DNA of 64,000 bases from a virus. Taxonomy: Duplodnaviria > Heunggongvirae > Uroviricota > Caudoviricetes. This document shows positions 1-64,000 of this stretch, in pieces. The stretch is from the IMG/VR virus record IMGVR_UViG_2671180890_000004, one strand, 5' to 3'. Numbering within the stretch: position 1 is the first letter of the stretch; every line of letters starts with the position of its first letter. The notes beneath the pieces are model-generated. The model saw nothing but the letters and a program-made list of their open reading frames with translations. It made no database searches and had not been told where the DNA came from. The position numbers were made by a program, and so were the translations under genes.

Positions 1-573
1 TTACATTTCAGGTTGCGTTATGACAGTCCCAACAGGGTGGTAGCGGTAGATCGTTGACAGTCCAATATCATAGATAATTGCCAGCCGCTTTCTGTCATAC
101 CCTTTCTGGAGCAATCTTGCGATCTGCTCATGCTGCTCCTTCGTCAGTTTCGGGCGACGTCCTCCAACTCTTCCTTGTGCTCGCGCAGCAGCCAGTCCTG
201 CCAGCGTGCGCTCAACTATCAGTTCACGCTCCATTTCTGCCAGTGCACCCATCATATGAAAAAAGAACCTTCCCATCGGAGTGCTGGTATCGATTGAATC
301 CGTCAGACTGCGAAAATTGACACCTTTTGCGCGTAGCTCTTCTGTGAGAGCAATGAGGTGTTTCATTCTTCTACCCAACCGATCCAGCTTCCAGACCACC
401 AATGTATCCCCTCTTTTAAGGCACTTTAAAGCGCGTTTCAGGCCTGGTCGTTCCGACTTGGTTCCGCTCATTTTGTCCTCAAAAATCTGTTCACATCCTG
501 CGCACATTAATGCATTGCGTTGCAAATCTGTGTTTTGGTCATTTGTTGACACACGTATGTAGCCAATCAGCAT
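1..573 (-). CDS. Serine DNA invertase, Gin/Pin/Cin/Hin family
   Basis: 190-aa product starting MLIGYIRVSTNDQNTDLQRNAL, with resolvase catalytic N-terminus and C-terminal HTH; start moved to internal Met with upstream AGGGAG RBS; adjacent to invertible tail-fibre region. Confidence 0.9.
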   Translation of the reverse strand: MLIGYIRVSTNDQNTDLQRNALMCAGCEQIFEDKMSGTKSERPGLKRALKCLKRGDTLVVWKLDRLGRRMKHLIALTEELRAKGVNFRSLTDSIDTSTPMGRFFFHMMGALAEMERELIVERTLAGLAAARAQGRVGGRRPKLTKEQHEQIARLLQKGYDRKRLAIIYDIGLSTIYRYHPVGTVITQPEM

Positions 574-635
574 TAAAAATACTCCCTTTTGAGTGGTTAA
601 AGTACTGAGATAATGTGGGGAGGATTTGAGAGATA

Positions 636-856
636 AACGTTGGTTTGGGGGAAGGCTCTGCACTGCCTGTTGGTGTGCCTGTTCCATGGCCCACCGCCAC
701 ACCGCCAGCAGGCTGGTTAAAGTGCGACGGGCGCGCCTTTACAAAAGAACAATATCCTGTTCTGGCCAGAGTCTACCCGACCCTCCGTCTTCCCGATTTG
801 CGCGGTGAGTTTATCCGTGGATGGGACGACGGGCGCAAAGTTGATACGGGGCGTTC
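636..856 (+). repeat. Crossover-region repeat copy A (about 220 bp), encodes conserved GEGSALPVGVPVPWPTATPPAGWLKCDGRAFTKEQYPVLARVYPTLRLPDLRGEFIRGWDDGRK segment
   Basis: Near-identical DNA recurs at about 1150-1366 (direct) and about 2530-2770 (inverted). Confidence 0.6.
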
Positions 857-1148
857 ATTGCTAAGTGGTCAGGCTGCAACATTTATTCGTACAGCTTTGC
901 AGGATTATTACGGTTACGATCTGAATACTAATGTCAAAGTAGGTATCGCTTTTGCTACTGCTGATTCTGTTATAACCGTTGGAAACCCAGCTAATCCTAA
1001 AGCAGGAAATAATAGCGATTATGTTCCTGCATCAGCAGATAACTCTATAACGGGTATTCAAAGGACAGCGGAGGATAATTTTACCGGGGCATGGATATCA
1101 ATGCGCCCCCGCAATGTTGCGTTTAATTACATCGTAAGGGCCGCATAA
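645..1148 (+). other. Promoterless alternative tail-fibre C-terminal cassette (167 codons, intact frame), silent in current orientation
   Basis: ORF begins inside repeat A and ends NYIVRAA like the other fibre C-termini; opposite strand to the fibre constant region. Confidence 0.6.
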
Positions 1149-1149
1149 A

Positions 1150-1366
1150 AACGTTGGTTTGGGGAAGGCTCTGCATTGCCTGTTGGTGTGCCTGTTCCGT
1201 GGCCCACCGCCACACCGCCAGCAGGCTGGTTACAGTGCAACGGAGCTACGTTCACCAAAGAACAATATCCTGTTCTGGCCAGAGTCTACCCGACCCTCCG
1301 TCTTCCCGATTTACGCGGTGAGTTTATCCGTGGATGGGACGACGGGCGCAAGATTGACGAGGGGCG
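1150..1366 (+). repeat. Crossover-region repeat copy B
   Basis: About 217 bp nearly identical to copy A, with one fewer G in the GGGGG run. Confidence 0.6.
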
Positions 1367-1630
1367 TAAGTTGCTTTCATGCAGAAAGGTACACTGGTCG
1401 GCGGTCATGACGATAACGATTCTTCGCTGGATATCTCGTACATGAGTAACGGAAATAATATTGACTATGGCGGCGATAAGGTGTTTGCGGGGAATTACCG
1501 TAGCGATTATTTGTGGTACGCAATTCTGGGTGGAACAAACAGTCGCGCAAAAGCCGAATTAAACGGAGCATTCTTTAACATAACCCGCCCCCGCAATATC
1601 GCGTTTAACTATATCGTGAGGGCGGCGTGA
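1176..1630 (+). pseudogene. Second alternative tail-fibre C-terminal cassette, split across two frames
   Basis: ORFs 1176-1445 and 1379-1630 overlap in different frames; the first carries the conserved crossover peptide, the second ends NYIVRAA; a one-base indel separates them. Confidence 0.5.
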
Positions 1631-1636
1631 TACCGT

Positions 1637-2251
1637 TCAGCTGGCAAGTGCCAGTGGCGCTTCCGGCCAGCTGATTTCAGGTGCCGTGCTGATATCCAGT
1701 GCGTTCAGCTCGTCGATATAATCCAGCACGGCGTTCAGTTTTGCCGTTTCTTCTGGTGTCAGACTGCGACCAGCACGCAGTTTGAGGTTGATAAGATCGA
1801 CGGACGCCATCGCCTGTTTCACCCGTTGCTGGCGTTGCTGTCTGGCAACCTCCAGTTCTGCGGCTCGCTGCCGTTCAGTATCGGTTACCCACGCCTCACC
1901 GTTCCAGGTATCCCATGGCGTGGCCGGCTGTTTTGTGGTGGTGTCCGCCGGGTAATCACCCGGTTGGGTAATCAGAACGGGGTTACCGTTCTCCGTGCTG
2001 TATACCGTCTCGCCGCGGTGATCAGGCACATGCTCCCACCCGTTCAGCGTGGCAGTCCGGCAAACCACGTAACCCGAAATTGCCTCCGGCGGTGCATCGG
2101 CGCACGAATGTGCCGGAGTACCCACCCCAAGGGCGAGATACTCCACAGAGGATGAGGTGTATTCCCGGGTTTCCTCGTCATAGTGATATACAGTGATCTC
2201 GCCCGCTACAGTGGCGATACCGTTTTCATCCAGAACTGCAGTGTTACTCAT
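1637..2251 (-). CDS. Tail fibre assembly protein (Tfa/U-like chaperone)
   Basis: 204 aa directly downstream of the fibre C-terminus on the minus strand; C-terminal LDYIDELNALDISTAPEISWPEAP region typical of Tfa. Confidence 0.8.
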   Translation of the reverse strand: MSNTAVLDENGIATVAGEITVYHYDEETREYTSSSVEYLALGVGTPAHSCADAPPEAISGYVVCRTATLNGWEHVPDHRGETVYSTENGNPVLITQPGDYPADTTTKQPATPWDTWNGEAWVTDTERQRAAELEVARQQRQQRVKQAMASVDLINLKLRAGRSLTPEETAKLNAVLDYIDELNALDISTAPEISWPEAPLALAS

Positions 2252-2730
2252 TAAACTGCCCTCACAATGTAATTAAGTGCAATGCTACGGGGTCTGACAG
2301 TGATACCCTTCGCATACCCGCTTCTGATAGAGGTCAGAATAGTAGCCTGCATACCATTGTCTGACATTGCCACGACAGGATCGCTGAATGTTGTCCCGTC
2401 CGGCATTTTAAAGCTGCCCTCACGAAGGTCTGTAATGGAATCTTCATTGTTGAATCCCATGCCGACTATCCCGAGGTTCCCGTAGTGTCCTGGTTATAAT
2501 AATCCAGCATTGCTGTTCTTAACAGCGTTGCCCTTGTGCGGACAGCAACTTACGTCCTGTATCAACTTTGCGCCCGTCGTCCCATCCACGGATAAACTCA
2601 CCGCGTAAATCGGGAAGACGGAGGGTCGGGTAGACTCTGGCCAGAACAGGATATTGTTCTTTTGTAAAGCGCGCCCGTCGCACTTTAACCAGCCTGCTGG
2701 CGGTGTGGCGGTGGGCCACGGAACAGGCAC
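2251..2730 (-). pseudogene. Receptor-binding C-terminal part of the tail fibre in the currently expressed orientation, broken across three frames
   Basis: ORF track gives three overlapping minus-strand ORFs (2494-2730, 2519-2719, 2251-2460); relative to copy A the repeat here carries two single-base deletions. Confidence 0.55.
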
Positions 2731-2770
2731 ACCAACGGTAGCGCCGAGCCTTCTCCTAAACCAAGGTAAT
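2530..2770 (-). repeat. Crossover-region repeat copy C (inverted relative to A and B)
   Basis: Reverse complement matches copies A and B apart from two single-base deletions and a few substitutions. Confidence 0.6.
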
Positions 2771-4184
2771 TGAGGACATCTTTTATACTGCCCTTAGCGA
2801 TAATAGCGCGACCAATAGCTGTAAGGGTTGCCAGCGCTGCGCGGTCTGCTCCGGTAAAATAAGGCAACCGATCTGCTGCAGTGGCAAGTCCTGCCAGAGC
2901 AGTGAGCGTGGCATCTGCCGGTTGTTTTCCGTTTGCCAGATCGTATGCAGCCTTGACCGCTTTCGGTGTGGCGGCCAGTATTTCAGACGTGCTGTTGATG
3001 GCACTGCTCAATTGTATGGTGCCTTTTGCCGTCAGCGAGGCAGCAGGCACTCCCGTTATCTGACTCCACGGGTGAGTGTGGCTGACGGGCGCCTTGCCGG
3101 CTGCAAGGTCGTATGCAGCCTTGACCGCCTTCGGCGTGGCAGCCTCAGTTTCTGATTGACTGTCCGTGGCGCTGCTCAGTTGTACGGTGCCTTTTGCCGT
3201 CAGCGAGGCAGCAGGCACTCCCGTTATCTGACTCCACGGGTGAGTGTGGCTGACGGGGGCCTTGCCGGCAGCCAGGTCATATGCAGCCTTGACGGCCTTT
3301 GGTGTGGCGGCCAGCGTTTCAGAGGTGCTGTTGGTGGCACTGCTCAGTTGTACGATCCCTTTACGGGTCGTTGTTGCATCCTGGGCTGTGTATTTTCCCC
3401 GGGCCAGATCATACGCGATTTTCACAGCCTTCGGCGTGGCAGCCTCAGTTTCTGATTGACTGTCCGTGGCGCTGCTCAGTTGTACGGTGCCTTTTGCCGT
3501 CAGCGAGGCAGCAGGCACTCCCGTTATCTGACTCCACGGGTGAGTGTGGCTGACGGGGGCCTTGCCGGCAGCCAGGTCATATGCAGCCTTGACGGCCTTT
3601 GGTGTGGCGGCCAGCGTTTCAGAGGTGCTGTTGGTGGCACTGCTCAGTTGTACGATCCCTTTACGGGTCGTTGTTGCATCCTGGGCTGTGTATTTTCCCC
3701 GGGCCAGATCATACGCGATTTTCACAGCCTTCGGCGTGGCAGCCTCAGTTTCTGATTGACTGTCCGTGGCACTGCTCAGCTGTACGGTGCCTTTTGCCGT
3801 CAGCGAGGCAGCAGGCACTCCCGTTATCTGACTCCACGGGTGAGTGTGACTGACGGGTGCCTTGCCGGCTGCAAGGTCGTATGCAGCCTTGACGGCTTTT
3901 GGTGTGGCGGCCAGCGTTTCAGAGGTGCTGTTGGTGGCACTGCTCAGTTGGGTGAACCCCTTAGCTGTCAGTGTCGCGTCCGGGTGGTTACGGGAACGTA
4001 CGTGTTCAGCCAGTGACTGTGCGGCTTCCTCCGTTTTTTTCTTCAGCCATTTCGTCCTGTTTGCCAGTTGCCGGGGGGCTCGATTTGATATCCCGTCAGC
4101 ACCACCCAGAACCGGATCTGATGTCTCCAGTTGATAGATTTTTTCTTCCCACTTTTCTGTTTCATTCAGGTTTCCCATAATCAA
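2685..4184 (-). CDS. Tail fibre protein, constant N-terminal part with tandem fibre repeats; frame ends inside crossover repeat C
   Basis: 499 aa with reiterated SSATxSxSET-AATPKAVK-AYDLA-GK units; translation ends 8 codons after GEGSALP because of a frameshift. Confidence 0.8.
   Translation of the reverse strand: MIMGNLNETEKWEEKIYQLETSDPVLGGADGISNRAPRQLANRTKWLKKKTEEAAQSLAEHVRSRNHPDATLTAKGFTQLSSATNSTSETLAATPKAVKAAYDLAAGKAPVSHTHPWSQITGVPAASLTAKGTVQLSSATDSQSETEAATPKAVKIAYDLARGKYTAQDATTTRKGIVQLSSATNSTSETLAATPKAVKAAYDLAAGKAPVSHTHPWSQITGVPAASLTAKGTVQLSSATDSQSETEAATPKAVKIAYDLARGKYTAQDATTTRKGIVQLSSATNSTSETLAATPKAVKAAYDLAAGKAPVSHTHPWSQITGVPAASLTAKGTVQLSSATDSQSETEAATPKAVKAAYDLAAGKAPVSHTHPWSQITGVPAASLTAKGTIQLSSAINSTSEILAATPKAVKAAYDLANGKQPADATLTALAGLATAADRLPYFTGADRAALATLTAIGRAIIAKGSIKDVLNYLGLGEGSALPLVCLFRGPPPHRQQAG
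2900..3960 (-). repeat. Tandem 300-bp coding repeats in tail fibre gene
   Basis: Antisense ORFs 3156-3455 and 3456-3755 have identical 99-aa translations, so the units are perfect copies; diverged copies flank them. Confidence 0.8.
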
Positions 4185-4771
4185 CTGCTCCCGTGGTTAT
4201 AACTGCCATCATGGATGGCGGTATTGTTATAGCGAATGGCCACAGACTGATACTCCAGGCTGGCCAGATGGCAGCGGGCCGGTGCAAATGCAGCGAGCGT
4301 CTGACGCAGCATCGCGGCCTGATCGTTAGTAATGGGCTGTTTCAGAATAACGCGATAAACCGCCCAGGCGGCTGCATCTCCATGAACAAACAGTCCGTTA
4401 TAGCTGCGATTGCCGTCGTAACTGAGACGACCTGTGCCTTCAATCAGATCCACTTCACCAAAGCCAAAACGGCGGATAACTTCCCGGATTGACCACGGCG
4501 TCCCTTTATACCGGTGTAGTTCGATGGCTGCTTTTATAAGCATGCGGCGAACATCGTCCGATTCCGCCAGCTCCCAGCCATCGCCAGACAGTGAGAACTG
4601 CTCGCCCAGCCATGGCAGCGCAGAACTGTCGACGATATCGACGAGAAAGACCATCAGTACGCTCAGGTCGATGTTATCCAGCCGCCCTGCCAGTCTTCCC
4701 AGCGTCCTGAGACTGATATCACCCTCAAGCGGTGGCGGGAGTTGTAATGGCTCAGTCATCAGACACTCCAC
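4181..4771 (-). CDS. Tail/baseplate protein (P2 gpI-like)
   Basis: 196 aa between baseplate J-like gene and tail fibre gene; size and position match gpI-type proteins. Confidence 0.6.
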   Translation of the reverse strand: MECLMTEPLQLPPPLEGDISLRTLGRLAGRLDNIDLSVLMVFLVDIVDSSALPWLGEQFSLSGDGWELAESDDVRRMLIKAAIELHRYKGTPWSIREVIRRFGFGEVDLIEGTGRLSYDGNRSYNGLFVHGDAAAWAVYRVILKQPITNDQAAMLRQTLAAFAPARCHLASLEYQSVAIRYNNTAIHDGSYNHGSS

Positions 4772-5855
4772 TCATGTTAAGTGTGATCGCCGTACAGTTT
4801 GCCCATTCGTTTTCTGCCACCACCCTCAGTGCCGGTGTCACCAGTTCAACCTGGTACACCCCGGAAACGGACAATGCACTGATAATCTGGCTGGGGACAA
4901 TATCACGCCCCAGCGTGGCGGCACGTGATGCCACCCAGTTCTGTATGGCGCTGTTAGCGGCATCTTTTACAGACCTGGCATCCTGATCACGATAGATCGT
5001 AATCCTGGCTTCAATGGTGTAATCCACCTTCACTGGTGTTTTAGCCCGCACTGTATCAGTGAGTGGCCTGACTTTCTCATCAGAGCAGAAACTCTCTACC
5101 AGCGTGAGAACACCGCCGTCCGGCAGACCGGTACTGAGCAGCGGATACAGATCTACGGTCCCGGGAACCGGGGAAAGCACAGCAACATCGACAATGTTGG
5201 GATGGGCCTGCATGGCATGAAAGCGGTATGCGCCACGGCTTCCGGCATTGGTGAATGACTCCGGGGCCAGCCTGATACGCTCCCGGAGCCTGTCATCGTC
5301 TTCCTGTTCTGAACCGCCGGAACTGGCCGTCAGATTGCTCACCAGCAGGTCGACGTTATCAATCTCATCGAGTAACTGACTGACCTGCGCAGGTTGCCAG
5401 CCGTTACCAGCGGTACCGGGTTCGGTACAGGTGGACGTGACATTGACCAGCAGCAATCCGGCCTTCAGTACCACATCTGTATCGGTGGCAAAAATAACGC
5501 TGTCGGAAGCGCTGACGCGGGTGCCTGCCGGGATCAGCACATCAATGGTCAGTGCCTCATCCACAGAGAACTGAAGTGTGGTGGTGGCAGGCTGCGCGGC
5601 AAGGCGGTATACACCAACCAGTTCTCCGAGGTAATCAATCATCGGCTCTCGTGAAAAGGCGACCAGATTCTGCTTTGCTGCCTCCTGTACCGCAACCCTG
5701 ACCAGCATTTCGCGATAGGCCCACAGATCAATCAGCAGACGTTCTGCCTGTGCCGGGTACAGCGTTTTGCCGGTATCCGCTTCATACTTCGCAATCATTT
5801 CTGCCGTGATTTTGTCGGCATCGCGTTCAATAAAATCGGGTTCTGTCAGCGCCAT
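4752..5855 (-). CDS. Baseplate protein J-like
   Basis: 367 aa, position after gpW-like gene, conserved baseplate gene order. Confidence 0.8.
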   Translation of the reverse strand: MALTEPDFIERDADKITAEMIAKYEADTGKTLYPAQAERLLIDLWAYREMLVRVAVQEAAKQNLVAFSREPMIDYLGELVGVYRLAAQPATTTLQFSVDEALTIDVLIPAGTRVSASDSVIFATDTDVVLKAGLLLVNVTSTCTEPGTAGNGWQPAQVSQLLDEIDNVDLLVSNLTASSGGSEQEDDDRLRERIRLAPESFTNAGSRGAYRFHAMQAHPNIVDVAVLSPVPGTVDLYPLLSTGLPDGGVLTLVESFCSDEKVRPLTDTVRAKTPVKVDYTIEARITIYRDQDARSVKDAANSAIQNWVASRAATLGRDIVPSQIISALSVSGVYQVELVTPALRVVAENEWANCTAITLNMSGVSDD

Positions 5856-6193
5856 AGCAACTCCTGAGTCCGGGTCTGTCCGTCTGAGCCTTTCCAGCTC
5901 ACCCGGAGCGTAAGATGTTCGCCGTCGACGGCGGGTTTAACTGACATAAGCTGGCAGCGGGGCTCCCAGCGTCGGATGGCATCGACGGATTCGCGCACCA
6001 CATGCGGAATGGCCCGGTCTACAGGCCAGTCGATATAAAGATGCAGATTGCTGCCGAACTCCGGGCGATGCGGGTCGCTGCCGCGGGGAGTCCGCAGGAT
6101 AATTTGAATCGCCTGCCGGATATCATCCAGCCCCCGGACAATTTCGCCGGGAGCCTGCAGGGTCGGTTGCCAGAATACTGAGGTTGTTTTCAT
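5846..6193 (-). CDS. Baseplate wedge protein (gpW/gp25-like)
   Basis: 115 aa, size and order between V-like and J-like genes. Confidence 0.75.
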   Translation of the reverse strand: MKTTSVFWQPTLQAPGEIVRGLDDIRQAIQIILRTPRGSDPHRPEFGSNLHLYIDWPVDRAIPHVVRESVDAIRRWEPRCQLMSVKPAVDGEHLTLRVSWKGSDGQTRTQELLWR

Positions 6194-6247
6194 GGGGGCA
6201 GTATTGCCCCCGTGCGGGAACGCTGATATTAAAGGCGTTTAAAAAGC

Positions 6248-6844
6248 TCAGTGGGAGTGGTGGCTGGAGTTTTCGCCATCAGACAACATACTGCCCGTGG
6301 CATGGGCATTCCCTTTAATCTCGATATTGCCATGGATGGTCGCGGTAACACCTTCACCACCAGAACCCGCCATGCCTCCTTCGTAAATCAGCTTACCCCT
6401 GACACGCAGATCTCCGGTAAGTTCGGTTTCCGGTGCGTCAATCGTGGCTTTCTGTGTTTTCAATACCACATCAGCACCACACTCAATGACAATATGCTCA
6501 ATGCCGCCCCGGATGATCAGAGTGTGCGTCTTCCGGTTGTAGCTGTACTCTGCACCATCAGCAAACCGGGTTCCCCGGATATTTTTGTCACTGAACGGTG
6601 GTTTATCGACGTCTGAATACACCGCGCCCAGAATAACACCATCCTCGCCGTTGGCATCGAGCAGCACCTCAACCTGCTCCCCCACGTCAGGGAGCCAGTA
6701 ATCTTTGTTATCCTGGGTATTGCGCTGCAGCACGTTAAGCCAGTTTGTGCGCAGGTTATCGCATTCAGGCAGACGAACGCGGGCCTGAACCCTGTCGGCA
6801 TCAACGGCACTGACCGTACCGACCTGACGAGTGACACCAGTCAT
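6248..6844 (-). CDS. Baseplate spike/assembly protein V-like
   Basis: 198 aa, Gly-rich C-terminus, position in baseplate cluster. Confidence 0.7.
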   Translation of the reverse strand: MTGVTRQVGTVSAVDADRVQARVRLPECDNLRTNWLNVLQRNTQDNKDYWLPDVGEQVEVLLDANGEDGVILGAVYSDVDKPPFSDKNIRGTRFADGAEYSYNRKTHTLIIRGGIEHIVIECGADVVLKTQKATIDAPETELTGDLRVRGKLIYEGGMAGSGGEGVTATIHGNIEIKGNAHATGSMLSDGENSSHHSH

Positions 6845-8013
6845 TTTTTCTTCTCTCTTATTACTGTGGACGTGCTGCCGTCCGGTTTATAGATGGTCAG
6901 CATCCGGGTTTTGCCGATTTTTTTACCTTTCTTCGCCTTGCCCTGTGTGATCGGCCCCCGTGCCACTTCCAGCTCTGTGGTGTAGCCGCTGTTACGGTCA
7001 AACGCATGGCGGGCAGTGGTTATGAGCCATGGCCCGGATAACTGCCCAAAACCCACCAGTTCAATTTTGTTGCCTGCTGTCAGTTGAGGTGTTCCCGTCA
7101 GCGTCAGGGAGCCGTTCTGCTGGTATTCGTTATGTCTGGCCAGTGCTGAATCCGCTTTAATCCGGGCACTGTCCGGGTCGCTGACGCGGCTGTTAACTTT
7201 AAGTGAGTCAGCGCTGGTAACCTTACCACCTTTGAGCTTTTTGTCGCTTTCACGGGTACCACCATCAGCTTCGTAGACGATCAGTTTTTTACTGCTGCTT
7301 TTCTGGTGTTTTACCTTTGCAGATTTATAGACCCGGTTGATGGTGTCACGCAGGGAAAAGCGGGCCACATCCTGCGGTTTTAACTGCCTGACCGGCTCCT
7401 GACTGCGCAGTGTGGCCAGATGAGAAAAAATCAGCTGGTCACTGACCACTTTCACTGCATAACCATACTCGCTGGCCAGCCGGCGCAGAAAACCCACGTC
7501 GGTTTCAGCATACTGGGTCACCCGGTCGATTCTGATGGACTCAATGCTGCCCACCAGTTTCAGCCGGTGCTTTCTGGCAATCCGCCCCGCAACAGCTGCC
7601 AGCGTGGTGTTCTCAAAACCACGACTGGTTTTAGTCCGCAGGGCACTGTTAACCGAGGTGGCCACCCCACGGATAGAAACAACGGAAGCGGGCGAACTCA
7701 CTTCGATCTCGTCTATAGAGAACGTACCGCAGGACAGCAGCTTCTCGTCCTGATAGCCCATTTTCAGCGTCAGCGTGTCACCCTTGCCCGGATACCACTT
7801 ATCCAGCCAGCGGCCATCGGTGTCGTCCAGCTCCACCTCAATGGTATCGGACTCATTTTTGATGTTATCGCTCCAGGTCACACGGGTGACATAAGGCGCG
7901 ATATCAGAGGTGATGTTTTTCTGCAGATACCACAGAGTGAACACCGGTGTCAGCACATCGCTGACGCCGGTTAACGCTGATGTGACTTGCGCAGTGCTGT
8001 TTATCTCAGCCAT
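6841..8013 (-). CDS. Tail protein D (late control D family)
   Basis: 390 aa, size and position downstream of X/U-like genes. Confidence 0.7.
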   Translation of the reverse strand: MAEINSTAQVTSALTGVSDVLTPVFTLWYLQKNITSDIAPYVTRVTWSDNIKNESDTIEVELDDTDGRWLDKWYPGKGDTLTLKMGYQDEKLLSCGTFSIDEIEVSSPASVVSIRGVATSVNSALRTKTSRGFENTTLAAVAGRIARKHRLKLVGSIESIRIDRVTQYAETDVGFLRRLASEYGYAVKVVSDQLIFSHLATLRSQEPVRQLKPQDVARFSLRDTINRVYKSAKVKHQKSSSKKLIVYEADGGTRESDKKLKGGKVTSADSLKVNSRVSDPDSARIKADSALARHNEYQQNGSLTLTGTPQLTAGNKIELVGFGQLSGPWLITTARHAFDRNSGYTTELEVARGPITQGKAKKGKKIGKTRMLTIYKPDGSTSTVIREKKK

Positions 8014-8216
8014 GGGGCAATATCCTCTTCTGTACGGGCTTCTTCAGCCTCAATCACCGGGATCAGTAACAACAGCCCGGAGGGCAGCACCGGCGTGATG
8101 GCCACGTGCGGATTGGCGGCAATAATCCGGGGATAGCCCAGCGGGTCACCGTAGTACTGCCATGCCAGCGAATCCCAGCGCTCTCCGTCACGGGTAACAT
8201 GTTCAAGAAACATCAC
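8001..8216 (-). CDS. Tail protein X-like
   Basis: 71 aa small protein between U-like and D-like genes. Confidence 0.55.
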   Translation of the reverse strand: MMFLEHVTRDGERWDSLAWQYYGDPLGYPRIIAANPHVAITPVLPSGLLLLIPVIEAEEARTEEDIAPWLR

Positions 8217-9097
8217 ACACTCCTCGTCAGTATTCTGGCGGCCATTGCACTTAATCCCGGAGACATGCGGTTGAATGCTGTTCCGACGGCGTTAAGCTGC
8301 CCGGAAACGGTATCCAGAGCACCTGCAATATTTCTTTTGTCCACACCACTCAGCGCAGACTGTGCCTGCTGTACATACGTGGCTGCTTCGCTGGCTGTTC
8401 TGGCCAGACTGATGGCATCGGGCATGGATTCAGAGAGTGCGTTAAACGCCGGAACACTTTTCCCCAGAGCCCCGGAGATATTACCCAGTCCGCTCATCAG
8501 CCCCGGCACACGGGTCAGTGCGACAACGGGGTTATCCTTCATTTTCTGTGTCACCCGAACGGCGCTGATAGTGGTCTGGAGTACAGACTGCGCCTGTTTC
8601 GCATAGTTGACGCCGTTGCGGATGAACTGCGCCACCCCGGAAGGTGAAGGAATGGCACCGGAGACCGCCCCGACACCCGGGAGCTTCGTGCGTATTGCCG
8701 GTGGTTGCAGAGGATTTTTCGGGTCACCGGTGTATTCCCGGAGAGACACGGTGGCACTGACAGCCAGCACGTTGCCGGTACTGTCAGTCTGCTCGCTGGT
8801 TGCAGTCACATCGGTAATCACGAACCAGCCGCGATAGTCACCGTTGCCGAAGACCAGCGCCAGTGCCTGATGGGCTTTCATGGCTGTTCGCAGTCTCGCC
8901 AGCTCCACATCGGGTACACAATAATGCTGATGGAAAACCAGAGTTATCTGGATTTCGTCCAGCCTGTCGCCGACGAACTGCAGGCCAGGCTTACCCCCGA
9001 TGCGGGCATGCTCCGCATAATCGACGCCGAACGTGGCCTCGAAGCCGTCCCAGTAGGTAATCAGCTCAAACTCAATATCACCCAGTACGGCAAACAT
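8213..9097 (-). CDS. Tail protein (gpU-like N-terminal region with C-terminal extension)
   Basis: 294 aa immediately downstream of tape measure gene, overlapping stop/start. Confidence 0.5.
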   Translation of the reverse strand: MFAVLGDIEFELITYWDGFEATFGVDYAEHARIGGKPGLQFVGDRLDEIQITLVFHQHYCVPDVELARLRTAMKAHQALALVFGNGDYRGWFVITDVTATSEQTDSTGNVLAVSATVSLREYTGDPKNPLQPPAIRTKLPGVGAVSGAIPSPSGVAQFIRNGVNYAKQAQSVLQTTISAVRVTQKMKDNPVVALTRVPGLMSGLGNISGALGKSVPAFNALSESMPDAISLARTASEAATYVQQAQSALSGVDKRNIAGALDTVSGQLNAVGTAFNRMSPGLSAMAARILTRSV

Positions 9098-12000
9098 CAG
9101 CGGTACTCCTTACGTTGTTTCTGAGCCAGCAGACGCTCCAGCATTTTTTCCAGCTCATGCAGACTCATATTCAGGGCACCAGTCAGTCCTGCAGGCGCTG
9201 TGGTTTCCCTGCCATTGAGGAAAAACTGAGGATTAAAGCTGACCTGGATACCACCAGACGTTCCACCGCCGGTTGCAGCTGCACCACGGCCTGAATATCC
9301 GGCAGCCAGGATTTCAGGCGAGGGGATACGGGGAACATCCGGTGTCATCTCATTTGCCAGACGTTGCCCTGGTAAAATCGATGCCCGGGTGGAGAGCGGA
9401 ATAACGGGCATGGAAGACAAACTATTGATTACGGCTCCGATCGCATTTTTAGCAGACGACATAAACCCATTGATATCGGGCAACGGCATACTGAAGCGAA
9501 CACCTGAAGTGTTATCCCGTATTTCTGGCCCCTGAATGCTCACGGGCATTCTGGGGAGCAGTTCACTGGCCATTCGCTGCCCGGCCAGAGCTGCAAGCGG
9601 AGTGGTCCGCTGCAGGCCAATGGCGGCCCCCTGCGCGATATTGTCACCAAAGCCCATAAACACGCGGCTCGGCGAATGAATGCCCAGCTTTTCGCTGAAC
9701 CAGCCACTGATGCTGTCACCCATTCCGGTTACACTGGATTTGAGCGACTCCCATTTGTTTTTGATACCGTTAATCAGACCGTCGACAAGATGGCCACCGA
9801 AGTCGGTGAACTTTGCCGGCAGATCAACACCAAGATATTTCAGCGCAGCTGCAAAGGCTTTATAGAGCAGACCTGCCGGCGACCAGTTAATCAGCAGCTT
9901 ACCAGTTCCCGCGATACCGCCGTTAAAGGCTTCCTGAATGTCAGCCCAGCACTGTTTAAACCAGCTACTGATGCTGTCACCCATTCCGGTTACACTGGAT
10001 TTGAGCGACCCCCATTTGTTTTTGATACCGTTAATCAGACCGTCGATAAGATGGCCACCGAAGTCGGTGAACTTTGCCGGCAGAGCAACGCCGAAATATT
10101 TCAGCGCAGCCGCAAAGGCTTTATAGAGCAGGCCTGCCGGCGACCAGTTAATCAGCAACTTACCAATTCCCACAATGCCGCCGTTAAAGGCTTCCTGAAT
10201 GTCAGCCCAGCGCTGTTTAAACCAGCTACTGATGCTGTCACCCATTCCGGTTACACTGGATTTGAGCGACCCCCATTTGCTTTTGATACCGTTAATCAGA
10301 CCGTCGATAAGATGGCCACCGAAGTCGGTGAACTTTGCCGGCAGAGCAACGCCGAAATATTTCAGCGCAGCCGCAAAGGCTTTATAGAGCAGGCCTGCCG
10401 GCGACCAGTTAATCAGCAACTTACCAATTCCCACAATGCCGCCGTTAAAGGCTTCCTGAATGTCAGCCCAGCGCTGTTTAAACCAACCACTGACAGCCCC
10501 CCAGTTGCGGTAGATAAGGTAAGCTGCTGTCGCGACAGCGGTGATAACGAGACCGATGGGATTCATCATCAGCGCTCGCCCAATCCAGAGAACGGCACGT
10601 GCAGCGCTCATAAAACCGCGAACGAGGCTGCCCGCCAGAACTTTGCTGAGTTTCAGTCCTCCGCTGGTCAGTCGGCTGAATCCAGTGACAAGCCAGCGTA
10701 ATTTGCCACCTTCTCCGAGTGCGGTAGTCAGTCGATGCCAGTTGGTCCGGAGTAAAACAGTAGTTTTCCAGACGTTCACAAAGGGGGAAATAAGGAGATT
10801 CAGCCCCAGTTTGAGACCAATAGTCGCTATCTTAATCGCAAGGAGCGCACTGATGAGCTTAAAAGCCCCACTGACAAATTGCGGGTGAGTCGCTACCCAG
10901 TGTTTTGTCCCCTGAATGAGTGGGAGCAGTTCCTGAGTCAGAGAAATAAAAGATGGAGCTAATTGATCGCCCAGCGTAATTGCCAGATCGCGACTGCTGA
11001 CCATAAGTGTTTTAGTGGCTTCAAGGGGAGATTTCAGCCGCTGATCATAAGCACTGGCAAGCAAATCGTTATCCGCAGCCCTGAGAGCACCGGCACGGAT
11101 CTCTCGATATCTGTCCATGTTGGCCAGCATCGGGCGGATAAATGCCATGACCTGCATATCCGCGAACATATCGCCCAGACCAAAGTTTTTCGCCAGAGCC
11201 TGAAGTGCCTCATCTCTTGCCGTATCATTCTTTATTTTCATGGCTGATTTGAAGCCGGCCAGCGCTTCGGGGCTTTTGGCATTGAGGTAACGTTCTATAA
11301 CACTCAACATCCCTTCAATCGGAGAGATCCCCGCAGCTTTATAACTCGCAATAGATCCCTGCAAATCAATACCCAGATCAGCAAACTGTTTCTGAGTATC
11401 GCGGGCAAAAATTTTGGTAAGAAAGTTTTTAAAATTATTGGCTGCTTCGTCGGTGGAACCTGCACCGATTTTTGCTATCTGGAGACTGGCCCCGATTTCA
11501 GCAACAGCCTCTTTTCCACTGGCAAGACCCGCCATCATTGGGGCCAGGGACTGCATCCACTTGACCTGATCCGGGATTTCAAATGACCCCTGGTCACCGG
11601 CATAAGCCATAATATTCTGAACGGCACCAAAATCTCTGGCCGCACCTTTCAGGGAGTTTTGCCAGACTGCGGCCACTTTTGCCCAGTCCTGAGCAGACGT
11701 GCGTGTTGCCGTTGCCGCGCGGGCAATATCCGGCATCAGAAAACCGATATCTGACACATTATCAATATTGTCGCTGATGAGTGAACCCACCGCCTCCTGC
11801 AGCTCATCCTGATACTGATTGTATTTAAGCGCCCAGCCTTTTATCTGTCCGGCAAGTGCATCCCGCGTTTTATTGTCATATTTTGCGGTGATCGACATAT
11901 CAATCATTTTGTCCTGAAAAGACATGGACTGCTGAACGGCAGGGGAAACCGTATGATAAACAGTCTGTGCCATGCCATACGCTTCAATCCCCTGACCATA

Positions 12001-12309
12001 CAGCGCCATGCGGTTAGCTTTCAGCGCATCACTGGTAGCGGATGCCGCTGACAGACGGCGCTGCTGGCGCTCAATTTGCTCCATGGTGCGGCTTACCCGC
12101 AGCAGCTCGCTGTTGAGATGCTGCATCCGGGAAGAACCCAGTTGACCATAACGTTCTGTTGCACGGGTTAAAGCGTTCTGACGTTCCTGCAGGCGGCGTG
12201 AGGTATCGCTCAGGGAATCAAGCGCACGGCGGGTACCGCTCATTGCAGAACGGAATGTGCTGCCAATCATCCCGCCGATAACAACGCCGACTGAAAACTG
12301 TCCCGACAT
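9097..12309 (-). CDS. Tail tape measure protein
   Basis: 1070 aa, coiled-coil rich, internal tandem 87-aa repeats, follows chaperone pair. Confidence 0.9.
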   Translation of the reverse strand: MSGQFSVGVVIGGMIGSTFRSAMSGTRRALDSLSDTSRRLQERQNALTRATERYGQLGSSRMQHLNSELLRVSRTMEQIERQQRRLSAASATSDALKANRMALYGQGIEAYGMAQTVYHTVSPAVQQSMSFQDKMIDMSITAKYDNKTRDALAGQIKGWALKYNQYQDELQEAVGSLISDNIDNVSDIGFLMPDIARAATATRTSAQDWAKVAAVWQNSLKGAARDFGAVQNIMAYAGDQGSFEIPDQVKWMQSLAPMMAGLASGKEAVAEIGASLQIAKIGAGSTDEAANNFKNFLTKIFARDTQKQFADLGIDLQGSIASYKAAGISPIEGMLSVIERYLNAKSPEALAGFKSAMKIKNDTARDEALQALAKNFGLGDMFADMQVMAFIRPMLANMDRYREIRAGALRAADNDLLASAYDQRLKSPLEATKTLMVSSRDLAITLGDQLAPSFISLTQELLPLIQGTKHWVATHPQFVSGAFKLISALLAIKIATIGLKLGLNLLISPFVNVWKTTVLLRTNWHRLTTALGEGGKLRWLVTGFSRLTSGGLKLSKVLAGSLVRGFMSAARAVLWIGRALMMNPIGLVITAVATAAYLIYRNWGAVSGWFKQRWADIQEAFNGGIVGIGKLLINWSPAGLLYKAFAAALKYFGVALPAKFTDFGGHLIDGLINGIKSKWGSLKSSVTGMGDSISSWFKQRWADIQEAFNGGIVGIGKLLINWSPAGLLYKAFAAALKYFGVALPAKFTDFGGHLIDGLINGIKNKWGSLKSSVTGMGDSISSWFKQCWADIQEAFNGGIAGTGKLLINWSPAGLLYKAFAAALKYLGVDLPAKFTDFGGHLVDGLINGIKNKWESLKSSVTGMGDSISGWFSEKLGIHSPSRVFMGFGDNIAQGAAIGLQRTTPLAALAGQRMASELLPRMPVSIQGPEIRDNTSGVRFSMPLPDINGFMSSAKNAIGAVINSLSSMPVIPLSTRASILPGQRLANEMTPDVPRIPSPEILAAGYSGRGAAATGGGTSGGIQVSFNPQFFLNGRETTAPAGLTGALNMSLHELEKMLERLLAQKQRKEYR
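9690..10480 (-). repeat. Three tandem 261-bp coding repeats inside tape measure gene
   Basis: Protein repeats SSWFKQRWADIQEAFNGGIVGIGKLLINWSPAGLLYKAFAAALKYFGVALPAKFTDFGGHLIDGLINGIK three times; antisense ORFs recur at 261-bp spacing (9938, 10199). Confidence 0.8.
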
Positions 12310-12384
12310 AGTGGTTAACCTCCGGGGAAGGTGAAAAGACGTGAGGGGATAACGCAGAACAGCCGCTACTGGCGGCTGTCTGTA

Positions 12385-12642
12385 CTATGATTTGTCGCCG
12401 TACTCGCTTTTGATTTGCTCTTCAGCCTGCTCCAGCCACATCTCCAGATCGTCAGTATCGAGGGCATCAATCTCCCCCGGCTGAAACCGGAACCATCTCG
12501 CCAGCAGCCCCTGCGCCTGCGTCAGCGCCCTGGTTGCTCTCACCCATCCCCGTGATGAGCTGAAATCGTTTCTGTAACTGCAGGTAATCAGCCAGATCCA
12601 TATTGTCGAGATCTTCCGGGAGAAGACCAGTACTGCGGGCAA
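12385..12642 (-). CDS. Alternative-frame extension of tail assembly chaperone (GT/E+E'-like frameshift product)
   Basis: ORF overlaps the 3' part of the chaperone gene in a different frame and ends just before the tape measure gene. Confidence 0.55.
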   Translation of the reverse strand: MPAVLVFSRKISTIWIWLITCSYRNDFSSSRGWVRATRALTQAQGLLARWFRFQPGEIDALDTDDLEMWLEQAEEQIKSEYGDKS

Positions 12643-12802
12643 TCAGCGGTTCGTCCCAGTCTGCCGGGTTTTTGCTGATTTTGCGCACCTGCTTCAGGTC
12701 TTTTACCGTCAGGCGTTTCAGTTCAACCAGCTCAATTCTGGTGCCTGCAGCAGTGGTGAAGGGATAAGACAATTTAAAAGTATCGGATGGGGTCTGTGAC
12801 AT
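12467..12802 (-). CDS. Tail assembly chaperone (G/E-like)
   Basis: 111 aa directly upstream of tape measure gene with an overlapping alternative-frame ORF. Confidence 0.7.
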   Translation of the reverse strand: MSQTPSDTFKLSYPFTTAAGTRIELVELKRLTVKDLKQVRKISKNPADWDEPLIARSTGLLPEDLDNMDLADYLQLQKRFQLITGMGESNQGADAGAGAAGEMVPVSAGGD

Positions 12803-12899
12803 GATTGTGCTCCTGTGTAAGTTCAGGGCAGTATGTCGGGAGAAGCGCGTGACGGATATTAAAGGAGATTAAGAAGAAGGGGCCGGAGCCCCTGTGATG

Positions 12900-13181
12900 T
12901 CAGCAAGTGCGAAACCCCTTGCAGTTACGCAGGAAAGCGATGAGAAGCGTCTTTCCCTCAGATTTGCCGATGCCGGAGAACCAGTGGTCGGGAGGCTCCC
13001 ATGCTTCAATCAAATCCGCCAGTTTGCGGGCCTTTGAACGTGTGCAGTCAATCGGGTCATTGGTTTTACGGGTATTAAAAAGGGTTTCCACCCCCGGAAT
13101 ATCAAGGAGGGTAAACCACGTACCATTTGACATGCCCAGTGCCGCACATCGTCCTCCTTTATCCGTCAGTTCAACACTCAC
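12900..13181 (-). CDS. Hypothetical 93-aa protein between tail tube and chaperone genes
   Basis: Start overlaps tail tube stop; no recognisable motif. Confidence 0.35.
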   Translation of the reverse strand: MSVELTDKGGRCAALGMSNGTWFTLLDIPGVETLFNTRKTNDPIDCTRSKARKLADLIEAWEPPDHWFSGIGKSEGKTLLIAFLRNCKGFRTC

Positions 13182-13183
13182 CG

Positions 13184-13705
13184 TCAGCCCCCGATATTGA
13201 TACGGTAGTCAGTCAGTTGATCAACACCGCCGACCCGGAAGATGTTGGCCAGATAGTCCAGTTGCAGCAGCTCTTCACCATCCAGTACCTGTCTGATATA
13301 CGTGCAGGTGAAGCTACTGGAGAACTCGGCGTTCTCGTGCTGTTTGAACGTCCCCAGCGGGTTCTTCTTGAACATAATCGTCAGGAAGGTGACCAGCGGG
13401 ATTTCGTCAATCAGCCCCTGCGAGCTGTAGCGCTGGACGCTGGAACGACACTGCAGTGCCAGCGACCTGTACGGGTTCGCGGCAGACAGCATCGCATCGC
13501 GGTAAAAGCTGTTCCATTTGATTTCGCCTTCCAGCTTGTCAAAACCAGCCGGGAGTTCCACCTTACCCACCATCCCCAGCGCCTTGTGTTCCTGCATAAT
13601 CATGGAGACATCGGGGAGTTTGACTTCCTCAGCCCGTCCCAGCAGGTTAGTACCATCCAGATAGATGTTGGCATTCGTGATGCGGTTTATCTCAATCTTT
13701 GACAT
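13184..13705 (-). CDS. Tail tube protein
   Basis: 173 aa immediately downstream of sheath gene. Confidence 0.8.
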   Translation of the reverse strand: MSKIEINRITNANIYLDGTNLLGRAEEVKLPDVSMIMQEHKALGMVGKVELPAGFDKLEGEIKWNSFYRDAMLSAANPYRSLALQCRSSVQRYSSQGLIDEIPLVTFLTIMFKKNPLGTFKQHENAEFSSSFTCTYIRQVLDGEELLQLDYLANIFRVGGVDQLTDYRINIGG

Positions 13706-15132
13706 CAGTTGCCCCCTTTCAGGGTTAACAGGTATTCCGAGGTGATCTCAGTCTCAAACGTCAGTCGCTCCAGCGGCGGTGGTGGCGTATATTTGTAGCT
13801 CAGCAACAGGTGCCCGGCGGCCAGCTCCGTCTCCGGATTGCGGGCCGGATCAAACCAGCAACGGAAGCCCAGTACCGCACCATCACCAGTCATTTTGCGA
13901 CCGTAGGCGTTGACCGACTCCGTCAGTGCATCAATCAGCGCCTGAGTAATCGGCATGTCGATGTACTGCTGGCTGAAATAACGAATGGACTCGTTGATCA
14001 CATCACCGGTGCGGCGAACGTTCTCAAAGTTACGCATATGGGTGACCGTTGGCCATGCTGCCGTCCGGTTACCCCACAGACGAAGGCCGCTGCCGTAACT
14101 GCTGAATACCGTGGTGATCCCCTGTTCGTTAAGCAGGTTCACCTCACTCTGCGGGTCATCAATCATCGCGGACAGCTGGCGCTCCACGCCGGTGATCCCC
14201 AGAATCTCCTGATTGGAGGATGACCACCAGTAGCCCTTGTCCAGATCGACTCTGGCACGCAGACCTGCTGCACGCTGGCTGAGCGGCTCCAAACGCTCTG
14301 TGTTTGTCACCGGGTCATATACCTTCACATGCGGATAGCACAGACGGACGCGGTCGGAGCTGGTATTGAAGTTGATGGTGCCTTCCGGGCCACGACCTGC
14401 CAGAGCCTGTGCAAAGGTGGTACCGACAGGCGCATCAATGTAGGTTACCGCGCCCAGCTTCTCTGCCATGGCGATAAGCTCAACTGCGACACTCTTCTGG
14501 GTGCAGAACACCGGCGCAATCAGAATTTTGGCGAAATAGCCGTACAGGTTGAAGCTGTCGTTAAGCAGCTTCATGCCGGTTCGGTTTCCGGCGCTGTTCA
14601 CCCCGCCGATGATGTCCGCCGCAGTCACCTTCGACGGGTCCGCGTACTCATAGCTCACCTTCACGCTGCCACCGGCCTCAATAGCCTTGCCCAGGTTCGT
14701 GAGCACACCCGCCTGCGCATCAACACGGTAGTCCGTGTTCGCCGTGTGGGTGGTGCTGCCTTCACTGTTTTTCACCACCACATTAGCGACAACCGGATGC
14801 GCCAGTCTGGCCTGCCCTGTCGATTTGTCAAAGGTAACCACCTCATCCTCGATCGCCGTTTTATGTTTCGCCGGGTCGAGGACGTTAATGACCAGAACGG
14901 TGCCTGCACCATGGTCATAAATCGCATCCAGCGCCTGCGGAATGGTAAAGCCGGTGAACTGGCTGCCAAATGCCGCTGCGTCTTTCTCAGACAGGCACTG
15001 TACCAGCGTATTGACATCCCCCATCGGGGCGGTACCAATCAGGCCAATAACGGCAGATTTCACCGTTTTAACCGGGCGGGCACCGTTTTCCACCTCAATG
15101 GTTTCGGGACCATGCAGATAGTTAGCTGCCAT
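13705..15132 (-). CDS. Tail sheath protein
   Basis: 475 aa, contractile sheath size, precedes tube gene. Confidence 0.85.
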   Translation of the reverse strand: MAANYLHGPETIEVENGARPVKTVKSAVIGLIGTAPMGDVNTLVQCLSEKDAAAFGSQFTGFTIPQALDAIYDHGAGTVLVINVLDPAKHKTAIEDEVVTFDKSTGQARLAHPVVANVVVKNSEGSTTHTANTDYRVDAQAGVLTNLGKAIEAGGSVKVSYEYADPSKVTAADIIGGVNSAGNRTGMKLLNDSFNLYGYFAKILIAPVFCTQKSVAVELIAMAEKLGAVTYIDAPVGTTFAQALAGRGPEGTINFNTSSDRVRLCYPHVKVYDPVTNTERLEPLSQRAAGLRARVDLDKGYWWSSSNQEILGITGVERQLSAMIDDPQSEVNLLNEQGITTVFSSYGSGLRLWGNRTAAWPTVTHMRNFENVRRTGDVINESIRYFSQQYIDMPITQALIDALTESVNAYGRKMTGDGAVLGFRCWFDPARNPETELAAGHLLLSYKYTPPPPLERLTFETEITSEYLLTLKGGN

Positions 15133-15376
15133 GGGTGTCCTCCGTTTTCACTTCGCTGTCACTGCTGCTTCTGCGCTTTGGTGACTGCACAGCCGGTGTG
15201 CCGGCGGGTTTAGTCTCTTCAGGTACCGGCGTCAGATGTTTCAGCGCCACCAGTACCTTCACGTAGTCATGCTCCTCCGGCAGGGAAACCGTCTTCCCCG
15301 GCCAGAGCAGGATTTCGGTTCCGTCCGACAGCGTGACGCCGCTGGCCGGGCCGGAATAGCGGTATTCTTTCATCAC
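15122..15376 (-). CDS. Hypothetical small virion-module protein
   Basis: 84 aa between head-completion genes and sheath gene. Confidence 0.45.
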   Translation of the reverse strand: MMKEYRYSGPASGVTLSDGTEILLWPGKTVSLPEEHDYVKVLVALKHLTPVPEETKPAGTPAVQSPKRRSSSDSEVKTEDTHGS

Positions 15377-15837
15377 TCGCTTTCCTCATAGTTCACTTCG
15401 GTTAACAGCGGGCCGGACGGTAAATCGCTGTCTTCGATAAAGACGCTTTCAGTCGCGAAGTCGAGGGCGTACTGCCACAGCCCCCTGACTTCACCGATAA
15501 ACACCTCGCGGGTCAGCCAGATACGGCGGCGGCAGCCGGGCGGGGTGTGGCCACCGAGAATGCGGCGGACAGCATCCAGGACATTAATCGCCCCTTTTTT
15601 ACCGTTGAGCTGGCGGAAGACCACCGTGACGCAGAGCTGGATAGTCTGAGACTGGATCACCGCACCGGTATCATCCGGCCTGTCAAAGCGCGAACCGGCA
15701 TAGCTCAACAGCAACGCGCCAACCGGATGGTTCAGGCGATATTCAGCCGGTTTCTCCGGGAAGTACTCCACCTGCAGTTGCGGCAGCTTCTCGCGTAACC
15801 GGGCCAGTACCGCATCAAGGACGGGCAGAACGTTCAT
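15373..15837 (-). CDS. Mu gp37-like head/tail completion protein
   Basis: 154 aa, position after gp36-like gene. Confidence 0.55.
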   Translation of the reverse strand: MNVLPVLDAVLARLREKLPQLQVEYFPEKPAEYRLNHPVGALLLSYAGSRFDRPDDTGAVIQSQTIQLCVTVVFRQLNGKKGAINVLDAVRRILGGHTPPGCRRRIWLTREVFIGEVRGLWQYALDFATESVFIEDSDLPSGPLLTEVNYEESE

Positions 15838-16283
15838 CAGTATTTCTCCAGTAAACCGTCACGACCGCCGAAAGTAGCCGGGCGACTGCGTACACGAAAC
15901 TCGCCAGGCTCAGGCACATCTTTCTGAGTGGACGGCAGCCCCAGCGTGAGCCTGTTATCACGTAACTCCCTGAGTTGCCGCAGCGCTTCTTTGTGGTCAT
16001 CCTTCACCGTATCCGGGAGGTCACCTTCCGGGCGGCGGGCGTAGAGCCGGTAACGGACCAGCGTGATGGCAATGTCCCGCAGAACAGTCGGTATCTCTGC
16101 CAGTGGCAGGATATAGCGTCCGCGCAGATGGGCATCAATCAGCTCGTCGGCATAGCGGATACAGCTGTCCACCACACGGGTATTCACTGTTGCAGGTGAG
16201 TCGAAGTCCATCTCTTCACTGGTGAGCTCGATAAGCGTCCGCTCCGGCACCTGCGCAAGCAAATCCTCCAGGGTGCAGTACAT
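15837..16283 (-). CDS. Mu gp36-like protein
   Basis: Start moved to internal Met MYCTLEDLL, clearing the upstream gene; position after major head gene. Confidence 0.55.
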   Translation of the reverse strand: MYCTLEDLLAQVPERTLIELTSEEMDFDSPATVNTRVVDSCIRYADELIDAHLRGRYILPLAEIPTVLRDIAITLVRYRLYARRPEGDLPDTVKDDHKEALRQLRELRDNRLTLGLPSTQKDVPEPGEFRVRSRPATFGGRDGLLEKY

Positions 16284-16284
16284 G

Positions 16285-16623
16285 TCACACCCCGCGCAGG
16301 ATACGAATGACGTCGCCTTCACCCCCGGCTTCATCAAGTGCAATACCACAGGATTTACCGTCGCCGGACTGCGGCACGGCTCTGGCCTGAGCATCTGACT
16401 GAACAGCCACACCACGGCTGACAGCGGCCCCGGCCTCGACAGCAATAATGCCCAGAACGCTCACCGGCGTGCTGTCGCCGGTAACAGCATCCACTTCGGC
16501 AACCCCGAGCGCTGCGGCACCGGCTTTACAGGGGGTATTATCTGCCCCGACAAAACGCTGCTGTGCCAGTGCTGCCCCTGCCGTTACGGTTGTGATCAGA
16601 ATGACCTGCTGAGTGGTTCCCAT
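16285..16623 (-). CDS. Hypothetical head-associated protein (Ala/Gly-rich)
   Basis: 112 aa immediately after major capsid gene. Confidence 0.45.
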   Translation of the reverse strand: MGTTQQVILITTVTAGAALAQQRFVGADNTPCKAGAAALGVAEVDAVTGDSTPVSVLGIIAVEAGAAVSRGVAVQSDAQARAVPQSGDGKSCGIALDEAGGEGDVIRILRGV

Positions 16624-16632
16624 AACGCCTCC

Positions 16633-17586
16633 TTATTTACTGATACCGGTAATGAGATACCCGGCATCGCCACCAACCACGGCGACTTTGTAGATATCGG
16701 TATAACGGCAGTACTTCACCTTGCCACCGGCTCCGTCGTATTTGTCGGCAACAGGCATCCCCTTACGACGCAGGGTGTAGCCGAAGGACGGCTCGTTCTC
16801 GTCCGCGCTGTCCGCCCCCGGCTGCGGTTTGCCGACATAGTGCAGCATCAGATTGTCTCCCCAGATATCCGCCGGCACGCTGTTCTTATCCATTGCCGCT
16901 TTCATGGACGGCAGGGAGACTGGGGCACCGATGACGATCTCTTCGATCTGAAAGAGGTCCTGCAGGATTTCTGTGGTGATGCGCTTGCGTTCGTTGGCTC
17001 CGATGGCGGCCTGAATCGCCGGGTGGAACTTCAGCAGCGCCATCACGCCGGCCCCCATGGTCATCAGGTTAGGACGCAGCCCCGTGGCCGTACGGACCGC
17101 TTCCATACCGGCTTCAATCACCCCGATGGGGTCCCCCTTACCACCGGCCCAGCGATCACTGGCTGTCAGTTTTTTGACGTGCCCGGTACGGTAGACCTTT
17201 TCATCCTGAGCCAGACGGGCAGCGATAAGTTCACGGCGCAGGTTCACGCCATTCGTGGCGCGACGGATGGCCTTGCTCTCTTCGTTAAACATGGACTCCG
17301 CCTGCTCGCGATAGTCCACCGGCGCAGCCAGATCGTGTTCACCCAGCACCAGGTCCAGCGTGCCTGTTTTTTCACGGACCAGAACATTGCTGTCCGCCCC
17401 GACGGCACGCTCGGTGTCATATTCCACAAAGGCGGTTTTCCCGAAGGTCGGTACACGCACGCCTTCCTTGTCCGTCAGCACGACGGGGAAAATACGTTCG
17501 CCGATGAATGCGGCATTTTTATAGCCACGGGCGATACTGGTCAGTACCGGATCAACGACACGTTTACCTTTTAAGTAATCAGACAT
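16633..17586 (-). CDS. Major capsid protein (Mu T-like)
   Basis: 317 aa following protease/scaffold gene. Confidence 0.8.
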   Translation of the reverse strand: MSDYLKGKRVVDPVLTSIARGYKNAAFIGERIFPVVLTDKEGVRVPTFGKTAFVEYDTERAVGADSNVLVREKTGTLDLVLGEHDLAAPVDYREQAESMFNEESKAIRRATNGVNLRRELIAARLAQDEKVYRTGHVKKLTASDRWAGGKGDPIGVIEAGMEAVRTATGLRPNLMTMGAGVMALLKFHPAIQAAIGANERKRITTEILQDLFQIEEIVIGAPVSLPSMKAAMDKNSVPADIWGDNLMLHYVGKPQPGADSADENEPSFGYTLRRKGMPVADKYDGAGGKVKYCRYTDIYKVAVVGGDAGYLITGISK

Positions 17587-17600
17587 GCTCTCTCCTTAAA

Positions 17601-18716
17601 TTACAGGCAGCGTGCGACAGCAGCCTCATAGCTGATGCCTTCTTTTTTGGACAGGGCCACTGCTTTCTGATGCAGGGCCAGACGCTCAGGATCGGCTTCC
17701 GCAAACTCTGCCACATCCACCTTCACCGTGTCGCCGACACGCTCTTTTGTGGCCTGTTCGGCGAAATTCATCACCGGCTCCCCGTCGGAGAGCAATGAAC
17801 GAAAGGCGGTGGCCAGCGGTGTGCGGCTTTCCCCCTCAGCAAACTCCACCGGCTTGTCGCCACCGGCGACGGCATCCAGCAGGGCAACCACCACGGAGGA
17901 GGCGCGGGGAGCCAGACGGCCCTCTGCGACCAGTTTTTCTGCAAAGGCCACATTGTCCTTATGCAGTTGCTCCTGTCTGACCTGTGCATCACGCGCATCG
18001 CGATCAGCAGCCTGCTGCTTCAGGCGGCGGTTCTCCTCCTGAAGGGCTTCAATCTCTTCTTTTGTCATCGATGATTCCTCGTTACTTGCGGAAGACGGCC
18101 CCGGGCCTGTCTCACTGAATTGTGCACCTGCTGCATCCTGCGACAGTGTGTCGCGGTACGCCTCTTCGCGCAGACTGTTGAGCTGCCATTCCGGCAGGAC
18201 TTTTTCTGCCTCGTCCAGACTGAAGCGGGCGATCAGAAAATCGCGCAGCTTTCCCCACAGGGAGGCATTCGTGATGGCCTGCCAGTCGGCGAACTCCACC
18301 ACACCTTCTTCCTGCTCACTGAAGGACACCTGTTTCAGCCCCTTGACGGAAGGTGGCTGTGCCCCGAGAAAGCCCACATGGCGAAGGTAGAGCACGCCGG
18401 GCTTCGGATTGGACGGTGAATCCGGGAGGTAGAAAGAGGCGGACACTTTTTTGAATCGTCCGTCGGTGACCATCTCAGCAAACTGCGGGTCCAGCTGGGC
18501 AGGCTCTGCCATCAGATCGACGCCGCTGAGCGACAGGGCTTTCACCCAGCCCCACGCCGGGTCTTCCGTTCTGGGATGACCAATCACGAGTGGTGCTTCA
18601 TGGACGGACGGGTCATAGGCTTTCACGCAGGCGGCAAGATCGTCTGGCGTGAACGGCAGTTTTTTGCCGTGCATATCGGTATGAGTACCGGCTTTAAAAA
18701 TGTGAATGGCTGACAT
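17601..18716 (-). CDS. Head maturation protease/scaffold (Mu I-like)
   Basis: 371 aa; acidic coiled-coil C-terminal region. Confidence 0.75.
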   Translation of the reverse strand: MSAIHIFKAGTHTDMHGKKLPFTPDDLAACVKAYDPSVHEAPLVIGHPRTEDPAWGWVKALSLSGVDLMAEPAQLDPQFAEMVTDGRFKKVSASFYLPDSPSNPKPGVLYLRHVGFLGAQPPSVKGLKQVSFSEQEEGVVEFADWQAITNASLWGKLRDFLIARFSLDEAEKVLPEWQLNSLREEAYRDTLSQDAAGAQFSETGPGPSSASNEESSMTKEEIEALQEENRRLKQQAADRDARDAQVRQEQLHKDNVAFAEKLVAEGRLAPRASSVVVALLDAVAGGDKPVEFAEGESRTPLATAFRSLLSDGEPVMNFAEQATKERVGDTVKVDVAEFAEADPERLALHQKAVALSKKEGISYEAAVARCL

Positions 18717-18930
18717 TTTGCTGTCCCGCGTTATGTTGTCGGAGACAGTTTGTGAGAAATGCAGGCCCGGCGATTTTAATCTGCTTTAGAAAACATCAGG
18801 GGAGAAGGACAGGGAAAGCAATGCGGTGAACCGGAGGCGGTTATAAAACAGAGGCTGTAAAGCCTTTATAAAGGTAATACAGCCCCTCATTCGCTGGCAA
18901 TGATAAATCACCCGCCTGAAGAGAGAAAAC

Positions 18931-19389
18931 TCAGCGACGGGCCGCTGATTCAAGATGGCGGACAATGGTATCGAGGATGGGGATTACCACTTCAGGCTGT
19001 AGTTCTCCATCCCCCGTCACCGGCAGGAACGGGCGGGCCGGAAGTTCAACAGACTCATTACGCCCCGTTTTACCCCCGAACTGGTGAATGGCACCGTAAA
19101 CAACGTTGGTCCCCACAACAGCCTGCCGGTCGTCATGGTCGGTTGATACTGACCCCATCAGACGCCCGGTATCCTGCAGTGTCTGCCCGTCACGTTCTTC
19201 CGCTGCCAGCGAGGGCATCCACCCCGGACGCCCCTCATCAAGAAAGTTAAACTGTGTTTCCGCCAGCAGGGTTCCGGCGATTTTGCGCATCGCGGGCTCC
19301 AGGTCTGTGGCAGCAAGATCCAGCGCACGGAGGCTCCGGCGCAGGGACTTATCGTTAATGGTGATACTGACCAGGTTATCGGAAGCCAT
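18931..19389 (-). CDS. Virion morphogenesis protein (Mu G-like)
   Basis: 152 aa after Mu F-like gene. Confidence 0.65.
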   Translation of the reverse strand: MASDNLVSITINDKSLRRSLRALDLAATDLEPAMRKIAGTLLAETQFNFLDEGRPGWMPSLAAEERDGQTLQDTGRLMGSVSTDHDDRQAVVGTNVVYGAIHQFGGKTGRNESVELPARPFLPVTGDGELQPEVVIPILDTIVRHLESAARR

Positions 19390-19391
19390 TG

Positions 19392-20213
19392 TTATCCTCT
19401 CAGTTCCTGTTGTGCCAGTGGCTGAAGCGTACCCTGATAGCGGGCCAGGTCGGGACGGTATGCTGCCCCCGGTGCATAAGACCAGCCGACGTCGGTGGTC
19501 ACCTTCGTGGTGCCGGTATTAAAGGTGGCCACGTTCCGCATTTCGCCGGTTTTCTCTGAGACCAGTTTCAGTTCCTGGCCCATGGCAGAGCCGGAGCTGA
19601 TAACCTTCAGGCCACGGGCACGGACATCCGCCGCACTCAGGGCAATCACACTACAGCGGCAGCGCCAGCCGTTCGGCGGGTAAAATGCCTGCCAGAACGG
19701 GTCATCCCAGCGCAGCACCAGACCATGCAGCGCCAGATGGCTCCTGCGGGTATGGCTGTCGTTGATGCCGGTATACATCCAGTACGGCCTGTCGTCGACG
19801 TTTTCCATCTGCTCCGCCCAACGACCGGCGCTGTAGAGTACGGACATATTGGTGCGAAAGATGGTGTCGAGCCGCCACGGGCTGCCCTGCTGAATGGTGA
19901 CCGGCTCACCCGTTACCGGGTCAGTCGTGTCACGTGGTCCCCACCATCCCTTACGCTTCAGCACCGGCTCCAGCTCCTGCCGGAACCAGCGATCGGTTTT
20001 TCCTTCATCGACAGCCTGCTGCAGTGCCCCGCGAATATCTTCCAGAATATCCAGGCGGGTCACTTTAGCGACGGTAAAGGCGCGGGCATGGGCTTCCTGC
20101 CACATTTCTTCCCAGTCCCAGGTAATCTGATACCCTTTGGACTTCAGGTAACTGACTGCCCGCTTCGGGGGAAGCGTCATGCAGTACGCCAGTTCAGCCG
20201 TTGTCACGCTCAT
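19392..20213 (-). CDS. Minor head protein (Mu F-like)
   Basis: About 270 aa after portal gene; start uncertain (alternative at 20180). Confidence 0.7.
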   Translation of the reverse strand: MSVTTAELAYCMTLPPKRAVSYLKSKGYQITWDWEEMWQEAHARAFTVAKVTRLDILEDIRGALQQAVDEGKTDRWFRQELEPVLKRKGWWGPRDTTDPVTGEPVTIQQGSPWRLDTIFRTNMSVLYSAGRWAEQMENVDDRPYWMYTGINDSHTRRSHLALHGLVLRWDDPFWQAFYPPNGWRCRCSVIALSAADVRARGLKVISSGSAMGQELKLVSEKTGEMRNVATFNTGTTKVTTDVGWSYAPGAAYRPDLARYQGTLQPLAQQELRG

Positions 20214-21690
20214 GCAGACGCCCCCAGATATTTGCCACAAAGAGAATGCGGGCCAGCCGTTCCTGCAGATCGTCCGTGTTCATCTGAGGGTAGAGCTCCG
20301 CCAGTTCGCCCAGCAGCTCAGACGGGTTAACCCCGTTTTCGACCCGCTTAAACAGAGGTGCCAGGACGGGTTCCAGCGTGCCATTTAACACACCTCCGTT
20401 CATCAGAATGTCCAGCGCGTCGTCAAGCTGCTGCTGAGCCTGAATATCGGCATCAATCGCCTCGGCAAATGACAGCGGCAGCATGTTATTCTGGCGTTCC
20501 GACGGTGGTGTCTCGTCAATATCGCCGTCCTGCAGCTGGTACTCACGCTTAAAGTATTGCGGGGTCAGACGCAGACCCGCCCGGGTGAGTTTTTCGTCGC
20601 GGGTGGCGCGGGTGTCATCAATGGTCTCCTGTTCCCACATGGCCCAGACCGGACACGGCACATCGCCGAAGTTCAGGGTGACCACCGTTCTGATAACCTG
20701 ATTCACTGCTGCCTGAATGATGTCCGCATCCGCATCGCGGATATCAGCCGTTACCTCCAGCCCGGCCTGTGCAGAGGCCTTGTTACTGTTCGCTTCCGTG
20801 GTCTGATTCTGACCAAGTAATGCAATGGAGATCTCACTGCGTGACAGTGTGATCAGCTCGCGGAATACCTCGCTGCTGTCCGCCTTACCATCCGCGGCTT
20901 TGAGTTCGATGCTGCTGTCATCGGGGATGGCGGCCACCGCGTCCTCCACCATCTGCTCCATGGAGTCCAGCAGTTTTTCAATCTCTGCATCATTTGCACC
21001 CCTCGGGTGCTTACCGATCACCCACGGGGAGCCAAACTTTTCGGCAAAGCGGAGCCAGAATTTCATCCCGCCTTTCTTGAAGGCGACCGGCCAGAAGCAC
21101 ATGGACAGGTCCGGGAAACCGTAAGGATTGTCATACGAGGCATCCTGTGCCGGCACCACGAATTTTGACGGTGACAGCAGCTCACCCTCCACACCCGCAT
21201 CACGCGCCCGGAAGCGCAGGCAGTTGTCCGTATCAAACTGAAACCACTCAGGCGGTTTGCCGACAATATCCGTCACTGCCCACGCCCTGACCGAACGGCC
21301 CCACATGATTTCACAGGGCTGATACCCGTAGAGCACGGCATCACTCATCTCACCGATGATGCGGGACAGATCCAGATCGTCGAGCATGTCGCGGATGAAA
21401 CGGAAGACCCGGGCAGAAGCGTGACCGCGCTCCAGTCCACGCTCCAGTGATTTGAGCGCTGCTTTACGTCTGCGGATACAGCCCCCGACCAGCGGGTCGG
21501 TGCGCAGTTCGCGGTAGATACGGATATCCCGTCCCTGAGCCTTGAGAATGGGATCAGGATTGGGCAGATACATGCCCAGTCCGTAAAAGTCGATCGCGCG
21601 GCTGCGGGAGGCAATCTGCGCGGTCAGTGATTTCTGAGGCTCAGAAAAAGCAACAAATTCATCGGGTGAAACCCAGATACCCCTCGCCAT
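20194..21690 (-). CDS. Portal protein (Mu gp29/DUF935-like)
   Basis: 498 aa directly downstream of large terminase. Confidence 0.85.
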   Translation of the reverse strand: MARGIWVSPDEFVAFSEPQKSLTAQIASRSRAIDFYGLGMYLPNPDPILKAQGRDIRIYRELRTDPLVGGCIRRRKAALKSLERGLERGHASARVFRFIRDMLDDLDLSRIIGEMSDAVLYGYQPCEIMWGRSVRAWAVTDIVGKPPEWFQFDTDNCLRFRARDAGVEGELLSPSKFVVPAQDASYDNPYGFPDLSMCFWPVAFKKGGMKFWLRFAEKFGSPWVIGKHPRGANDAEIEKLLDSMEQMVEDAVAAIPDDSSIELKAADGKADSSEVFRELITLSRSEISIALLGQNQTTEANSNKASAQAGLEVTADIRDADADIIQAAVNQVIRTVVTLNFGDVPCPVWAMWEQETIDDTRATRDEKLTRAGLRLTPQYFKREYQLQDGDIDETPPSERQNNMLPLSFAEAIDADIQAQQQLDDALDILMNGGVLNGTLEPVLAPLFKRVENGVNPSELLGELAELYPQMNTDDLQERLARILFVANIWGRLHERDNG

Positions 21691-23213
21691 CAGAATCCCT
21701 CCAGCATACGGGCCGCCTGACGACGACGGCGTGAGCTTGCCTTCACCGGCCCTTTGTTAATTTCACGGCTGGCGAAATACGCCAGCGCCAGTGCGATGGC
21801 TGAATCCCCGTGACGTTTACCACCATCAGCCTTTGCTTTTGAGCGTTGCTCCGGCACGCGGGGGACACCGTTCACCACCTGAACGGCCCGCAGGTCATCC
21901 AGTGTGTCTTCATCCTTTGGTAAGTCCACCAGGTTACCGTCTTCCAGTGCAGCTTTGACCGGAGGCATATGCTCCCGGTACCAGCCTTCGGTTGGCATCA
22001 CCTGCTGAACCCGGCCGGAGCCGTAGCGCTGCATGGCGTATTCAGCCAGATAGGCACCATTACCACGGGCATCAAACGCTGCACCCAGCAGACCGGGCAG
22101 GCCATCCATCAGATACCAGGTGATTTGCTCCTGCTGCCTGAACGGCACGTTACGCAACTCCAGTACGAATGGCACGCGTCGTATCAGGTTCTTCTCCTGC
22201 AACAACGGGTAGTCCACCGACAAATCCCCGCTACGGCCAAAGTCACGCCCCAGAAAAGAGCGGGCACCAGCGGGGAGCGCCTCCAGTAATGGTTTCAGAT
22301 GCTCATCAAGCCAGTCCTGCGTCTCGCGGAAGCGAACCTCATCAGACAGCAGTTCATAACCTTCCTTGCAGGTCAGACGCAATACCGGCGTATCAGCGGA
22401 CATGCGGGACTCTATCAGGGCTCGGGACAGCCAGGCACCGCCACCGTTGGCCGGAATACAGTCAAGCTCTTCGGATGCACCGGCACCGTAGAATTTGTAC
22501 ACCGACGCCATCCAGGCCTGCTCGGATGCCTCCGACCATTCCTTCCCGGTGCGCAGACAAACGCGCCGGAACAGCCCCTCAGATACGGCTTCCCGGAAAG
22601 TGATGCGATGTACGCTGCCTCCCTGACGTCCGGCACGGATATCCCCGATAAGCGTATTGAACGGATTGTCGTCACCGTCATGGGTGGAGATAACGCGTAC
22701 CTTTCCCCCCCAGATAAGCATCGCCAGCGCCGCTTTCAGCAGTTCGTCCAGTTGCTCATGGAACGCCGCTTCGTCGATAACAATAATACCCTGACGGCCA
22801 CGCAGGTTAGACGGGCGGCTGGAGAGCGCAACAATACGAAAGCCGGAGTCAGGAAATTTGATGGTGTAAGTCCTGATGTGTTTGTCGTCGTCGTCCTCTT
22901 CCCAGAATCCTTCTTCAATTTCACTGGCCGCATAGTTGAATGCCCGTGCCCACATCGCACACGCCTGAATGTATTCGACGGTCATGTCCTGGTTATAAGC
23001 GATGTAATACACATTCATCCCGCCTGCTGGCGCAGAAGAGGCGGCGGTCAGTACGTTATCGGATGCCTCAGCCCATGTAATACCGGTACGACGGCTCTTT
23101 TCTATCACCTTAAGCGGAGAGGCATCTGCCACCCAGCGCTGCTGGTAGGGCAACAGAACGGGAGGGGCCTTATAACTCGCGGTGTCAGGAATGTGCGGCG
23201 GCAGCTCCGTCAT
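21690..23213 (-). CDS. Terminase large subunit
   Basis: 507 aa; follows small terminase-like gene and precedes portal. Confidence 0.85.
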   Translation of the reverse strand: MTELPPHIPDTASYKAPPVLLPYQQRWVADASPLKVIEKSRRTGITWAEASDNVLTAASSAPAGGMNVYYIAYNQDMTVEYIQACAMWARAFNYAASEIEEGFWEEDDDDKHIRTYTIKFPDSGFRIVALSSRPSNLRGRQGIIVIDEAAFHEQLDELLKAALAMLIWGGKVRVISTHDGDDNPFNTLIGDIRAGRQGGSVHRITFREAVSEGLFRRVCLRTGKEWSEASEQAWMASVYKFYGAGASEELDCIPANGGGAWLSRALIESRMSADTPVLRLTCKEGYELLSDEVRFRETQDWLDEHLKPLLEALPAGARSFLGRDFGRSGDLSVDYPLLQEKNLIRRVPFVLELRNVPFRQQEQITWYLMDGLPGLLGAAFDARGNGAYLAEYAMQRYGSGRVQQVMPTEGWYREHMPPVKAALEDGNLVDLPKDEDTLDDLRAVQVVNGVPRVPEQRSKAKADGGKRHGDSAIALALAYFASREINKGPVKASSRRRRQAARMLEGF

Positions 23214-23758
23214 GATACCACCCCCAGAATTTCCCGGCGCAGTGCCTGTACGGCTTCCGCAGAGAGCCCGCCCTTACGGGCAATTTTCTCGGCGGCAGCG
23301 GCAGCACGTTCAACCCTCTCTCTGACTTCTGCCTGATAGCGCTTGAGGTTGACCGAGGCGCGGGTCAGTGTGGCGATATTTTTTGAAGCCGTTGCCAGCA
23401 GTTTTGCCCGGGCGAAGGGATCGTCGTTTTCCCGCGACTCCTGCAGGCGCATCAGGATATCCGTCATTTCGGTCTGGACGAGGGTTATCAGCCCGGCTGA
23501 ACGGTCATCAGGATCGTCTCCGGCCTCCCGGGCAAGCAGACGCGCTGCCTCGGTTGCCGCCCGCACCCGGGCCAGTTGCTGCTCCATTTTGTAGCCAAAC
23601 CGCTGCAGGGAAGAGCGGGTGATGCTGTACCCCTTTTCCTTCAACAGACTTTCAAGCTCTGCATAGCCGGTGAAATTATTCTCCGTCAGTGCCCGCTCAA
23701 GCCAGCGACGGACCTCCTTCGGCAGAGAATCAATGCTGCTGCGACGTCCCATAATCAC
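23210..23758 (-). CDS. Terminase small subunit-like DNA-binding protein (Mu gp27-like)
   Basis: 182 aa, N-terminal HTH-like region, overlaps large terminase start. Confidence 0.6.
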   Translation of the reverse strand: MIMGRRSSIDSLPKEVRRWLERALTENNFTGYAELESLLKEKGYSITRSSLQRFGYKMEQQLARVRAATEAARLLAREAGDDPDDRSAGLITLVQTEMTDILMRLQESRENDDPFARAKLLATASKNIATLTRASVNLKRYQAEVRERVERAAAAAEKIARKGGLSAEAVQALRREILGVVS

Positions 23759-24066
23759 TCACTCCAGTATTTTTCCGGGCGGGCAATACCGGGGCCGCAT
23801 TCCACGGTGTATTCCACAATATCCACACCAAGGCGACTCAGATCGGCAAACCAGTCACCGGAAGGCCTCTTCTCCAGTTCCACCATCTTGCGATCTGCCA
23901 GGTAATCAAGCTCACGGCGCAGCTCCAGTTGCGTGGTGTCCGGGTAGATGGCGCGGGACACTTCCAGCAGCAGCGTCTCGCTGGCGGTATAAGGGCGGGT
24001 TTTGTTCAGGGCAACCAGCAGACTCCAGCGCAGGGATTCGCGGCGTACCCGGGTAATATCGACCAT
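23755..24066 (-). CDS. Hypothetical protein (Mu gp26-like position)
   Basis: 103 aa between lysis cassette and terminase genes. Confidence 0.45.
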   Translation of the reverse strand: MVDITRVRRESLRWSLLVALNKTRPYTASETLLLEVSRAIYPDTTQLELRRELDYLADRKMVELEKRPSGDWFADLSRLGVDIVEYTVECGPGIARPEKYWSE

Positions 24067-24392
24067 TATTGACCTCCGGTATTGCGGTACTGCTGTACCA
24101 CTTCCAGTTTGTTGTAGAGCGCGTCCAGTTTGGCCTCGATGACTGTCTGGCCACGGATATAATCCTCGCGACGGACATAATTCAGCGGTAAATCCGCTTT
24201 AAATCGCATAAATTCTTTTTCCAGTTCGCCCCAGTTGGAGGCGGACTGTTGCAGGGCCTGCTCAAGGGAGGCGAATCGTGCCGCCTGGCGTTCTTCTGTT
24301 TTACTGAACAACCATTTGGCGAGCCCTCCCACAAACCCCATGAAGGTGAGCAAAAAACTCACCACCGTCCAGAATTCAACCTGCAGTGTCAT
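24066..24392 (-). CDS. Small membrane protein with N-terminal TM helix
   Basis: 108 aa, hydrophobic N-terminus VVSFLLTFMGFVGGLA, coiled-coil remainder. Confidence 0.5.
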   Translation of the reverse strand: MTLQVEFWTVVSFLLTFMGFVGGLAKWLFSKTEERQAARFASLEQALQQSASNWGELEKEFMRFKADLPLNYVRREDYIRGQTVIEAKLDALYNKLEVVQQYRNTGGQ

Positions 24393-25000
24393 TTCTGTAA
24401 TCCTTCCCGTTCATCCAGTAGCGCGTTTATCTGGTTTCGCCAGCGACGACATTGCCCTGCGTTGTCGATGATGTTGGCAAGGACGTCAAGCTGGGAGACA
24501 CCCGAATTGCGTAACCGGGCGTCAGCGGTTTCAGGTTGCCCGGTCGCTGCGCCAGTGCCGGTGCCAGCGGCGGCAACTGAGTCTGAATGACCGGTGTCGA
24601 CGGATGCGTTGTCGTATCCGAGTGCGGCGTTGTACTGGCGCACGAAACCGCGAGTAAACACGCACTCAATGGGATGGCTCTTACCTTTTTCATCAATCCA
24701 GCGCTGTGTGACATCGTTAATTTGCCCCTGTAGTTGTTTGTTCTGGTCCTCCAGTTGAGCAATCTGCTCAAGATAACCAGCTTCAGCCCGTTGCCCGGCG
24801 GCTACCTGCTCCTGATAACGCTCAGACCATGCGCGCAACGCCGCCACCTCACGCCGGGCCTGTTCTGCCCGGTATCCGTCAAAATCCGCCTGCAGGCGGC
24901 TGAGCGCCGCCTGACCGTCAGCGGAGGCCCGGTCGTGGCCTGTGCTGTATCCCAGCCACCAGATCGCCAGCAGGAAGGTGTTCAGGAGAATGGCCAGCAT
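24389..25000 (-). CDS. i-spanin (Rz-like)
   Basis: Start moved to Met with N-terminal TM MLAILLNTFLLAIWWLGY and coiled-coil periplasmic part; downstream of endolysin. Confidence 0.65.
   Translation of the reverse strand: MLAILLNTFLLAIWWLGYSTGHDRASADGQAALSRLQADFDGYRAEQARREVAALRAWSERYQEQVAAGQRAEAGYLEQIAQLEDQNKQLQGQINDVTQRWIDEKGKSHPIECVFTRGFVRQYNAALGYDNASVDTGHSDSVAAAGTGTGAATGQPETADARLRNSGVSQLDVLANIIDNAGQCRRWRNQINALLDEREGLQK
24427..24693 (-). CDS. o-spanin (Rz1-like lipoprotein) embedded in alternative frame of i-spanin gene
   Basis: MKKVRAIPLSACLLAVSC lipobox signal, Pro-rich mature part, fully nested in the Rz-like gene. Confidence 0.6.
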   Translation of the reverse strand: MKKVRAIPLSACLLAVSCASTTPHSDTTTHPSTPVIQTQLPPLAPALAQRPGNLKPLTPGYAIRVSPSLTSLPTSSTTQGNVVAGETR

Positions 25001-25028
25001 AATGACCCGCCACGGCAGCGACCGTAAC

Positions 25029-25646
25029 TTACGTACCCACACAGCTTGCCCCTCCCCATGAGAGATAACGCGGGGCCAGCGTGAACAGGATGCGCTGGGG
25101 ATAATGACGGTTCTCCCGCCAGCTGGCAGTGCTGCGTCCGGCATTCACCGTGGCGACATGACCAAACCAGCGGGTGCTGTCCAGCCCTTTTTGTGATGCA
25201 AGCCGCCTGTCCCGCTGTACCCAGCCCAGACCACCGTTATAGCCCGACAGTGTCATGGCCATACGCTCGCAGTCACTGGCGGCGCTGACGCGCTGCCACA
25301 GCCAGCGGTCATAGCTGACCAGCGCCCGGATGGCCCATGCCGGATTAAATGGCTCACGGCTGTTAAGCCCCGGCATCAACTGACTTATCCAGTCGGCGGT
25401 GGCGGGCATGAACTGCGCCAGTCCCTGAGCGCCAACCGGCGAGATCGCATCAGGTCGCCAGCCGCTTTCCTGATGCAGTTGCGCAGCGAAATCAGCCACC
25501 GGCGCAGACAGTCCCCATTCAAGCCGGGCATTACGGATCACATCATCGCGATACTGCAGCGCTGCCTGCGGAGGCTGCGCTGCGCGGGCCTGACTGAAGA
25601 AGCCGCCACACCAGAGCAACATTGCGACAAAGAATACCCGTGCCAT
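25029..25646 (-). CDS. Endolysin, lytic transglycosylase (SLT domain) with signal peptide
   Basis: N-terminal MARVFFVAMLLWCGGFFSQARA signal then SLT-like EESGWRP...GAQGLAQFMP motif; start chosen at signal-peptide Met. Confidence 0.75.
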   Translation of the reverse strand: MARVFFVAMLLWCGGFFSQARAAQPPQAALQYRDDVIRNARLEWGLSAPVADFAAQLHQESGWRPDAISPVGAQGLAQFMPATADWISQLMPGLNSREPFNPAWAIRALVSYDRWLWQRVSAASDCERMAMTLSGYNGGLGWVQRDRRLASQKGLDSTRWFGHVATVNAGRSTASWRENRHYPQRILFTLAPRYLSWGGASCVGT

Positions 25647-25768
25647 ATGAACCAGAAAGGTCCCGGCGCGGACTGACAGGCGTTCGGTTCTGATGAAGAC
25701 CCTAAAGGCTTCGAAAGCCAGTTTCAGGGACATGCATACAATCCAGGTGATCTGCGGCCAGTTCATGA

Positions 25769-26119
25769 TTAAAGCCCCATCGCAACAGCCAGACAGACCG
25801 CTGCAACAATCAGTGCACGGCGGATTAACGCAGCAGAAAACACCAGGTGAAGGCCGGTCTGTACCGGGAAACGCCCATCAGCCATCAGCCTGTCGTCATG
25901 TTTCAGGTACTGACCGGGACGGGCTTTGGGGAAGAGCGAACGGTCAAGCCAGTAACCCAGCACTGCTGCCAGCGTGATGAGTGCCAGCTTGTAGATCACA
26001 ACAGGCAACTGCTGTGGCGAGACCAGAGCGATGGTGCCCAGCAACAGCACTGAGGTCAGCAGCCAGCCGCTGAGGCGAGGTTTTTTAACAGGGGGAATGA
26101 ATTTTTTCAGGTTTTTCAT
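25769..26119 (-). CDS. Putative holin (three predicted TM helices)
   Basis: Directly upstream of endolysin gene; start at MKNLKKFIPP uncertain. Confidence 0.5.
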   Translation of the reverse strand: MKNLKKFIPPVKKPRLSGWLLTSVLLLGTIALVSPQQLPVVIYKLALITLAAVLGYWLDRSLFPKARPGQYLKHDDRLMADGRFPVQTGLHLVFSAALIRRALIVAAVCLAVAMGL

Positions 26120-26249
26120 GTGTGTCTCCTTGTCTGGTGGAGACAGCATCACAAATACAGGGCGCGAAGGATTTTAAAGCGCGTTAAGAGAGCCGGGGAT
26201 ACGGGATGTGCAGGATAAACGATGAATTATTCACAGAGGAGAATACGAT

Positions 26250-26993
26250 ATGACGCAGACACTGAATCCGGTCATCACTGTCACCGTGTCCGGTCCTGTG
26301 GGCAGCGGTAAAAGTTACATATTGGCGCGGATAGAGGAAGTGGTGAAACAGGAATTCGGGGGCAGCGTCATTGTCGATGCTGCAGACGTAGATGATGAGC
26401 GGCGTATGAGTGGCGATGATCTGACGACCTGGCAGAAGCCACGGGGTGGCACAGTGATCAGGCTGGAGGAATACACGGGACAGGGCCTGTTGTCATACGG
26501 CGAGGAGCGTATCTGTCGGACGAATGAGCTGCTGGATGTTATATGCCCCACGGGCCGGCAACCCTGGATACTGCCCGATGCACTGCATGCCACCATTGCG
26601 GCACTGATGACAGTTTACGATCAGGAGCTGCTCATGAAGGAGCTACGTAAACTCACCGGTCAGCCAACAGAATGTTTTTCTGCCCCGAAGTACGGGAAAC
26701 AGGAACACATCCCGGTGAACACGCTCCCCGTTAACCAGCCTCCCCGGTTCTTCGACGAATACATTCTGACACCGGAAAATAAAGCTGAGCACGAAGAGAT
26801 CAAAGCGGCGTTGTTCCGGGAAATCAGGAAGATTGCTGAAATGCAACTGGGGGGCGGGCTGGACAGAGTGATGGCGAGAGGAGAATGGGAGTCGCTGTTT
26901 GAAAGAGTTTCCCCGGAATTACTTCCCCTCGCACTGGCTATCGGGATTATGCAGACAGCGGATAAACCTCACTTACGTTCATTAAACACGTAA
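26250..26993 (+). CDS. Hypothetical protein with N-terminal Walker A (P-loop) motif
   Basis: 247 aa; VTVSGPVGSGKSYIL followed by VIVDAADVDDE; no wider family recognised. Confidence 0.5.
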   Translation: MTQTLNPVITVTVSGPVGSGKSYILARIEEVVKQEFGGSVIVDAADVDDERRMSGDDLTTWQKPRGGTVIRLEEYTGQGLLSYGEERICRTNELLDVICPTGRQPWILPDALHATIAALMTVYDQELLMKELRKLTGQPTECFSAPKYGKQEHIPVNTLPVNQPPRFFDEYILTPENKAEHEEIKAALFREIRKIAEMQLGGGLDRVMARGEWESLFERVSPELLPLALAIGIMQTADKPHLRSLNT

Positions 26994-27373
26994 CGCATAA
27001 TCCGGGATACGCATTCAGCGATGACTGCATTTTCACCGGTTTTTACTGCATCCAGAAGTGACTCTTTAAATGGTGCGGGCCGGGGCTGCAGAAGGGTCGG
27101 CGTGGCATTGAGCAGACGGAGCGTTTTTTCCGTGAGGACGACATCAGCCGCTCCCACAGCCAGCAACTGAGAGTAACGAATATAGCTGTTATCCCGAAGC
27201 CATATCAGCGTATCAATAAAATACCGGCACTTTTTCTGGTCGTGATCAACCTGGTCCGGGATATCGAAAAAACCAGAATAAATCAAAACCTGAGGTGCCG
27301 GATGCGTGTTCAGTAATCGGCAGAATATTTTGCCGGTGAGTGCATAAAAATCATCATTTAAGGAGTGCATCAT
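26969..27373 (-). CDS. Hypothetical 134-aa protein, convergent with P-loop gene
   Basis: ORF only; overlaps P-loop gene 3' end by 25 nt and shares a CATG with the divergent start of the next plus-strand ORF. Confidence 0.3.
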   Translation of the reverse strand: MMHSLNDDFYALTGKIFCRLLNTHPAPQVLIYSGFFDIPDQVDHDQKKCRYFIDTLIWLRDNSYIRYSQLLAVGAADVVLTEKTLRLLNATPTLLQPRPAPFKESLLDAVKTGENAVIAECVSRIMRYVFNERK

Positions 27374-27587
27374 GAATCCCCGATTAACGTTAACAGAACA
27401 TCAGCGCCGTGCTGAAGCAGTGAACAATGTTCTGGAAGATATTATCCGGTTACATCGCGGAGAACTGAGTGTCTGTCGTGCCGCTTTTCATTTTCAGGGA
27501 ATACAAAAGCAGTTTGATACTTCTGTTTTTGCAGAAGGTATTACTTATGCCCTGGACCGGATAAGGTCAGAAAATCGCCCCGGATAA
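27372..27587 (+). CDS. Hypothetical 71-aa protein
   Basis: Small ORF upstream of Dam-like gene. Confidence 0.3.
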   Translation: MNPRLTLTEHQRRAEAVNNVLEDIIRLHRGELSVCRAAFHFQGIQKQFDTSVFAEGITYALDRIRSENRPG

Positions 27588-27778
27588 TCCCTAAACCACA
27601 TTAACAGAAATCCCACTATCCCTGCCGCATCATGAAAGAACGACCAGCCCGGTGCTTCGGACCCACCGGGCTGGCCATCGTCCCACAGAAGTGGCTGTGA
27701 GCCGACCGAGGTTCAGTCAGTCTCGCGAGACCAGACTAGCCTGCCATATTTTTAATAATTGTAAAAGGCTTACAGATT

Positions 27779-28543
27779 ATGAAAATGAAGACATTACCCA
27801 TCGTTCCATGGATTGGTGGCAAACGTCGCCTGGCAAAACACATCCTGCCGCTGTTTCCGGCGCATGAATGTTATGTGGAGCCGTTTTGTGGGGCAGCAGC
27901 GCTCTATTTTCTTAAGACACCCGGCAAGATCGAAGTCATCAATGATATCAACGGTGAACTGGTGAATCTGTACCGGGTGGTAAAGCATCACCTGGAAGAA
28001 TTTGTCCGCCAGTTCAAATGGGCGCTGGTCAGCCGTCAGATCTACAAATGGCTGCAGATCACCCCGGAAGAAACACTGACGGATATCCAGCGTGCGGCAC
28101 GGTTCTACTACCTTCAGAAGCAGGCGTTTGGCGGCAAGGTGGCAGAGCACAGCTTCGGTACCTCCACCACATCCCCGCCACGCTTCAACCTGCTGCGTAT
28201 TGAAGAAGAACTGTCAGCAGCACACCTGCGGCTTTCCAGAACAGTCATAGAACACATGGACTGGCAACAGTGCATTGAGCGTTATGATCGTCCGCACACA
28301 CTGTTCTACTGCGACCCACCGTACCTGGGTACGGAAGGCTATGGTGTGGATTTTCCTGAAGGGAACTACTCGCGGCTGGCAGAGCTGGCCCGGTGCATCA
28401 GAGGAAAAATGATAATTTCGGTGAACGATATCCCACAGATGCGCGAGGTGTTCACTGGACTGAACATACAGACAGTGAACATCAACTACAGTCTGGCGGG
28501 GAAATCTACGCCGCGCCGTGAACTGGTAATCTGCAACTTCTGA
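27779..28543 (+). CDS. dam: DNA adenine methyltransferase (Dam family)
   Basis: 254 aa with N-terminal PWIGGKRRL, FCGAAA and DPPY catalytic motif. Confidence 0.85.
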   Translation: MKMKTLPIVPWIGGKRRLAKHILPLFPAHECYVEPFCGAAALYFLKTPGKIEVINDINGELVNLYRVVKHHLEEFVRQFKWALVSRQIYKWLQITPEETLTDIQRAARFYYLQKQAFGGKVAEHSFGTSTTSPPRFNLLRIEEELSAAHLRLSRTVIEHMDWQQCIERYDRPHTLFYCDPPYLGTEGYGVDFPEGNYSRLAELARCIRGKMIISVNDIPQMREVFTGLNIQTVNINYSLAGKSTPRRELVICNF

Positions 28544-28552
28544 AACAAAACC

Positions 28553-28590
28553 GGAAAGCACAATGCTTTCCGGTAAACCAAACAACTTCC
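28553..28590. terminator. Bidirectional hairpin terminator between convergent Dam-like and repressor genes
   Basis: Perfect inverted repeat ACCGGAAAGC-ACAAT-GCTTTCCGGT. Confidence 0.5.
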
Positions 28591-28659
28591 ACTATGTCAC
28601 TGGCGATGTTTTCTGAAAGCATCCAGATCAACCACCTGTCCTTTGTGTCCAGGTCAAAA

Positions 28660-28998
28660 TCAGCCTGCGAGTTTGCTTGGTTTGGGTTGAATGAAGACTT
28701 TGCCGACCTCAAGAATTGCCCTCCGTTGTTCGGGGCTCATTTCGTCGAATGCATCCATTAACTCTTTCTTTTCTTGTGACACATAAGGTGCAACAACAGG
28801 CTGACTCCGCACCCCAGTAACTACATACAAAATATCTACACCGATTTCTGATAGTGCAGATAACTGCACTGCAGTAGGAGAAGTGCGATCTTTTTCCCAA
28901 TCAATGAAAGTTCTCTTTGCCACACCTATAGCATCAGCCAACCCTTGCTGTGTAAGAGATAGACGCTCTCTTTCTTCTTTAATACGTAACCCGATCAT
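28660..28998 (-). CDS. Phage repressor (HTH, XRE-type), Mu c analogue
   Basis: HTH segment LSLTQQGLADAIGVAKRTFIDWEKD; divergent from Ner-like gene across a 100-bp region; start moved to MIGLRIKEER. Confidence 0.65.
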   Translation of the reverse strand: MIGLRIKEERERLSLTQQGLADAIGVAKRTFIDWEKDRTSPTAVQLSALSEIGVDILYVVTGVRSQPVVAPYVSQEKKELMDAFDEMSPEQRRAILEVGKVFIQPKPSKLAG

Positions 28999-29098
28999 GT
29001 GAGTTTTTCTGCACTCTTTAAGTTGACTGGTGAGGTAATCTGCACCATAATCTATCACACATAAGGCAAACATCATTGCATCAACAAAGGAGACAACG

Positions 29099-29287
29099 AT
29101 GACTGCAGAACAAGTCAAAGCTCTCTTCCGCCAGCGCGGGATCACTTTCACCCGCTGGGCAGAAGAAAACGGCTACAACCGCAATGAGGTATACCGCGTT
29201 CTCAATGGGCAGACCAAAGCCCGTTACGGTAAATCCCATGAAATCGCCGTGAAGTTGGGGCTGAAATCAACAGCTCAGGCAGCCTGA
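29099..29287 (+). CDS. Ner/Cro-like small DNA-binding protein
   Basis: 62 aa HTH protein, first gene of early operon, divergent from repressor. Confidence 0.55.
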   Translation: MTAEQVKALFRQRGITFTRWAEENGYNRNEVYRVLNGQTKARYGKSHEIAVKLGLKSTAQAA

Positions 29288-29333
29288 AGATTTTGAGTCT
29301 TTGTAAAAGGTTATCACATATCGCAAAAGAGGT

Positions 29334-29648
29334 ATGCAGATGAGTAAGACGAATGTTTCAAGCTCCGGCAGTCGCATCCTCCGGGTACTCAAAGCGCTGC
29401 GCGGTCATGCCCTGAACGGTATTTCCAACGGTGAACTGGCGGCAGCACTGCACGAGTCACCGGCAAACATCAACCGGGCACTCAACACCCTCATTGAAGA
29501 AGGGTTGGCCCTGAAACTGGAAAACGGGCGTTTCGCGCCGGGCATCCAGTTACTGCAGATCGCTATGGCCCACAGTAACGAGATGGCACGTGCACAGGAT
29601 CGCATTAACGAAATCAACCAACGTGTCATTTCAGGTAGTCGTTTGTAA
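29334..29648 (+). CDS. Winged-helix transcriptional regulator-like protein
   Basis: 104 aa with HTH-like ISNGELAAALHESPANINRALNTLIEEGL. Confidence 0.45.
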   Translation: MQMSKTNVSSSGSRILRVLKALRGHALNGISNGELAAALHESPANINRALNTLIEEGLALKLENGRFAPGIQLLQIAMAHSNEMARAQDRINEINQRVISGSRL

Positions 29649-29658
29649 GGAGTAATAA

Positions 29659-30570
29659 ATGGGACGCACCAAATCACCGATTAACACTGAACTGAACGCC
29701 GAGGTACCGCTGTCGGATGATCTCAATGTCAGTCTGAACGCCATGACACAGCATCGTATGGAGATCATGCAGCAGTTTGGCGATGGTCAGCCCTATGAGC
29801 GTGATCGCATAGTTCATGAGGCTCGGTTTTATATGGCACAGAGCGCTGAGGCCATGCTGGAAGCAGGTAAACGACTTATTATTCTCAAAGAAAATGAACC
29901 TCACGGGGACTTTGTTGGAATTGTAGAAGAACAACTTGGTCTGCATGTGCGCGCAGCACAACGAATGATGAAAGCATCTTTGAAATACCTTTCACCAAAA
30001 CTAGAGCCAAAAGCGACAACGTTGTCGCTTTTAGGTAAGGCAAAATTATTTGAACTTGTTGCTGAAGATGACGACGACCTTGCTGAACTGGCCGACGGTG
30101 GCACAGTTGCCGGACTGACGCTTGACGATGTTGATCGCATGTCAGTACGTGAATTGCGTCAGGCCCTGCGCGAAGCGCGCGAAACCAACGCAGCACAACA
30201 GCGCGTACTCGCCGACAAAAATGAAAAAATAGACTCACTCTCCACCAGACTGGAGAAGAAATCCCGTATTCAGCCACCTGAGCCTGATGAAGAGGTGAAG
30301 AAACTGCGGGCAGAAGTGACCGCGTTAGCGGTTGAGGCGGAATCTGCCATCGCCGTTCGACTGTCCAGCGCTTTTGAGACGCTGTGCGCATATTGTGCTG
30401 AAAACATGATTGATACCCCCAGAGACTTCATGGCGGGCCTGGTCTGTCAACTGGAAAGCACAGCGCGTAGCCTGCGCTCCACATTTGACCTGCCGGACGA
30501 GCCAACAGGCAATGCAGCGCCTTCATGGCTGACTGAGCCGACGCCACAGATTAACGGGCTGGAGGCATAA
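29659..30570 (+). CDS. Hypothetical early protein, coiled-coil rich
   Basis: 303 aa immediately upstream of transposase. Confidence 0.45.
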   Translation: MGRTKSPINTELNAEVPLSDDLNVSLNAMTQHRMEIMQQFGDGQPYERDRIVHEARFYMAQSAEAMLEAGKRLIILKENEPHGDFVGIVEEQLGLHVRAAQRMMKASLKYLSPKLEPKATTLSLLGKAKLFELVAEDDDDLAELADGGTVAGLTLDDVDRMSVRELRQALREARETNAAQQRVLADKNEKIDSLSTRLEKKSRIQPPEPDEEVKKLRAEVTALAVEAESAIAVRLSSAFETLCAYCAENMIDTPRDFMAGLVCQLESTARSLRSTFDLPDEPTGNAAPSWLTEPTPQINGLEA

Positions 30571-30573
30571 CCA

Positions 30574-32343
30574 ATGAATGCTGCCCTGACTGAACGACTG
30601 GTTTATGTCGCCCGCGCGGCACGTGACGCGGGGCATGGTAAACGCGGCGCAGTATACGACGCTGCCTGTGCTGAACTTGGCATGTCCCGCGCCACTCTGC
30701 TGCGCAGGCTGAAGGAGGTATCTGTGACTGATAAACGCAAAAAACGCGCCGATGCCGGGCGCAGCGCCCTGACCCGCGACGAAGCCGCGCTGATATCTGC
30801 CACACTGCGTGAGGCCACCCGCAAGAACGGTAAGCGTCTCTATTCCATCGCGGATGCAGTGGAAACCCTGCGGGCTAACGGCTTTATATCCGCAGGCAGA
30901 ACAGATGAAACCACCGGTGAGTTTTTCCCGTTGTCCGAAGATGCCATCAGCCGAGCCCTGCGTAACTATGGCCTGCACCCGGAACAACTGGATGCCCCTG
31001 CGCCGCATACCGAAGTGGCCAGTCTGCATCCCAATCATGTCTGGCAGATTGACGCCTCACTCTGCACGCTTTACTACCTGAGCAATGGACATAAAGGGCT
31101 GCAGGTGATGGACAGCGCGAAGTTCTACAAGAACAAGCCCGCTAACCTTGCCCGTATCGCCAGTGACCGCGTGTGGAGTTACGAGATTACCGACCATGCC
31201 AGCGGCTGGATTTACGTTGAGTATGTGACGGGCGCGGAATCAGGTGAGAACCTGTGTTCTGTGCTTATCAACGCCATGCAGGAGCGTGGCGGCGCAGACG
31301 TGCTGCACGGTGTGCCGAAAATACTCTATCTCGACCCCGGCTCGGCAAACACCGCGGGTATGACGAAAAACATGTGCCGCTCACTGGGCATCGACCTGAT
31401 AGCGCACAAGCCGCATAACGCCCGCGCCACCGGACAGGTGGAAAAGGCGCGGGACATTATCGAACGCAAGCTGGAGCCGGGTCTGAAGTTCCGGCCGGTT
31501 CACAGTCTGGAAGAACTCAACGCGCTGGCCGCGAAATGGCGCAGCCACTTTAACGCCACGGCTGTTCACAGCCGCCACGGTAAAACCCGCACGGATATCT
31601 GGCTGAAGATTACTGCTGAGCAGCTGAAAAAAGCGCCTTCCGTTGAGGTATGTCGTGAACTGGCTGTGGCGGCACCAGAACTCCGCAAAGTCACGCCAAA
31701 ACTTCGTGTCTCGTTCCGGGGCACTGAATTTGACGTATCAACGGTACCGGGCGTACTGGTTGGTGAAAAACTGATGATTACCCGTAACCCGTGGCGCAGC
31801 GATGTGGCACAGGTGGTTCTGACCGGTGAGGACGGCCACGAGACGTTCTTCCTGGTCGAAGAGGTCAGAAAGAACGAGTTTGGCTTTGCTGAAGGCGCGG
31901 CGGTATTTGGCGAAAGTTACAAAGCCCTGCCGGAAACCCCGGCGCAGATGGCGGCAAAAGAAACCGAAGCGCTGGTCACCGGTACAGACAACGCCGCAGA
32001 TGCAGCTGCCGCACGCAAGGCGAAGGCGCTGCCGTTCGGCGGGCGGCTTGACCCGTATAAACATATCGACGACACCACACTTCCGGCCTATATGCCGAAG
32101 CGTGGTCAGGCCTCTGACGTACGCGGGCCGCGCACTGAACAACGTCCCATGACTTATGTGGAGGCCGCGAAAGCCCTGCGCGATAAGTTCAGCGCCAACG
32201 GCTTTACCTGGACGCCGGAACATTACCGCCAGTTAACGGCACAGTATCCGGACGGCGTACCGGAAGCCGCACTGGATGAAGTCATGGCCACGCTGACCAC
32301 GCCGGCCCGCAGCAGCGTTATCAGTATTGTTAACGGCAACTGA
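30574..32343 (+). CDS. DDE transposase (phage transposase A analogue, integrase-core type)
   Basis: 589 aa with candidate DDE residues in HVWQIDAS and LYLDPGSANT; followed by AAA+ B-like gene. Confidence 0.8.
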   Translation: MNAALTERLVYVARAARDAGHGKRGAVYDAACAELGMSRATLLRRLKEVSVTDKRKKRADAGRSALTRDEAALISATLREATRKNGKRLYSIADAVETLRANGFISAGRTDETTGEFFPLSEDAISRALRNYGLHPEQLDAPAPHTEVASLHPNHVWQIDASLCTLYYLSNGHKGLQVMDSAKFYKNKPANLARIASDRVWSYEITDHASGWIYVEYVTGAESGENLCSVLINAMQERGGADVLHGVPKILYLDPGSANTAGMTKNMCRSLGIDLIAHKPHNARATGQVEKARDIIERKLEPGLKFRPVHSLEELNALAAKWRSHFNATAVHSRHGKTRTDIWLKITAEQLKKAPSVEVCRELAVAAPELRKVTPKLRVSFRGTEFDVSTVPGVLVGEKLMITRNPWRSDVAQVVLTGEDGHETFFLVEEVRKNEFGFAEGAAVFGESYKALPETPAQMAAKETEALVTGTDNAADAAAARKAKALPFGGRLDPYKHIDDTTLPAYMPKRGQASDVRGPRTEQRPMTYVEAAKALRDKFSANGFTWTPEHYRQLTAQYPDGVPEAALDEVMATLTTPARSSVISIVNGN

Positions 32344-32353
32344 GGAGGGAAAC

Positions 32354-33520
32354 ATGCTGGTACTGAAGCAGCAACTGAAAGAAGCCCGTATTCCACAGGC
32401 GGTGGTGGCGAGAGCTGTCGATGTTTCTGAGGCCACGCTGGCCCAGATTGTGAATCATAACGCGTGGCCCCGCACCAGCCCCGGAGAAGTGCGCCGGCGT
32501 CTTGCGTCCTGGCTGGAAAGTCAGGGGATTGATACAACGAAGAGTTTTGATGCTGTACAGGGCGCGGCCACGCCCCGTACAGCGGGTACCACAGATAAAA
32601 CGAGCCTCAGTGAGGAAGAGAATATGTTACTCAAAAAACAGGTGTTATTTCCAGCAACCAAAAAAGCGTTTGGTCTTTTCCGTGACCCGTTCGCCGACGA
32701 AGCCATGCAGGGTTCTGATGATGTGTTCACCACCCCGGATATTCGCTACGTGCGTGAGGCGTTGTACCAGACAGCCCGTCATGGTGGGTTTATGGCCGTC
32801 ATCGGTGAGTCCGGTGCGGGTAAATCCACGCTGCGCCGCGACCTGACTGAACGTATCAACCGCGAGAATGCGCCGGTAATTGTTATCGAGCCATACATCA
32901 TCGCTATGGAAGACAACGATGTGAAAGGGAAAACCCTGAAGGCAGCAGCGATTGCCGAAGCCATTATCAGTACCATCGCACCACTGGAAAGCATCAGACG
33001 CAGTCAGGACGCCCGCTTTCGCCAGTTGCATCGCGTCCTGAAAGACAGCAGCCAGGCGGGGTTCAGCCACGTTCTGGTGATTGAGGAGGCCCACAGTCTG
33101 CCCATTCCGACACTGAAACACCTCAAACGCTTTTTTGAGCTGGAGTCCGGTTTCAAAAAACTGCTGTCCATCGTGCTGATTGGCCAGCCGGAACTGGCGA
33201 CAAAACTGTCTGAACGCAATATGGAAGTCCGTGAAGTCGTTCAGCGCTGTGAGGTGGTCGAACTTCTGCCTCTGGACAATAACCTTGAAGAGTTTCTGAC
33301 GTTCAAACTGCAACGGGCCGGTAAACAACTGACGGACATTATGGACGCCAGCGCAGTGGATGCCATACGTGCCCGCCTGAGCAATCCGGGAAGTCATCGT
33401 AAAAATATGGTCAGCCTGCTGTATCCGCTGGCCGTCAGTAACCTGGTAATAGCCGCCATGAATCTGGCCGCTGAAATCGGGGTTCCACAGGTCAACGCTG
33501 ACGTTGTCAAAGGGGTTTAA
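32354..33520 (+). CDS. Transposition ATPase (MuB/IstB-like AAA+ with N-terminal HTH)
   Basis: Walker A AVIGESGAGKST; start set at Met after GAGGAGGG RBS. Confidence 0.75.
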   Translation: MLVLKQQLKEARIPQAVVARAVDVSEATLAQIVNHNAWPRTSPGEVRRRLASWLESQGIDTTKSFDAVQGAATPRTAGTTDKTSLSEEENMLLKKQVLFPATKKAFGLFRDPFADEAMQGSDDVFTTPDIRYVREALYQTARHGGFMAVIGESGAGKSTLRRDLTERINRENAPVIVIEPYIIAMEDNDVKGKTLKAAAIAEAIISTIAPLESIRRSQDARFRQLHRVLKDSSQAGFSHVLVIEEAHSLPIPTLKHLKRFFELESGFKKLLSIVLIGQPELATKLSERNMEVREVVQRCEVVELLPLDNNLEEFLTFKLQRAGKQLTDIMDASAVDAIRARLSNPGSHRKNMVSLLYPLAVSNLVIAAMNLAAEIGVPQVNADVVKGV

Positions 33521-33522
33521 TA

Positions 33523-33792
33523 ATGAAATCCACCACAGGTATCAACCAGCAAATCAGCAAAGTGCAGTCAGCCATTATGGCGCTTAAGGCGACGAACACG
33601 GATGTACAAAGCATCACCATCAGGGGTAACAAACCTGTCATCCGCGTTTCCCGGAGTGCGCATTGCATGCGCATGCTTGAGCAGGGAAAGGCCTGTTATC
33701 TGTATACCGGTCATGACCACAGGGGACATTTCCGTCAGGGCGTTTTCGAACTGCACGGCTGTCGCGTCGTGTGGCCGGAATCTTTGTGGTAA
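33523..33792 (+). CDS. Hypothetical 89-aa early protein
   Basis: ORF between B-like and Gam-like genes. Confidence 0.4.
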   Translation: MKSTTGINQQISKVQSAIMALKATNTDVQSITIRGNKPVIRVSRSAHCMRMLEQGKACYLYTGHDHRGHFRQGVFELHGCRVVWPESLW

Positions 33793-33819
33793 TCAGCACA
33801 ACAGGAGGAGTCATAAAAT

Positions 33820-34350
33820 ATGGCAAAAAGTACAAAAGGGGCAAAACGTATCAAAGCCGCAGCAGCACTCTGGGTGCCGGGGACACGCGAAGAGGTCATT
33901 GAGGGAATCAGACTGCTTGGTGACGCGCAACGTGAACTGGTCAGGGCTGAAACAGAAATGAATGACACCATTGGCGACATCACCGCACGTTATGCCCCGC
34001 TCACCGAGAGCCTGAAAAAACGCATGGCCGAACTGCAGTCCGGTATTCAGACATGGTGTGAGGCACACCGTGATGAACTGACCGGCAACGGGAAGGTGAA
34101 GTTCGCTAACCTCACCACCGGCGAGGTGCAGTGGCGAAACCGTCCGCCGTCAGTCAGTATCCGTGGGGCGGATAATGTTATTGAATTACTGAGACGTCTG
34201 GGGCTTGAGCGCTTTATCCGTGTAAAGGAGGAAATAAATAAAGACGCCATCCTGAATGAAAAGGACGCCGTGAAAAATATTCCCGGTATTACCATAAAAA
34301 GTGATATTGAGGATTTTTCAATAATTCCTTTTGAGCAGAATGTGCAGTAA
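33820..34350 (+). CDS. gam: Gam-like host-nuclease inhibitor (DNA end-binding)
   Basis: 176 aa, size and position as Mu Gam. Confidence 0.65.
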   Translation: MAKSTKGAKRIKAAAALWVPGTREEVIEGIRLLGDAQRELVRAETEMNDTIGDITARYAPLTESLKKRMAELQSGIQTWCEAHRDELTGNGKVKFANLTTGEVQWRNRPPSVSIRGADNVIELLRRLGLERFIRVKEEINKDAILNEKDAVKNIPGITIKSDIEDFSIIPFEQNVQ

Positions 34351-34446
34351 AAACAGCATATAAGCTATTTAAAACAGCCTTTTCTTTTTTATTCCGGCAT
34401 CAGCGCCGTGGGCTTCTGCACGCCGGAAACAGAGGAGAATTAAATC

Positions 34447-34641
34447 ATGATATTTAAATGTATTCAGTGCGAGAGGGATATAACAGCCCTGCGTTTTCAC
34501 AGCGCCATCGCCGTGATGTCCGGTAAGTACCACGTACCTGCAGTACGCGTCACCCTGGTCTGTCCGTACTGCAGTCAGCATTTTTCGGCAGACGTGCCCG
34601 TCATGGAATTCTCCCGCCCTGACAGGGAGGACTCGCAATGA
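34447..34641 (+). CDS. Small zinc-ribbon-like protein
   Basis: 64 aa with CxxC...CPYC cysteine pairs. Confidence 0.4.
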   Translation: MIFKCIQCERDITALRFHSAIAVMSGKYHVPAVRVTLVCPYCSQHFSADVPVMEFSRPDREDSQ

Positions 34642-34910
34642 TTACCCCACAGGAAGCACGACAGCGCACCCGAACCCTTGTTGAACACTATGTCAACGAG
34701 TGTGAATGCCGCGACCTCACCGATGTGAAGCACGTCCTGACGGCGCTAATCAGCATGACCGCTCAGGCCATTGTGGCGACCAACGGAAAGGCGGCTGCCC
34801 TGCAGGTACTGGTGAACACACTCACCCACACGGCAGAGCACGATGTGCCGTACCGGATGGAAACCACTGCAGAAGGCGGCCTGAACATCACCGTCGACCG
34901 GAAACACTGA
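34638..34910 (+). CDS. Hypothetical 90-aa early protein
   Basis: ORF, start overlaps previous stop. Confidence 0.4.
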   Translation: MITPQEARQRTRTLVEHYVNECECRDLTDVKHVLTALISMTAQAIVATNGKAAALQVLVNTLTHTAEHDVPYRMETTAEGGLNITVDRKH

Positions 34911-34919
34911 GGGCGCGGC

Positions 34920-35225
34920 ATGACACGGAACACCGAACTCACCCGCACCGCCCTCTACCGTCTGGCCCTGCAGCGTTTCGGGCCGGACGCACAGGCCCTG
35001 AAACTGACAGAAGAGGCCGCTGAACTGGCGGCCAGTGCCGCCCGCAACCTGAACGGACAGGGCAGCGAAAGTGACCTCGCGGCAGAGCTGGCAGACGTGG
35101 AAATCATGACAGAGCAGCTGCGCCTTCAGGGAATGGACCGGCTGATTGACTTCCACAAACAGAAAAAACTGGAACGCCTTGCCGCACGGCTGGGCGTCAT
35201 GTACACCGGAGATACTGAACAATGA
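34920..35225 (+). CDS. MazG-like nucleotide pyrophosphohydrolase domain protein
   Basis: 101 aa with acidic EEAAELAASAARN...AAELADVEIM helices typical of small MazG-like enzymes. Confidence 0.55.
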   Translation: MTRNTELTRTALYRLALQRFGPDAQALKLTEEAAELAASAARNLNGQGSESDLAAELADVEIMTEQLRLQGMDRLIDFHKQKKLERLAARLGVMYTGDTEQ

Positions 35226-35905
35226 CAGACCAGGATAAACACATTGAGAAACTGAAAAAGTTGCTGGCGCTGGCCGCATCCGGCAACCCTCACGAGGCCG
35301 CTCTGGCACTGCGCCGTGCCCGTAAACTGATGGATGTTCACGGCATCACACATTCCGACATCGCCATGAGTGATATTGATGAAACCATCAGTCACTACTG
35401 GCCGACAGGCAGCCTCCGTCCACCGCGCTACATGCTGGGCCTGATGAACATCATCCGCGAGGCATTTGGTGTTAACTCCATCATTCACCCCGGCACATAT
35501 CCGGGTGTGGGGTTCTACGGCAACCGGGAACGGGCTGCACTGGCTGCGTACACCTGGGAAGTGCTGGCCCGCCAGCTGAAAAAGGCGCGTCAGCAATATA
35601 TCAGCGCACAGAACAAAAGAATAAAAACTGCCACCCGTACCAGCCGTGGTGACCAGTTTGCTGAAGGCTGGGTGCTGGCCGTTATCAGTGAAATACAGTC
35701 CTTCGCCCTGACCGATGACGAACGTGAACTGATGCAGCAGTGGCTGGAACATAAATACCCGCAGACGCAAACCACCAGGGCGCGTAAACCGGGAAGAAGC
35801 CGCAATGGCGACGCCTCGCGCTATGCGGGGTTTCTTGAAGGGCAGAACGTCAGACTGCACCGCCCGGTCAGTGGGCAGGAACAACAGAAACTGGAGGCCA
35901 GATGA
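35222..35905 (+). CDS. Hypothetical early protein
   Basis: 227 aa, N-terminal KLKKLLALAASGNPHEAALALRRARKLM helix pair. Confidence 0.4.
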   Translation: MTDQDKHIEKLKKLLALAASGNPHEAALALRRARKLMDVHGITHSDIAMSDIDETISHYWPTGSLRPPRYMLGLMNIIREAFGVNSIIHPGTYPGVGFYGNRERAALAAYTWEVLARQLKKARQQYISAQNKRIKTATRTSRGDQFAEGWVLAVISEIQSFALTDDERELMQQWLEHKYPQTQTTRARKPGRSRNGDASRYAGFLEGQNVRLHRPVSGQEQQKLEAR

Positions 35906-36132
35906 TTACGCTATCAGGTAAAAGCCGGAAATTAAAAGCCTGCCGAATATCTGCCAGATACCTTTTTGCCCGCGCCTTTTTTAAGAACGTCAGGCCGGGG
36001 ATCACAATTGGTGTTATTGCCGGACGCGAACAGGTTGAAAAATACATGTCAGGTGCATGGTGGAATAACGACCCTGTCATTGCTGCCCGTAATATTCATA
36101 TCAGTTGGGGGGATATTCAGAATGACGGCTGA
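35902..36132 (+). CDS. Hypothetical 76-aa protein
   Basis: ORF only. Confidence 0.3.
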   Translation: MITLSGKSRKLKACRISARYLFARAFFKNVRPGITIGVIAGREQVEKYMSGAWWNNDPVIAARNIHISWGDIQNDG

Positions 36133-36337
36133 ATCTGTTGTATGTGCCCTGTTCTGGTATTGTTTTGTCGGTTGGTGTACTGCTGAACTGCACCGCCGTT
36201 CAGGGTTTTATTCACGTTACAGTGGTGCTGGCTACTGGATTAGCTGGTCGGTGATGTTCCTGTGCTGGCCTGTGGCGCTTCCTTTATATGTCGATTATAT
36301 CGGTGGCGCAGGTAAAAGGAGCAACGATGATGACTAA
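36122..36337 (+). CDS. Small membrane protein
   Basis: 71 aa with two hydrophobic segments. Confidence 0.35.
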   Translation: MTAESVVCALFWYCFVGWCTAELHRRSGFYSRYSGAGYWISWSVMFLCWPVALPLYVDYIGGAGKRSNDDD

Positions 36338-36779
36338 ACAACGTCTTATCCAGCTCATTCATATTGCCCGTAATGAACTGGGTATGGATGAAGACACCTA
36401 CCGCCAGATGTTACAGGGGCTGACCGGTAAAGCCTCAACCAAAGGAATGGATACCACACAACTAAACTGCGTGCTGGAATCCATGAAAAGGAAAGGCTTT
36501 CGCGTTAAGCCTGCCGGAAAAGCCAGCTCCGGTTTACCGCTGGATAACCATCCGCAGTCCAGGAAAATCCGTGCGCTATGGCTTGAAATGGCTGCTGCCG
36601 GCATTGTTCGTGACCGTTCAGAAAATGCATTAGCGCGGTGGATCAAGCGGGAAACGGGCATCAGCGCCCTGCGCTGGCTCAGTACTGAACAGGCAAGCAG
36701 TGTTATTGAGAAACTGAAGAAGTGGCAGCGCAGAGCTGCGGGAGTCAAACATGAGCGACCTGAATCAGTTTCGAAGTAA
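36327..36779 (+). CDS. GemA/gp16-like protein
   Basis: About 150 aa immediately upstream of Mor-like gene. Confidence 0.55.
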   Translation: MMTKQRLIQLIHIARNELGMDEDTYRQMLQGLTGKASTKGMDTTQLNCVLESMKRKGFRVKPAGKASSGLPLDNHPQSRKIRALWLEMAAAGIVRDRSENALARWIKRETGISALRWLSTEQASSVIEKLKKWQRRAAGVKHERPESVSK

Positions 36780-37149
36780 AGGGCCGGAACTCCTGGTGGA
36801 GCTGGCACAGCATACCTCTGAGACCGTTCGCGAGATTATTGATATTGAGCCCGCAATTGCCGACCAGATTGGTCAGGCCGTCGCGAACCGAATGATGCAG
36901 GTCTGGGGCGGGCAAAACGTTTATTTCCCGATGGGCATGGTATGGAAGGTCAGTCAGCGCGACCGGGAAATCTTCAGGGAGTTTAACGGACGCAACCACC
37001 ACGAACTGGCCCGCAAGTTTGGTGTTTCGCTTCAGTGGGTCTACAGCGTGGTTAAGCGGGTCAGAAAAGAAGAACTGGATCGGATGCAGGGCAGGTTGTT
37101 TGATGAAGATCTGCCAGAGGAGACGAAAGACGTTAACAAATCCAGATAA
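36751..37149 (+). CDS. mor: Mor/C-family transcription activator
   Basis: 132 aa, C-terminal HTH HELARKFGVSLQWVYSVVKR; last gene of early operon. Confidence 0.7.
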   Translation: MSDLNQFRSKGPELLVELAQHTSETVREIIDIEPAIADQIGQAVANRMMQVWGGQNVYFPMGMVWKVSQRDREIFREFNGRNHHELARKFGVSLQWVYSVVKRVRKEELDRMQGRLFDEDLPEETKDVNKSR

Positions 37150-37189
37150 TTCCTGCTTGTTAAAGTCCTTTCAAAAATCTCCTTATTGT

Positions 37190-37230
37190 ATAAAAGCACG
37201 GTAGACCCCTTACCGTGCTTTTTTTATGCT
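37190..37230 (+). terminator. Rho-independent terminator after Mor-like gene
   Basis: Hairpin AAAGCACGGTAG...TACCGTGCTTT followed by T-run. Confidence 0.6.
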
Positions 37231-37263
37231 CTCTCTTTAGTATTCAGGATGCAGGGAGAAAAT

Positions 37264-37896
37264 ATGTTTGACGTTTCGTTGTTAAATCTGCCATGGGCAA
37301 CACTGGTGACCCTGACCAGTGGCTATATTGGGTATTTTATTGCGAATGTGGGACTGAAGGATCACCACAAGCCCATTGAGGTGACTTTTTCTTCGCTGAT
37401 TTTTGGCCTGACAGCAATGATGGCTTACCAGGCTGTTATGTGGGCAGGTCTGAATGCCTGGCTGGCAACACCACCAGCACTTCTGTGTGCCCTTACATGC
37501 GGTGCGTGGTGGCGCAGGTACGGTCGCAAATGGATGTACAGATTACTGTGGAATAATGATATTTCATGGTCTGACGATACCAGCTCAGCATGGCAGGCAA
37601 TGTTTGATCAAACAGGCTTCAGCGTTACCGAGGTCAGAGTGATTCTTCGCGATGGTTCCGGTATGATGTCACGGCTGCCAGGGAACTTTGAAGAGTGGCC
37701 TAACGGTCCGTTTACCCTGGGGAATAAAGGCGATATGGTTCTTTACGTCACGCACAGCAGCCCTTCAGGCAGTAACGAATGGGAAGAGTATAAAGGCGTG
37801 GTTGATAAGTACTGGGGAGCTCTGGCAACCTATATTCCAGCAGATCAGATTGCCAGAGTGGAGATCAGGCGCGTTCGTGCAACGAACGATGAATGA
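37264..37896 (+). CDS. Membrane protein with two to three N-terminal TM helices and about 110-aa soluble C-terminal domain
   Basis: Start chosen at ATG after AGGGAG RBS; last gene before the prophage terminus. Confidence 0.5.
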   Translation: MFDVSLLNLPWATLVTLTSGYIGYFIANVGLKDHHKPIEVTFSSLIFGLTAMMAYQAVMWAGLNAWLATPPALLCALTCGAWWRRYGRKWMYRLLWNNDISWSDDTSSAWQAMFDQTGFSVTEVRVILRDGSGMMSRLPGNFEEWPNGPFTLGNKGDMVLYVTHSSPSGSNEWEEYKGVVDKYWGALATYIPADQIARVEIRRVRATNDE

Positions 37897-38199
37897 TGTT
37901 TATTTTTTCCCTGGGGCAGGGGCTGCCGGCATAGTGGTTTTATTGGCAGAGGAAGACGATTCTCCTTTTCTACCGGAATCGCGCTCGAACGTCACGATGT
38001 GCTTGCTTTTGGGCTTTTCTGAGTAATCCAGGCTATCATGCTTATTGTTTTGAGTAGTCATTGGAATCATCCTTTTTGTTGCGGGTCATGTTTCAGCAAA
38101 CTCGATTCTAAGTTGCCAGGAAGGATGATTTCAATGCCCGACTTATCTATCGTATAGCGGAAAAGAATTTCAGTTCTGTTCACCAGAACCCATGTTAAC

Positions 38200-38257
38200 C
38201 CACTCCAATTCGTTATTTATCTCACGGATCCCCCTTCATTTATCTCATGTCTGATCA
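38200..38257. repeat. Prophage terminal region with two TTATTTATCTCA repeats ending CA at the host junction
   Basis: Repeats about 25 bp apart next to the junction; on the other strand the terminus begins TG, as for Mu-type ends. Confidence 0.45.
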
Positions 38258-38694
38258 GGAATGCCTGGAACCCATGAGTGCAGGATCATGGCGGCGATGT
38301 TGGCTTCAAGTGGGATAACCAGTACCCAAAACCACCAGTACAACCAGCCGATGGTATAGCCCGCCCAGCGGCCAATGGCTTTATCGGCATAGGTGGAAAA
38401 CGAACCGGTATCGGGCGTGGCAACCGCCATTTCCGCCAACATCCGCATAATCATAACCACCAGTAATCCGGCGAACAGATAGGCCAGTAATACCGCCGGG
38501 CCCGCTTCGGCGATGGCGACGCTGGAACCGACAAACAGACTTGCGCCGATAACACCGGCAATAGACAACATGGTGACGTGGCGTGACTTCAGCCCGCCGC
38601 CTAACTCATGTGGTTGCGATGATTGCCCCATCCTGAATCCTCTCGAAAGTGTGTCACTTGGGAGAGCGCCCCGACATTTCCCGCGTCGGGTCAC
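38258..38694 (-). pseudogene. gabP: gabP 5' fragment (GABA permease N-terminal about 125 codons) interrupted by the prophage
   Basis: Translation matches GabP N-terminus through HSWVPGIP then diverges into phage DNA with a stop 3 codons later. Confidence 0.85.
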
Positions 38695-38867
38695 GCGTTT
38701 AATTGTTATTGGTTCTTTTTGCCGGAGAGCGGCTCCGCCTTATCCGGCCGACATAGATTTATTCCTGTTCACGTACAGATTGTCGGATGCGGCGTAAACG
38801 CCTTATCCGACCTGGATTCTCGTAGGCCGGACAAGCCGCAAAGCGTCGCCTCCGGCATGGTGCGGTG

Positions 38868-40154
38868 CTACAGCTTCGCCTCAGCAAAACACTGGCTGAT
38901 GATCTCCAGACCCTGACGGATCTGAGCGTCTTCAATGGTGAGCGGTACAAGGATGCGCAGCACGTTGTAATACGGGCCGCAGGAGAGAAGAATCAGACCC
39001 TTATCGCGGGCGCGTGCCACGATCTCGGCGGTGAGTTTTGCGTCCGGTTTGCTGTGATCGCCATCTTCAAACAGCTCGATGGCGATCATCGCCCCCAGAC
39101 CGCGTACGTCGCCGATCTCCGGGTGTTTTTCGGCTATCGCCAGCAATCCGTCTTTCAGCTTCTGCCCCAGAACGTTGGCTTTTTGCAGCAGATTTTCCTG
39201 CTCGAACACCTTCAACACTTCCAGCGCCGCTACGCAGGCAATCGGGTTACCGGCATAGGTGCCACCCAGTCCGCCCGGTGCGACGGCGTCCATCACTTCC
39301 GCGCGCCCGGTGACGCCCGCCAGCGGGAAACCGCCTGCGATCGATTTCGCAAAGGTGGTGAGATCTGGTGCCACGCCCATTTGCTCCATCGCAAACAGCG
39401 TGCCGGTACGCCCTGCGCCGCTCTGCACTTCATCGGCAATCAGCATGATCCCGTGCTCGTCACACAGCGCGCGTAAACGCTGCATAAAGGCTGGCGTCGC
39501 GGCGTAGAAACCGCCTTCGCCCTGAACGGGCTCAATCACGATGGCGGCGATATCTTCCGGCGCGGCGTCATTTTTGAAGATCCGGTGGATGCTGGCGATA
39601 GCGTCATCCTCGCTTATGCCGTGCAGCGGGCAAGGATAAAGCGCGCGATAAACATGACCCGGCATCAGCCCCATGCCCGCAGAGTACGGATTCACCTTGC
39701 CGGTCAGCGCCAGCGTGTAATGCGTGCGCCCGTGATACGCACCGCTAAAGGCGATAGTACCGCTACGTTTAGTGGCGGCGCGGGCGATTTTCACCGCATT
39801 TTCCACCGCTTCGGAACCGGTCGTAACCAGCAGAGTTTTCTTGGCAAAATCGCCCGGCACCTTCTGATTCATAATCTCGCACAGCTCCAGATACGGCTCG
39901 TAGGCCAGCACCTGGAAGCAGGTGTGCGACAGTTTTTTCAATTGCGCTTCCACCGCCGCAACCACTTTCGGATGCAGGTGCCCGGTATTGAGCACCGCAA
40001 TCCCGCCCGCGAAATCAAGATACTCACGGCCTTCAACGTCCCACACCCGGCAGTTTTCCGCGCGGTCAGCGAAAATCGGGTGAATTTGCCCAACGCCACG
40101 GGGAATCGCCTGACTGCGGCGCTGCATTAACTCTTTATTGCTGATCATTCGCAT
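38868..40154 (-). CDS. gabT: 4-aminobutyrate aminotransferase
   Basis: Full-length PLP aminotransferase; start may be 6 nt downstream. Confidence 0.9.
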   Translation of the reverse strand: MRMISNKELMQRRSQAIPRGVGQIHPIFADRAENCRVWDVEGREYLDFAGGIAVLNTGHLHPKVVAAVEAQLKKLSHTCFQVLAYEPYLELCEIMNQKVPGDFAKKTLLVTTGSEAVENAVKIARAATKRSGTIAFSGAYHGRTHYTLALTGKVNPYSAGMGLMPGHVYRALYPCPLHGISEDDAIASIHRIFKNDAAPEDIAAIVIEPVQGEGGFYAATPAFMQRLRALCDEHGIMLIADEVQSGAGRTGTLFAMEQMGVAPDLTTFAKSIAGGFPLAGVTGRAEVMDAVAPGGLGGTYAGNPIACVAALEVLKVFEQENLLQKANVLGQKLKDGLLAIAEKHPEIGDVRGLGAMIAIELFEDGDHSKPDAKLTAEIVARARDKGLILLSCGPYYNVLRILVPLTIEDAQIRQGLEIISQCFAEAKL

Positions 40155-40161
40155 TCTCCAG

Positions 40162-41610
40162 TTAAAGACCGATGCACATATATTTGATTTCTAAGTAATC
40201 TTCGATGCCATACTTCGAACCTTCACGACCCAGACCCGAGGCTTTAATGCCGCCGAACGGGGCCACTTCATTGGAAATAATGCCGGTGTTGATGCCGATG
40301 ATGCCGTACTCCAGTGCTTCGCCCACGCGGAAGACGCGGCTTAAATCACGGGCGTAGAAATAGGCTGCAAGTCCAAATTCGGTGTCATTGGCTTGCGCAA
40401 TCACATCGGCTTCATCTTTAAAACGGAACAGCGGGGCGAGGGGGCCAAACGTCTCTTCTTTCGACACTTTGGCGTTAGCCGGAACGTCTACCAGAATGGT
40501 CGGCTGGAAGAAGTTACCGCCGCGTTCATGTGCTTTACCGCCGCAAACCACGCGCGCGCCTTTCTCCAGCGCATCAGCAATATGCTCTTCCACTTTTGCT
40601 ACCGCTTTTTCATCGATCAACGGCCCGATGGTGACGCCTTTCTCCAGCCCGTCGCCGATGTGCAGTTTGCTCACCGCCTGCTGCAATTTTTCGGCAAAGC
40701 GGTCATACACGCTGTCCTGCACATACAGGCGGTTGGCGCAGACGCAGGTTTGCCCGGCGTTACGGAATTTCGAGGCCAGCGCGCCTTCCACGGCTTTATC
40801 GAGATCGGCATCGTCAAAGACAATAAACGGTGCGTTGCCGCCCAGCTCCAGCGACACTTTTTTGATGTCTTTCGCGCACTGTTCCATTAACTGACGGCCA
40901 ATTTCGGTCGAGCCGGTAAACGACAGCTTGCGCACCAGCGGGTTGCTGGTCAGTTCGTTACCGACCGCGCCCGCCGAACCGGTGACCACGTTAAACACGC
41001 CAGCCGGAACGCCCGCGCGAATCGCCAGTTCTGCCAGCGCCAGCGCAGAGAACGGCGTCTGACTGGCGGGCTTCAGCACCATGGTGCAGCCAGCCGCCAG
41101 CGCCGGACCAGCTTTACGGGTAATCATCGCCGCCGGGAAGTTCCATGGCGTGATAGCCGCGGTGACGCCAATCGGCTGCTTGATCACAATCAGGCGTTTA
41201 TCGGCCTGATGACCGGGAATGGTGTCGCCATAAATACGTTTGCCTTCTTCAGCAAACCACTCAATAAATGAGGCGGCGTAGCTGATTTCGCCTTTCGCTT
41301 CAGCCAGTGGTTTGCCCTGTTCGAGGGTCATCAGGCGCGCTAAATCGTCCTGATGCTCCATCATTAAATTGAACCAGTTGCGCAGAATGTTGGCGCGTTC
41401 TTTGGCAGTGAGCGCACGCCAGGCGGGCAGGGCGCGGCTGGCGGCGTCGATAGCGGCGCGGGTTTCATCAGCGCCCATTTTCGGCACGCTACCCAGCTTG
41501 TCGCCGTTCGCCGGATTGGTGACGTCGATGACCTCGCCATTGTTGGCGTCCAGCCATTCCCCGTTAATCAACGCCTGCTGGCGGAATAAGTTACTGTCGT
41601 TAAGTTTCAT
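40162..41610 (-). CDS. gabD: Succinate-semialdehyde dehydrogenase (NADP+)
   Basis: 482-aa aldehyde dehydrogenase, operon position. Confidence 0.9.
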   Translation of the reverse strand: MKLNDSNLFRQQALINGEWLDANNGEVIDVTNPANGDKLGSVPKMGADETRAAIDAASRALPAWRALTAKERANILRNWFNLMMEHQDDLARLMTLEQGKPLAEAKGEISYAASFIEWFAEEGKRIYGDTIPGHQADKRLIVIKQPIGVTAAITPWNFPAAMITRKAGPALAAGCTMVLKPASQTPFSALALAELAIRAGVPAGVFNVVTGSAGAVGNELTSNPLVRKLSFTGSTEIGRQLMEQCAKDIKKVSLELGGNAPFIVFDDADLDKAVEGALASKFRNAGQTCVCANRLYVQDSVYDRFAEKLQQAVSKLHIGDGLEKGVTIGPLIDEKAVAKVEEHIADALEKGARVVCGGKAHERGGNFFQPTILVDVPANAKVSKEETFGPLAPLFRFKDEADVIAQANDTEFGLAAYFYARDLSRVFRVGEALEYGIIGINTGIISNEVAPFGGIKASGLGREGSKYGIEDYLEIKYMCIGL

Positions 41611-41635
41611 CGCTACATCCTGTTTTCAAAGGTTA

Positions 41636-42901
41636 TTAATTAAATGCGGCGTGTAAGGCATCCACACTACGTGCCGCTCGCAGCGTGCGTCCGGGGTTAC
41701 TCTGGCTTGCCAACAGCGTTTGTACCTTGCTGACAATATGCGCACCAATAGGAATTGCTGATGTCGCTGCCGGGGAGGGCGCATTACAGGTGTGGATCGT
41801 GCGCGGGGTGGTGACAAACAGAAAATCGTCAATCAGCTTGCCGTCCGGCGATACCGCCTGCGCCCGCACACCGGGGGGCCAGGGCTGGAGATCGCTTAAC
41901 GAAAGCCGGGGACAATACTTTTGCACCAGCCGCAGATAGCCGCTTTTGCACAGCGAGTTTTTCATCTCGCCCAGTCCTGAGCGTAGATGGTTTTGCAGCA
42001 CCCGGCGAATCCCCGACGAGCCTAAAATCTCCAGCGTGTCACTAAATGAGAAGTCGCGCTTGCGGTAGCCTTCGCGTTTGAAAGCCAGCACCGCGTTTGG
42101 CCCGACGGTCACGCTGCCGTCGATCATGCGGGTGAGATGCACGCCCAAAAACGGCATTGCCGGGTCGGGAATGGGGTAAATCAGGTGGTTAACAATCTGG
42201 TTATGCTCTGGCGCAAGGCGGAAATACTCGCCGCGGAACGGGCAGATAATAAAGCCCGGTTCGAGGCCGAGCATTTTCACCAGCCGGTCAGCCATCAGCC
42301 CGGAACAACTAATCAGCGTCGATGCTTCATATTCACCGCCCTGACGGGTACGTATCACCACGCCGTTTTTATGCTCACTGAGGGCGCTGACTTCGGCGTT
42401 ATAAATAATCTCACCACCTCTGGCCTGGAAGATTTTTGCCATCGCCGCCGTCACTTCGCGGTAGCTGACAATGCCGCTGGACGGCACAAAAATGCCGCCA
42501 AGCCCGGTGATATTCGGTTCACGCTCGCGCAGCTCCTCGGCGTTTAACCACTCGCGCTCGATCCCGTTTGCCGCCGTGCGTTTCCATAACGCATTCATCC
42601 GTTCCATTTCGAGTTCAGACGTGGCGACCAGCATCTTGCCGCAGTTGTCGTAGCGAATGCCGTTTTGATCGCAAAAGACTTTAGTGGCGCGGTTCCCCGC
42701 CAGGCAAAACTGCGTCTTCAGGCTACCGGGCGTGTAATAGACTCCGGCATGGATCACGCCGCTGTTGTGGCCCGTCTGGTGACAGGCAGGGCCGGACTCT
42801 TTTTCCAGCAACGCAATGCGGGCGTCAGGATAGATATCAATCAGTTGCATGGCGGTCGACATGCCGATGATGCCGCCGCCAATAATCACAAAATCATACA
42901 T
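41636..42901 (-). CDS. lhgO: L-2-hydroxyglutarate oxidase (FAD)
   Basis: Start moved to MYDFVIIGGGIIG (FAD-binding GxGxxG). Confidence 0.85.
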   Translation of the reverse strand: MYDFVIIGGGIIGMSTAMQLIDIYPDARIALLEKESGPACHQTGHNSGVIHAGVYYTPGSLKTQFCLAGNRATKVFCDQNGIRYDNCGKMLVATSELEMERMNALWKRTAANGIEREWLNAEELREREPNITGLGGIFVPSSGIVSYREVTAAMAKIFQARGGEIIYNAEVSALSEHKNGVVIRTRQGGEYEASTLISCSGLMADRLVKMLGLEPGFIICPFRGEYFRLAPEHNQIVNHLIYPIPDPAMPFLGVHLTRMIDGSVTVGPNAVLAFKREGYRKRDFSFSDTLEILGSSGIRRVLQNHLRSGLGEMKNSLCKSGYLRLVQKYCPRLSLSDLQPWPPGVRAQAVSPDGKLIDDFLFVTTPRTIHTCNAPSPAATSAIPIGAHIVSKVQTLLASQSNPGRTLRAARSVDALHAAFN

Positions 42902-42920
42902 CCGCTCAATTCCTTTGCGC

Positions 42921-43997
<1,077 letters not shown>

Positions 43998-44426
43998 TTA
44001 CATATTGTTTTCTTATTGTGATCAAAAACAGCAAATTAATAACAAGTAATGTGAGGGATAAGAATTGGGTTGAAAGGAAATGAATAATTAAAACAATATA
44101 TTAAGTGTGCTTATACTCTTTTTCGAACTGGTGGCATTTGTTTAAATGCTATTTAAACTGCTTTTTCAGAGTTCAACTTACTGAGTTCCGTGTCGACTAA
44201 TGTGAGTAAGATCAATCGCATCCAACCTATGTTACTTGATGGCATCGATAACAATATTAATGAACATACAGATTCCGGGAAGGCTGGCTATGGGGGCAAA
44301 TTATTCTCTTTCTGGAAACGGGTAAATAACAGTGACCATTTGTCGAGAAGCTGATACTGAGCTGAGGGATACTGTATATGTCTGGACTGTAATTGGATGA
44401 ATTCTATTCAGGGCGGGTCAGGACCA

Positions 44427-44452
44427 ATAAAAAAGCCCGCATCAGCGGGCTT
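44427..44452 (-). terminator. Hairpin terminator on minus strand downstream of att remnant
   Basis: GCCCGC-TGATG-CGGGC stem followed by T-run when read on the minus strand. Confidence 0.4.
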
Positions 44453-44581
44453 TAATGTCATAGGGAGTCGCGACTCCGTTGCGTATCCTTTTTTGTCTCC
44501 TCACCGTCTGGTCGGTGTCCTGCTGAGACTTATAACTTCCTGTTTTTGTTGGTGTAGTCCTTACACCGTCCAATCATTATT

Positions 44582-44614
44582 TGGTGGAGCTGGCGGGAGT
44601 TGAACCCGTGTCCA
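44582..44614 (-). other. tmRNA (ssrA) 3'-end fragment, prophage attachment-site repeat
   Basis: Minus strand reads GGACACGGGTTCAACTCCCGCCAGCTCCACCA, matching the tmRNA 3' terminus with one mismatch; flanks do not match ssrA. Confidence 0.7.
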
Positions 44615-45039
44615 TAGTTATGTAATTCATTGAATTTAAATAGCCAAATATTGTTGATTTTACACGCGGCTCTTTTGCGGAACTTTTTCTGTCCTGTTAC
44701 TGTCTTACTATTTATTTTAAAATAGTTTCATTTGGAATTAATGGTTTGTGGTTGCAGTTTCGGAGATAGATAGCATTTTTTGCTAAAAAATATTTTTATA
44801 AAAAATGTGTGTAAAAATGATGTTATGCACAGATTTATACACAGAGGCTTTGTAATAAACCAGATTATTTTGGATAAGTTTGTTTTTTTGTGATTTGTCA
44901 ACAATATTATTGACTCTTGTTACTAAAGTGAGTGTTTTCTAAGGTGGCCAGAAGTTGTCCCTTCATGTAATCTTATTAGCCATAAAGAACAAAAAATAAT
45001 TCAACATCATTACCAACTATTTGTAAGATAAGGTTTTTA

Positions 45040-45855
45040 ATGTTGCAGCCAGCAAAAAAAGCATCAGTTATTAGCGCGCGGCTAACTAAATACCTCAAAG
45101 ATGGAGTGAGGATTGATGACTTTAGCTTTAGAAGGATGTTACGTGAGATTGAAGCACTTAGAGATCCTGTCTCTGAGGACTATCTTTTAGCGTTGGTCTA
45201 TGGTGCACATGGTCAAGTGAATGAGGCGATAGGCTTCTTTGAGCGTTCCTTGCAGGTATGCCATAATGAGGTTGTTGCAAAGAATTTTCTTGTTTTCTTG
45301 TCAGATTACGGTACGTTGAAGAAAAGCTTTGAAACAAGCATTAAGCTTGCTGAAAGCTTCATATCCCCGTTTATTTATCTTCAAGCTTATGAAAACTCCC
45401 TCTTTATGGGGAAGATGGCGTTGGCGGAGAAGTATTTCCAGTCATACTCTAAATTGTTCGGAGATAAGGAGCCTGAAAAAATGGACAACCATCTTGATGA
45501 AGTTGTTTCCCAGGTCGAATCCTTTAAGCAACGTGCCGATCTTTCTGGTTTAGAATATGAACTTATTTTCAATAATGTAGCCAATGTCATGGATTCTCAG
45601 AAGGTTCATCTTTCGGGAATGCGTTTTTATAATATTTCGGAAGAGAAAGTGAATGCGATTGTATTCATGACAAAGTCTTCTGATGCTGAACAAATCGCTG
45701 ATATGAATATTGAGCTTGCTTTTTCAATGGCTGAGCACGATTGTTTAGTCGGTAAAGATTTTGCTGTTTGGTTTGAATGTAAAGACACACATATTGAGCA
45801 GAATGCTATCTCCGAATTAGGTCTGATTACCCGGAGGGTTGCACATGCCGGTTAA
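45040..45855 (+). CDS. Hypothetical 271-aa protein, first gene of AT-rich cargo pair
   Basis: ORF after a long AT-rich promoter-like region between att and int; no motif recognised. Confidence 0.45.
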   Translation: MLQPAKKASVISARLTKYLKDGVRIDDFSFRRMLREIEALRDPVSEDYLLALVYGAHGQVNEAIGFFERSLQVCHNEVVAKNFLVFLSDYGTLKKSFETSIKLAESFISPFIYLQAYENSLFMGKMALAEKYFQSYSKLFGDKEPEKMDNHLDEVVSQVESFKQRADLSGLEYELIFNNVANVMDSQKVHLSGMRFYNISEEKVNAIVFMTKSSDAEQIADMNIELAFSMAEHDCLVGKDFAVWFECKDTHIEQNAISELGLITRRVAHAG

Positions 45856-46228
45856 TAGTCAAGATTTTCTCGGTTTTGCAAAAGACTGTCATCAACGTAA
45901 TGACGAAATCGGCTATCGAAATGCTATAGCAAGATCCTACTATGGCGCTTACCATCATGTCTTGCCTTGTATGGTAAACGGGCCGAAAGACAGTCATCAG
46001 GGGCTAATCAATTATTTGCAGGGCGATGCTTCAAGAGGAAGTGAAGTATATGAAGCTAGATATCTAAAAGGGATTAGTTTTATCCTGAGTCAACTTAAAG
46101 CTCAGAGGATTGTTGCAGACTATCGACTTGATCAATCGGTCACTTCTAAACAGTCTGAAGTTGCGATTCTAACAACTGAGAGGCTCTTTGCTAAGTGTAC
46201 GGAAATGCTTAAATCGAGAGCCTCCTAA
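45839..46228 (+). CDS. Hypothetical 129-aa protein with R-x6-H motif (possible HEPN-like)
   Basis: Start overlaps upstream stop by about 17 nt; RSYYGAYHH segment. Confidence 0.45.
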   Translation: MHMPVNSQDFLGFAKDCHQRNDEIGYRNAIARSYYGAYHHVLPCMVNGPKDSHQGLINYLQGDASRGSEVYEARYLKGISFILSQLKAQRIVADYRLDQSVTSKQSEVAILTTERLFAKCTEMLKSRAS

Positions 46229-46231
46229 TTG

Positions 46232-46258
46232 ATAAAGCCACTTAAGTGGCTTTTTTTG
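46232..46258. terminator. Hairpin terminator between cargo pair and integrase
   Basis: AAAGCCACTTAAGTGGCTTTTTTT. Confidence 0.6.
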
Positions 46259-47414
46259 TGATATTGCTGGTCGTATTACCGTCATATTCCTTTAAATATG
46301 AACCATAATGACGAAATAACATTTCCGGCCCTTTATGCCCCATTTGAGCTGCAAGCCAAAACAGGTTTGCTCCCCGGCTGATATGGCGGGTGGCGAATGT
46401 ATGCCTAGTTTGATATGGATTTCTGTAACGAATACCTGCTTTTCGCAATGTTGGCACCCATGCTTTTTTCCTGATTGCATCAGCACTTGCCCAGGGCTTA
46501 TTGGTCTTTGGATCTTCAAAGACAGTAGCATCCTTCATGAATGTAAATGGCTTCTGATTTATCAGCGCCAACATTGCTTCTTCAGTCAGTTCAACTTTAC
46601 GGGTACCGGCTTTTGTCTTTGTCCCTTTGATAACACCGACAACACTTGCGCTCTGGACATGGGCAGTTTTTCCAACAAAGTCGATATCACGCCATCGAAG
46701 GGCACATAATTCAGAACTACGCAGGCCTGTATGTATAGCGAACCGGAACAGATTTTCCCATTGTTTTTTTCCGGCTGCTGCTAGTAATGCATCAACTTCT
46801 GCTGGTGATAGCGGATCAACCACGTAGCTGCTTTCTGCTTCTGACTTATCACTTTGGTAGCGCGAAGCAGTTACCAACGATACGGGGTTAATTTGAAGTA
46901 CCCCATCGGTTACGGCTTCATCAAGTGCTGACCGCAGGAAAGATAACTGGTTGCGAATTGTTTTTAAGGTCGTTTTCTGGCTTTGAATCCACGCTTTCAG
47001 GATTGCTGGTGTTAATTCACTTGCAGGGCAAATGTGGAGTGAGGCTAACGCACTACGGCATTTTTTATAACCACCAATCGTAGAGGGTGAAAGTTTTCTT
47101 GTTTCGCAGATTTCAAGATATTCGTCCAGGTACATCTTTACCGTTTTGCCTGCAGCAGCATTACCAAAAATTTTCAAACGAGCAGAACGGGGAAAATATT
47201 CTGCATAAATGAATGTTCCCCTTTCGATCTTATTATGGATTTCGCCGAGTGTACGCTCGGCGTATTTAATGTTCTTTGGTGTTACTTCCAGATTGGAAAG
47301 CGGCTCACGACATCTAACTCCTTTGTAGGTGAAAGTTATATTGATCGTTTCTCCCTGGCGGTGTTTCCTGATTGTTACGCCGCGCGGTAGTTTGAGCAGT
47401 TTTGTCTGGCCCAT
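46242..47414 (-). CDS. int: Tyrosine integrase
   Basis: 390 aa; C-terminal catalytic region with conserved Arg/His/Tyr pattern; adjacent to att. Confidence 0.9.
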   Translation of the reverse strand: MGQTKLLKLPRGVTIRKHRQGETINITFTYKGVRCREPLSNLEVTPKNIKYAERTLGEIHNKIERGTFIYAEYFPRSARLKIFGNAAAGKTVKMYLDEYLEICETRKLSPSTIGGYKKCRSALASLHICPASELTPAILKAWIQSQKTTLKTIRNQLSFLRSALDEAVTDGVLQINPVSLVTASRYQSDKSEAESSYVVDPLSPAEVDALLAAAGKKQWENLFRFAIHTGLRSSELCALRWRDIDFVGKTAHVQSASVVGVIKGTKTKAGTRKVELTEEAMLALINQKPFTFMKDATVFEDPKTNKPWASADAIRKKAWVPTLRKAGIRYRNPYQTRHTFATRHISRGANLFWLAAQMGHKGPEMLFRHYGSYLKEYDGNTTSNITKKAT

Positions 47415-47593
47415 TTTGCAACCTCACTAAGATCAATCCACCTCTCCTTAACGCCTTCAACCTTTAAAACCTGAACACCTTCACGCCAAACACCGCGCTG
47501 TACACGTTTGTTTATTGCTTCAGGAGTTTCGCCAGTTTCTTTGCAATAAGTTGAGATAGGAACACAATCGAGGTTCAGCATACGTTTCTCCAT
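47375..47593 (-). CDS. xis: Excisionase-like small DNA-binding protein
   Basis: About 70 aa immediately upstream of int; start uncertain. Confidence 0.55.
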   Translation of the reverse strand: MEKRMLNLDCVPISTYCKETGETPEAINKRVQRGVWREGVQVLKVEGVKERWIDLSEVAKWARQNCSNYRAA

Positions 47594-47622
47594 TATCCCG
47601 TCTGCACACGGGAGCAACATTA

Positions 47623-48513
47623 TTAACGAATAGTGTCGTTACTTTGAAGTACAGCAAATGCCATTAATACTTCTAAAGTATATCTTCTATAAAATTTAAC
47701 AAAACCAACATAGAAAACATAGACGAAGAAAAAGCTAAGCATTATTGAAAGTAAACTATAAAGATAATCACTATGAGTACATAATCGATAAATAAAGGTT
47801 GGAACTGATACCCAAAATGAAATTATAAAGATTAAACATATGTTTCTGCAAAAACCATATAATGCAACATAGTTTTGAATTTTTGTTTGATGTTGTTTTG
47901 AAAACTCATAAACATAATGATATGCCAATCTGAAGAGATCATCATCAAGTCCGTTTTTATCTTGTAATAATTGGCGATTTGTTATGAACTTTTTCTCATA
48001 ACCTTCTTTGATCATTAACCATGTTGTATTAGCTAAATGAAATGGTAGAGATTGAGAATAACATAGTTTTTGTGTTATAAAATCCCATAGTATTATTGGA
48101 CATAATACGCATTTGATTATGCGATTCTTTATTTTTGTTTTTTTATCAGCGCTTCTCTCATCGCATGATGGGCTACAAATGCTTTCTGAGGTATCTATCA
48201 ATTTTTTAAATAGATATTTGGAAGGATATCCTAATTCTTTATTCATGTATTTTTCGATAAAAAATGCTGACGTGATAGAAATAAAATGTCCAGCTATATA
48301 AGATATAATAACTATTGAAGCGTAGTTCAAAATGCCAAAGATTTGACTTTGACCTCTGAGCAATTCACTTAAGTCAATAACAATATCTAGATCGAATGTC
48401 AAACCACAGAAATACATTAATAGGATGAAAAAACCACCTGGTATTAAATATCCAAGAAAGTCATAGAATGAGAATGGATTTTGATTCATTGTTGCTCTCC
48501 AATAATTTTTCAA
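47623..48513 (-). CDS. AT-rich membrane protein (two N-terminal and two C-terminal TM helices around a soluble core)
   Basis: 296 aa, low GC, between xis and early-left genes. Confidence 0.5.
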   Translation of the reverse strand: MKNYWRATMNQNPFSFYDFLGYLIPGGFFILLMYFCGLTFDLDIVIDLSELLRGQSQIFGILNYASIVIISYIAGHFISITSAFFIEKYMNKELGYPSKYLFKKLIDTSESICSPSCDERSADKKTKIKNRIIKCVLCPIILWDFITQKLCYSQSLPFHLANTTWLMIKEGYEKKFITNRQLLQDKNGLDDDLFRLAYHYVYEFSKQHQTKIQNYVALYGFCRNICLIFIISFWVSVPTFIYRLCTHSDYLYSLLSIMLSFFFVYVFYVGFVKFYRRYTLEVLMAFAVLQSNDTIR

Positions 48514-48597
48514 TTTGTAATATAACCTATATCTATATGTTAATAAATTACTTATATGTTCTTTTATGGCAGAGTTTGAATTCGTACGTGCTGATTT

Positions 48598-49149
48598 TTA
48601 CGACTCAGTTAACTCTTTAAAGCGTTCCATAAACATCCCATAGGTATGGCCTGGCGACAGTGGAATAACTTTGAACATCTCTGTTGCCGGGATACCTTCC
48701 AGTACGGGCCAGAAAGAGCCATCATCAAGCCCGAGATCGCGGCGTTCGGTTGCCAGCATGATGAGATCGGCATATTTCACGGGCGTACTCATAACCGGGG
48801 GTAACCCGTATTTCTCACGGATTACGGCGTCTATTTTTTCTTCCATCCGTTTATAGTCAGGAAGAAGGCGTTTCAGTGGCGCCGGGATGTCCTGGCAATA
48901 CGCTTCTGTTGCATCATGCATTAACGCTTCAAAAGCAAATTCCTGCGGTACCAGTTGGCTGCAAAGCACCGCATGTTGGGCGACGCTGTAGAAATGTGAA
49001 AGATGTCCTGCAAAGCGACAGATATTTGAAAGAGAAACCGCGATATCGTTAATAACGATGTCGTCTTTATTTATCCTGTCATAATAAAAATGCTTCCCGG
49101 AAAAAGTTTTAATAAATGACATTTTGTTCTCCACGTATATGCGCTGCAC
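48598..49149 (-). CDS. HD-domain phosphohydrolase (YfbR-like 5'-deoxynucleotidase type)
   Basis: H...HD motif in GHLSHFYSVAQHAVLCSQL...ALMHDATEAY. Confidence 0.7.
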   Translation of the reverse strand: MQRIYVENKMSFIKTFSGKHFYYDRINKDDIVINDIAVSLSNICRFAGHLSHFYSVAQHAVLCSQLVPQEFAFEALMHDATEAYCQDIPAPLKRLLPDYKRMEEKIDAVIREKYGLPPVMSTPVKYADLIMLATERRDLGLDDGSFWPVLEGIPATEMFKVIPLSPGHTYGMFMERFKELTES

Positions 49150-49249
49150 CGCGCTGAATTCTGGTAAAAGAAAGCCCTCACCATCCGGCGATTATTGAGT
49201 CAATTACGTTTCCATAAATGCCCCCGCAGGGGCATTTGCAGTAATGAAA

Positions 49250-50074
49250 TCAGGCGGTAAAAGTACCAATAAAGGTTTCTACTTTGCTGTCCTTGAATTT
49301 CTCAACAAGCAGATCACGAAATTCGTTAGCCATTTCTTCCTGCACTGCTTCCAGCTGAATAATGCGCAGAACCAGTACAGGACGATCGCCAGTGATAATG
49401 CTGAGGCGTAATTTAAACGGACGTTCTTTCAGGCCTTCAAACGGAACGCATTTAAATTCAAATGTCACTGGCATAATATCTTTGGTCTTCGCTTCGACAG
49501 ACTCCATCAGGGAGCGTTTGCCGCTGAAGTCATTGTCTTCAAAATCAGCGGTCTGGTTTGCTTCAATCGTGATTTTACGGACTGCCGCAGCCGCTTTTGT
49601 TGCCTGAATGACATCACCATTAGCATCAAAGCCCACAAGGTAGTCGGCCCAGTCTTCAATCCATTCTGCCAGTGACTTCTGGGAGTTACGCTCGCCGTTA
49701 ACAGACAACAGAGCAGAGAACGGTGCTGTCTTTTTCAGTTTGAGAGTGGCGGTGTTATCTGCGTGACCAGGCTCATCAATAGTACCCAGGTTAAGCACAC
49801 TGACGGCACGCATATTATCGGCATCGATAAAGCAGCGGGTGCCTTCATCCGCAAGATCTTTAGAATAACGGGTAAAGTCATCGATGCTGGCAGTGGAAAG
49901 CGCACCACGGAAACGGAAGCGATTTAAATTAAATTTTTCCAGATCATGAATGCGGAAATTTTCAGGTAATGCCACTGCGTCGGCACCAATCTTACTGATA
50001 ATTTCATTAACACCCTGAGCAGAAATAAGGGCATGGATTTGATTAATTGCGGTTGCGTCTAAGTTCTGAGACAT
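49250..50074 (-). CDS. YfdQ-like early-left protein
   Basis: 274 aa, lambdoid early-left position. Confidence 0.5.
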
Positions 50075-50139
50075 AATAAGTCCTCACTATATAAAGATAT
50101 TCAGTGATGAGATAAATAATCAGTTAATTAAGAACGATA

Positions 50140-50502
50140 TTAATGACCTGCTGCGCGGAGTTTTCCGTCAGGTTCACCGGCAAGAGTCAGTAATTGTCCC
50201 TGGTCTTCCTGCAGAATAGTCAGGCGACCACCGCGATTGACATACATCGGCGTTTCGGTGGTGTCTTCTTCGGAAATTTTCCCGCGGTTAGTCGGACGAA
50301 CATATGAGAGTTTGTGTTTTATTTTCACACGGTTCTCATCAAACGGTTCGATTTCCAGGTTGAGCGAGACCTTACCTTTGGTTTTCGTGTTCATCACACC
50401 GGAAGCGACTTCACTGAGAACTGCGCCGATTTTGGTTTCAAATACGCCGCCGTCCAGCTCCCCGATAAATTCCTGCACGTTGGTACTGCGTTCGCTAGCC
50501 AT
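50140..50502 (-). CDS. Hypothetical 120-aa early-left protein
   Basis: Start set at MASERS after GAGGAG RBS; ORF track start far upstream is unlikely. Confidence 0.45.
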   Translation of the reverse strand: MASERSTNVQEFIGELDGGVFETKIGAVLSEVASGVMNTKTKGKVSLNLEIEPFDENRVKIKHKLSYVRPTNRGKISEEDTTETPMYVNRGGRLTILQEDQGQLLTLAGEPDGKLRAAGH

Positions 50503-50939
50503 TTTGCTGCTCCTCATCATATCGACCCTGCAAGGCCGATTAGTTTCTCCACAAAACAGAGAAGAACACCTGCGGTGGCAGCCGCCCCGGTGGATTGGGT
50601 TATGAGCCCGTCGTCCGGTGATGCTCTTCTCTGTTTTGTAAAAAGAGCGGTACCAGCCGGAAGCAAGGGTAGAAGCTGGTACCGCCAGGACTACACACAG
50701 CATAAAGTTGTGGTGCCGGGTGCCTCCCGGTGCCTGGCGAAGGTTGCACACCAGGCGGGTGGGTATCCACAGAAGGTCGACTGTCAGCCTCAACCTTAAC
50801 CCGCGTGCGCTGAGCCGCATTCACCACAACGCTAAGGATTCTCTCAGGTTGAAAATACTTAGCTGTTATGTGCCTGTCTTTTCACCACTTCAGGCTCGGT
50901 GGTATCCTTTTAAGCCCGTATACATAAAAGGAAAATCAA

Positions 50940-51185
50940 ATGACTTTTGATGAAAAAGAACTTGATAATGCAATTAATAAAATCATCGTAACGTCGCTCT
51001 TTTCCTGTCTCAGCGACACTCAGCAAAAACAGTTCTACGAATCGGCTTTCAACATGATCGAGCGTTGTTGTTTCTGCGATGCCGACGAGTTACCTGAAAA
51101 AATCAGGAAACAGTTGGCTGATGCTCTTCGAGTGCGACTTTCTGACCAATTTTCTGAAATGTGCTCTCCGAATTTGGACAAATAG
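50940..51185 (+). CDS. Hypothetical 81-aa protein
   Basis: ORF only; convergent overlap with 51103-51399. Confidence 0.25.
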   Translation: MTFDEKELDNAINKIIVTSLFSCLSDTQQKQFYESAFNMIERCCFCDADELPEKIRKQLADALRVRLSDQFSEMCSPNLDK

Positions 51186-51399
51186 AAAAAGGCCATTTCC
51201 ATTCAGGGTCTGATGGAAATACTTCAGCCTGTTCCAAAGCACGGCGTAAAGAGAACACAACTCCAGCCATAATCTGATGTTTCCCATTGGTCCAGCTATC
51301 GCCGCTCTGATCTACAGGGGCGGCTATGTCGTATGACCAAACGACTTCACAGTTATTGTTTAAAATCTGGACTTTCATTTCATACACCTGCTTTAACAT
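51103..51399 (-). CDS. Hypothetical 98-aa protein left of cI
   Basis: ORF only. Confidence 0.3.
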   Translation of the reverse strand: MLKQVYEMKVQILNNNCEVVWSYDIAAPVDQSGDSWTNGKHQIMAGVVFSLRRALEQAEVFPSDPEWKWPFSICPNSESTFQKIGQKVALEEHQPTVS

Positions 51400-51571
51400 G
51401 AGTGCCTAGTGGCACAACATGACTCAACGAATCATCCTGGACTTCATATGCCCCAGGCGGCTACTTCGTGGGCGTCCTGCCTGTTCGTTGTTTCGCTTAG
51501 GTACATTATGTATCTCAAGGGTACATTGTCAAGTATAAAAAAACCTGCCGAAGCAGGTTCATAAACATTGA

Positions 51572-52246
51572 TTAGGCTTTGATTTTGTATCTTCTTGGTT
51601 TTCCTGAGAAAATCACTGTACCAATTATAGAGCAATTACCGTTGATCTTAATGTAAGGCTCAGGCCAGTTTGGGTTTAACGCTTTGAGATAACGCTGTGT
51701 CCCATCTTCTATCAACCTTTTGAAGGTGGTTTCACCTGTATCGTGCATCAATGCAATAACGTCGTCACCGTGGCAGGCAGGTACTTCAGGATCGACAAAA
51801 ATCATGTCTCCCGGGCGGTACTCATCAATCATTGAATCACCTATCACCCGCAAGATATAAGTCATTTCCCCACAGGGTACAGGGCAGGGATACGTTTCTG
51901 CTGTGCTCAAATCAACCTCAGAATATCCAACTTCTTTCCATGCTCCGGCCTGTACCCATGATATGACAGGGACTAATGTGATTTGTTTATTAGTGATTGA
52001 AACATCAGGTTTTTTTGTGATGTTCGTTGTCTGGTGTTCTTGATCGAGCCATCCGACAGGCAGGTCGAAACATTTTTCGATGTGTCGTGCCATGCTGTCA
52101 CCGATATTTTTAGTAGCACCATCTCCCATAAATCTGCTGGTCTGGGTTGGCTCGCGATCAATCATAGTGGCAAAGGAAGAATTCCCGCCAACACCATCTC
52201 TCAGTTTTCTGGCGTTAGACCGCCGGATGTCATGGATTGTTTTCAT
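51572..52246 (-). CDS. cI: CI-type repressor (HTH plus S24 LexA-like peptidase domain)
   Basis: 224 aa; C-terminal GDSM serine motif and Lys, N-terminal HTH; divergent from cro. Confidence 0.85.
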   Translation of the reverse strand: MKTIHDIRRSNARKLRDGVGGNSSFATMIDREPTQTSRFMGDGATKNIGDSMARHIEKCFDLPVGWLDQEHQTTNITKKPDVSITNKQITLVPVISWVQAGAWKEVGYSEVDLSTAETYPCPVPCGEMTYILRVIGDSMIDEYRPGDMIFVDPEVPACHGDDVIALMHDTGETTFKRLIEDGTQRYLKALNPNWPEPYIKINGNCSIIGTVIFSGKPRRYKIKA

Positions 52247-52261
52247 AACGAAATTAAAACC

Positions 52262-52282
52262 CTTGTACCGTTAAGGTACAAG
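52262..52282. promoter_or_regulatory. Candidate OR operator, palindrome CTTGTACC-GTTAA-GGTACAAG
   Basis: Perfect inverted repeat in the 90-bp cI-cro intergenic region; GGTACA half-sites recur left of cI. Confidence 0.5.
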
Positions 52283-52336
52283 TATCTTGAAGGTTCATTT
52301 CAATCATGTAATATGTATACCGGAGGTACATATTGT

Positions 52337-52537
52337 ATGAAAGCGTATTGGGACTCTTTAACCAAAGAACAGCAGGGCGAGTTGGCCGGAAAAGTTGGCT
52401 CAACACCTGGCTACTTACGGCTGGTTTTCAATGGCTATAAAAAAGCCAGTTTTGTGCTGGCTAAAAAACTTGAGCAATGCACGTCAGGTGCAATTACGAA
52501 ATCTGACTTAAGACCGGATATCTATCCGAAAGATTAG
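52337..52537 (+). CDS. cro: Cro-like repressor
   Basis: 66 aa, GGAGG RBS, divergent from cI. Confidence 0.65.
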   Translation: MKAYWDSLTKEQQGELAGKVGSTPGYLRLVFNGYKKASFVLAKKLEQCTSGAITKSDLRPDIYPKD

Positions 52538-52568
52538 CAGAACACTTTCAATTTTTAACCACAGAACG

Positions 52569-53132
52569 ATGAGGCTAATCGTGGGTAAGCATCACTGGAA
52601 AATAGAAAAACAGCCTGAGTGGTACGTGAAAGCTGTCAGAAAAACTATCGCGGCGTTGCCGGGGGGTTACGCTGAAGCGGCTGACTGGCTCGATGTAACA
52701 GAAAACGCTTTATTCAACCGCCTTCGTGCAGATGGCGATCAGATTTTCCCGCTGGGATGGGCAATGGTTTTACAGCGTGCTGGTGGCACTCACTTCATTG
52801 CTGATGCTGTGGCGCAGTCTGCAAATGGCGTCTTTGTGTCTCTTCCTGACGTCGAGGATGTGGACAACGCCGATATCAACCAGCGCCTGCTGGAAGTCAT
52901 TGAACAGATTGGCAGTTATTCCAGACAGATTCGTTCAGCAATCGAAGACGGTGTAGTGGAACCGCATGAGAAGACAGCAATTAACGACGAGCTGTATCTC
53001 TCAATTTCGAAGCTGCAGGAGCATGCAGCACTGGTCTACAAAATCTTTTGCATTTCAGAAAGTAATGACGCCCGCGAGTGTGCAGCTCCGGGCGCCGTGG
53101 CGTGTCGTGACTGTGGAGAAACTAACGCATGA
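52569..53132 (+). CDS. CII-like regulatory protein (YdaT-like)
   Basis: 187 aa, position after cro. Confidence 0.5.
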
Positions 53133-53467
53133 ACAGTTTAACAACACACTACCGTCGCTCGCAACTGATTGCGCTTCCTGTACCGGGTGGAAAAGCGAAG
53201 ATGGAGTATTGCTATGCAGTTAATGTACCAGGTGACAGGGAAATTGTAACCCACAGCTTTGCTGAGTGGGCTGTGGGTGATTTCAACCGGCAGAAGGAGA
53301 CAGTCCTTTGCGAGAAGTTAACCGCTGGTTCAAAGATCACTACGGAGTGCCCGTCAGAGTCATTCGTTGGGAGCCGGAAACACAACGGGTTATCTACCTC
53401 CGCGAAGGCTATGAGCATGAGTGCTTCAGCCCGCTCGAACAGTTTCGTCGTAAATTCAGGGAAATAG
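53129..53467 (+). CDS. Hypothetical 112-aa protein
   Basis: ORF between CII-like and replication genes. Confidence 0.35.
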
Positions 53468-53476
53468 AGGTCGGTC

Positions 53477-54418
53477 ATGAGCACTAAATTAACCGGCTAT
53501 GTATGGGATGGTTGCGCAGCGTCAGGCATGAAATTATCCAGCGTGGCAATTATGGCCCGCCTGGCTGATTTCAGTAATGACGAAGGTGTGTGCTGGCCAT
53601 CAATTGAAACCATTGCCCGCCAGATTGGCGCGGGGATGAGTACCGTCAGAACGGCTATCGCACGGCTGGAAGCAGAAGGCTGGCTAACGCGTAAGGCGCG
53701 TCGCCAGGGTAACCGCAATGCGTCGAATGTTTATCAGCTTAACGTTGCGAAGCTTCAGGCAGCGGCATTTTCTCAACTGTCAGATTCTGACCCGTCAAAA
53801 TCTGACGCATCAAAATCTGACCCGTCAAAATTTGATGCGTCGAAATCTGGTAAAAAAGCGGGTTTTCACCCGTCAGAATCTGGCGGGGATCCGTCAGTAA
53901 AATCAAAACATGATCCGTCAGATAAAAAACCTTCTCGTCCGGACGCTTCGCAACCGGACACGCAGACGGCTGAACAGGATTTTTTAACTCGCCATCCTGA
54001 TGCGGTTGTATTCAGCCCTAAAAAGCGCCAGTGGGGGACGCAGGATGATTTGACCTGCGCACAGTGGCTCTGGAAAAAAATCATCGCCCTGTACGAGCAG
54101 GCTGCCGAATGTGACGGCGAGGTGGTTCGTCCCAAAGAACCGAACTGGACAGCCTGGGCAAACGAAATTCGCCTGATGTGTGTGCAGGATGGTCGTACTC
54201 ACAAACAAATCTGCGAGATGTACAGCCGCGTCAGCCGCGATCCGTTCTGGTGCCGTAACGTGCTCAGCCCGTCGAAGCTGCGGGAAAAATGGGATGAGCT
54301 TTCCCTGCGCTTATCGCCGTCCGTAAGCACGTACACCGAAAAACGCGAAGACCCGTACTTCAAATCCAGTTACGACAACGTGGACTACAGCCAGATCCCG
54401 GCAGGATTCAGGGGGTGA
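53477..54418 (+). CDS. Replication initiator (O-like) containing internal iterons
   Basis: N-terminal wHTH region; internal DPSKSDASKSDPSKFDASKSG peptide encoded by direct DNA repeats. Confidence 0.6.
   Translation: MSTKLTGYVWDGCAASGMKLSSVAIMARLADFSNDEGVCWPSIETIARQIGAGMSTVRTAIARLEAEGWLTRKARRQGNRNASNVYQLNVAKLQAAAFSQLSDSDPSKSDASKSDPSKFDASKSGKKAGFHPSESGGDPSVKSKHDPSDKKPSRPDASQPDTQTAEQDFLTRHPDAVVFSPKKRQWGTQDDLTCAQWLWKKIIALYEQAAECDGEVVRPKEPNWTAWANEIRLMCVQDGRTHKQICEMYSRVSRDPFWCRNVLSPSKLREKWDELSLRLSPSVSTYTEKREDPYFKSSYDNVDYSQIPAGFRG
53770..53860 (+). repeat. Iteron-like direct repeats (candidate origin) inside replication initiator gene
   Basis: Repeated TCTGACCCGTCAAAATCTGACGCATCAAAATCTGACCCGTCAAAATTTGATGCGTCGAAATCTGG units. 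Confidence 0.6.
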
Positions 54419-54909
54419 TCATGAGTCTGTTAAATGACGTTCAGAAATTCATTGAAGCCCATCCGGGGTGTACTTCCGGAGACATTGCGGATGCTTTTGC
54501 AGGTTACTCACGGCAGCGCGTTCTGCAGTCTGCAAGCAAGTTACGTCAGAGTGGGCGTGTGGCTCACCGTTGTGAAGGAGATACACGCAGACATTTTCCG
54601 CGCCTGACTGAGAGAGCGCAGGAACCGGAACCACAACCAGTTCGAGAAACCAGATCTGTGCGCAATTTCTATGTCGGCACTAACGATCCTCGGGTGATTT
54701 TGTGCCTGACCCGCCAGGCGGAAGAACTGGAGTCCAGGGGCTTATACCGTCGTGCTGCAACCGTGTGGATGGCGGCATTCCGTGAAAGCCACTCCCAGCC
54801 AGAACGAAACAATTTTCTGGCGCGTCGTGAGCGGTGCTTACGGAAAAGCAGCAAGCGCGCTGCATCGGGTGAAGAGTGGTATCTGTCAGGGAATTACGTG
54901 GGGGCTTAA
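54415..54909 (+). CDS. Hypothetical replication-module protein
   Basis: 164 aa in the position usually held by a helicase loader; not recognised. Confidence 0.35.
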   Translation: MIMSLLNDVQKFIEAHPGCTSGDIADAFAGYSRQRVLQSASKLRQSGRVAHRCEGDTRRHFPRLTERAQEPEPQPVRETRSVRNFYVGTNDPRVILCLTRQAEELESRGLYRRAATVWMAAFRESHSQPERNNFLARRERCLRKSSKRAASGEEWYLSGNYVGA

Positions 54910-55562
54910 TGAGTAATAAATATTGCCAGGCGCTGGTGGAACTGCGGAACAAACCAGCCCATGAACTGAAGGAAGTGGGCGATCAGTGGCGCACGCCGGA
55001 CAACATTTTCTGGGGAATTAACACCCTGTTTGGCCCGTTTGTTCTGGATCTGTTTACTGACGGTGATAACGCCAAATGTGCCGCGTATTACACGGCGGAA
55101 GATAACGCGCTGGCGCATGACTGGTCAGAACGTCTTGCGGAGCTTAAAGGTGCTGCCTTTGGTAATCCCCCATACAGCCGCGCCAGTCAGCATGAGGGGC
55201 AATACATCACCGGCATGCGTTACATCATGAAACATGCCAGTGCCATGCGTGATAAGGGCGGGCGCTATGTTTTCCTGATCAAAGCGGCCACCAGCGAAGT
55301 GTGGTGGCCGGAAGATGCAGATCATATTGCTTTTATTCGCGGGCGTATTGGTTTTGAACTGCCTGCCTGGTTTATACCGAAGGACGAGAAGCAGGTGCCG
55401 ACAGGCGCTTTCTTCGCTGGTGCTATTGCTGTTTTCGACAAGACCTGGAAGGGACCGGCAATCAGCTACATCGGGCGTGATGAACTTGAGGCATGTGGTG
55501 AGGCGTTTCTGGCGCAGGTTCGCCAGCAGGCGGAAAAACTGGTCAGGGAGATGGCGGCATGA
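54909..55562 (+). CDS. Phage-type DNA N6-adenine methyltransferase
   Basis: NPPY motif in GNPPYS; start overlaps upstream stop (TAATG). Confidence 0.7.
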   Translation: MSNKYCQALVELRNKPAHELKEVGDQWRTPDNIFWGINTLFGPFVLDLFTDGDNAKCAAYYTAEDNALAHDWSERLAELKGAAFGNPPYSRASQHEGQYITGMRYIMKHASAMRDKGGRYVFLIKAATSEVWWPEDADHIAFIRGRIGFELPAWFIPKDEKQVPTGAFFAGAIAVFDKTWKGPAISYIGRDELEACGEAFLAQVRQQAEKLVREMAA

Positions 55563-55885
55563 CGACGTTAACTCAATGCCAGCAGCAGGTGCTGGATATG
55601 CTGATTTCTTACCAGAAAGAACGTGGCTTCCCGCCAACCAATCAGGAGGTGGCAACCATGCTGGGATACCGTTCAGTGAATGCAGCGGTGGAACATCTTC
55701 GCGCACTGGAGAAAAAAGGCGTCATCACGATAAAGCGTGGCGTGGCCCGGGGTATCACTCTTCATACCGCGGTGAAGGACGACGACAGCGAGGCGGTCGG
55801 GATTATCCGCTCACTGCTTGCCGGTGAGGAAAACGCCAGGCTGCGTGCAACCCACTGGTTACATGAGAGAGGCCTGAAAGTATGA
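55559..55885 (+). CDS. LexA-like N-terminal DNA-binding domain protein
   Basis: 108 aa with LexA-type wHTH segment. Confidence 0.5.
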   Translation: MTTLTQCQQQVLDMLISYQKERGFPPTNQEVATMLGYRSVNAAVEHLRALEKKGVITIKRGVARGITLHTAVKDDDSEAVGIIRSLLAGEENARLRATHWLHERGLKV

Positions 55886-56271
55886 AGCTGATCCTGCCTT
55901 TCCCGCCCAGCGTGAACACGTACTGGCGACACCCCAACAAAGGGGCGTTTGCAGGTAAGAGCCTGATAAGCGCGGCGGGGCGAAAATTCCAGAGCGCGGC
56001 GTGCGCAGCAATAGTTGAGCAGTTACGTCGTCTGCCGAAACCAACGTCGGCACCTGCTTCAGTGGAGATCGTGTTGTTTCCTCCGGATAACCGGATCCGC
56101 GATCTGGACAACTATAACAAGGCGCTGTTTGACGCCCTGACCCACGCGGGTGTGTGGGAAGACGACAGTCAGGTGAAAAGAATGCTGGTGGAGTGGGGAC
56201 CGGTTATCCCGGAAGGGAAGGTCGAGATCACTATCAGTAAGTACGAGAAAACGGCGGGTGCAGCCGCCTGA
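55882..56271 (+). CDS. rusA: Holliday junction resolvase RusA
   Basis: 129 aa with LPFPPSVNTYW and DLDNYNKALFDAL motifs. Confidence 0.85.
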   Translation: MKLILPFPPSVNTYWRHPNKGAFAGKSLISAAGRKFQSAACAAIVEQLRRLPKPTSAPASVEIVLFPPDNRIRDLDNYNKALFDALTHAGVWEDDSQVKRMLVEWGPVIPEGKVEITISKYEKTAGAAA

Positions 56272-56290
56272 TTAAGAGGAGAAACGAAGT

Positions 56291-57100
56291 ATGAATAATC
56301 TGATGGTCATTGATGGTATTGAAGTTCGTCGTGATGCTTATGGGCGTTACAGCCTGAACGATCTGCATCGCGCTGCAGTAGCATCTGGTGCAAATGCCAG
56401 AACCAAGGAGCCGGGAAAGTTTCTTTCCAGCCAACAAACTGTTGAGCTTGTTCATGAATTGACCAACACCCAGAATTTGGGTGTTGACCCGGTGAGTGTG
56501 ATTCATGGGGGAAATGAACGGGGAACGTATGTCTGCAAGGAACTGGTGTATGCCTATGCAATGTGGATCAGCCCGTCATTCCATCTGAAGGTGATCCGTA
56601 CTTTCGATATGGTAACCAGCGCACCGGAAAAATTATCCGGACAGGCTGCTGACAAGATGCAGGCTGGCGTGATCCTGCTGGACTTTATGCGCCGGGAGTT
56701 AAACCTGTCTAACTCTTCAGTGCTTGGTGCCTGTCAGAAACTCCAGGAGGCTGTTGGCTTACCGAATCTGGCACCGCGCTATGCCATTGATGCTCCTGCT
56801 GACGCGCCTGATGGCTCAAGCCGCCCCACGCTATCATTGAGTGCACTGCTGAAGCAGTATGGTATCCGCCTGACAGCTAATCAGGCATATCACCAGATGG
56901 CGAAGCTGGGGATCGTTGAACAACGTGAACGATACAGCCGCACTGCGATTAACAACATCAAAAAATTCTGGTCGCTGACGGCGAAAGGCTGCATGTTCGG
57001 CAAGAACATCACCAGTCCCGCAAATCCGCGCGAGACGCAGCCGCATTTCTTCGAATCCCGATTCCCTGAGCTGTTAAAGCTGCTCGATACCGTTCATTGA
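56291..57100 (+). CDS. KilA-N domain protein
   Basis: N-terminal KilA-N-like region. Confidence 0.6.
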   Translation: MNNLMVIDGIEVRRDAYGRYSLNDLHRAAVASGANARTKEPGKFLSSQQTVELVHELTNTQNLGVDPVSVIHGGNERGTYVCKELVYAYAMWISPSFHLKVIRTFDMVTSAPEKLSGQAADKMQAGVILLDFMRRELNLSNSSVLGACQKLQEAVGLPNLAPRYAIDAPADAPDGSSRPTLSLSALLKQYGIRLTANQAYHQMAKLGIVEQRERYSRTAINNIKKFWSLTAKGCMFGKNITSPANPRETQPHFFESRFPELLKLLDTVH

Positions 57101-57101
57101 G

Positions 57102-58097
57102 GTGACCGTGAGAGCACTACTGACCCCTGAAATTGCCCCGCGTATGGGGATCGTATTGTTCAGACCAGGTTCAGAGCTGATGCCCTTGTTTATGCAGGGG
57201 CGTGTCTTGCTGGAGCCTGAGCCGGAACGTTATTCATCTTTCGCCAGTGGTGCCGTTCCGGCGGCATCACAACCGCTGGCGGATGATCCTGCCGTTCGGG
57301 CCGTGTTCCGCAATGAGGCAGTGATCCGTCGTGCTGGTGGCGTGGAATGTCTTGAAAGCTGGTTACTTCGTGAAAAAGGCTGCCAGTGGCCTCATTCCGA
57401 CTGGCACAGCGAGAACATGACAACAATGCGACACGCTCCGGGCGCAATCCGTTTGTGCTGGCACTGCGATAACCAGCTGCGCGATCAGTTCACGGAACGG
57501 CTGGAATCAATGGCAACGGATAACAGTGCCCGCTGGGTGTTGTCTGTTGTGCGTCGGGATCTCGGTTTTGATGATAGTCACGTTGTGACAATGCCGGAAC
57601 TGTGCTGGTGGCTGATTCGTAATGATCTGGCGGATGCCTTACCGGAAAGTGCAGCCCGTAAGGCACTGAGATTACCGAAGCCTGTTGTGCCGTCTGTTAC
57701 CCGGGAAAGTGACCTTATGCCTTCGGTTCCTGCCACCAGCATCATCCAGGATAAGGCGAAAAAGGTGCTGGCGCTGAAAGTGGATCCGGAGTCGCCGGAG
57801 TCTTTTATGTTACGCCCCAAACGTCGCCGCTGGGTTAATGAAAAGTACACGCGATGGGTTAAGACGCAGCCGTGCGCATGTTGTGGAAAACCTGCTGATG
57901 ATCCCCACCACCTGATAGGTCACGGTCAGGGTGGAATGGCTACAAAAGCGCATGACCTCTTTGTGTTGCCTTTGTGCAGAAAGCATCACGACGAGCTGCA
58001 TGCGGATACCGTGGCATTTGAAGAGAAGTATGGCTCCCAGCTGGAGCTGATATTTCGTTTTATCGATCGTGCACTGGCAATTGGCGTACTGGCCTGA
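57102..58097 (+). CDS. DUF968-like protein with C-terminal Cys/His cluster
   Basis: 331 aa; CACCGKPADDPHHLIGHGQGG...CRKHHDELH. Confidence 0.55.
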   Translation: MTVRALLTPEIAPRMGIVLFRPGSELMPLFMQGRVLLEPEPERYSSFASGAVPAASQPLADDPAVRAVFRNEAVIRRAGGVECLESWLLREKGCQWPHSDWHSENMTTMRHAPGAIRLCWHCDNQLRDQFTERLESMATDNSARWVLSVVRRDLGFDDSHVVTMPELCWWLIRNDLADALPESAARKALRLPKPVVPSVTRESDLMPSVPATSIIQDKAKKVLALKVDPESPESFMLRPKRRRWVNEKYTRWVKTQPCACCGKPADDPHHLIGHGQGGMATKAHDLFVLPLCRKHHDELHADTVAFEEKYGSQLELIFRFIDRALAIGVLA

Positions 58098-58099
58098 TT

Positions 58100-58456
58100 T
58101 TGTGGAGAAAGTTGATGCGTGATATGTATGAAGTATTGGACCGCTGGGGTGCATGGGCTGCAGCAGATAACAGTGGTGTGGACTGGCAGCCTGTTGCTGC
58201 AGGGTTTAAAGGTTTACTACCTCATGGAAAGAAAACACGCCAACAATGCGATGATGATGAAGGAATCATGATTGACAGCTGTGTTGCGCGATTGCGGAAA
58301 TATAAGCCCGAAGAGTATGAGTTGGTTATTGCTCATTTTGTTATCGGCATCTCACTAAGAACTATTGCAAAGAAGCAGAAGTGTTCTGATGGGACAATAA
58401 GAAAAGAGTTGCAAACAGCTCTTGGTTTTCTGGATGGTGTGCTTTCAATGTTGTAA
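58100..58456 (+). CDS. Q-like late antiterminator
   Basis: 118 aa with conserved LDRWGAWAA...AAGFKGL...CDDDEGIMIDSCVARL pattern; followed by hairpin terminator. Confidence 0.6.
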   Translation: MWRKLMRDMYEVLDRWGAWAAADNSGVDWQPVAAGFKGLLPHGKKTRQQCDDDEGIMIDSCVARLRKYKPEEYELVIAHFVIGISLRTIAKKQKCSDGTIRKELQTALGFLDGVLSML

Positions 58457-58459
58457 TAT

Positions 58460-58488
58460 TAGGGGGGATTACCCCCCTTTTTTTCTCT
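58460..58488 (+). terminator. Rho-independent terminator after Q-like gene
   Basis: AGGGGGGATTACCCCCCT stem followed by T7 run. Confidence 0.7.
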
Positions 58489-59017
58489 GTTGCTTTAATA
58501 AAATTTTAATATTTTGTCTGATTATGATGAGGCAATGTAATAAAAGAAATACCGTTAGTATTGCAAGCCATACGCAAAATAAGCATGCATATAAATTAGT
58601 TGAAAGCCCAATAGTGAATTGTGCAATTGCTGTTGTGATAGAACATAATATTGATGTATTAATAAATGAGGATAAATTGTCTAAAGGTTTATAAAGTACA
58701 CTATCATTGATTTTGTCAATAGGTATACCAGTGGCAATGCTATAAATTTCCTTATATTCCTGAGTTGCAAAAACCTTATCGCGTAAATTTATTATGACAA
58801 AGGTATGCAGGCTCAATAAAAATGAGCCCACGGAAATAAAACCGGAGAAGAGATAGCCTCGTAAGTTTTTATGATAAAAATCAAAAAAGTTAACACTTAC
58901 TTTAGGTGTGTTTCTGTACAATAGGTAAAGTGCAAGCAATGCCAGGATCGAGAATGCAAGCAGTGTAAGGTACTGATACCTCAATCTTTTATTTATTAGC
59001 CATTCATATAAAGGCAT
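58469..59017 (-). CDS. AT-rich 182-aa membrane protein with four predicted TM helices
   Basis: Four hydrophobic segments; translationally coupled to 59004-59930. Confidence 0.55.
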   Translation of the reverse strand: MPLYEWLINKRLRYQYLTLLAFSILALLALYLLYRNTPKVSVNFFDFYHKNLRGYLFSGFISVGSFLLSLHTFVIINLRDKVFATQEYKEIYSIATGIPIDKINDSVLYKPLDNLSSFINTSILCSITTAIAQFTIGLSTNLYACLFCVWLAILTVFLLLHCLIIIRQNIKILLKQQRKKGG

Positions 59018-59930
59018 TTTTATTCGTCCCGTTCAGCATTTCTTCTTTTATCATATCAAAAACAGGGTTTGTTGTATAATTATCGTTTGTCAATCCATTG
59101 ACTTTATCGGCAATTATATCGAAATCGTATGTTTCAAAAAAAACAGGGCAGTTCATAAAATCAATGGTTTTTTCTATTCCTGCATGGTTTACTGCAATAA
59201 CCTGTGCTTTAGCAACTCCACTCATAGAATTATAAATATTTGAAAGATTCTGAGATAGTTGTTGCACTTTTGTTCTGTCGCTAGAATTAAAATTCATATC
59301 TATTGTGGTGGTGTTAACAAATTGTTCAAGCGCAGTCATTGGTCCACCTTTAAAATCTATATAATTAAATTTAAAGCTTGTGCTTTTAATCTCTTTGAAT
59401 TGACATAAAACACTCTGAATGTTGTTTTTATTTGTCATAAGGCTGAAAGTCAGTCTTTCTTTGTATTTTTTATTTATTGCAGTTACTTCTTTTTGTTTTG
59501 GTTTATCACCAAGTTTTTTTATTTCTTCTTTATTTTGATTTCTGATAAATTCATTACTTATTGTTTCTAAATGAGAAAAGAGAGTGTTCAGACTGCATGA
59601 ACCGTGGTGATACATATAGAGACCAGAAAGATTAGATTTTTTAATTAAGAAAAAGTTGAAATTAGCAAGTTTGTCACTTCCTTGAAGATCTTCAATTTTA
59701 AGCTGGAATTTACCATCAACAAATTGCGACTTACAGTTCTTTTTTTGGTTTCTGAATGTGACAACTAATCCATAATAGAAATCATTCACATCCGAAATGA
59801 GAATTTTACGAGTATAGTCTGTGCGACTGTGTTCTCTGTTTGATGCGTTGATAAAAGCATTCATTACGTCAACGGTATTAATATTTTTGTTATTGTTATT
59901 TATTGTAAATCCTATGCTTCTAACTTTCAT
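59004..59930 (-). CDS. AT-rich hypothetical 308-aa soluble protein, first gene of antisense moron pair
   Basis: Asn/Lys-rich, low GC; stop overlaps start of downstream membrane-protein gene. Confidence 0.55.
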   Translation of the reverse strand: MKVRSIGFTINNNNKNINTVDVMNAFINASNREHSRTDYTRKILISDVNDFYYGLVVTFRNQKKNCKSQFVDGKFQLKIEDLQGSDKLANFNFFLIKKSNLSGLYMYHHGSCSLNTLFSHLETISNEFIRNQNKEEIKKLGDKPKQKEVTAINKKYKERLTFSLMTNKNNIQSVLCQFKEIKSTSFKFNYIDFKGGPMTALEQFVNTTTIDMNFNSSDRTKVQQLSQNLSNIYNSMSGVAKAQVIAVNHAGIEKTIDFMNCPVFFETYDFDIIADKVNGLTNDNYTTNPVFDMIKEEMLNGTNKNAFI

Positions 59931-60194
59931 GTGTATTCCAGGACCGACTAAAGATAGCGAGAATGGGGACGCATAGTTTATAAAAATCCTAACGCGTACG
60001 CAAAAAGTATTATATCGTGTTAAGAGTGGTTACTTCGCCACACAACTTAAACCCGCCGCTGAGCGGTTTTTTTGTACCTGTAAACCTTGTGCAGTACAGT
60101 AAACACGCTGGTGGTCGTGAATACTGGCTTTTTATCTTGCTGGCTTTTTAGACAAGAGTTATTGGTATGTCATGTTAACCAGAAGGGAAAAGAC

Positions 60195-60398
60195 ATGCTA
60201 AAACAGCAAGATATGACAGAAACCGCCGCCGCAGTCCTTCATTTCTTACCTGCTGACAAGTGGGTAACGCCACGCATGATGACGAGAACTACCGGAGTAA
60301 GCGAAGCCCGGTGCCAGTTAATACTGACTCAGTTAGTTCTGGCGGGTCTGGCGAAGGATAACGGCGGGTACGGGAATAAATTCAGACGCTGCCAGTAA
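60195..60398 (+). CDS. Hypothetical 67-aa protein
   Basis: ORF with AAGGGA RBS upstream of methyltransferase gene. Confidence 0.3.
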   Translation: MLKQQDMTETAAAVLHFLPADKWVTPRMMTRTTGVSEARCQLILTQLVLAGLAKDNGGYGNKFRRCQ

Positions 60399-60548
60399 TG
60401 GCGGTTTCCTGCTGTGAAAATGGGCGGCTGGTGGGTGTTGGTAGCACCTGCCAGCCATTCGCTCATGCTTACTGGTCACAAGCGAACCACGGCCCACTGC
60501 TTTAGCGCAAAAGCAGAGTGAGCCTACCAGAGTTACGCTTACTGATCC

Positions 60549-61601
60549 ATGAAAAATACTGTAAAAATAAACAGTGTTGATTTAATCAACGCTGATTGCC
60601 TGCATTTTATTCAGTCCCTGCCTGATGATTCCATTGACCTGATTGTTACCGATCCGCCTTACTTCAAGGTGAAACCCAACGGTTGGGACAATCAGTGGAA
60701 AGGGGACGAAGATTACCTTAAGTGGCTGGACCACTGTCTGGCCCAGTTCTGGCGGGTGTTGAAACCTGCCGGAAGCCTTTACCTGTTCTGTGGGCATCGC
60801 CTGGCATCTGATATTGAGATCATGATGCGTGAACGTTTCAACGTGCTTAACCATATCATCTGGGCGAAGCCGTCCGGACGTTGGAATGGGTGTAATAAAG
60901 AAAGTCTGCGCGCATATTTTCCTGCCACAGAGCGCGTTCTGTTTGCTGAACATTACCAGGGGCCATATCGCGGCAAAAGTGACGGCTATGCGGCAAAAGA
61001 AAGGGAACTCAAACAGCACATAATGGCACCGCTGATATCGTATTTCAGGGATGCTCGTGCCGAACTGGGTATAACGGCAAAACAAATTGCCGAAGCCACA
61101 GGTAAGAAAAATATGGTTTCCCACTGGTTTGGTGCCAGTCAGTGGCAGTTGCCGAATGAGGCTGACTATCGGAAGTTACAGGCACTGTTTTCCCGTATAG
61201 CGGCAGAGAAGTTTCAGGAACAACAACTGGAACAACCACACCACCAGCTGGTGGCATCTTATGATTCACTGAATCGCAAATATTCTGAATTGCTGGATGA
61301 GTTTAAATCTCTCCGGCGCTATTTCTCCGTATCAGTCTCCGTGCCTTATACCGATGTCTGGATGCATAAACCCGTTCAGTTCTACCCGGGTAAACATCCG
61401 TGTGAGAAACCAGTGGATATGCTCAGGCAAATAATCAATGCCAGTAGTCGACCTGGTGATCTGGTTGCTGATTTTTTTATGGGATCCGGTTCCACAATAA
61501 AAGCAGCAATGGCGCTGGGGCGTCGGGCCTTAGGTGTTGAGCTTGAGTCAGAGCGGTTTAACCAGACAGTGAAAGAGATAAACGAGCTGGTGGGGAAATA
61601 A
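60549..61601 (+). CDS. DNA methyltransferase (N6-adenine/N4-cytosine type)
   Basis: DPPY motif in VTDPPYF and C-terminal [11 protein letters not shown]-binding motif. Confidence 0.8.
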
Positions 61602-61668
61602 TCTGGTGGCCACGTCAGGTGGCCTTTTTATTTCCATTACACAGCACCCGCATCTGCGAGGTGGGGTT

Positions 61669-61884
61669 ATGAAATCCATGGATAAGTTAACAACGGGTGT
61701 CGCCTATGGCACCTCAGCAGGTAGTGCCGGGTACTGGTTTTTACAGTTGCTCGATAAAGTCACGCCCTCACAGTGGGCGGCAATAGGTGTGCTGGGTAGT
61801 CTGGTATTTGGCCTGCTGACGTACCTGACAAACCTTTATTTCAAGATTAAAGAAGATAAGCGCAAGGCTGCGAGAGGTGAATAA
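61669..61884 (+). CDS. Holin (phage 21 S-like pinholin type)
   Basis: 71 aa with two TM segments; start moved to [10 protein letters not shown]. Confidence 0.7.
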
Positions 61885-62381
61885 TGCCTCCATCATTACG
61901 AAAAGCAGTTGCTGCTGCTATTGGTGGCGGAGCAATTGCTATAGCATCAGTGTTAATCACTGGCCCAAGTGGTGACGATGGCCTGGAAGGTGTCAGTTAC
62001 ATACCATACAAAGATATCGTTGGCGTATGGACTGTATGTCACGGACACACCGGAAAAGACATCATGCTCGGTAAAACGTATACCGAAGCAGAATGCAAAG
62101 CCCTCCTGAATAAAGACCTTGCCACGGTTGCCAGACAAATTAACCCGTACATCAAAGTCGATATACCGGAAACAACGCGCGGCGCTCTTTACTCGTTCGT
62201 CTACAACGTGGGTGCTGGCAATTTCAGAACATCGACGCTTCTTCGCAAAATAAACCAGGGCGATATCAAAGGCGCATGTGACCAGCTACGTCGCTGGATA
62301 TACGCTGGCGGTAAGCAATGGAAAGGCCTGATGACTCGTCGTGAGATTGAGCGTGAAGTCTGTTTGTGGGGGCAACAATGA
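61884..62381 (+). CDS. Endolysin, lysozyme with N-terminal signal-anchor-release segment
   Basis: 165 aa; hydrophobic Gly/Ala-rich N-terminus then lysozyme-like core; follows holin. Confidence 0.75.
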
Positions 62382-62845
62382 GCAGAGTAACCGCGATTAT
62401 CTCCGCTCTGGTTATCTGCATCATCGTCTGCCTGTCGTGGGCGGTCAATCATTACCGTGATAACGCCATCGCCTACAAAGAACAGCGAGATAAAAAAGTC
62501 AGTGAGCTGAAGGAGGCGACCGCCACCATTACTGACATGCAGCAGCGCCAGCGTTCTGCTGATGCACTCGATGCTAAATACACGAAGGAGTTAGCTGATG
62601 CGAAAGCTAAAAATGATGCTCTTCGGCGCAAGCTTGATAATGGTGGTCGGGTGTTCGTCAAAGGAAAATGCCCTGTGCCATCCTCAGCCGAAACCTCCAG
62701 CGCCTCCGGCATGGGCAATGATGCCACCGTCGAACTCTCTCCAGTTGCTGGACGAAACGTTCTCGGTATCCGGGACGGAATTATCCGCGACCAAACAGCA
62801 CTGAGAACGCTTCAGGAATACATCAGGACGCAATGCCTTCGATGA
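62378..62845 (+). CDS. i-spanin (Rz)
   Basis: N-terminal [18 protein letters not shown] then coiled-coil; downstream of endolysin. Confidence 0.7.
62598..62804 (+). CDS. o-spanin (Rz1 lipoprotein) embedded in Rz frame +1
   Basis: LIMVVGCSS lipobox and Pro-rich mature region nested in Rz gene. Confidence 0.65.
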
Positions 62846-63471
62846 TAGCGATAATTTTACTCATCATCCTTCACATCTGGCTCTGTAGACAGGATGGTGA
62901 TCACTTCTGGAGTGAATCCAGATTAAACATCTCATTGCTGATGCTTGATATTGAGCATCTTGCGCGCGGTAAGGGGCTGCGTTGAGATAAGAGCCAGTCA
63001 TTACAAATACCAGGATTTAGCCTCGCATTCGCGGGGCTTTTTATTGCCATTACAAAAGCCACTCCCTACAGAGTGGCTTTGATAATGGCTTATACCCTAC
63101 ACGGGATAGCTTAACTGATATCCCTTTTAACGGATAAAGGTATTCAAGCCTGACACATCATGCGCTGTATCGTCGCCGTATTCCCGTATTAACAGAGACC
63201 GTAGCCCGACGGGGAACTCCTTCTGCGCGAGTGTGCGGGAATAATCAAAAACGATGCACACCGGGTTTTTACCGCGTTTATGGTTCGCGGGTTTGTCCCT
63301 CATGCTCGCCAGTCCTGTGCGGGGGTGGAAGAAACAGGACACTTACACAGATTCTTGTGGGCGCGATGCTATGCCTTTCTGGATTATCCCGATGCCATTC
63401 ATGCAAGGCGTTGTATCAGACGTTCGTCAGAGCTGTCAGGCTGACGGGTCCTCCCGGTGGGGTGGCCTGCC

Positions 63472-63492
63472 ACGGGGCGGGAGCGTCGCGGG
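63472..63492. other. Candidate cos-like site upstream of small terminase
   Basis: ACGGGGCGGGAGCGTCGCGGG resembles the lambda cosN-region sequence as recalled; about 170 bp upstream of Nu1-like start. Confidence 0.3.
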
Positions 63493-63660
63493 AAAAGGCT
63501 AGTTTTTGAAATTTCATTCGTCATCACCACTACTGTAATGCATTGATATTACATTGGTTTTATTTTTATGGTGTCGATTTTGATTGTTTTTTGTTCATCA
63601 CTAACACCGTTTGCCTAAAGTTGTTCGCAAGATGCATGTTTAAAACATTCTGGAGCGGGT

Positions 63661-64000
63661 ATGGATCGAGAGTTAAAAAATCTGACGCTGAATATCAGTC
63701 AACTGGCGGCACTGTCAGGTGTACATCGCCAGACTGCTGCGGCAAGGCTGCAAAATCTACCCGTTGCAGGGGGGCATGAAAGCAACCTCAAGCTTTATCG
63801 GGTGGTTGATATTGTGTCGGCATTTCTGGCATTACCACCGCCGGTTGCAGAAGGCGAAATGGACGCGCATGAGCGCAAAGCCTGGTATCAGTCTGAACGT
63901 GAGCGTCTTAAGTTCGAACAGGAAACGGCGCAACTCATTCCGGCCAGTGATGTCAGACGGGAGTTTGCCATCTGGGCAAAAGCGGTCGTGCAGGTGCTGG
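63661..64000 (+). CDS. Terminase small subunit (Nu1-like), 5' part, runs off window
   Basis: Hand translation MDRELKNLTLNISQLAALSGVHRQTAAARLQNLPVAGGHESNLKLYRVVDIVSAFL has an N-terminal HTH pattern like Nu1; not in ORF track because no stop inside the window. Confidence 0.55.
   Translation, partial: MDRELKNLTLNISQLAALSGVHRQTAAARLQNLPVAGGHESNLKLYRVVDIVSAFLALPPPVAEGEMDAHERKAWYQSERERLKFEQETAQLIPASDVRREFAIWAKAVVQVL

Follow-up and report, generated by a model that had tools for sequence, protein, structure and literature searches.

The gene described here lies in a window of 64,000 nt (the whole stretch of DNA that was analysed), within a lambdoid prophage that is also present in E. coli CFT073. 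It forms part of a leftward, early series of genes read from one strand in the order cI ... yfdP, yfdQ, yfdR, membrane-protein gene, xis, int. The features of the region are as follows.

44582..44629, minus strand: 48-nt match to tmRNA (E 2.2e-5)
46242..47414, minus strand: tyrosine integrase gene int, with Arm-DNA-bind_2 and Phage_integrase domains
47375..47620, minus strand: excisionase gene xis (phrog_2917; RefSeq start 47581), directly downstream of the membrane-protein gene
47623..48489, minus strand: membrane-protein CDS, 288 aa, stop codon at 47623-47625; equals RefSeq WP_001075212.1, member of phrog_12528
48490..48513, minus strand: 24 nt counted as coding in the earlier note (TTG at 48511-48513), more likely 5' UTR with the GGAGAG ribosome-binding site
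48490..48597, minus strand: AT-rich spacer of 108 nt from yfdR to the membrane-protein gene, possibly with a promoter of its own
48598..50074, minus strand: yfdR (5'-deoxynucleotidase, HD domain) and yfdQ (DUF2303), upstream of the membrane-protein gene

The tmRNA match sits between the host gene glaH (csiD) and the prophage cargo. It probably reproduces the 3' end of ssrA and would represent an att remnant at the left end of the prophage; ARAGORN found no complete tRNA or tmRNA gene.

Start, composition and expression signals

In the earlier note the gene had been read as a 296-aa frame that occupies 47623..48513 on the minus strand and begins at TTG. Three lines of evidence agree on a shorter product. 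A Shine-Dalgarno sequence, GGAGAG, is found at 48495-48500, ahead of an ATG at 48489; RefSeq begins the identical CDS at this same ATG; and the phrog_12528 profile (function unknown in PHROG) aligns along its entire length (positions 1-288 of 288, E 8.9e-174) to residues 9-296 of the 296-aa frame, that is, from the ATG onwards. The ATG is thus likelier than the TTG to be the start, yielding a protein of 288 aa, whose numbering is used below unless the longer frame is named.

The gene had also been described as very AT-rich relative to its neighbours, and it is: its GC content is 28.5%, with 21.8% at third codon positions (GC3), against 44-50% GC and 38-49% GC3 in the neighbouring genes and 52% GC in the window as a whole. 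Such a compositional break from the surrounding phage genes is expected of moron or accessory cargo. Values of dN/dS range from 0.14 to 0.23 among variants that are 78-100% identical, and by this measure the gene is under purifying selection. Since homologues are numerous and the exact protein is widespread (at least 1000 contigs), we regard the gene as real. Chance can produce long frames in AT-rich DNA, but the dN/dS values, together with thousands of homologues that share invariant motifs, effectively rule out a spurious reading frame here.

A strict promoter scan found no promoter in the 108-nt spacer, and Rfam returned no RNA element for either the spacer or the gene. Conservation between the 100% variant and the 85% variant covers roughly the proximal 60 nt of the spacer, a part that includes a -10-like hexamer, TATATT, with a poor -35 region. 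A conserved TATAAT lies upstream of the gene in the 50% classes, and -10-like hexamers are kept in several variants. No convincing terminator separates the gene from xis, nor was one detected on either side of the gene. Given the weak promoter-like sequence and the lack of a terminator before xis, the gene may stay silent as long as lysogeny lasts, with expression only after induction. This arrangement, on the strand and at the position of a delayed-early left operon, would suit a function expressed from pL early in the lytic cycle to the benefit of the phage, be it membrane remodelling, exclusion of competitors, timing of lysis or a change in host physiology. The genomic locations of other family members, described below, bear on this possibility.

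Membrane topology and a distant relationship to Csx27

Four hydrophobic segments appear in the hydropathy profile, at residues ~10-32, 48-78, 207-232 and 243-265. Between the second and the third, region 79-206 contains 22 Lys and Arg residues, from which an N-in/C-in orientation with the core in the cytoplasm is predicted. The AlphaFold2 model (pLDDT 82.4, pTM 0.83) is all-helical and concurs. The resulting elements are listed here.

48394..48462, minus strand: TM helix 1, residues 10-32
48256..48348, minus strand: TM helix 2, residues 48-78
47872..48255, minus strand: cytoplasmic helical core, residues 79-206
47794..47871, minus strand: TM helix 3, residues 207-232, beginning with the invariant motif NYVALYGFxR
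47695..47763, minus strand: TM helix 4, residues 243-265
47659-47697, minus strand: conserved cytoplasmic tail KFYRR(Y/F)(T/S)LExxMA, residues 265-277, following TM helix 4

The picture of two plus two hydrophobic helices around a soluble core of about 130 aa, drawn in the earlier note, is borne out, and the topology prediction proposed there gives four TM helices, N-in/C-in, with a K/R-rich cytoplasmic core. Altogether, hydropathy and the model show a predicted inner-membrane protein with 2+2 TM helices and a helical cytoplasmic core.

That note had recognised no motif; near-invariant motifs nevertheless run through the family, and they face the cytoplasm. The N-terminal one, QNPFSxYDFLGYxxPG (residues 3-18), starts before TM helix 1. 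At the cytoplasmic end of TM helix 2, Y64, G67, H68, S74 and E79 are conserved. Within the core, conservation is seen at the juxtamembrane Y88-P89-S90 and in a block preceding TM helix 3 (D184..R187..H191..E195..H200..K203..N206), with a variable middle (residues ~96-183) between them. All the near-invariant residues (D10, H68, S74, E79, Y88-P89-S90, H191, E195, H200, K203, N206, R215, K265 and E273) cluster at the membrane-cytoplasm interface. Information content reaches 3.2-3.7 bits in the cytoplasm-proximal segments versus 0.5-0.9 bits in the periplasmic loops, which are short and the least conserved part of the protein. The conserved His/Glu/Asp/Ser cluster could equally be a channel gate or the active site of an enzyme.

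Comparisons with known families returned a single recurrent relative. The protein matches the PADLOC model of Csx27 (PDLC01605) with E 1.4e-5; the match pairs residues 14-276 of the 296-aa frame with positions 4-188 of 206 in the model. Of 131 diverse family members, 94 match this model (best E 2.2e-10), 30 match tm_4, the VI-B-associated model PDLC01604 of PADLOC, and 23 match the independent NCBIfam model of Csx27, NF040557 (best E 2e-6). Besides Csx27, no NCBIfam family recurs in more than two of the 131 members and no other membrane effector of PADLOC recurs. The remote homology search advocated in the earlier note was thus rewarded in part: it yielded recurrent matches to Csx27, with scores far below the threshold of that family, and no other recurrent family. 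By these profile-model matches the protein is a distant relative of Csx27, an accessory protein of type VI-B1 CRISPR systems. It combines the profile similarity and the four predicted TM helices of the wider Csx27-like four-helix superfamily (Makarova et al. 2019), the similarity being to profile models and not a residue-level alignment. It is not Csx27 proper: against NF040557, an equivalog model with a curated cut-off of 65 bits, it scores 14.9 bits (E 0.02) over the N-terminal 40 residues only, and it is flanked by xis and int on one side and by yfdR, yfdQ and yfdP on the other, in place of cas13b or a CRISPR array.

When co-expressed with Cas13b, heterologous Cas13b included, Csx27 represses interference, and these are the only data on how it acts. 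The only recognisable relative being a repressor of this kind, the query protein might likewise damp or gate some other nucleic-acid-directed system, such as immunity or DNA uptake, perhaps as a phage anti-defence function; a link of the Csx27 family to DNA-uptake or natural-transformation machinery has been predicted, as reported by citing papers. The homology to Csx27 is remote, however, and the associations expected of such a modulator did not appear. Neighbours of the 78 loci surveyed comprised no cas13b, no CRISPR array and no cas gene, and transformation, ubiquitin-like and WYL genes were not among the commonest Pfam families at the ±1 and ±2 positions of these loci. Operons of the Csx27 family are reportedly predicted with multidomain proteins of the ubiquitin system or with WYL-HTH proteins. 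Type VI CRISPR systems are not known from E. coli, which we also count against the modulator hypothesis. We consider it very improbable.

Among solved structures and viral folds nothing matched the AlphaFold2 model, and a sequence-profile search of the PDB gave only chance matches, to growth hormone. The earlier note had named a housekeeping transporter as the alternative to look for, and several hydrophobic helices would suit one; Pfam, NCBIfam, the PDB and structure comparisons revealed no homology of this sort. The absence of any match to a transporter family, the occurrence in just 204 of 5426 E. coli genomes and the foreign composition lead us to discard this candidate; jointly with the spurious reading frame dismissed above, it has a negligible probability. 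Diiron desaturases and CPBP proteases were rejected for having motifs that do not match, for the paucity of histidines in the query and for want of Pfam support.

The residues clustered at the interface invite a further explanation, namely that the protein is a membrane-embedded enzyme or envelope factor that alters an inner-leaflet lipid or a lipid-linked substrate, serving lysogenic conversion or fitness, with phage resistance indirect or absent. The invariant His, Glu, Asp, Ser, Arg, Lys and Asn resemble an active site, conservation across phyla suits a universal substrate, and a few homologues from Bacteroidota lie within glycosyltransferase or polysaccharide clusters. In the libraries searched, however, no likeness to known membrane enzymes was found in sequence or in fold; polysaccharide clusters account for only 3-4 of the 78 loci, and there is no conserved metabolic partner. 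On balance such an enzyme is improbable.

Spread of the family and genomic locations

A first search returned 593 homologues. The family amounts to 956 clusters at 50% identity from at least 12 phyla, spanning diderm and monoderm bacteria (Acholeplasmataceae among them), with Bacteroidota strongly represented. Pfam has no entry for it: the query is without a match, and 122 members are without a recurrent one. Copies of the lambdoid type and the P2 type together occur in ~9% of complete E. coli genomes. Over the 78 loci, the GC content of the gene is more than 3 points below that of the flanks in 71 and never higher, the mean difference being -10 points (-12 points on average for GC3). In the manner of a moron, the gene is patchily distributed among related phages, and homologues reside on unrelated backbones as well: lambdoid prophages with different integrases and upstream genes, P2-like phages and Klebsiella phage P7641. 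As other variants have other upstream neighbours, yfdR and yfdQ are context and not part of the cassette. Comparison of these genomic settings shows a horizontally mobile family, found on prophages, on an integron-type cassette and on small islands.

The accessory slot next to int and xis, pointed out in the earlier note, recurs across five divergent prophage classes (100, 85, 78, 52 and 50% identity). A small xis-like ORF follows the gene in each of them and, in most loci, an integrase of 330-401 aa comes after it. No conserved partner gene emerged from the 78 loci, either by all-against-all clustering of 1003 neighbour ORFs or when the ORFs at ±1 and ±2 were scanned with Pfam and PADLOC.

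Of 5426 E. coli genomes, 289 have a paralogue with 42% identity, WP_000193205, at the P2 gpQ-gpA position, where its companions are a DUF4760 protein and a partition module of the ParM/StbA type; co-occurrence with DUF4760 is limited to the P2 class. The gpQ-gpA interval is a defence hotspot that contains old/tin and validated systems (Rousset et al. 2022), and WP_000193205 is catalogued there as "hypothetical" and was not among the systems tested (Table S5A of that study). A literature search retrieved no mention of WP_001075212, of WP_000193205 or of "Csx27-like". Another homologue is an integron-type cassette; about a third of the validated integron defence cassettes are membrane proteins. 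Further homologues adjoin AbiH, type I restriction-modification genes or a Panacea toxin-antitoxin pair, and many stand alone among housekeeping genes, outside defence islands.

Several of these locations count against the early lytic function considered above. The family is common outside phages, in the form of isolated chromosomal genes and the integron-type cassette; the gene stays intact in decayed prophages that have no int; in Salmonella prophages no other gene is called in the interval from cI to xis-int; and the P2-type paralogue sits in a region of accessory exclusion genes, old and tin. An early lytic role is, to our mind, distinctly improbable.

Superinfection exclusion of the classical type also has to be weighed. 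An inner-membrane protein made by the lysogen would block incoming phage DNA without killing the cell, as do SieA, Imm and gp15. The query resembles these in being an inner-membrane, solitary protein encoded by temperate phages at accessory positions; some membrane-located integron cassettes have been published as interfering with genome injection; and the Csx27 family is predicted to form nucleic-acid channels, as reported by authors citing Makarova et al. (2019). However, the conserved face of the query is cytoplasmic and its periplasmic loops are short and variable; known Sie proteins are limited to one phage lineage and host family, whereas the query family extends over at least 12 phyla; there is no relation to SieB or RexB; and expression in the lysogen is only possible, with no promoter in the strict scan and no terminator before xis. 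We therefore think exclusion of this type quite unlikely.

Altogether, the genomic locations and the link to Csx27 lend circumstantial support to a role in defence. A defence-type role, taken broadly, comes close to an even chance in our estimate but falls short of it.

A candidate defence effector and its relation to known systems

Clustering of the invariant residues at the interface, freedom of the periplasmic loops to vary and a host range that includes diderm and monoderm bacteria together suggest that the protein acts cytoplasmically, on something universal. Our preferred reading, which is tentative, is that it is a protective membrane effector, directed against phages or other mobile elements, that works alone and from the cytoplasmic side. 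The variable central domain would sense a cytoplasmic cue of infection, upon which an oligomer would form a gated pore or otherwise perturb the membrane; the outcome would be abortive infection or growth arrest, in the manner of RexB, Csx28 and the pore-forming integron cassettes. The proposal does not invoke periplasmic recognition of the injection apparatus of a particular phage. Pore formation by the query family is purely hypothetical, and within a defence role the gated-pore, abortive mechanism seems to us rather unlikely. In its broadest form the proposal would make the protein the founding member of an unrecognised group of single-gene anti-phage membrane effectors that crosses phyla and moves on prophages, integron cassettes and mini-islands, with Csx27 as a shortened, recruited offshoot; this we view as possible, if somewhat unlikely.

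Should the protein be protective, the membrane defences encoded by one gene would gain a very widespread example whose fold is absent from solved structures, and the Csx27 superfamily would become accessible to biochemical study for the first time. If Csx27 is an offshoot of the family, its role could be approached through a tractable E. coli prophage gene. Knock-outs and transcript data are within reach because the gene is present (as C_RS15230) in CFT073, a well-studied uropathogen, and the invariant cytoplasm-facing residues offer a ready-made set of mutants. If the protein is not protective, its family is still among the larger membrane-protein families that have no Pfam entry or annotation.

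Among known systems, SieA, T4 Imm and HK97 gp15 are, like the query, single inner-membrane phage proteins encoded at accessory positions without a partner. P22 SieA has 162-164 aa and 3 TM helices, its gene is located between genes 16 and 9, and it is present only in P22-like prophages of Enterobacteriaceae; this description sets it apart from the query, with its 288 aa, four helices, location upstream of xis and cross-phylum distribution. SieB (Pfam PF14163) was rejected as a relative: hhalign gave a probability of 0.5% against lambda SieB, and the one match among 122 members (E 0.0013) is noise.

Of the proton-channel stators (MotA/ExbB/TolQ/ZorA), MotA shows the same gross topology, with a large cytoplasmic domain set between two hairpins, TM1-TM2 and TM3-TM4. 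MotA, of ~290 aa, is also similar in size to the query. Neither MotA_ExbB (Pfam) nor ZorA (PADLOC) gave a match, Foldseek probabilities did not exceed 0.16 and no gene recurs for a MotB- or ZorB-like partner, the single-pass protein that bears the proton-binding Asp, so this candidate was set aside.

RexB is, like the query, a polytopic inner-membrane protein of a lambdoid prophage, and it has four helices. As a homologue, RexB was rejected at an hhalign probability of 0.4%. RexB, Csx28 and pore-forming integron cassettes (such as BrcWGS21) furnish the model of a gated pore that opens on infection and depolarises the cell. RexB and Csx28 each depend on a second protein as sensor, RexA and Cas13b respectively, whereas the query is without a partner. 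The cargo of the P2 hotspot holds the 42% identical paralogue, but the prophage of the query itself is lambdoid and not P2-like.

Csx27 shares with the query its four predicted TM helices, and the alignment spans nearly the whole Csx27 model. The query exceeds Csx27 by ~80 residues and has a large cytoplasmic core. Csx27 is encoded beside cas13b, whereas members of the query family are solitary and are found on prophages, on an integron-type cassette and on small islands in many phyla.

The membrane-protein gene and its prophage setting

The ORF 47623..48513, previously described as encoding a 296-aa membrane protein, was confirmed on the minus strand, where this length is counted from a TTG codon; its start had to be revised. 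The ATG at 48489, giving 288 aa, is the better choice since a ribosome-binding site, GGAGAG, is placed 6 nt 5' of it, the identical RefSeq protein WP_001075212.1 ("hypothetical protein") is annotated from it, and the phage family profile phrog_12528 also begins at this position. With a GC content of 28.5% (GC3 21.8%), the gene is indeed strongly AT-rich relative to xis, int, yfdR, yfdQ and cI (GC 44-46%; GC3 38-49%); the whole window averages 52%. Among variants whose products are 78-100% identical, dN/dS values of 0.14-0.23 indicate that the gene is real and under purifying selection.

Host genes gabD-lhgO-glaH stop near 43.9 kb. The order of features beyond this point is as follows.

Features at the probable left end of the prophage
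44582-44629 (-), 48-nt tmRNA match (E 2.2e-5) between host glaH (csiD) and prophage cargo
45040-45855 (+), cargo gene, 271-aa protein, phrog_17809, weak TPR matches
45839-46228 (+), overlapping cargo gene, 129-aa protein, phrog_5176, weak HEPN_IX match, Rx6H-like motif (RSYYGAYH)
46242-47414 (-), int, followed by xis (-)
47623-48489 (-), membrane-protein gene, followed by yfdR, yfdQ and yfdP (all -)
50638-50860 (-), full-length match to the Gammaproteobacterial sRNA STnc100
51572-52246 (-), cI-type repressor gene

No complete tmRNA or tRNA gene was found in the window, and we read the tmRNA match as the 3' end of ssrA. It is probably an att remnant of the ssrA type that marks the left end of the prophage. 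The two cargo genes between this remnant and int look like an accessory module of their own, which may be a toxin-antitoxin or defence pair; other genomes carry other genes at this position. In E. coli ST70 (NZ_CP102244.1; locus L001, 1-5775), the same prophage cargo is directly adjoined by a P4-like satellite, which carries psu and an ogr/delta-like gene together with genes for a DUF262 protein and HEPN-like nuclease, for a cytosine methyltransferase and for an integrase of its own; the elements lie in tandem at one site. The STnc100 match (45.1 bits, E 2.3e-7), which just missed the gathering score of 47, occupies the gap between the cI-type repressor gene and yfdP and is overlapped by a probably spurious 226-aa ORF.

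The same prophage, with an identical protein (C_RS15230), is present in E. coli CFT073, and the gene occurs as a single copy in 204 of 5426 complete E. coli genomes. A strict scan of the 108-nt AT-rich spacer upstream of the gene detected no sigma-70 promoter. No convincing intrinsic terminator separates the gene from xis, and a hairpin 3' of its stop codon is no better than those of shuffled sequence. The proximal 60 nt of the spacer, including a TATATT hexamer, are conserved between variants, and the classes of 50% identity have a conserved TATAAT upstream of the gene. The operon position and the absence of any evident promoter or terminator would suit an early lytic function benefiting the phage itself, a reading that we consider improbable.

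Topology and conserved face of the protein

The predicted arrangement of two N-terminal and two C-terminal hydrophobic helices around a soluble core was borne out by a Kyte-Doolittle scan (residues 10-32, 48-78, 207-232 and 243-265) and by an AlphaFold2 model; the product is an inner-membrane protein. The model drew on 122 homologues; it is confident (pLDDT 82.4, pTM 0.83) and helical throughout, with helices 2, 3 and 4 reaching well past the membrane into the cytoplasm. As the region between the two helix pairs contains 22 Lys+Arg, the positive-inside rule predicts that the core and both termini are cytoplasmic.

While the earlier note had recognised no motif, several emerge when conservation is judged over members just 26-37% identical to the query.

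Residues invariant or near-invariant across the family
QNPFSxYDFLGYxxPG, N-terminal
Y64, G67, H68, S74 and E79, cytoplasmic end of helix 2
Y88-P89-S90
D184, R187, H191, E195, H200 and K203, before helix 3
NYVALYGFxR, following K203 and entering helix 3
KFYRR(Y/F)(T/S)LExxMA, after helix 4

Cytoplasm-proximal segments score 3.2-3.7 bits per column against 0.5-0.9 bits in the two periplasmic loops, which places the predicted functional face of the family at the inner leaflet and in the cytoplasm; residues 96-183, in the middle of the cytoplasmic core, are variable. The cluster of His, Glu, Asp and Ser residues could suggest a membrane enzyme or a conversion factor, which we think quite unlikely.

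A large, solitary and mobile family

A first search returned 593 homologues, none of them named. A profile search covering 1.84 billion cluster representatives then yielded 956 clusters at E <1e-3 (206 of these <1e-30), nearly all full-length proteins of 260-340 aa. In species-representative genomes, members occur in Gamma-, Beta- and Deltaproteobacteria, Campylobacterota, many Bacteroidota, Bacillota, Mycoplasmatota, Chloroflexota, Acidobacteriota, Gemmatimonadota, Spirochaetota and Verrucomicrobiota. No Pfam family covers the query or its homologues, and members are labelled hypothetical in every source.

The gene travels alone: when 1003 neighbour ORFs from 78 loci were clustered, no conserved partner appeared, the largest neighbour family being found in at most 6 loci. 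Genes at positions ±1 and ±2 (Pfam, PADLOC) are heterogeneous, comprising integrases (4), glycosyltransferases (about 3), type I restriction-modification subunits (2-3), AbiEii-type ATPases (2) and otherwise housekeeping genes. Family genes are compositionally foreign almost everywhere. Their GC content is more than 3 points under that of the flanks in 71 of the 78 loci and never above it (mean -10 points; -26 at the extreme, in Pseudomonas), and GC3 is lower by 12 points on average.

The int/xis-proximal slot proposed earlier is a recurrent one. In IMG/VR contigs and assemblies, each of five sequence classes (100, 85, 78, 52 and 50% identity), which differ from one another in upstream genes and integrases, has a 69-118-aa xis-like ORF after the gene, followed in most loci by a 330-401-aa integrase at the prophage end. 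Numerous Salmonella assemblies have it as the sole gene called between cI and xis-int. Three such Salmonella enterica loci (L179-L181, 4567-12697) are reduced prophages with no sizeable gene called between the cI-type repressor gene and the membrane-protein gene; two (L179, L180) adjoin the phase-variation locus fljA-fljB-hin, and this variant is found in more than 1200 assembly blocks. The 78% variant is still intact in a decayed, widespread prophage of E. coli from which int has been lost, adjoining a probable toxin-antitoxin pair. The pair, a SocA/Panacea-domain gene and a 139-aa gene (L086, 7450-8438), lies where the integrase would be expected and adjoins host yjbM-zur-dinF-lexA.

Other locations are of different kinds. 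A 42% identical paralogue, WP_000193205, lies between portal gpQ and replication gpA of P2-like prophages in 289 of 5426 E. coli genomes. This locus is a hotspot of anti-phage systems, including old and tin (Rousset et al.); the paralogue is entered at least 161 times as "hypothetical" in Table S5A of that study and was not in its tested set. At P2-like loci (L085, E. coli 4/1-1, 3464-4843; L083; L084), a 165-aa DUF4760 protein, absent from all other family branches, always precedes the paralogue, and a ParM/StbA-type partition module flanks it. Elsewhere (L098, 8001-8867), a homologue belongs to an array (7080-13542) whose small ORFs share one direction and are separated by attC-like repeats of ~40-100 nt that terminate in GGCGTTA(G/T). 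The repeats mark it as an integron-type cassette, in what appears to be a chromosomal integron array; among integron defence cassettes validated by experiment, about one in three encodes a membrane protein. In a metagenome-assembled genome (L182, 7001-9247), a homologue lies directly upstream of a 434-aa AbiH-family gene on the same strand, the two forming a small islet with beta-lactamase-family genes on one side and a T6SS Hcp gene on the other. Some homologues are single insertions amid core genes.

Probable relationship to Csx27 and possible roles

This family has a single recurrent match, Csx27, which is the membrane accessory protein in CRISPR systems of type VI-B1. Against the PADLOC Csx27 model, the query gives E 1.4e-5 (residues 14-276 of the 296-aa ORF, model positions 4-188 of 206), and 94 of 131 diverse members also match it (best 2.2e-10); 30 match the VI-B-associated "tm_4" model and 23 the independently built NCBIfam Csx27 model, while every other NCBIfam family is matched by at most 2. 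PADLOC's many other membrane effectors and NCBIfam's thousands of membrane families provide an internal check on artefacts of composition. Remote homology of the family to Csx27 is likely. Since the query scores 14.9 bits against an NCBIfam equivalog cut-off of 65, and cas13b, CRISPR arrays, transformation genes and WYL genes are lacking near every member examined, the protein represents a separate branch rather than Csx27 itself. Csx27 represses interference by co-expressed Cas13b, and a similar modulation of other systems by the present protein seems very unlikely.

The proposal of a superinfection-exclusion or abortive-infection gene was reasonable and is somewhat strengthened. The P2 hotspot, int-proximal cargo slot, integron-type cassette and AbiH and restriction-modification neighbours, together with foreign composition, retention in dead prophages and Csx27 as the sole known relative, lead us to infer, tentatively, protection against phages or other invaders. 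Many family copies lie outside defence islands. The conserved cytoplasmic face, the variable periplasmic loops and a host range spanning diderm, monoderm and wall-less bacteria favour action on something universal and make a specific phage injection apparatus an improbable target; classical exclusion by blocked injection is unlikely. Within a defence role, the model that we prefer, speculative as it is, would have the protein form an oligomeric gated pore, or otherwise perturb the membrane, upon a trigger from the cytoplasm sensed by the variable central domain, with an outcome akin to abortive infection.

Homology to a housekeeping transporter, raised by the earlier note as a contrary finding, is effectively excluded, as is a spurious ORF. 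The fold is without match among solved structures, Foldseek of the model against PDB and BFVD giving nothing below E 0.5. MotA/PomA shares the 2+2 topology; the likeness is faint (probability 0.15, not significant) and no MotB-like partner is present. Lambda RexB and SieB are unrelated, and P22 SieA differs in size, helix number, location and distribution. Set against current knowledge, the protein adds a new, solitary form, carried by a prophage, to the poorly understood Csx27-like membrane proteins; it is catalogued as an anonymous hypothetical and has never been studied. Its kind is not surprising; as a candidate it is clean, widely distributed and experimentally accessible in CFT073. It could also illuminate Csx27, which, according to papers citing the 2019 study of that family, was predicted there to form a channel for single-stranded DNA.
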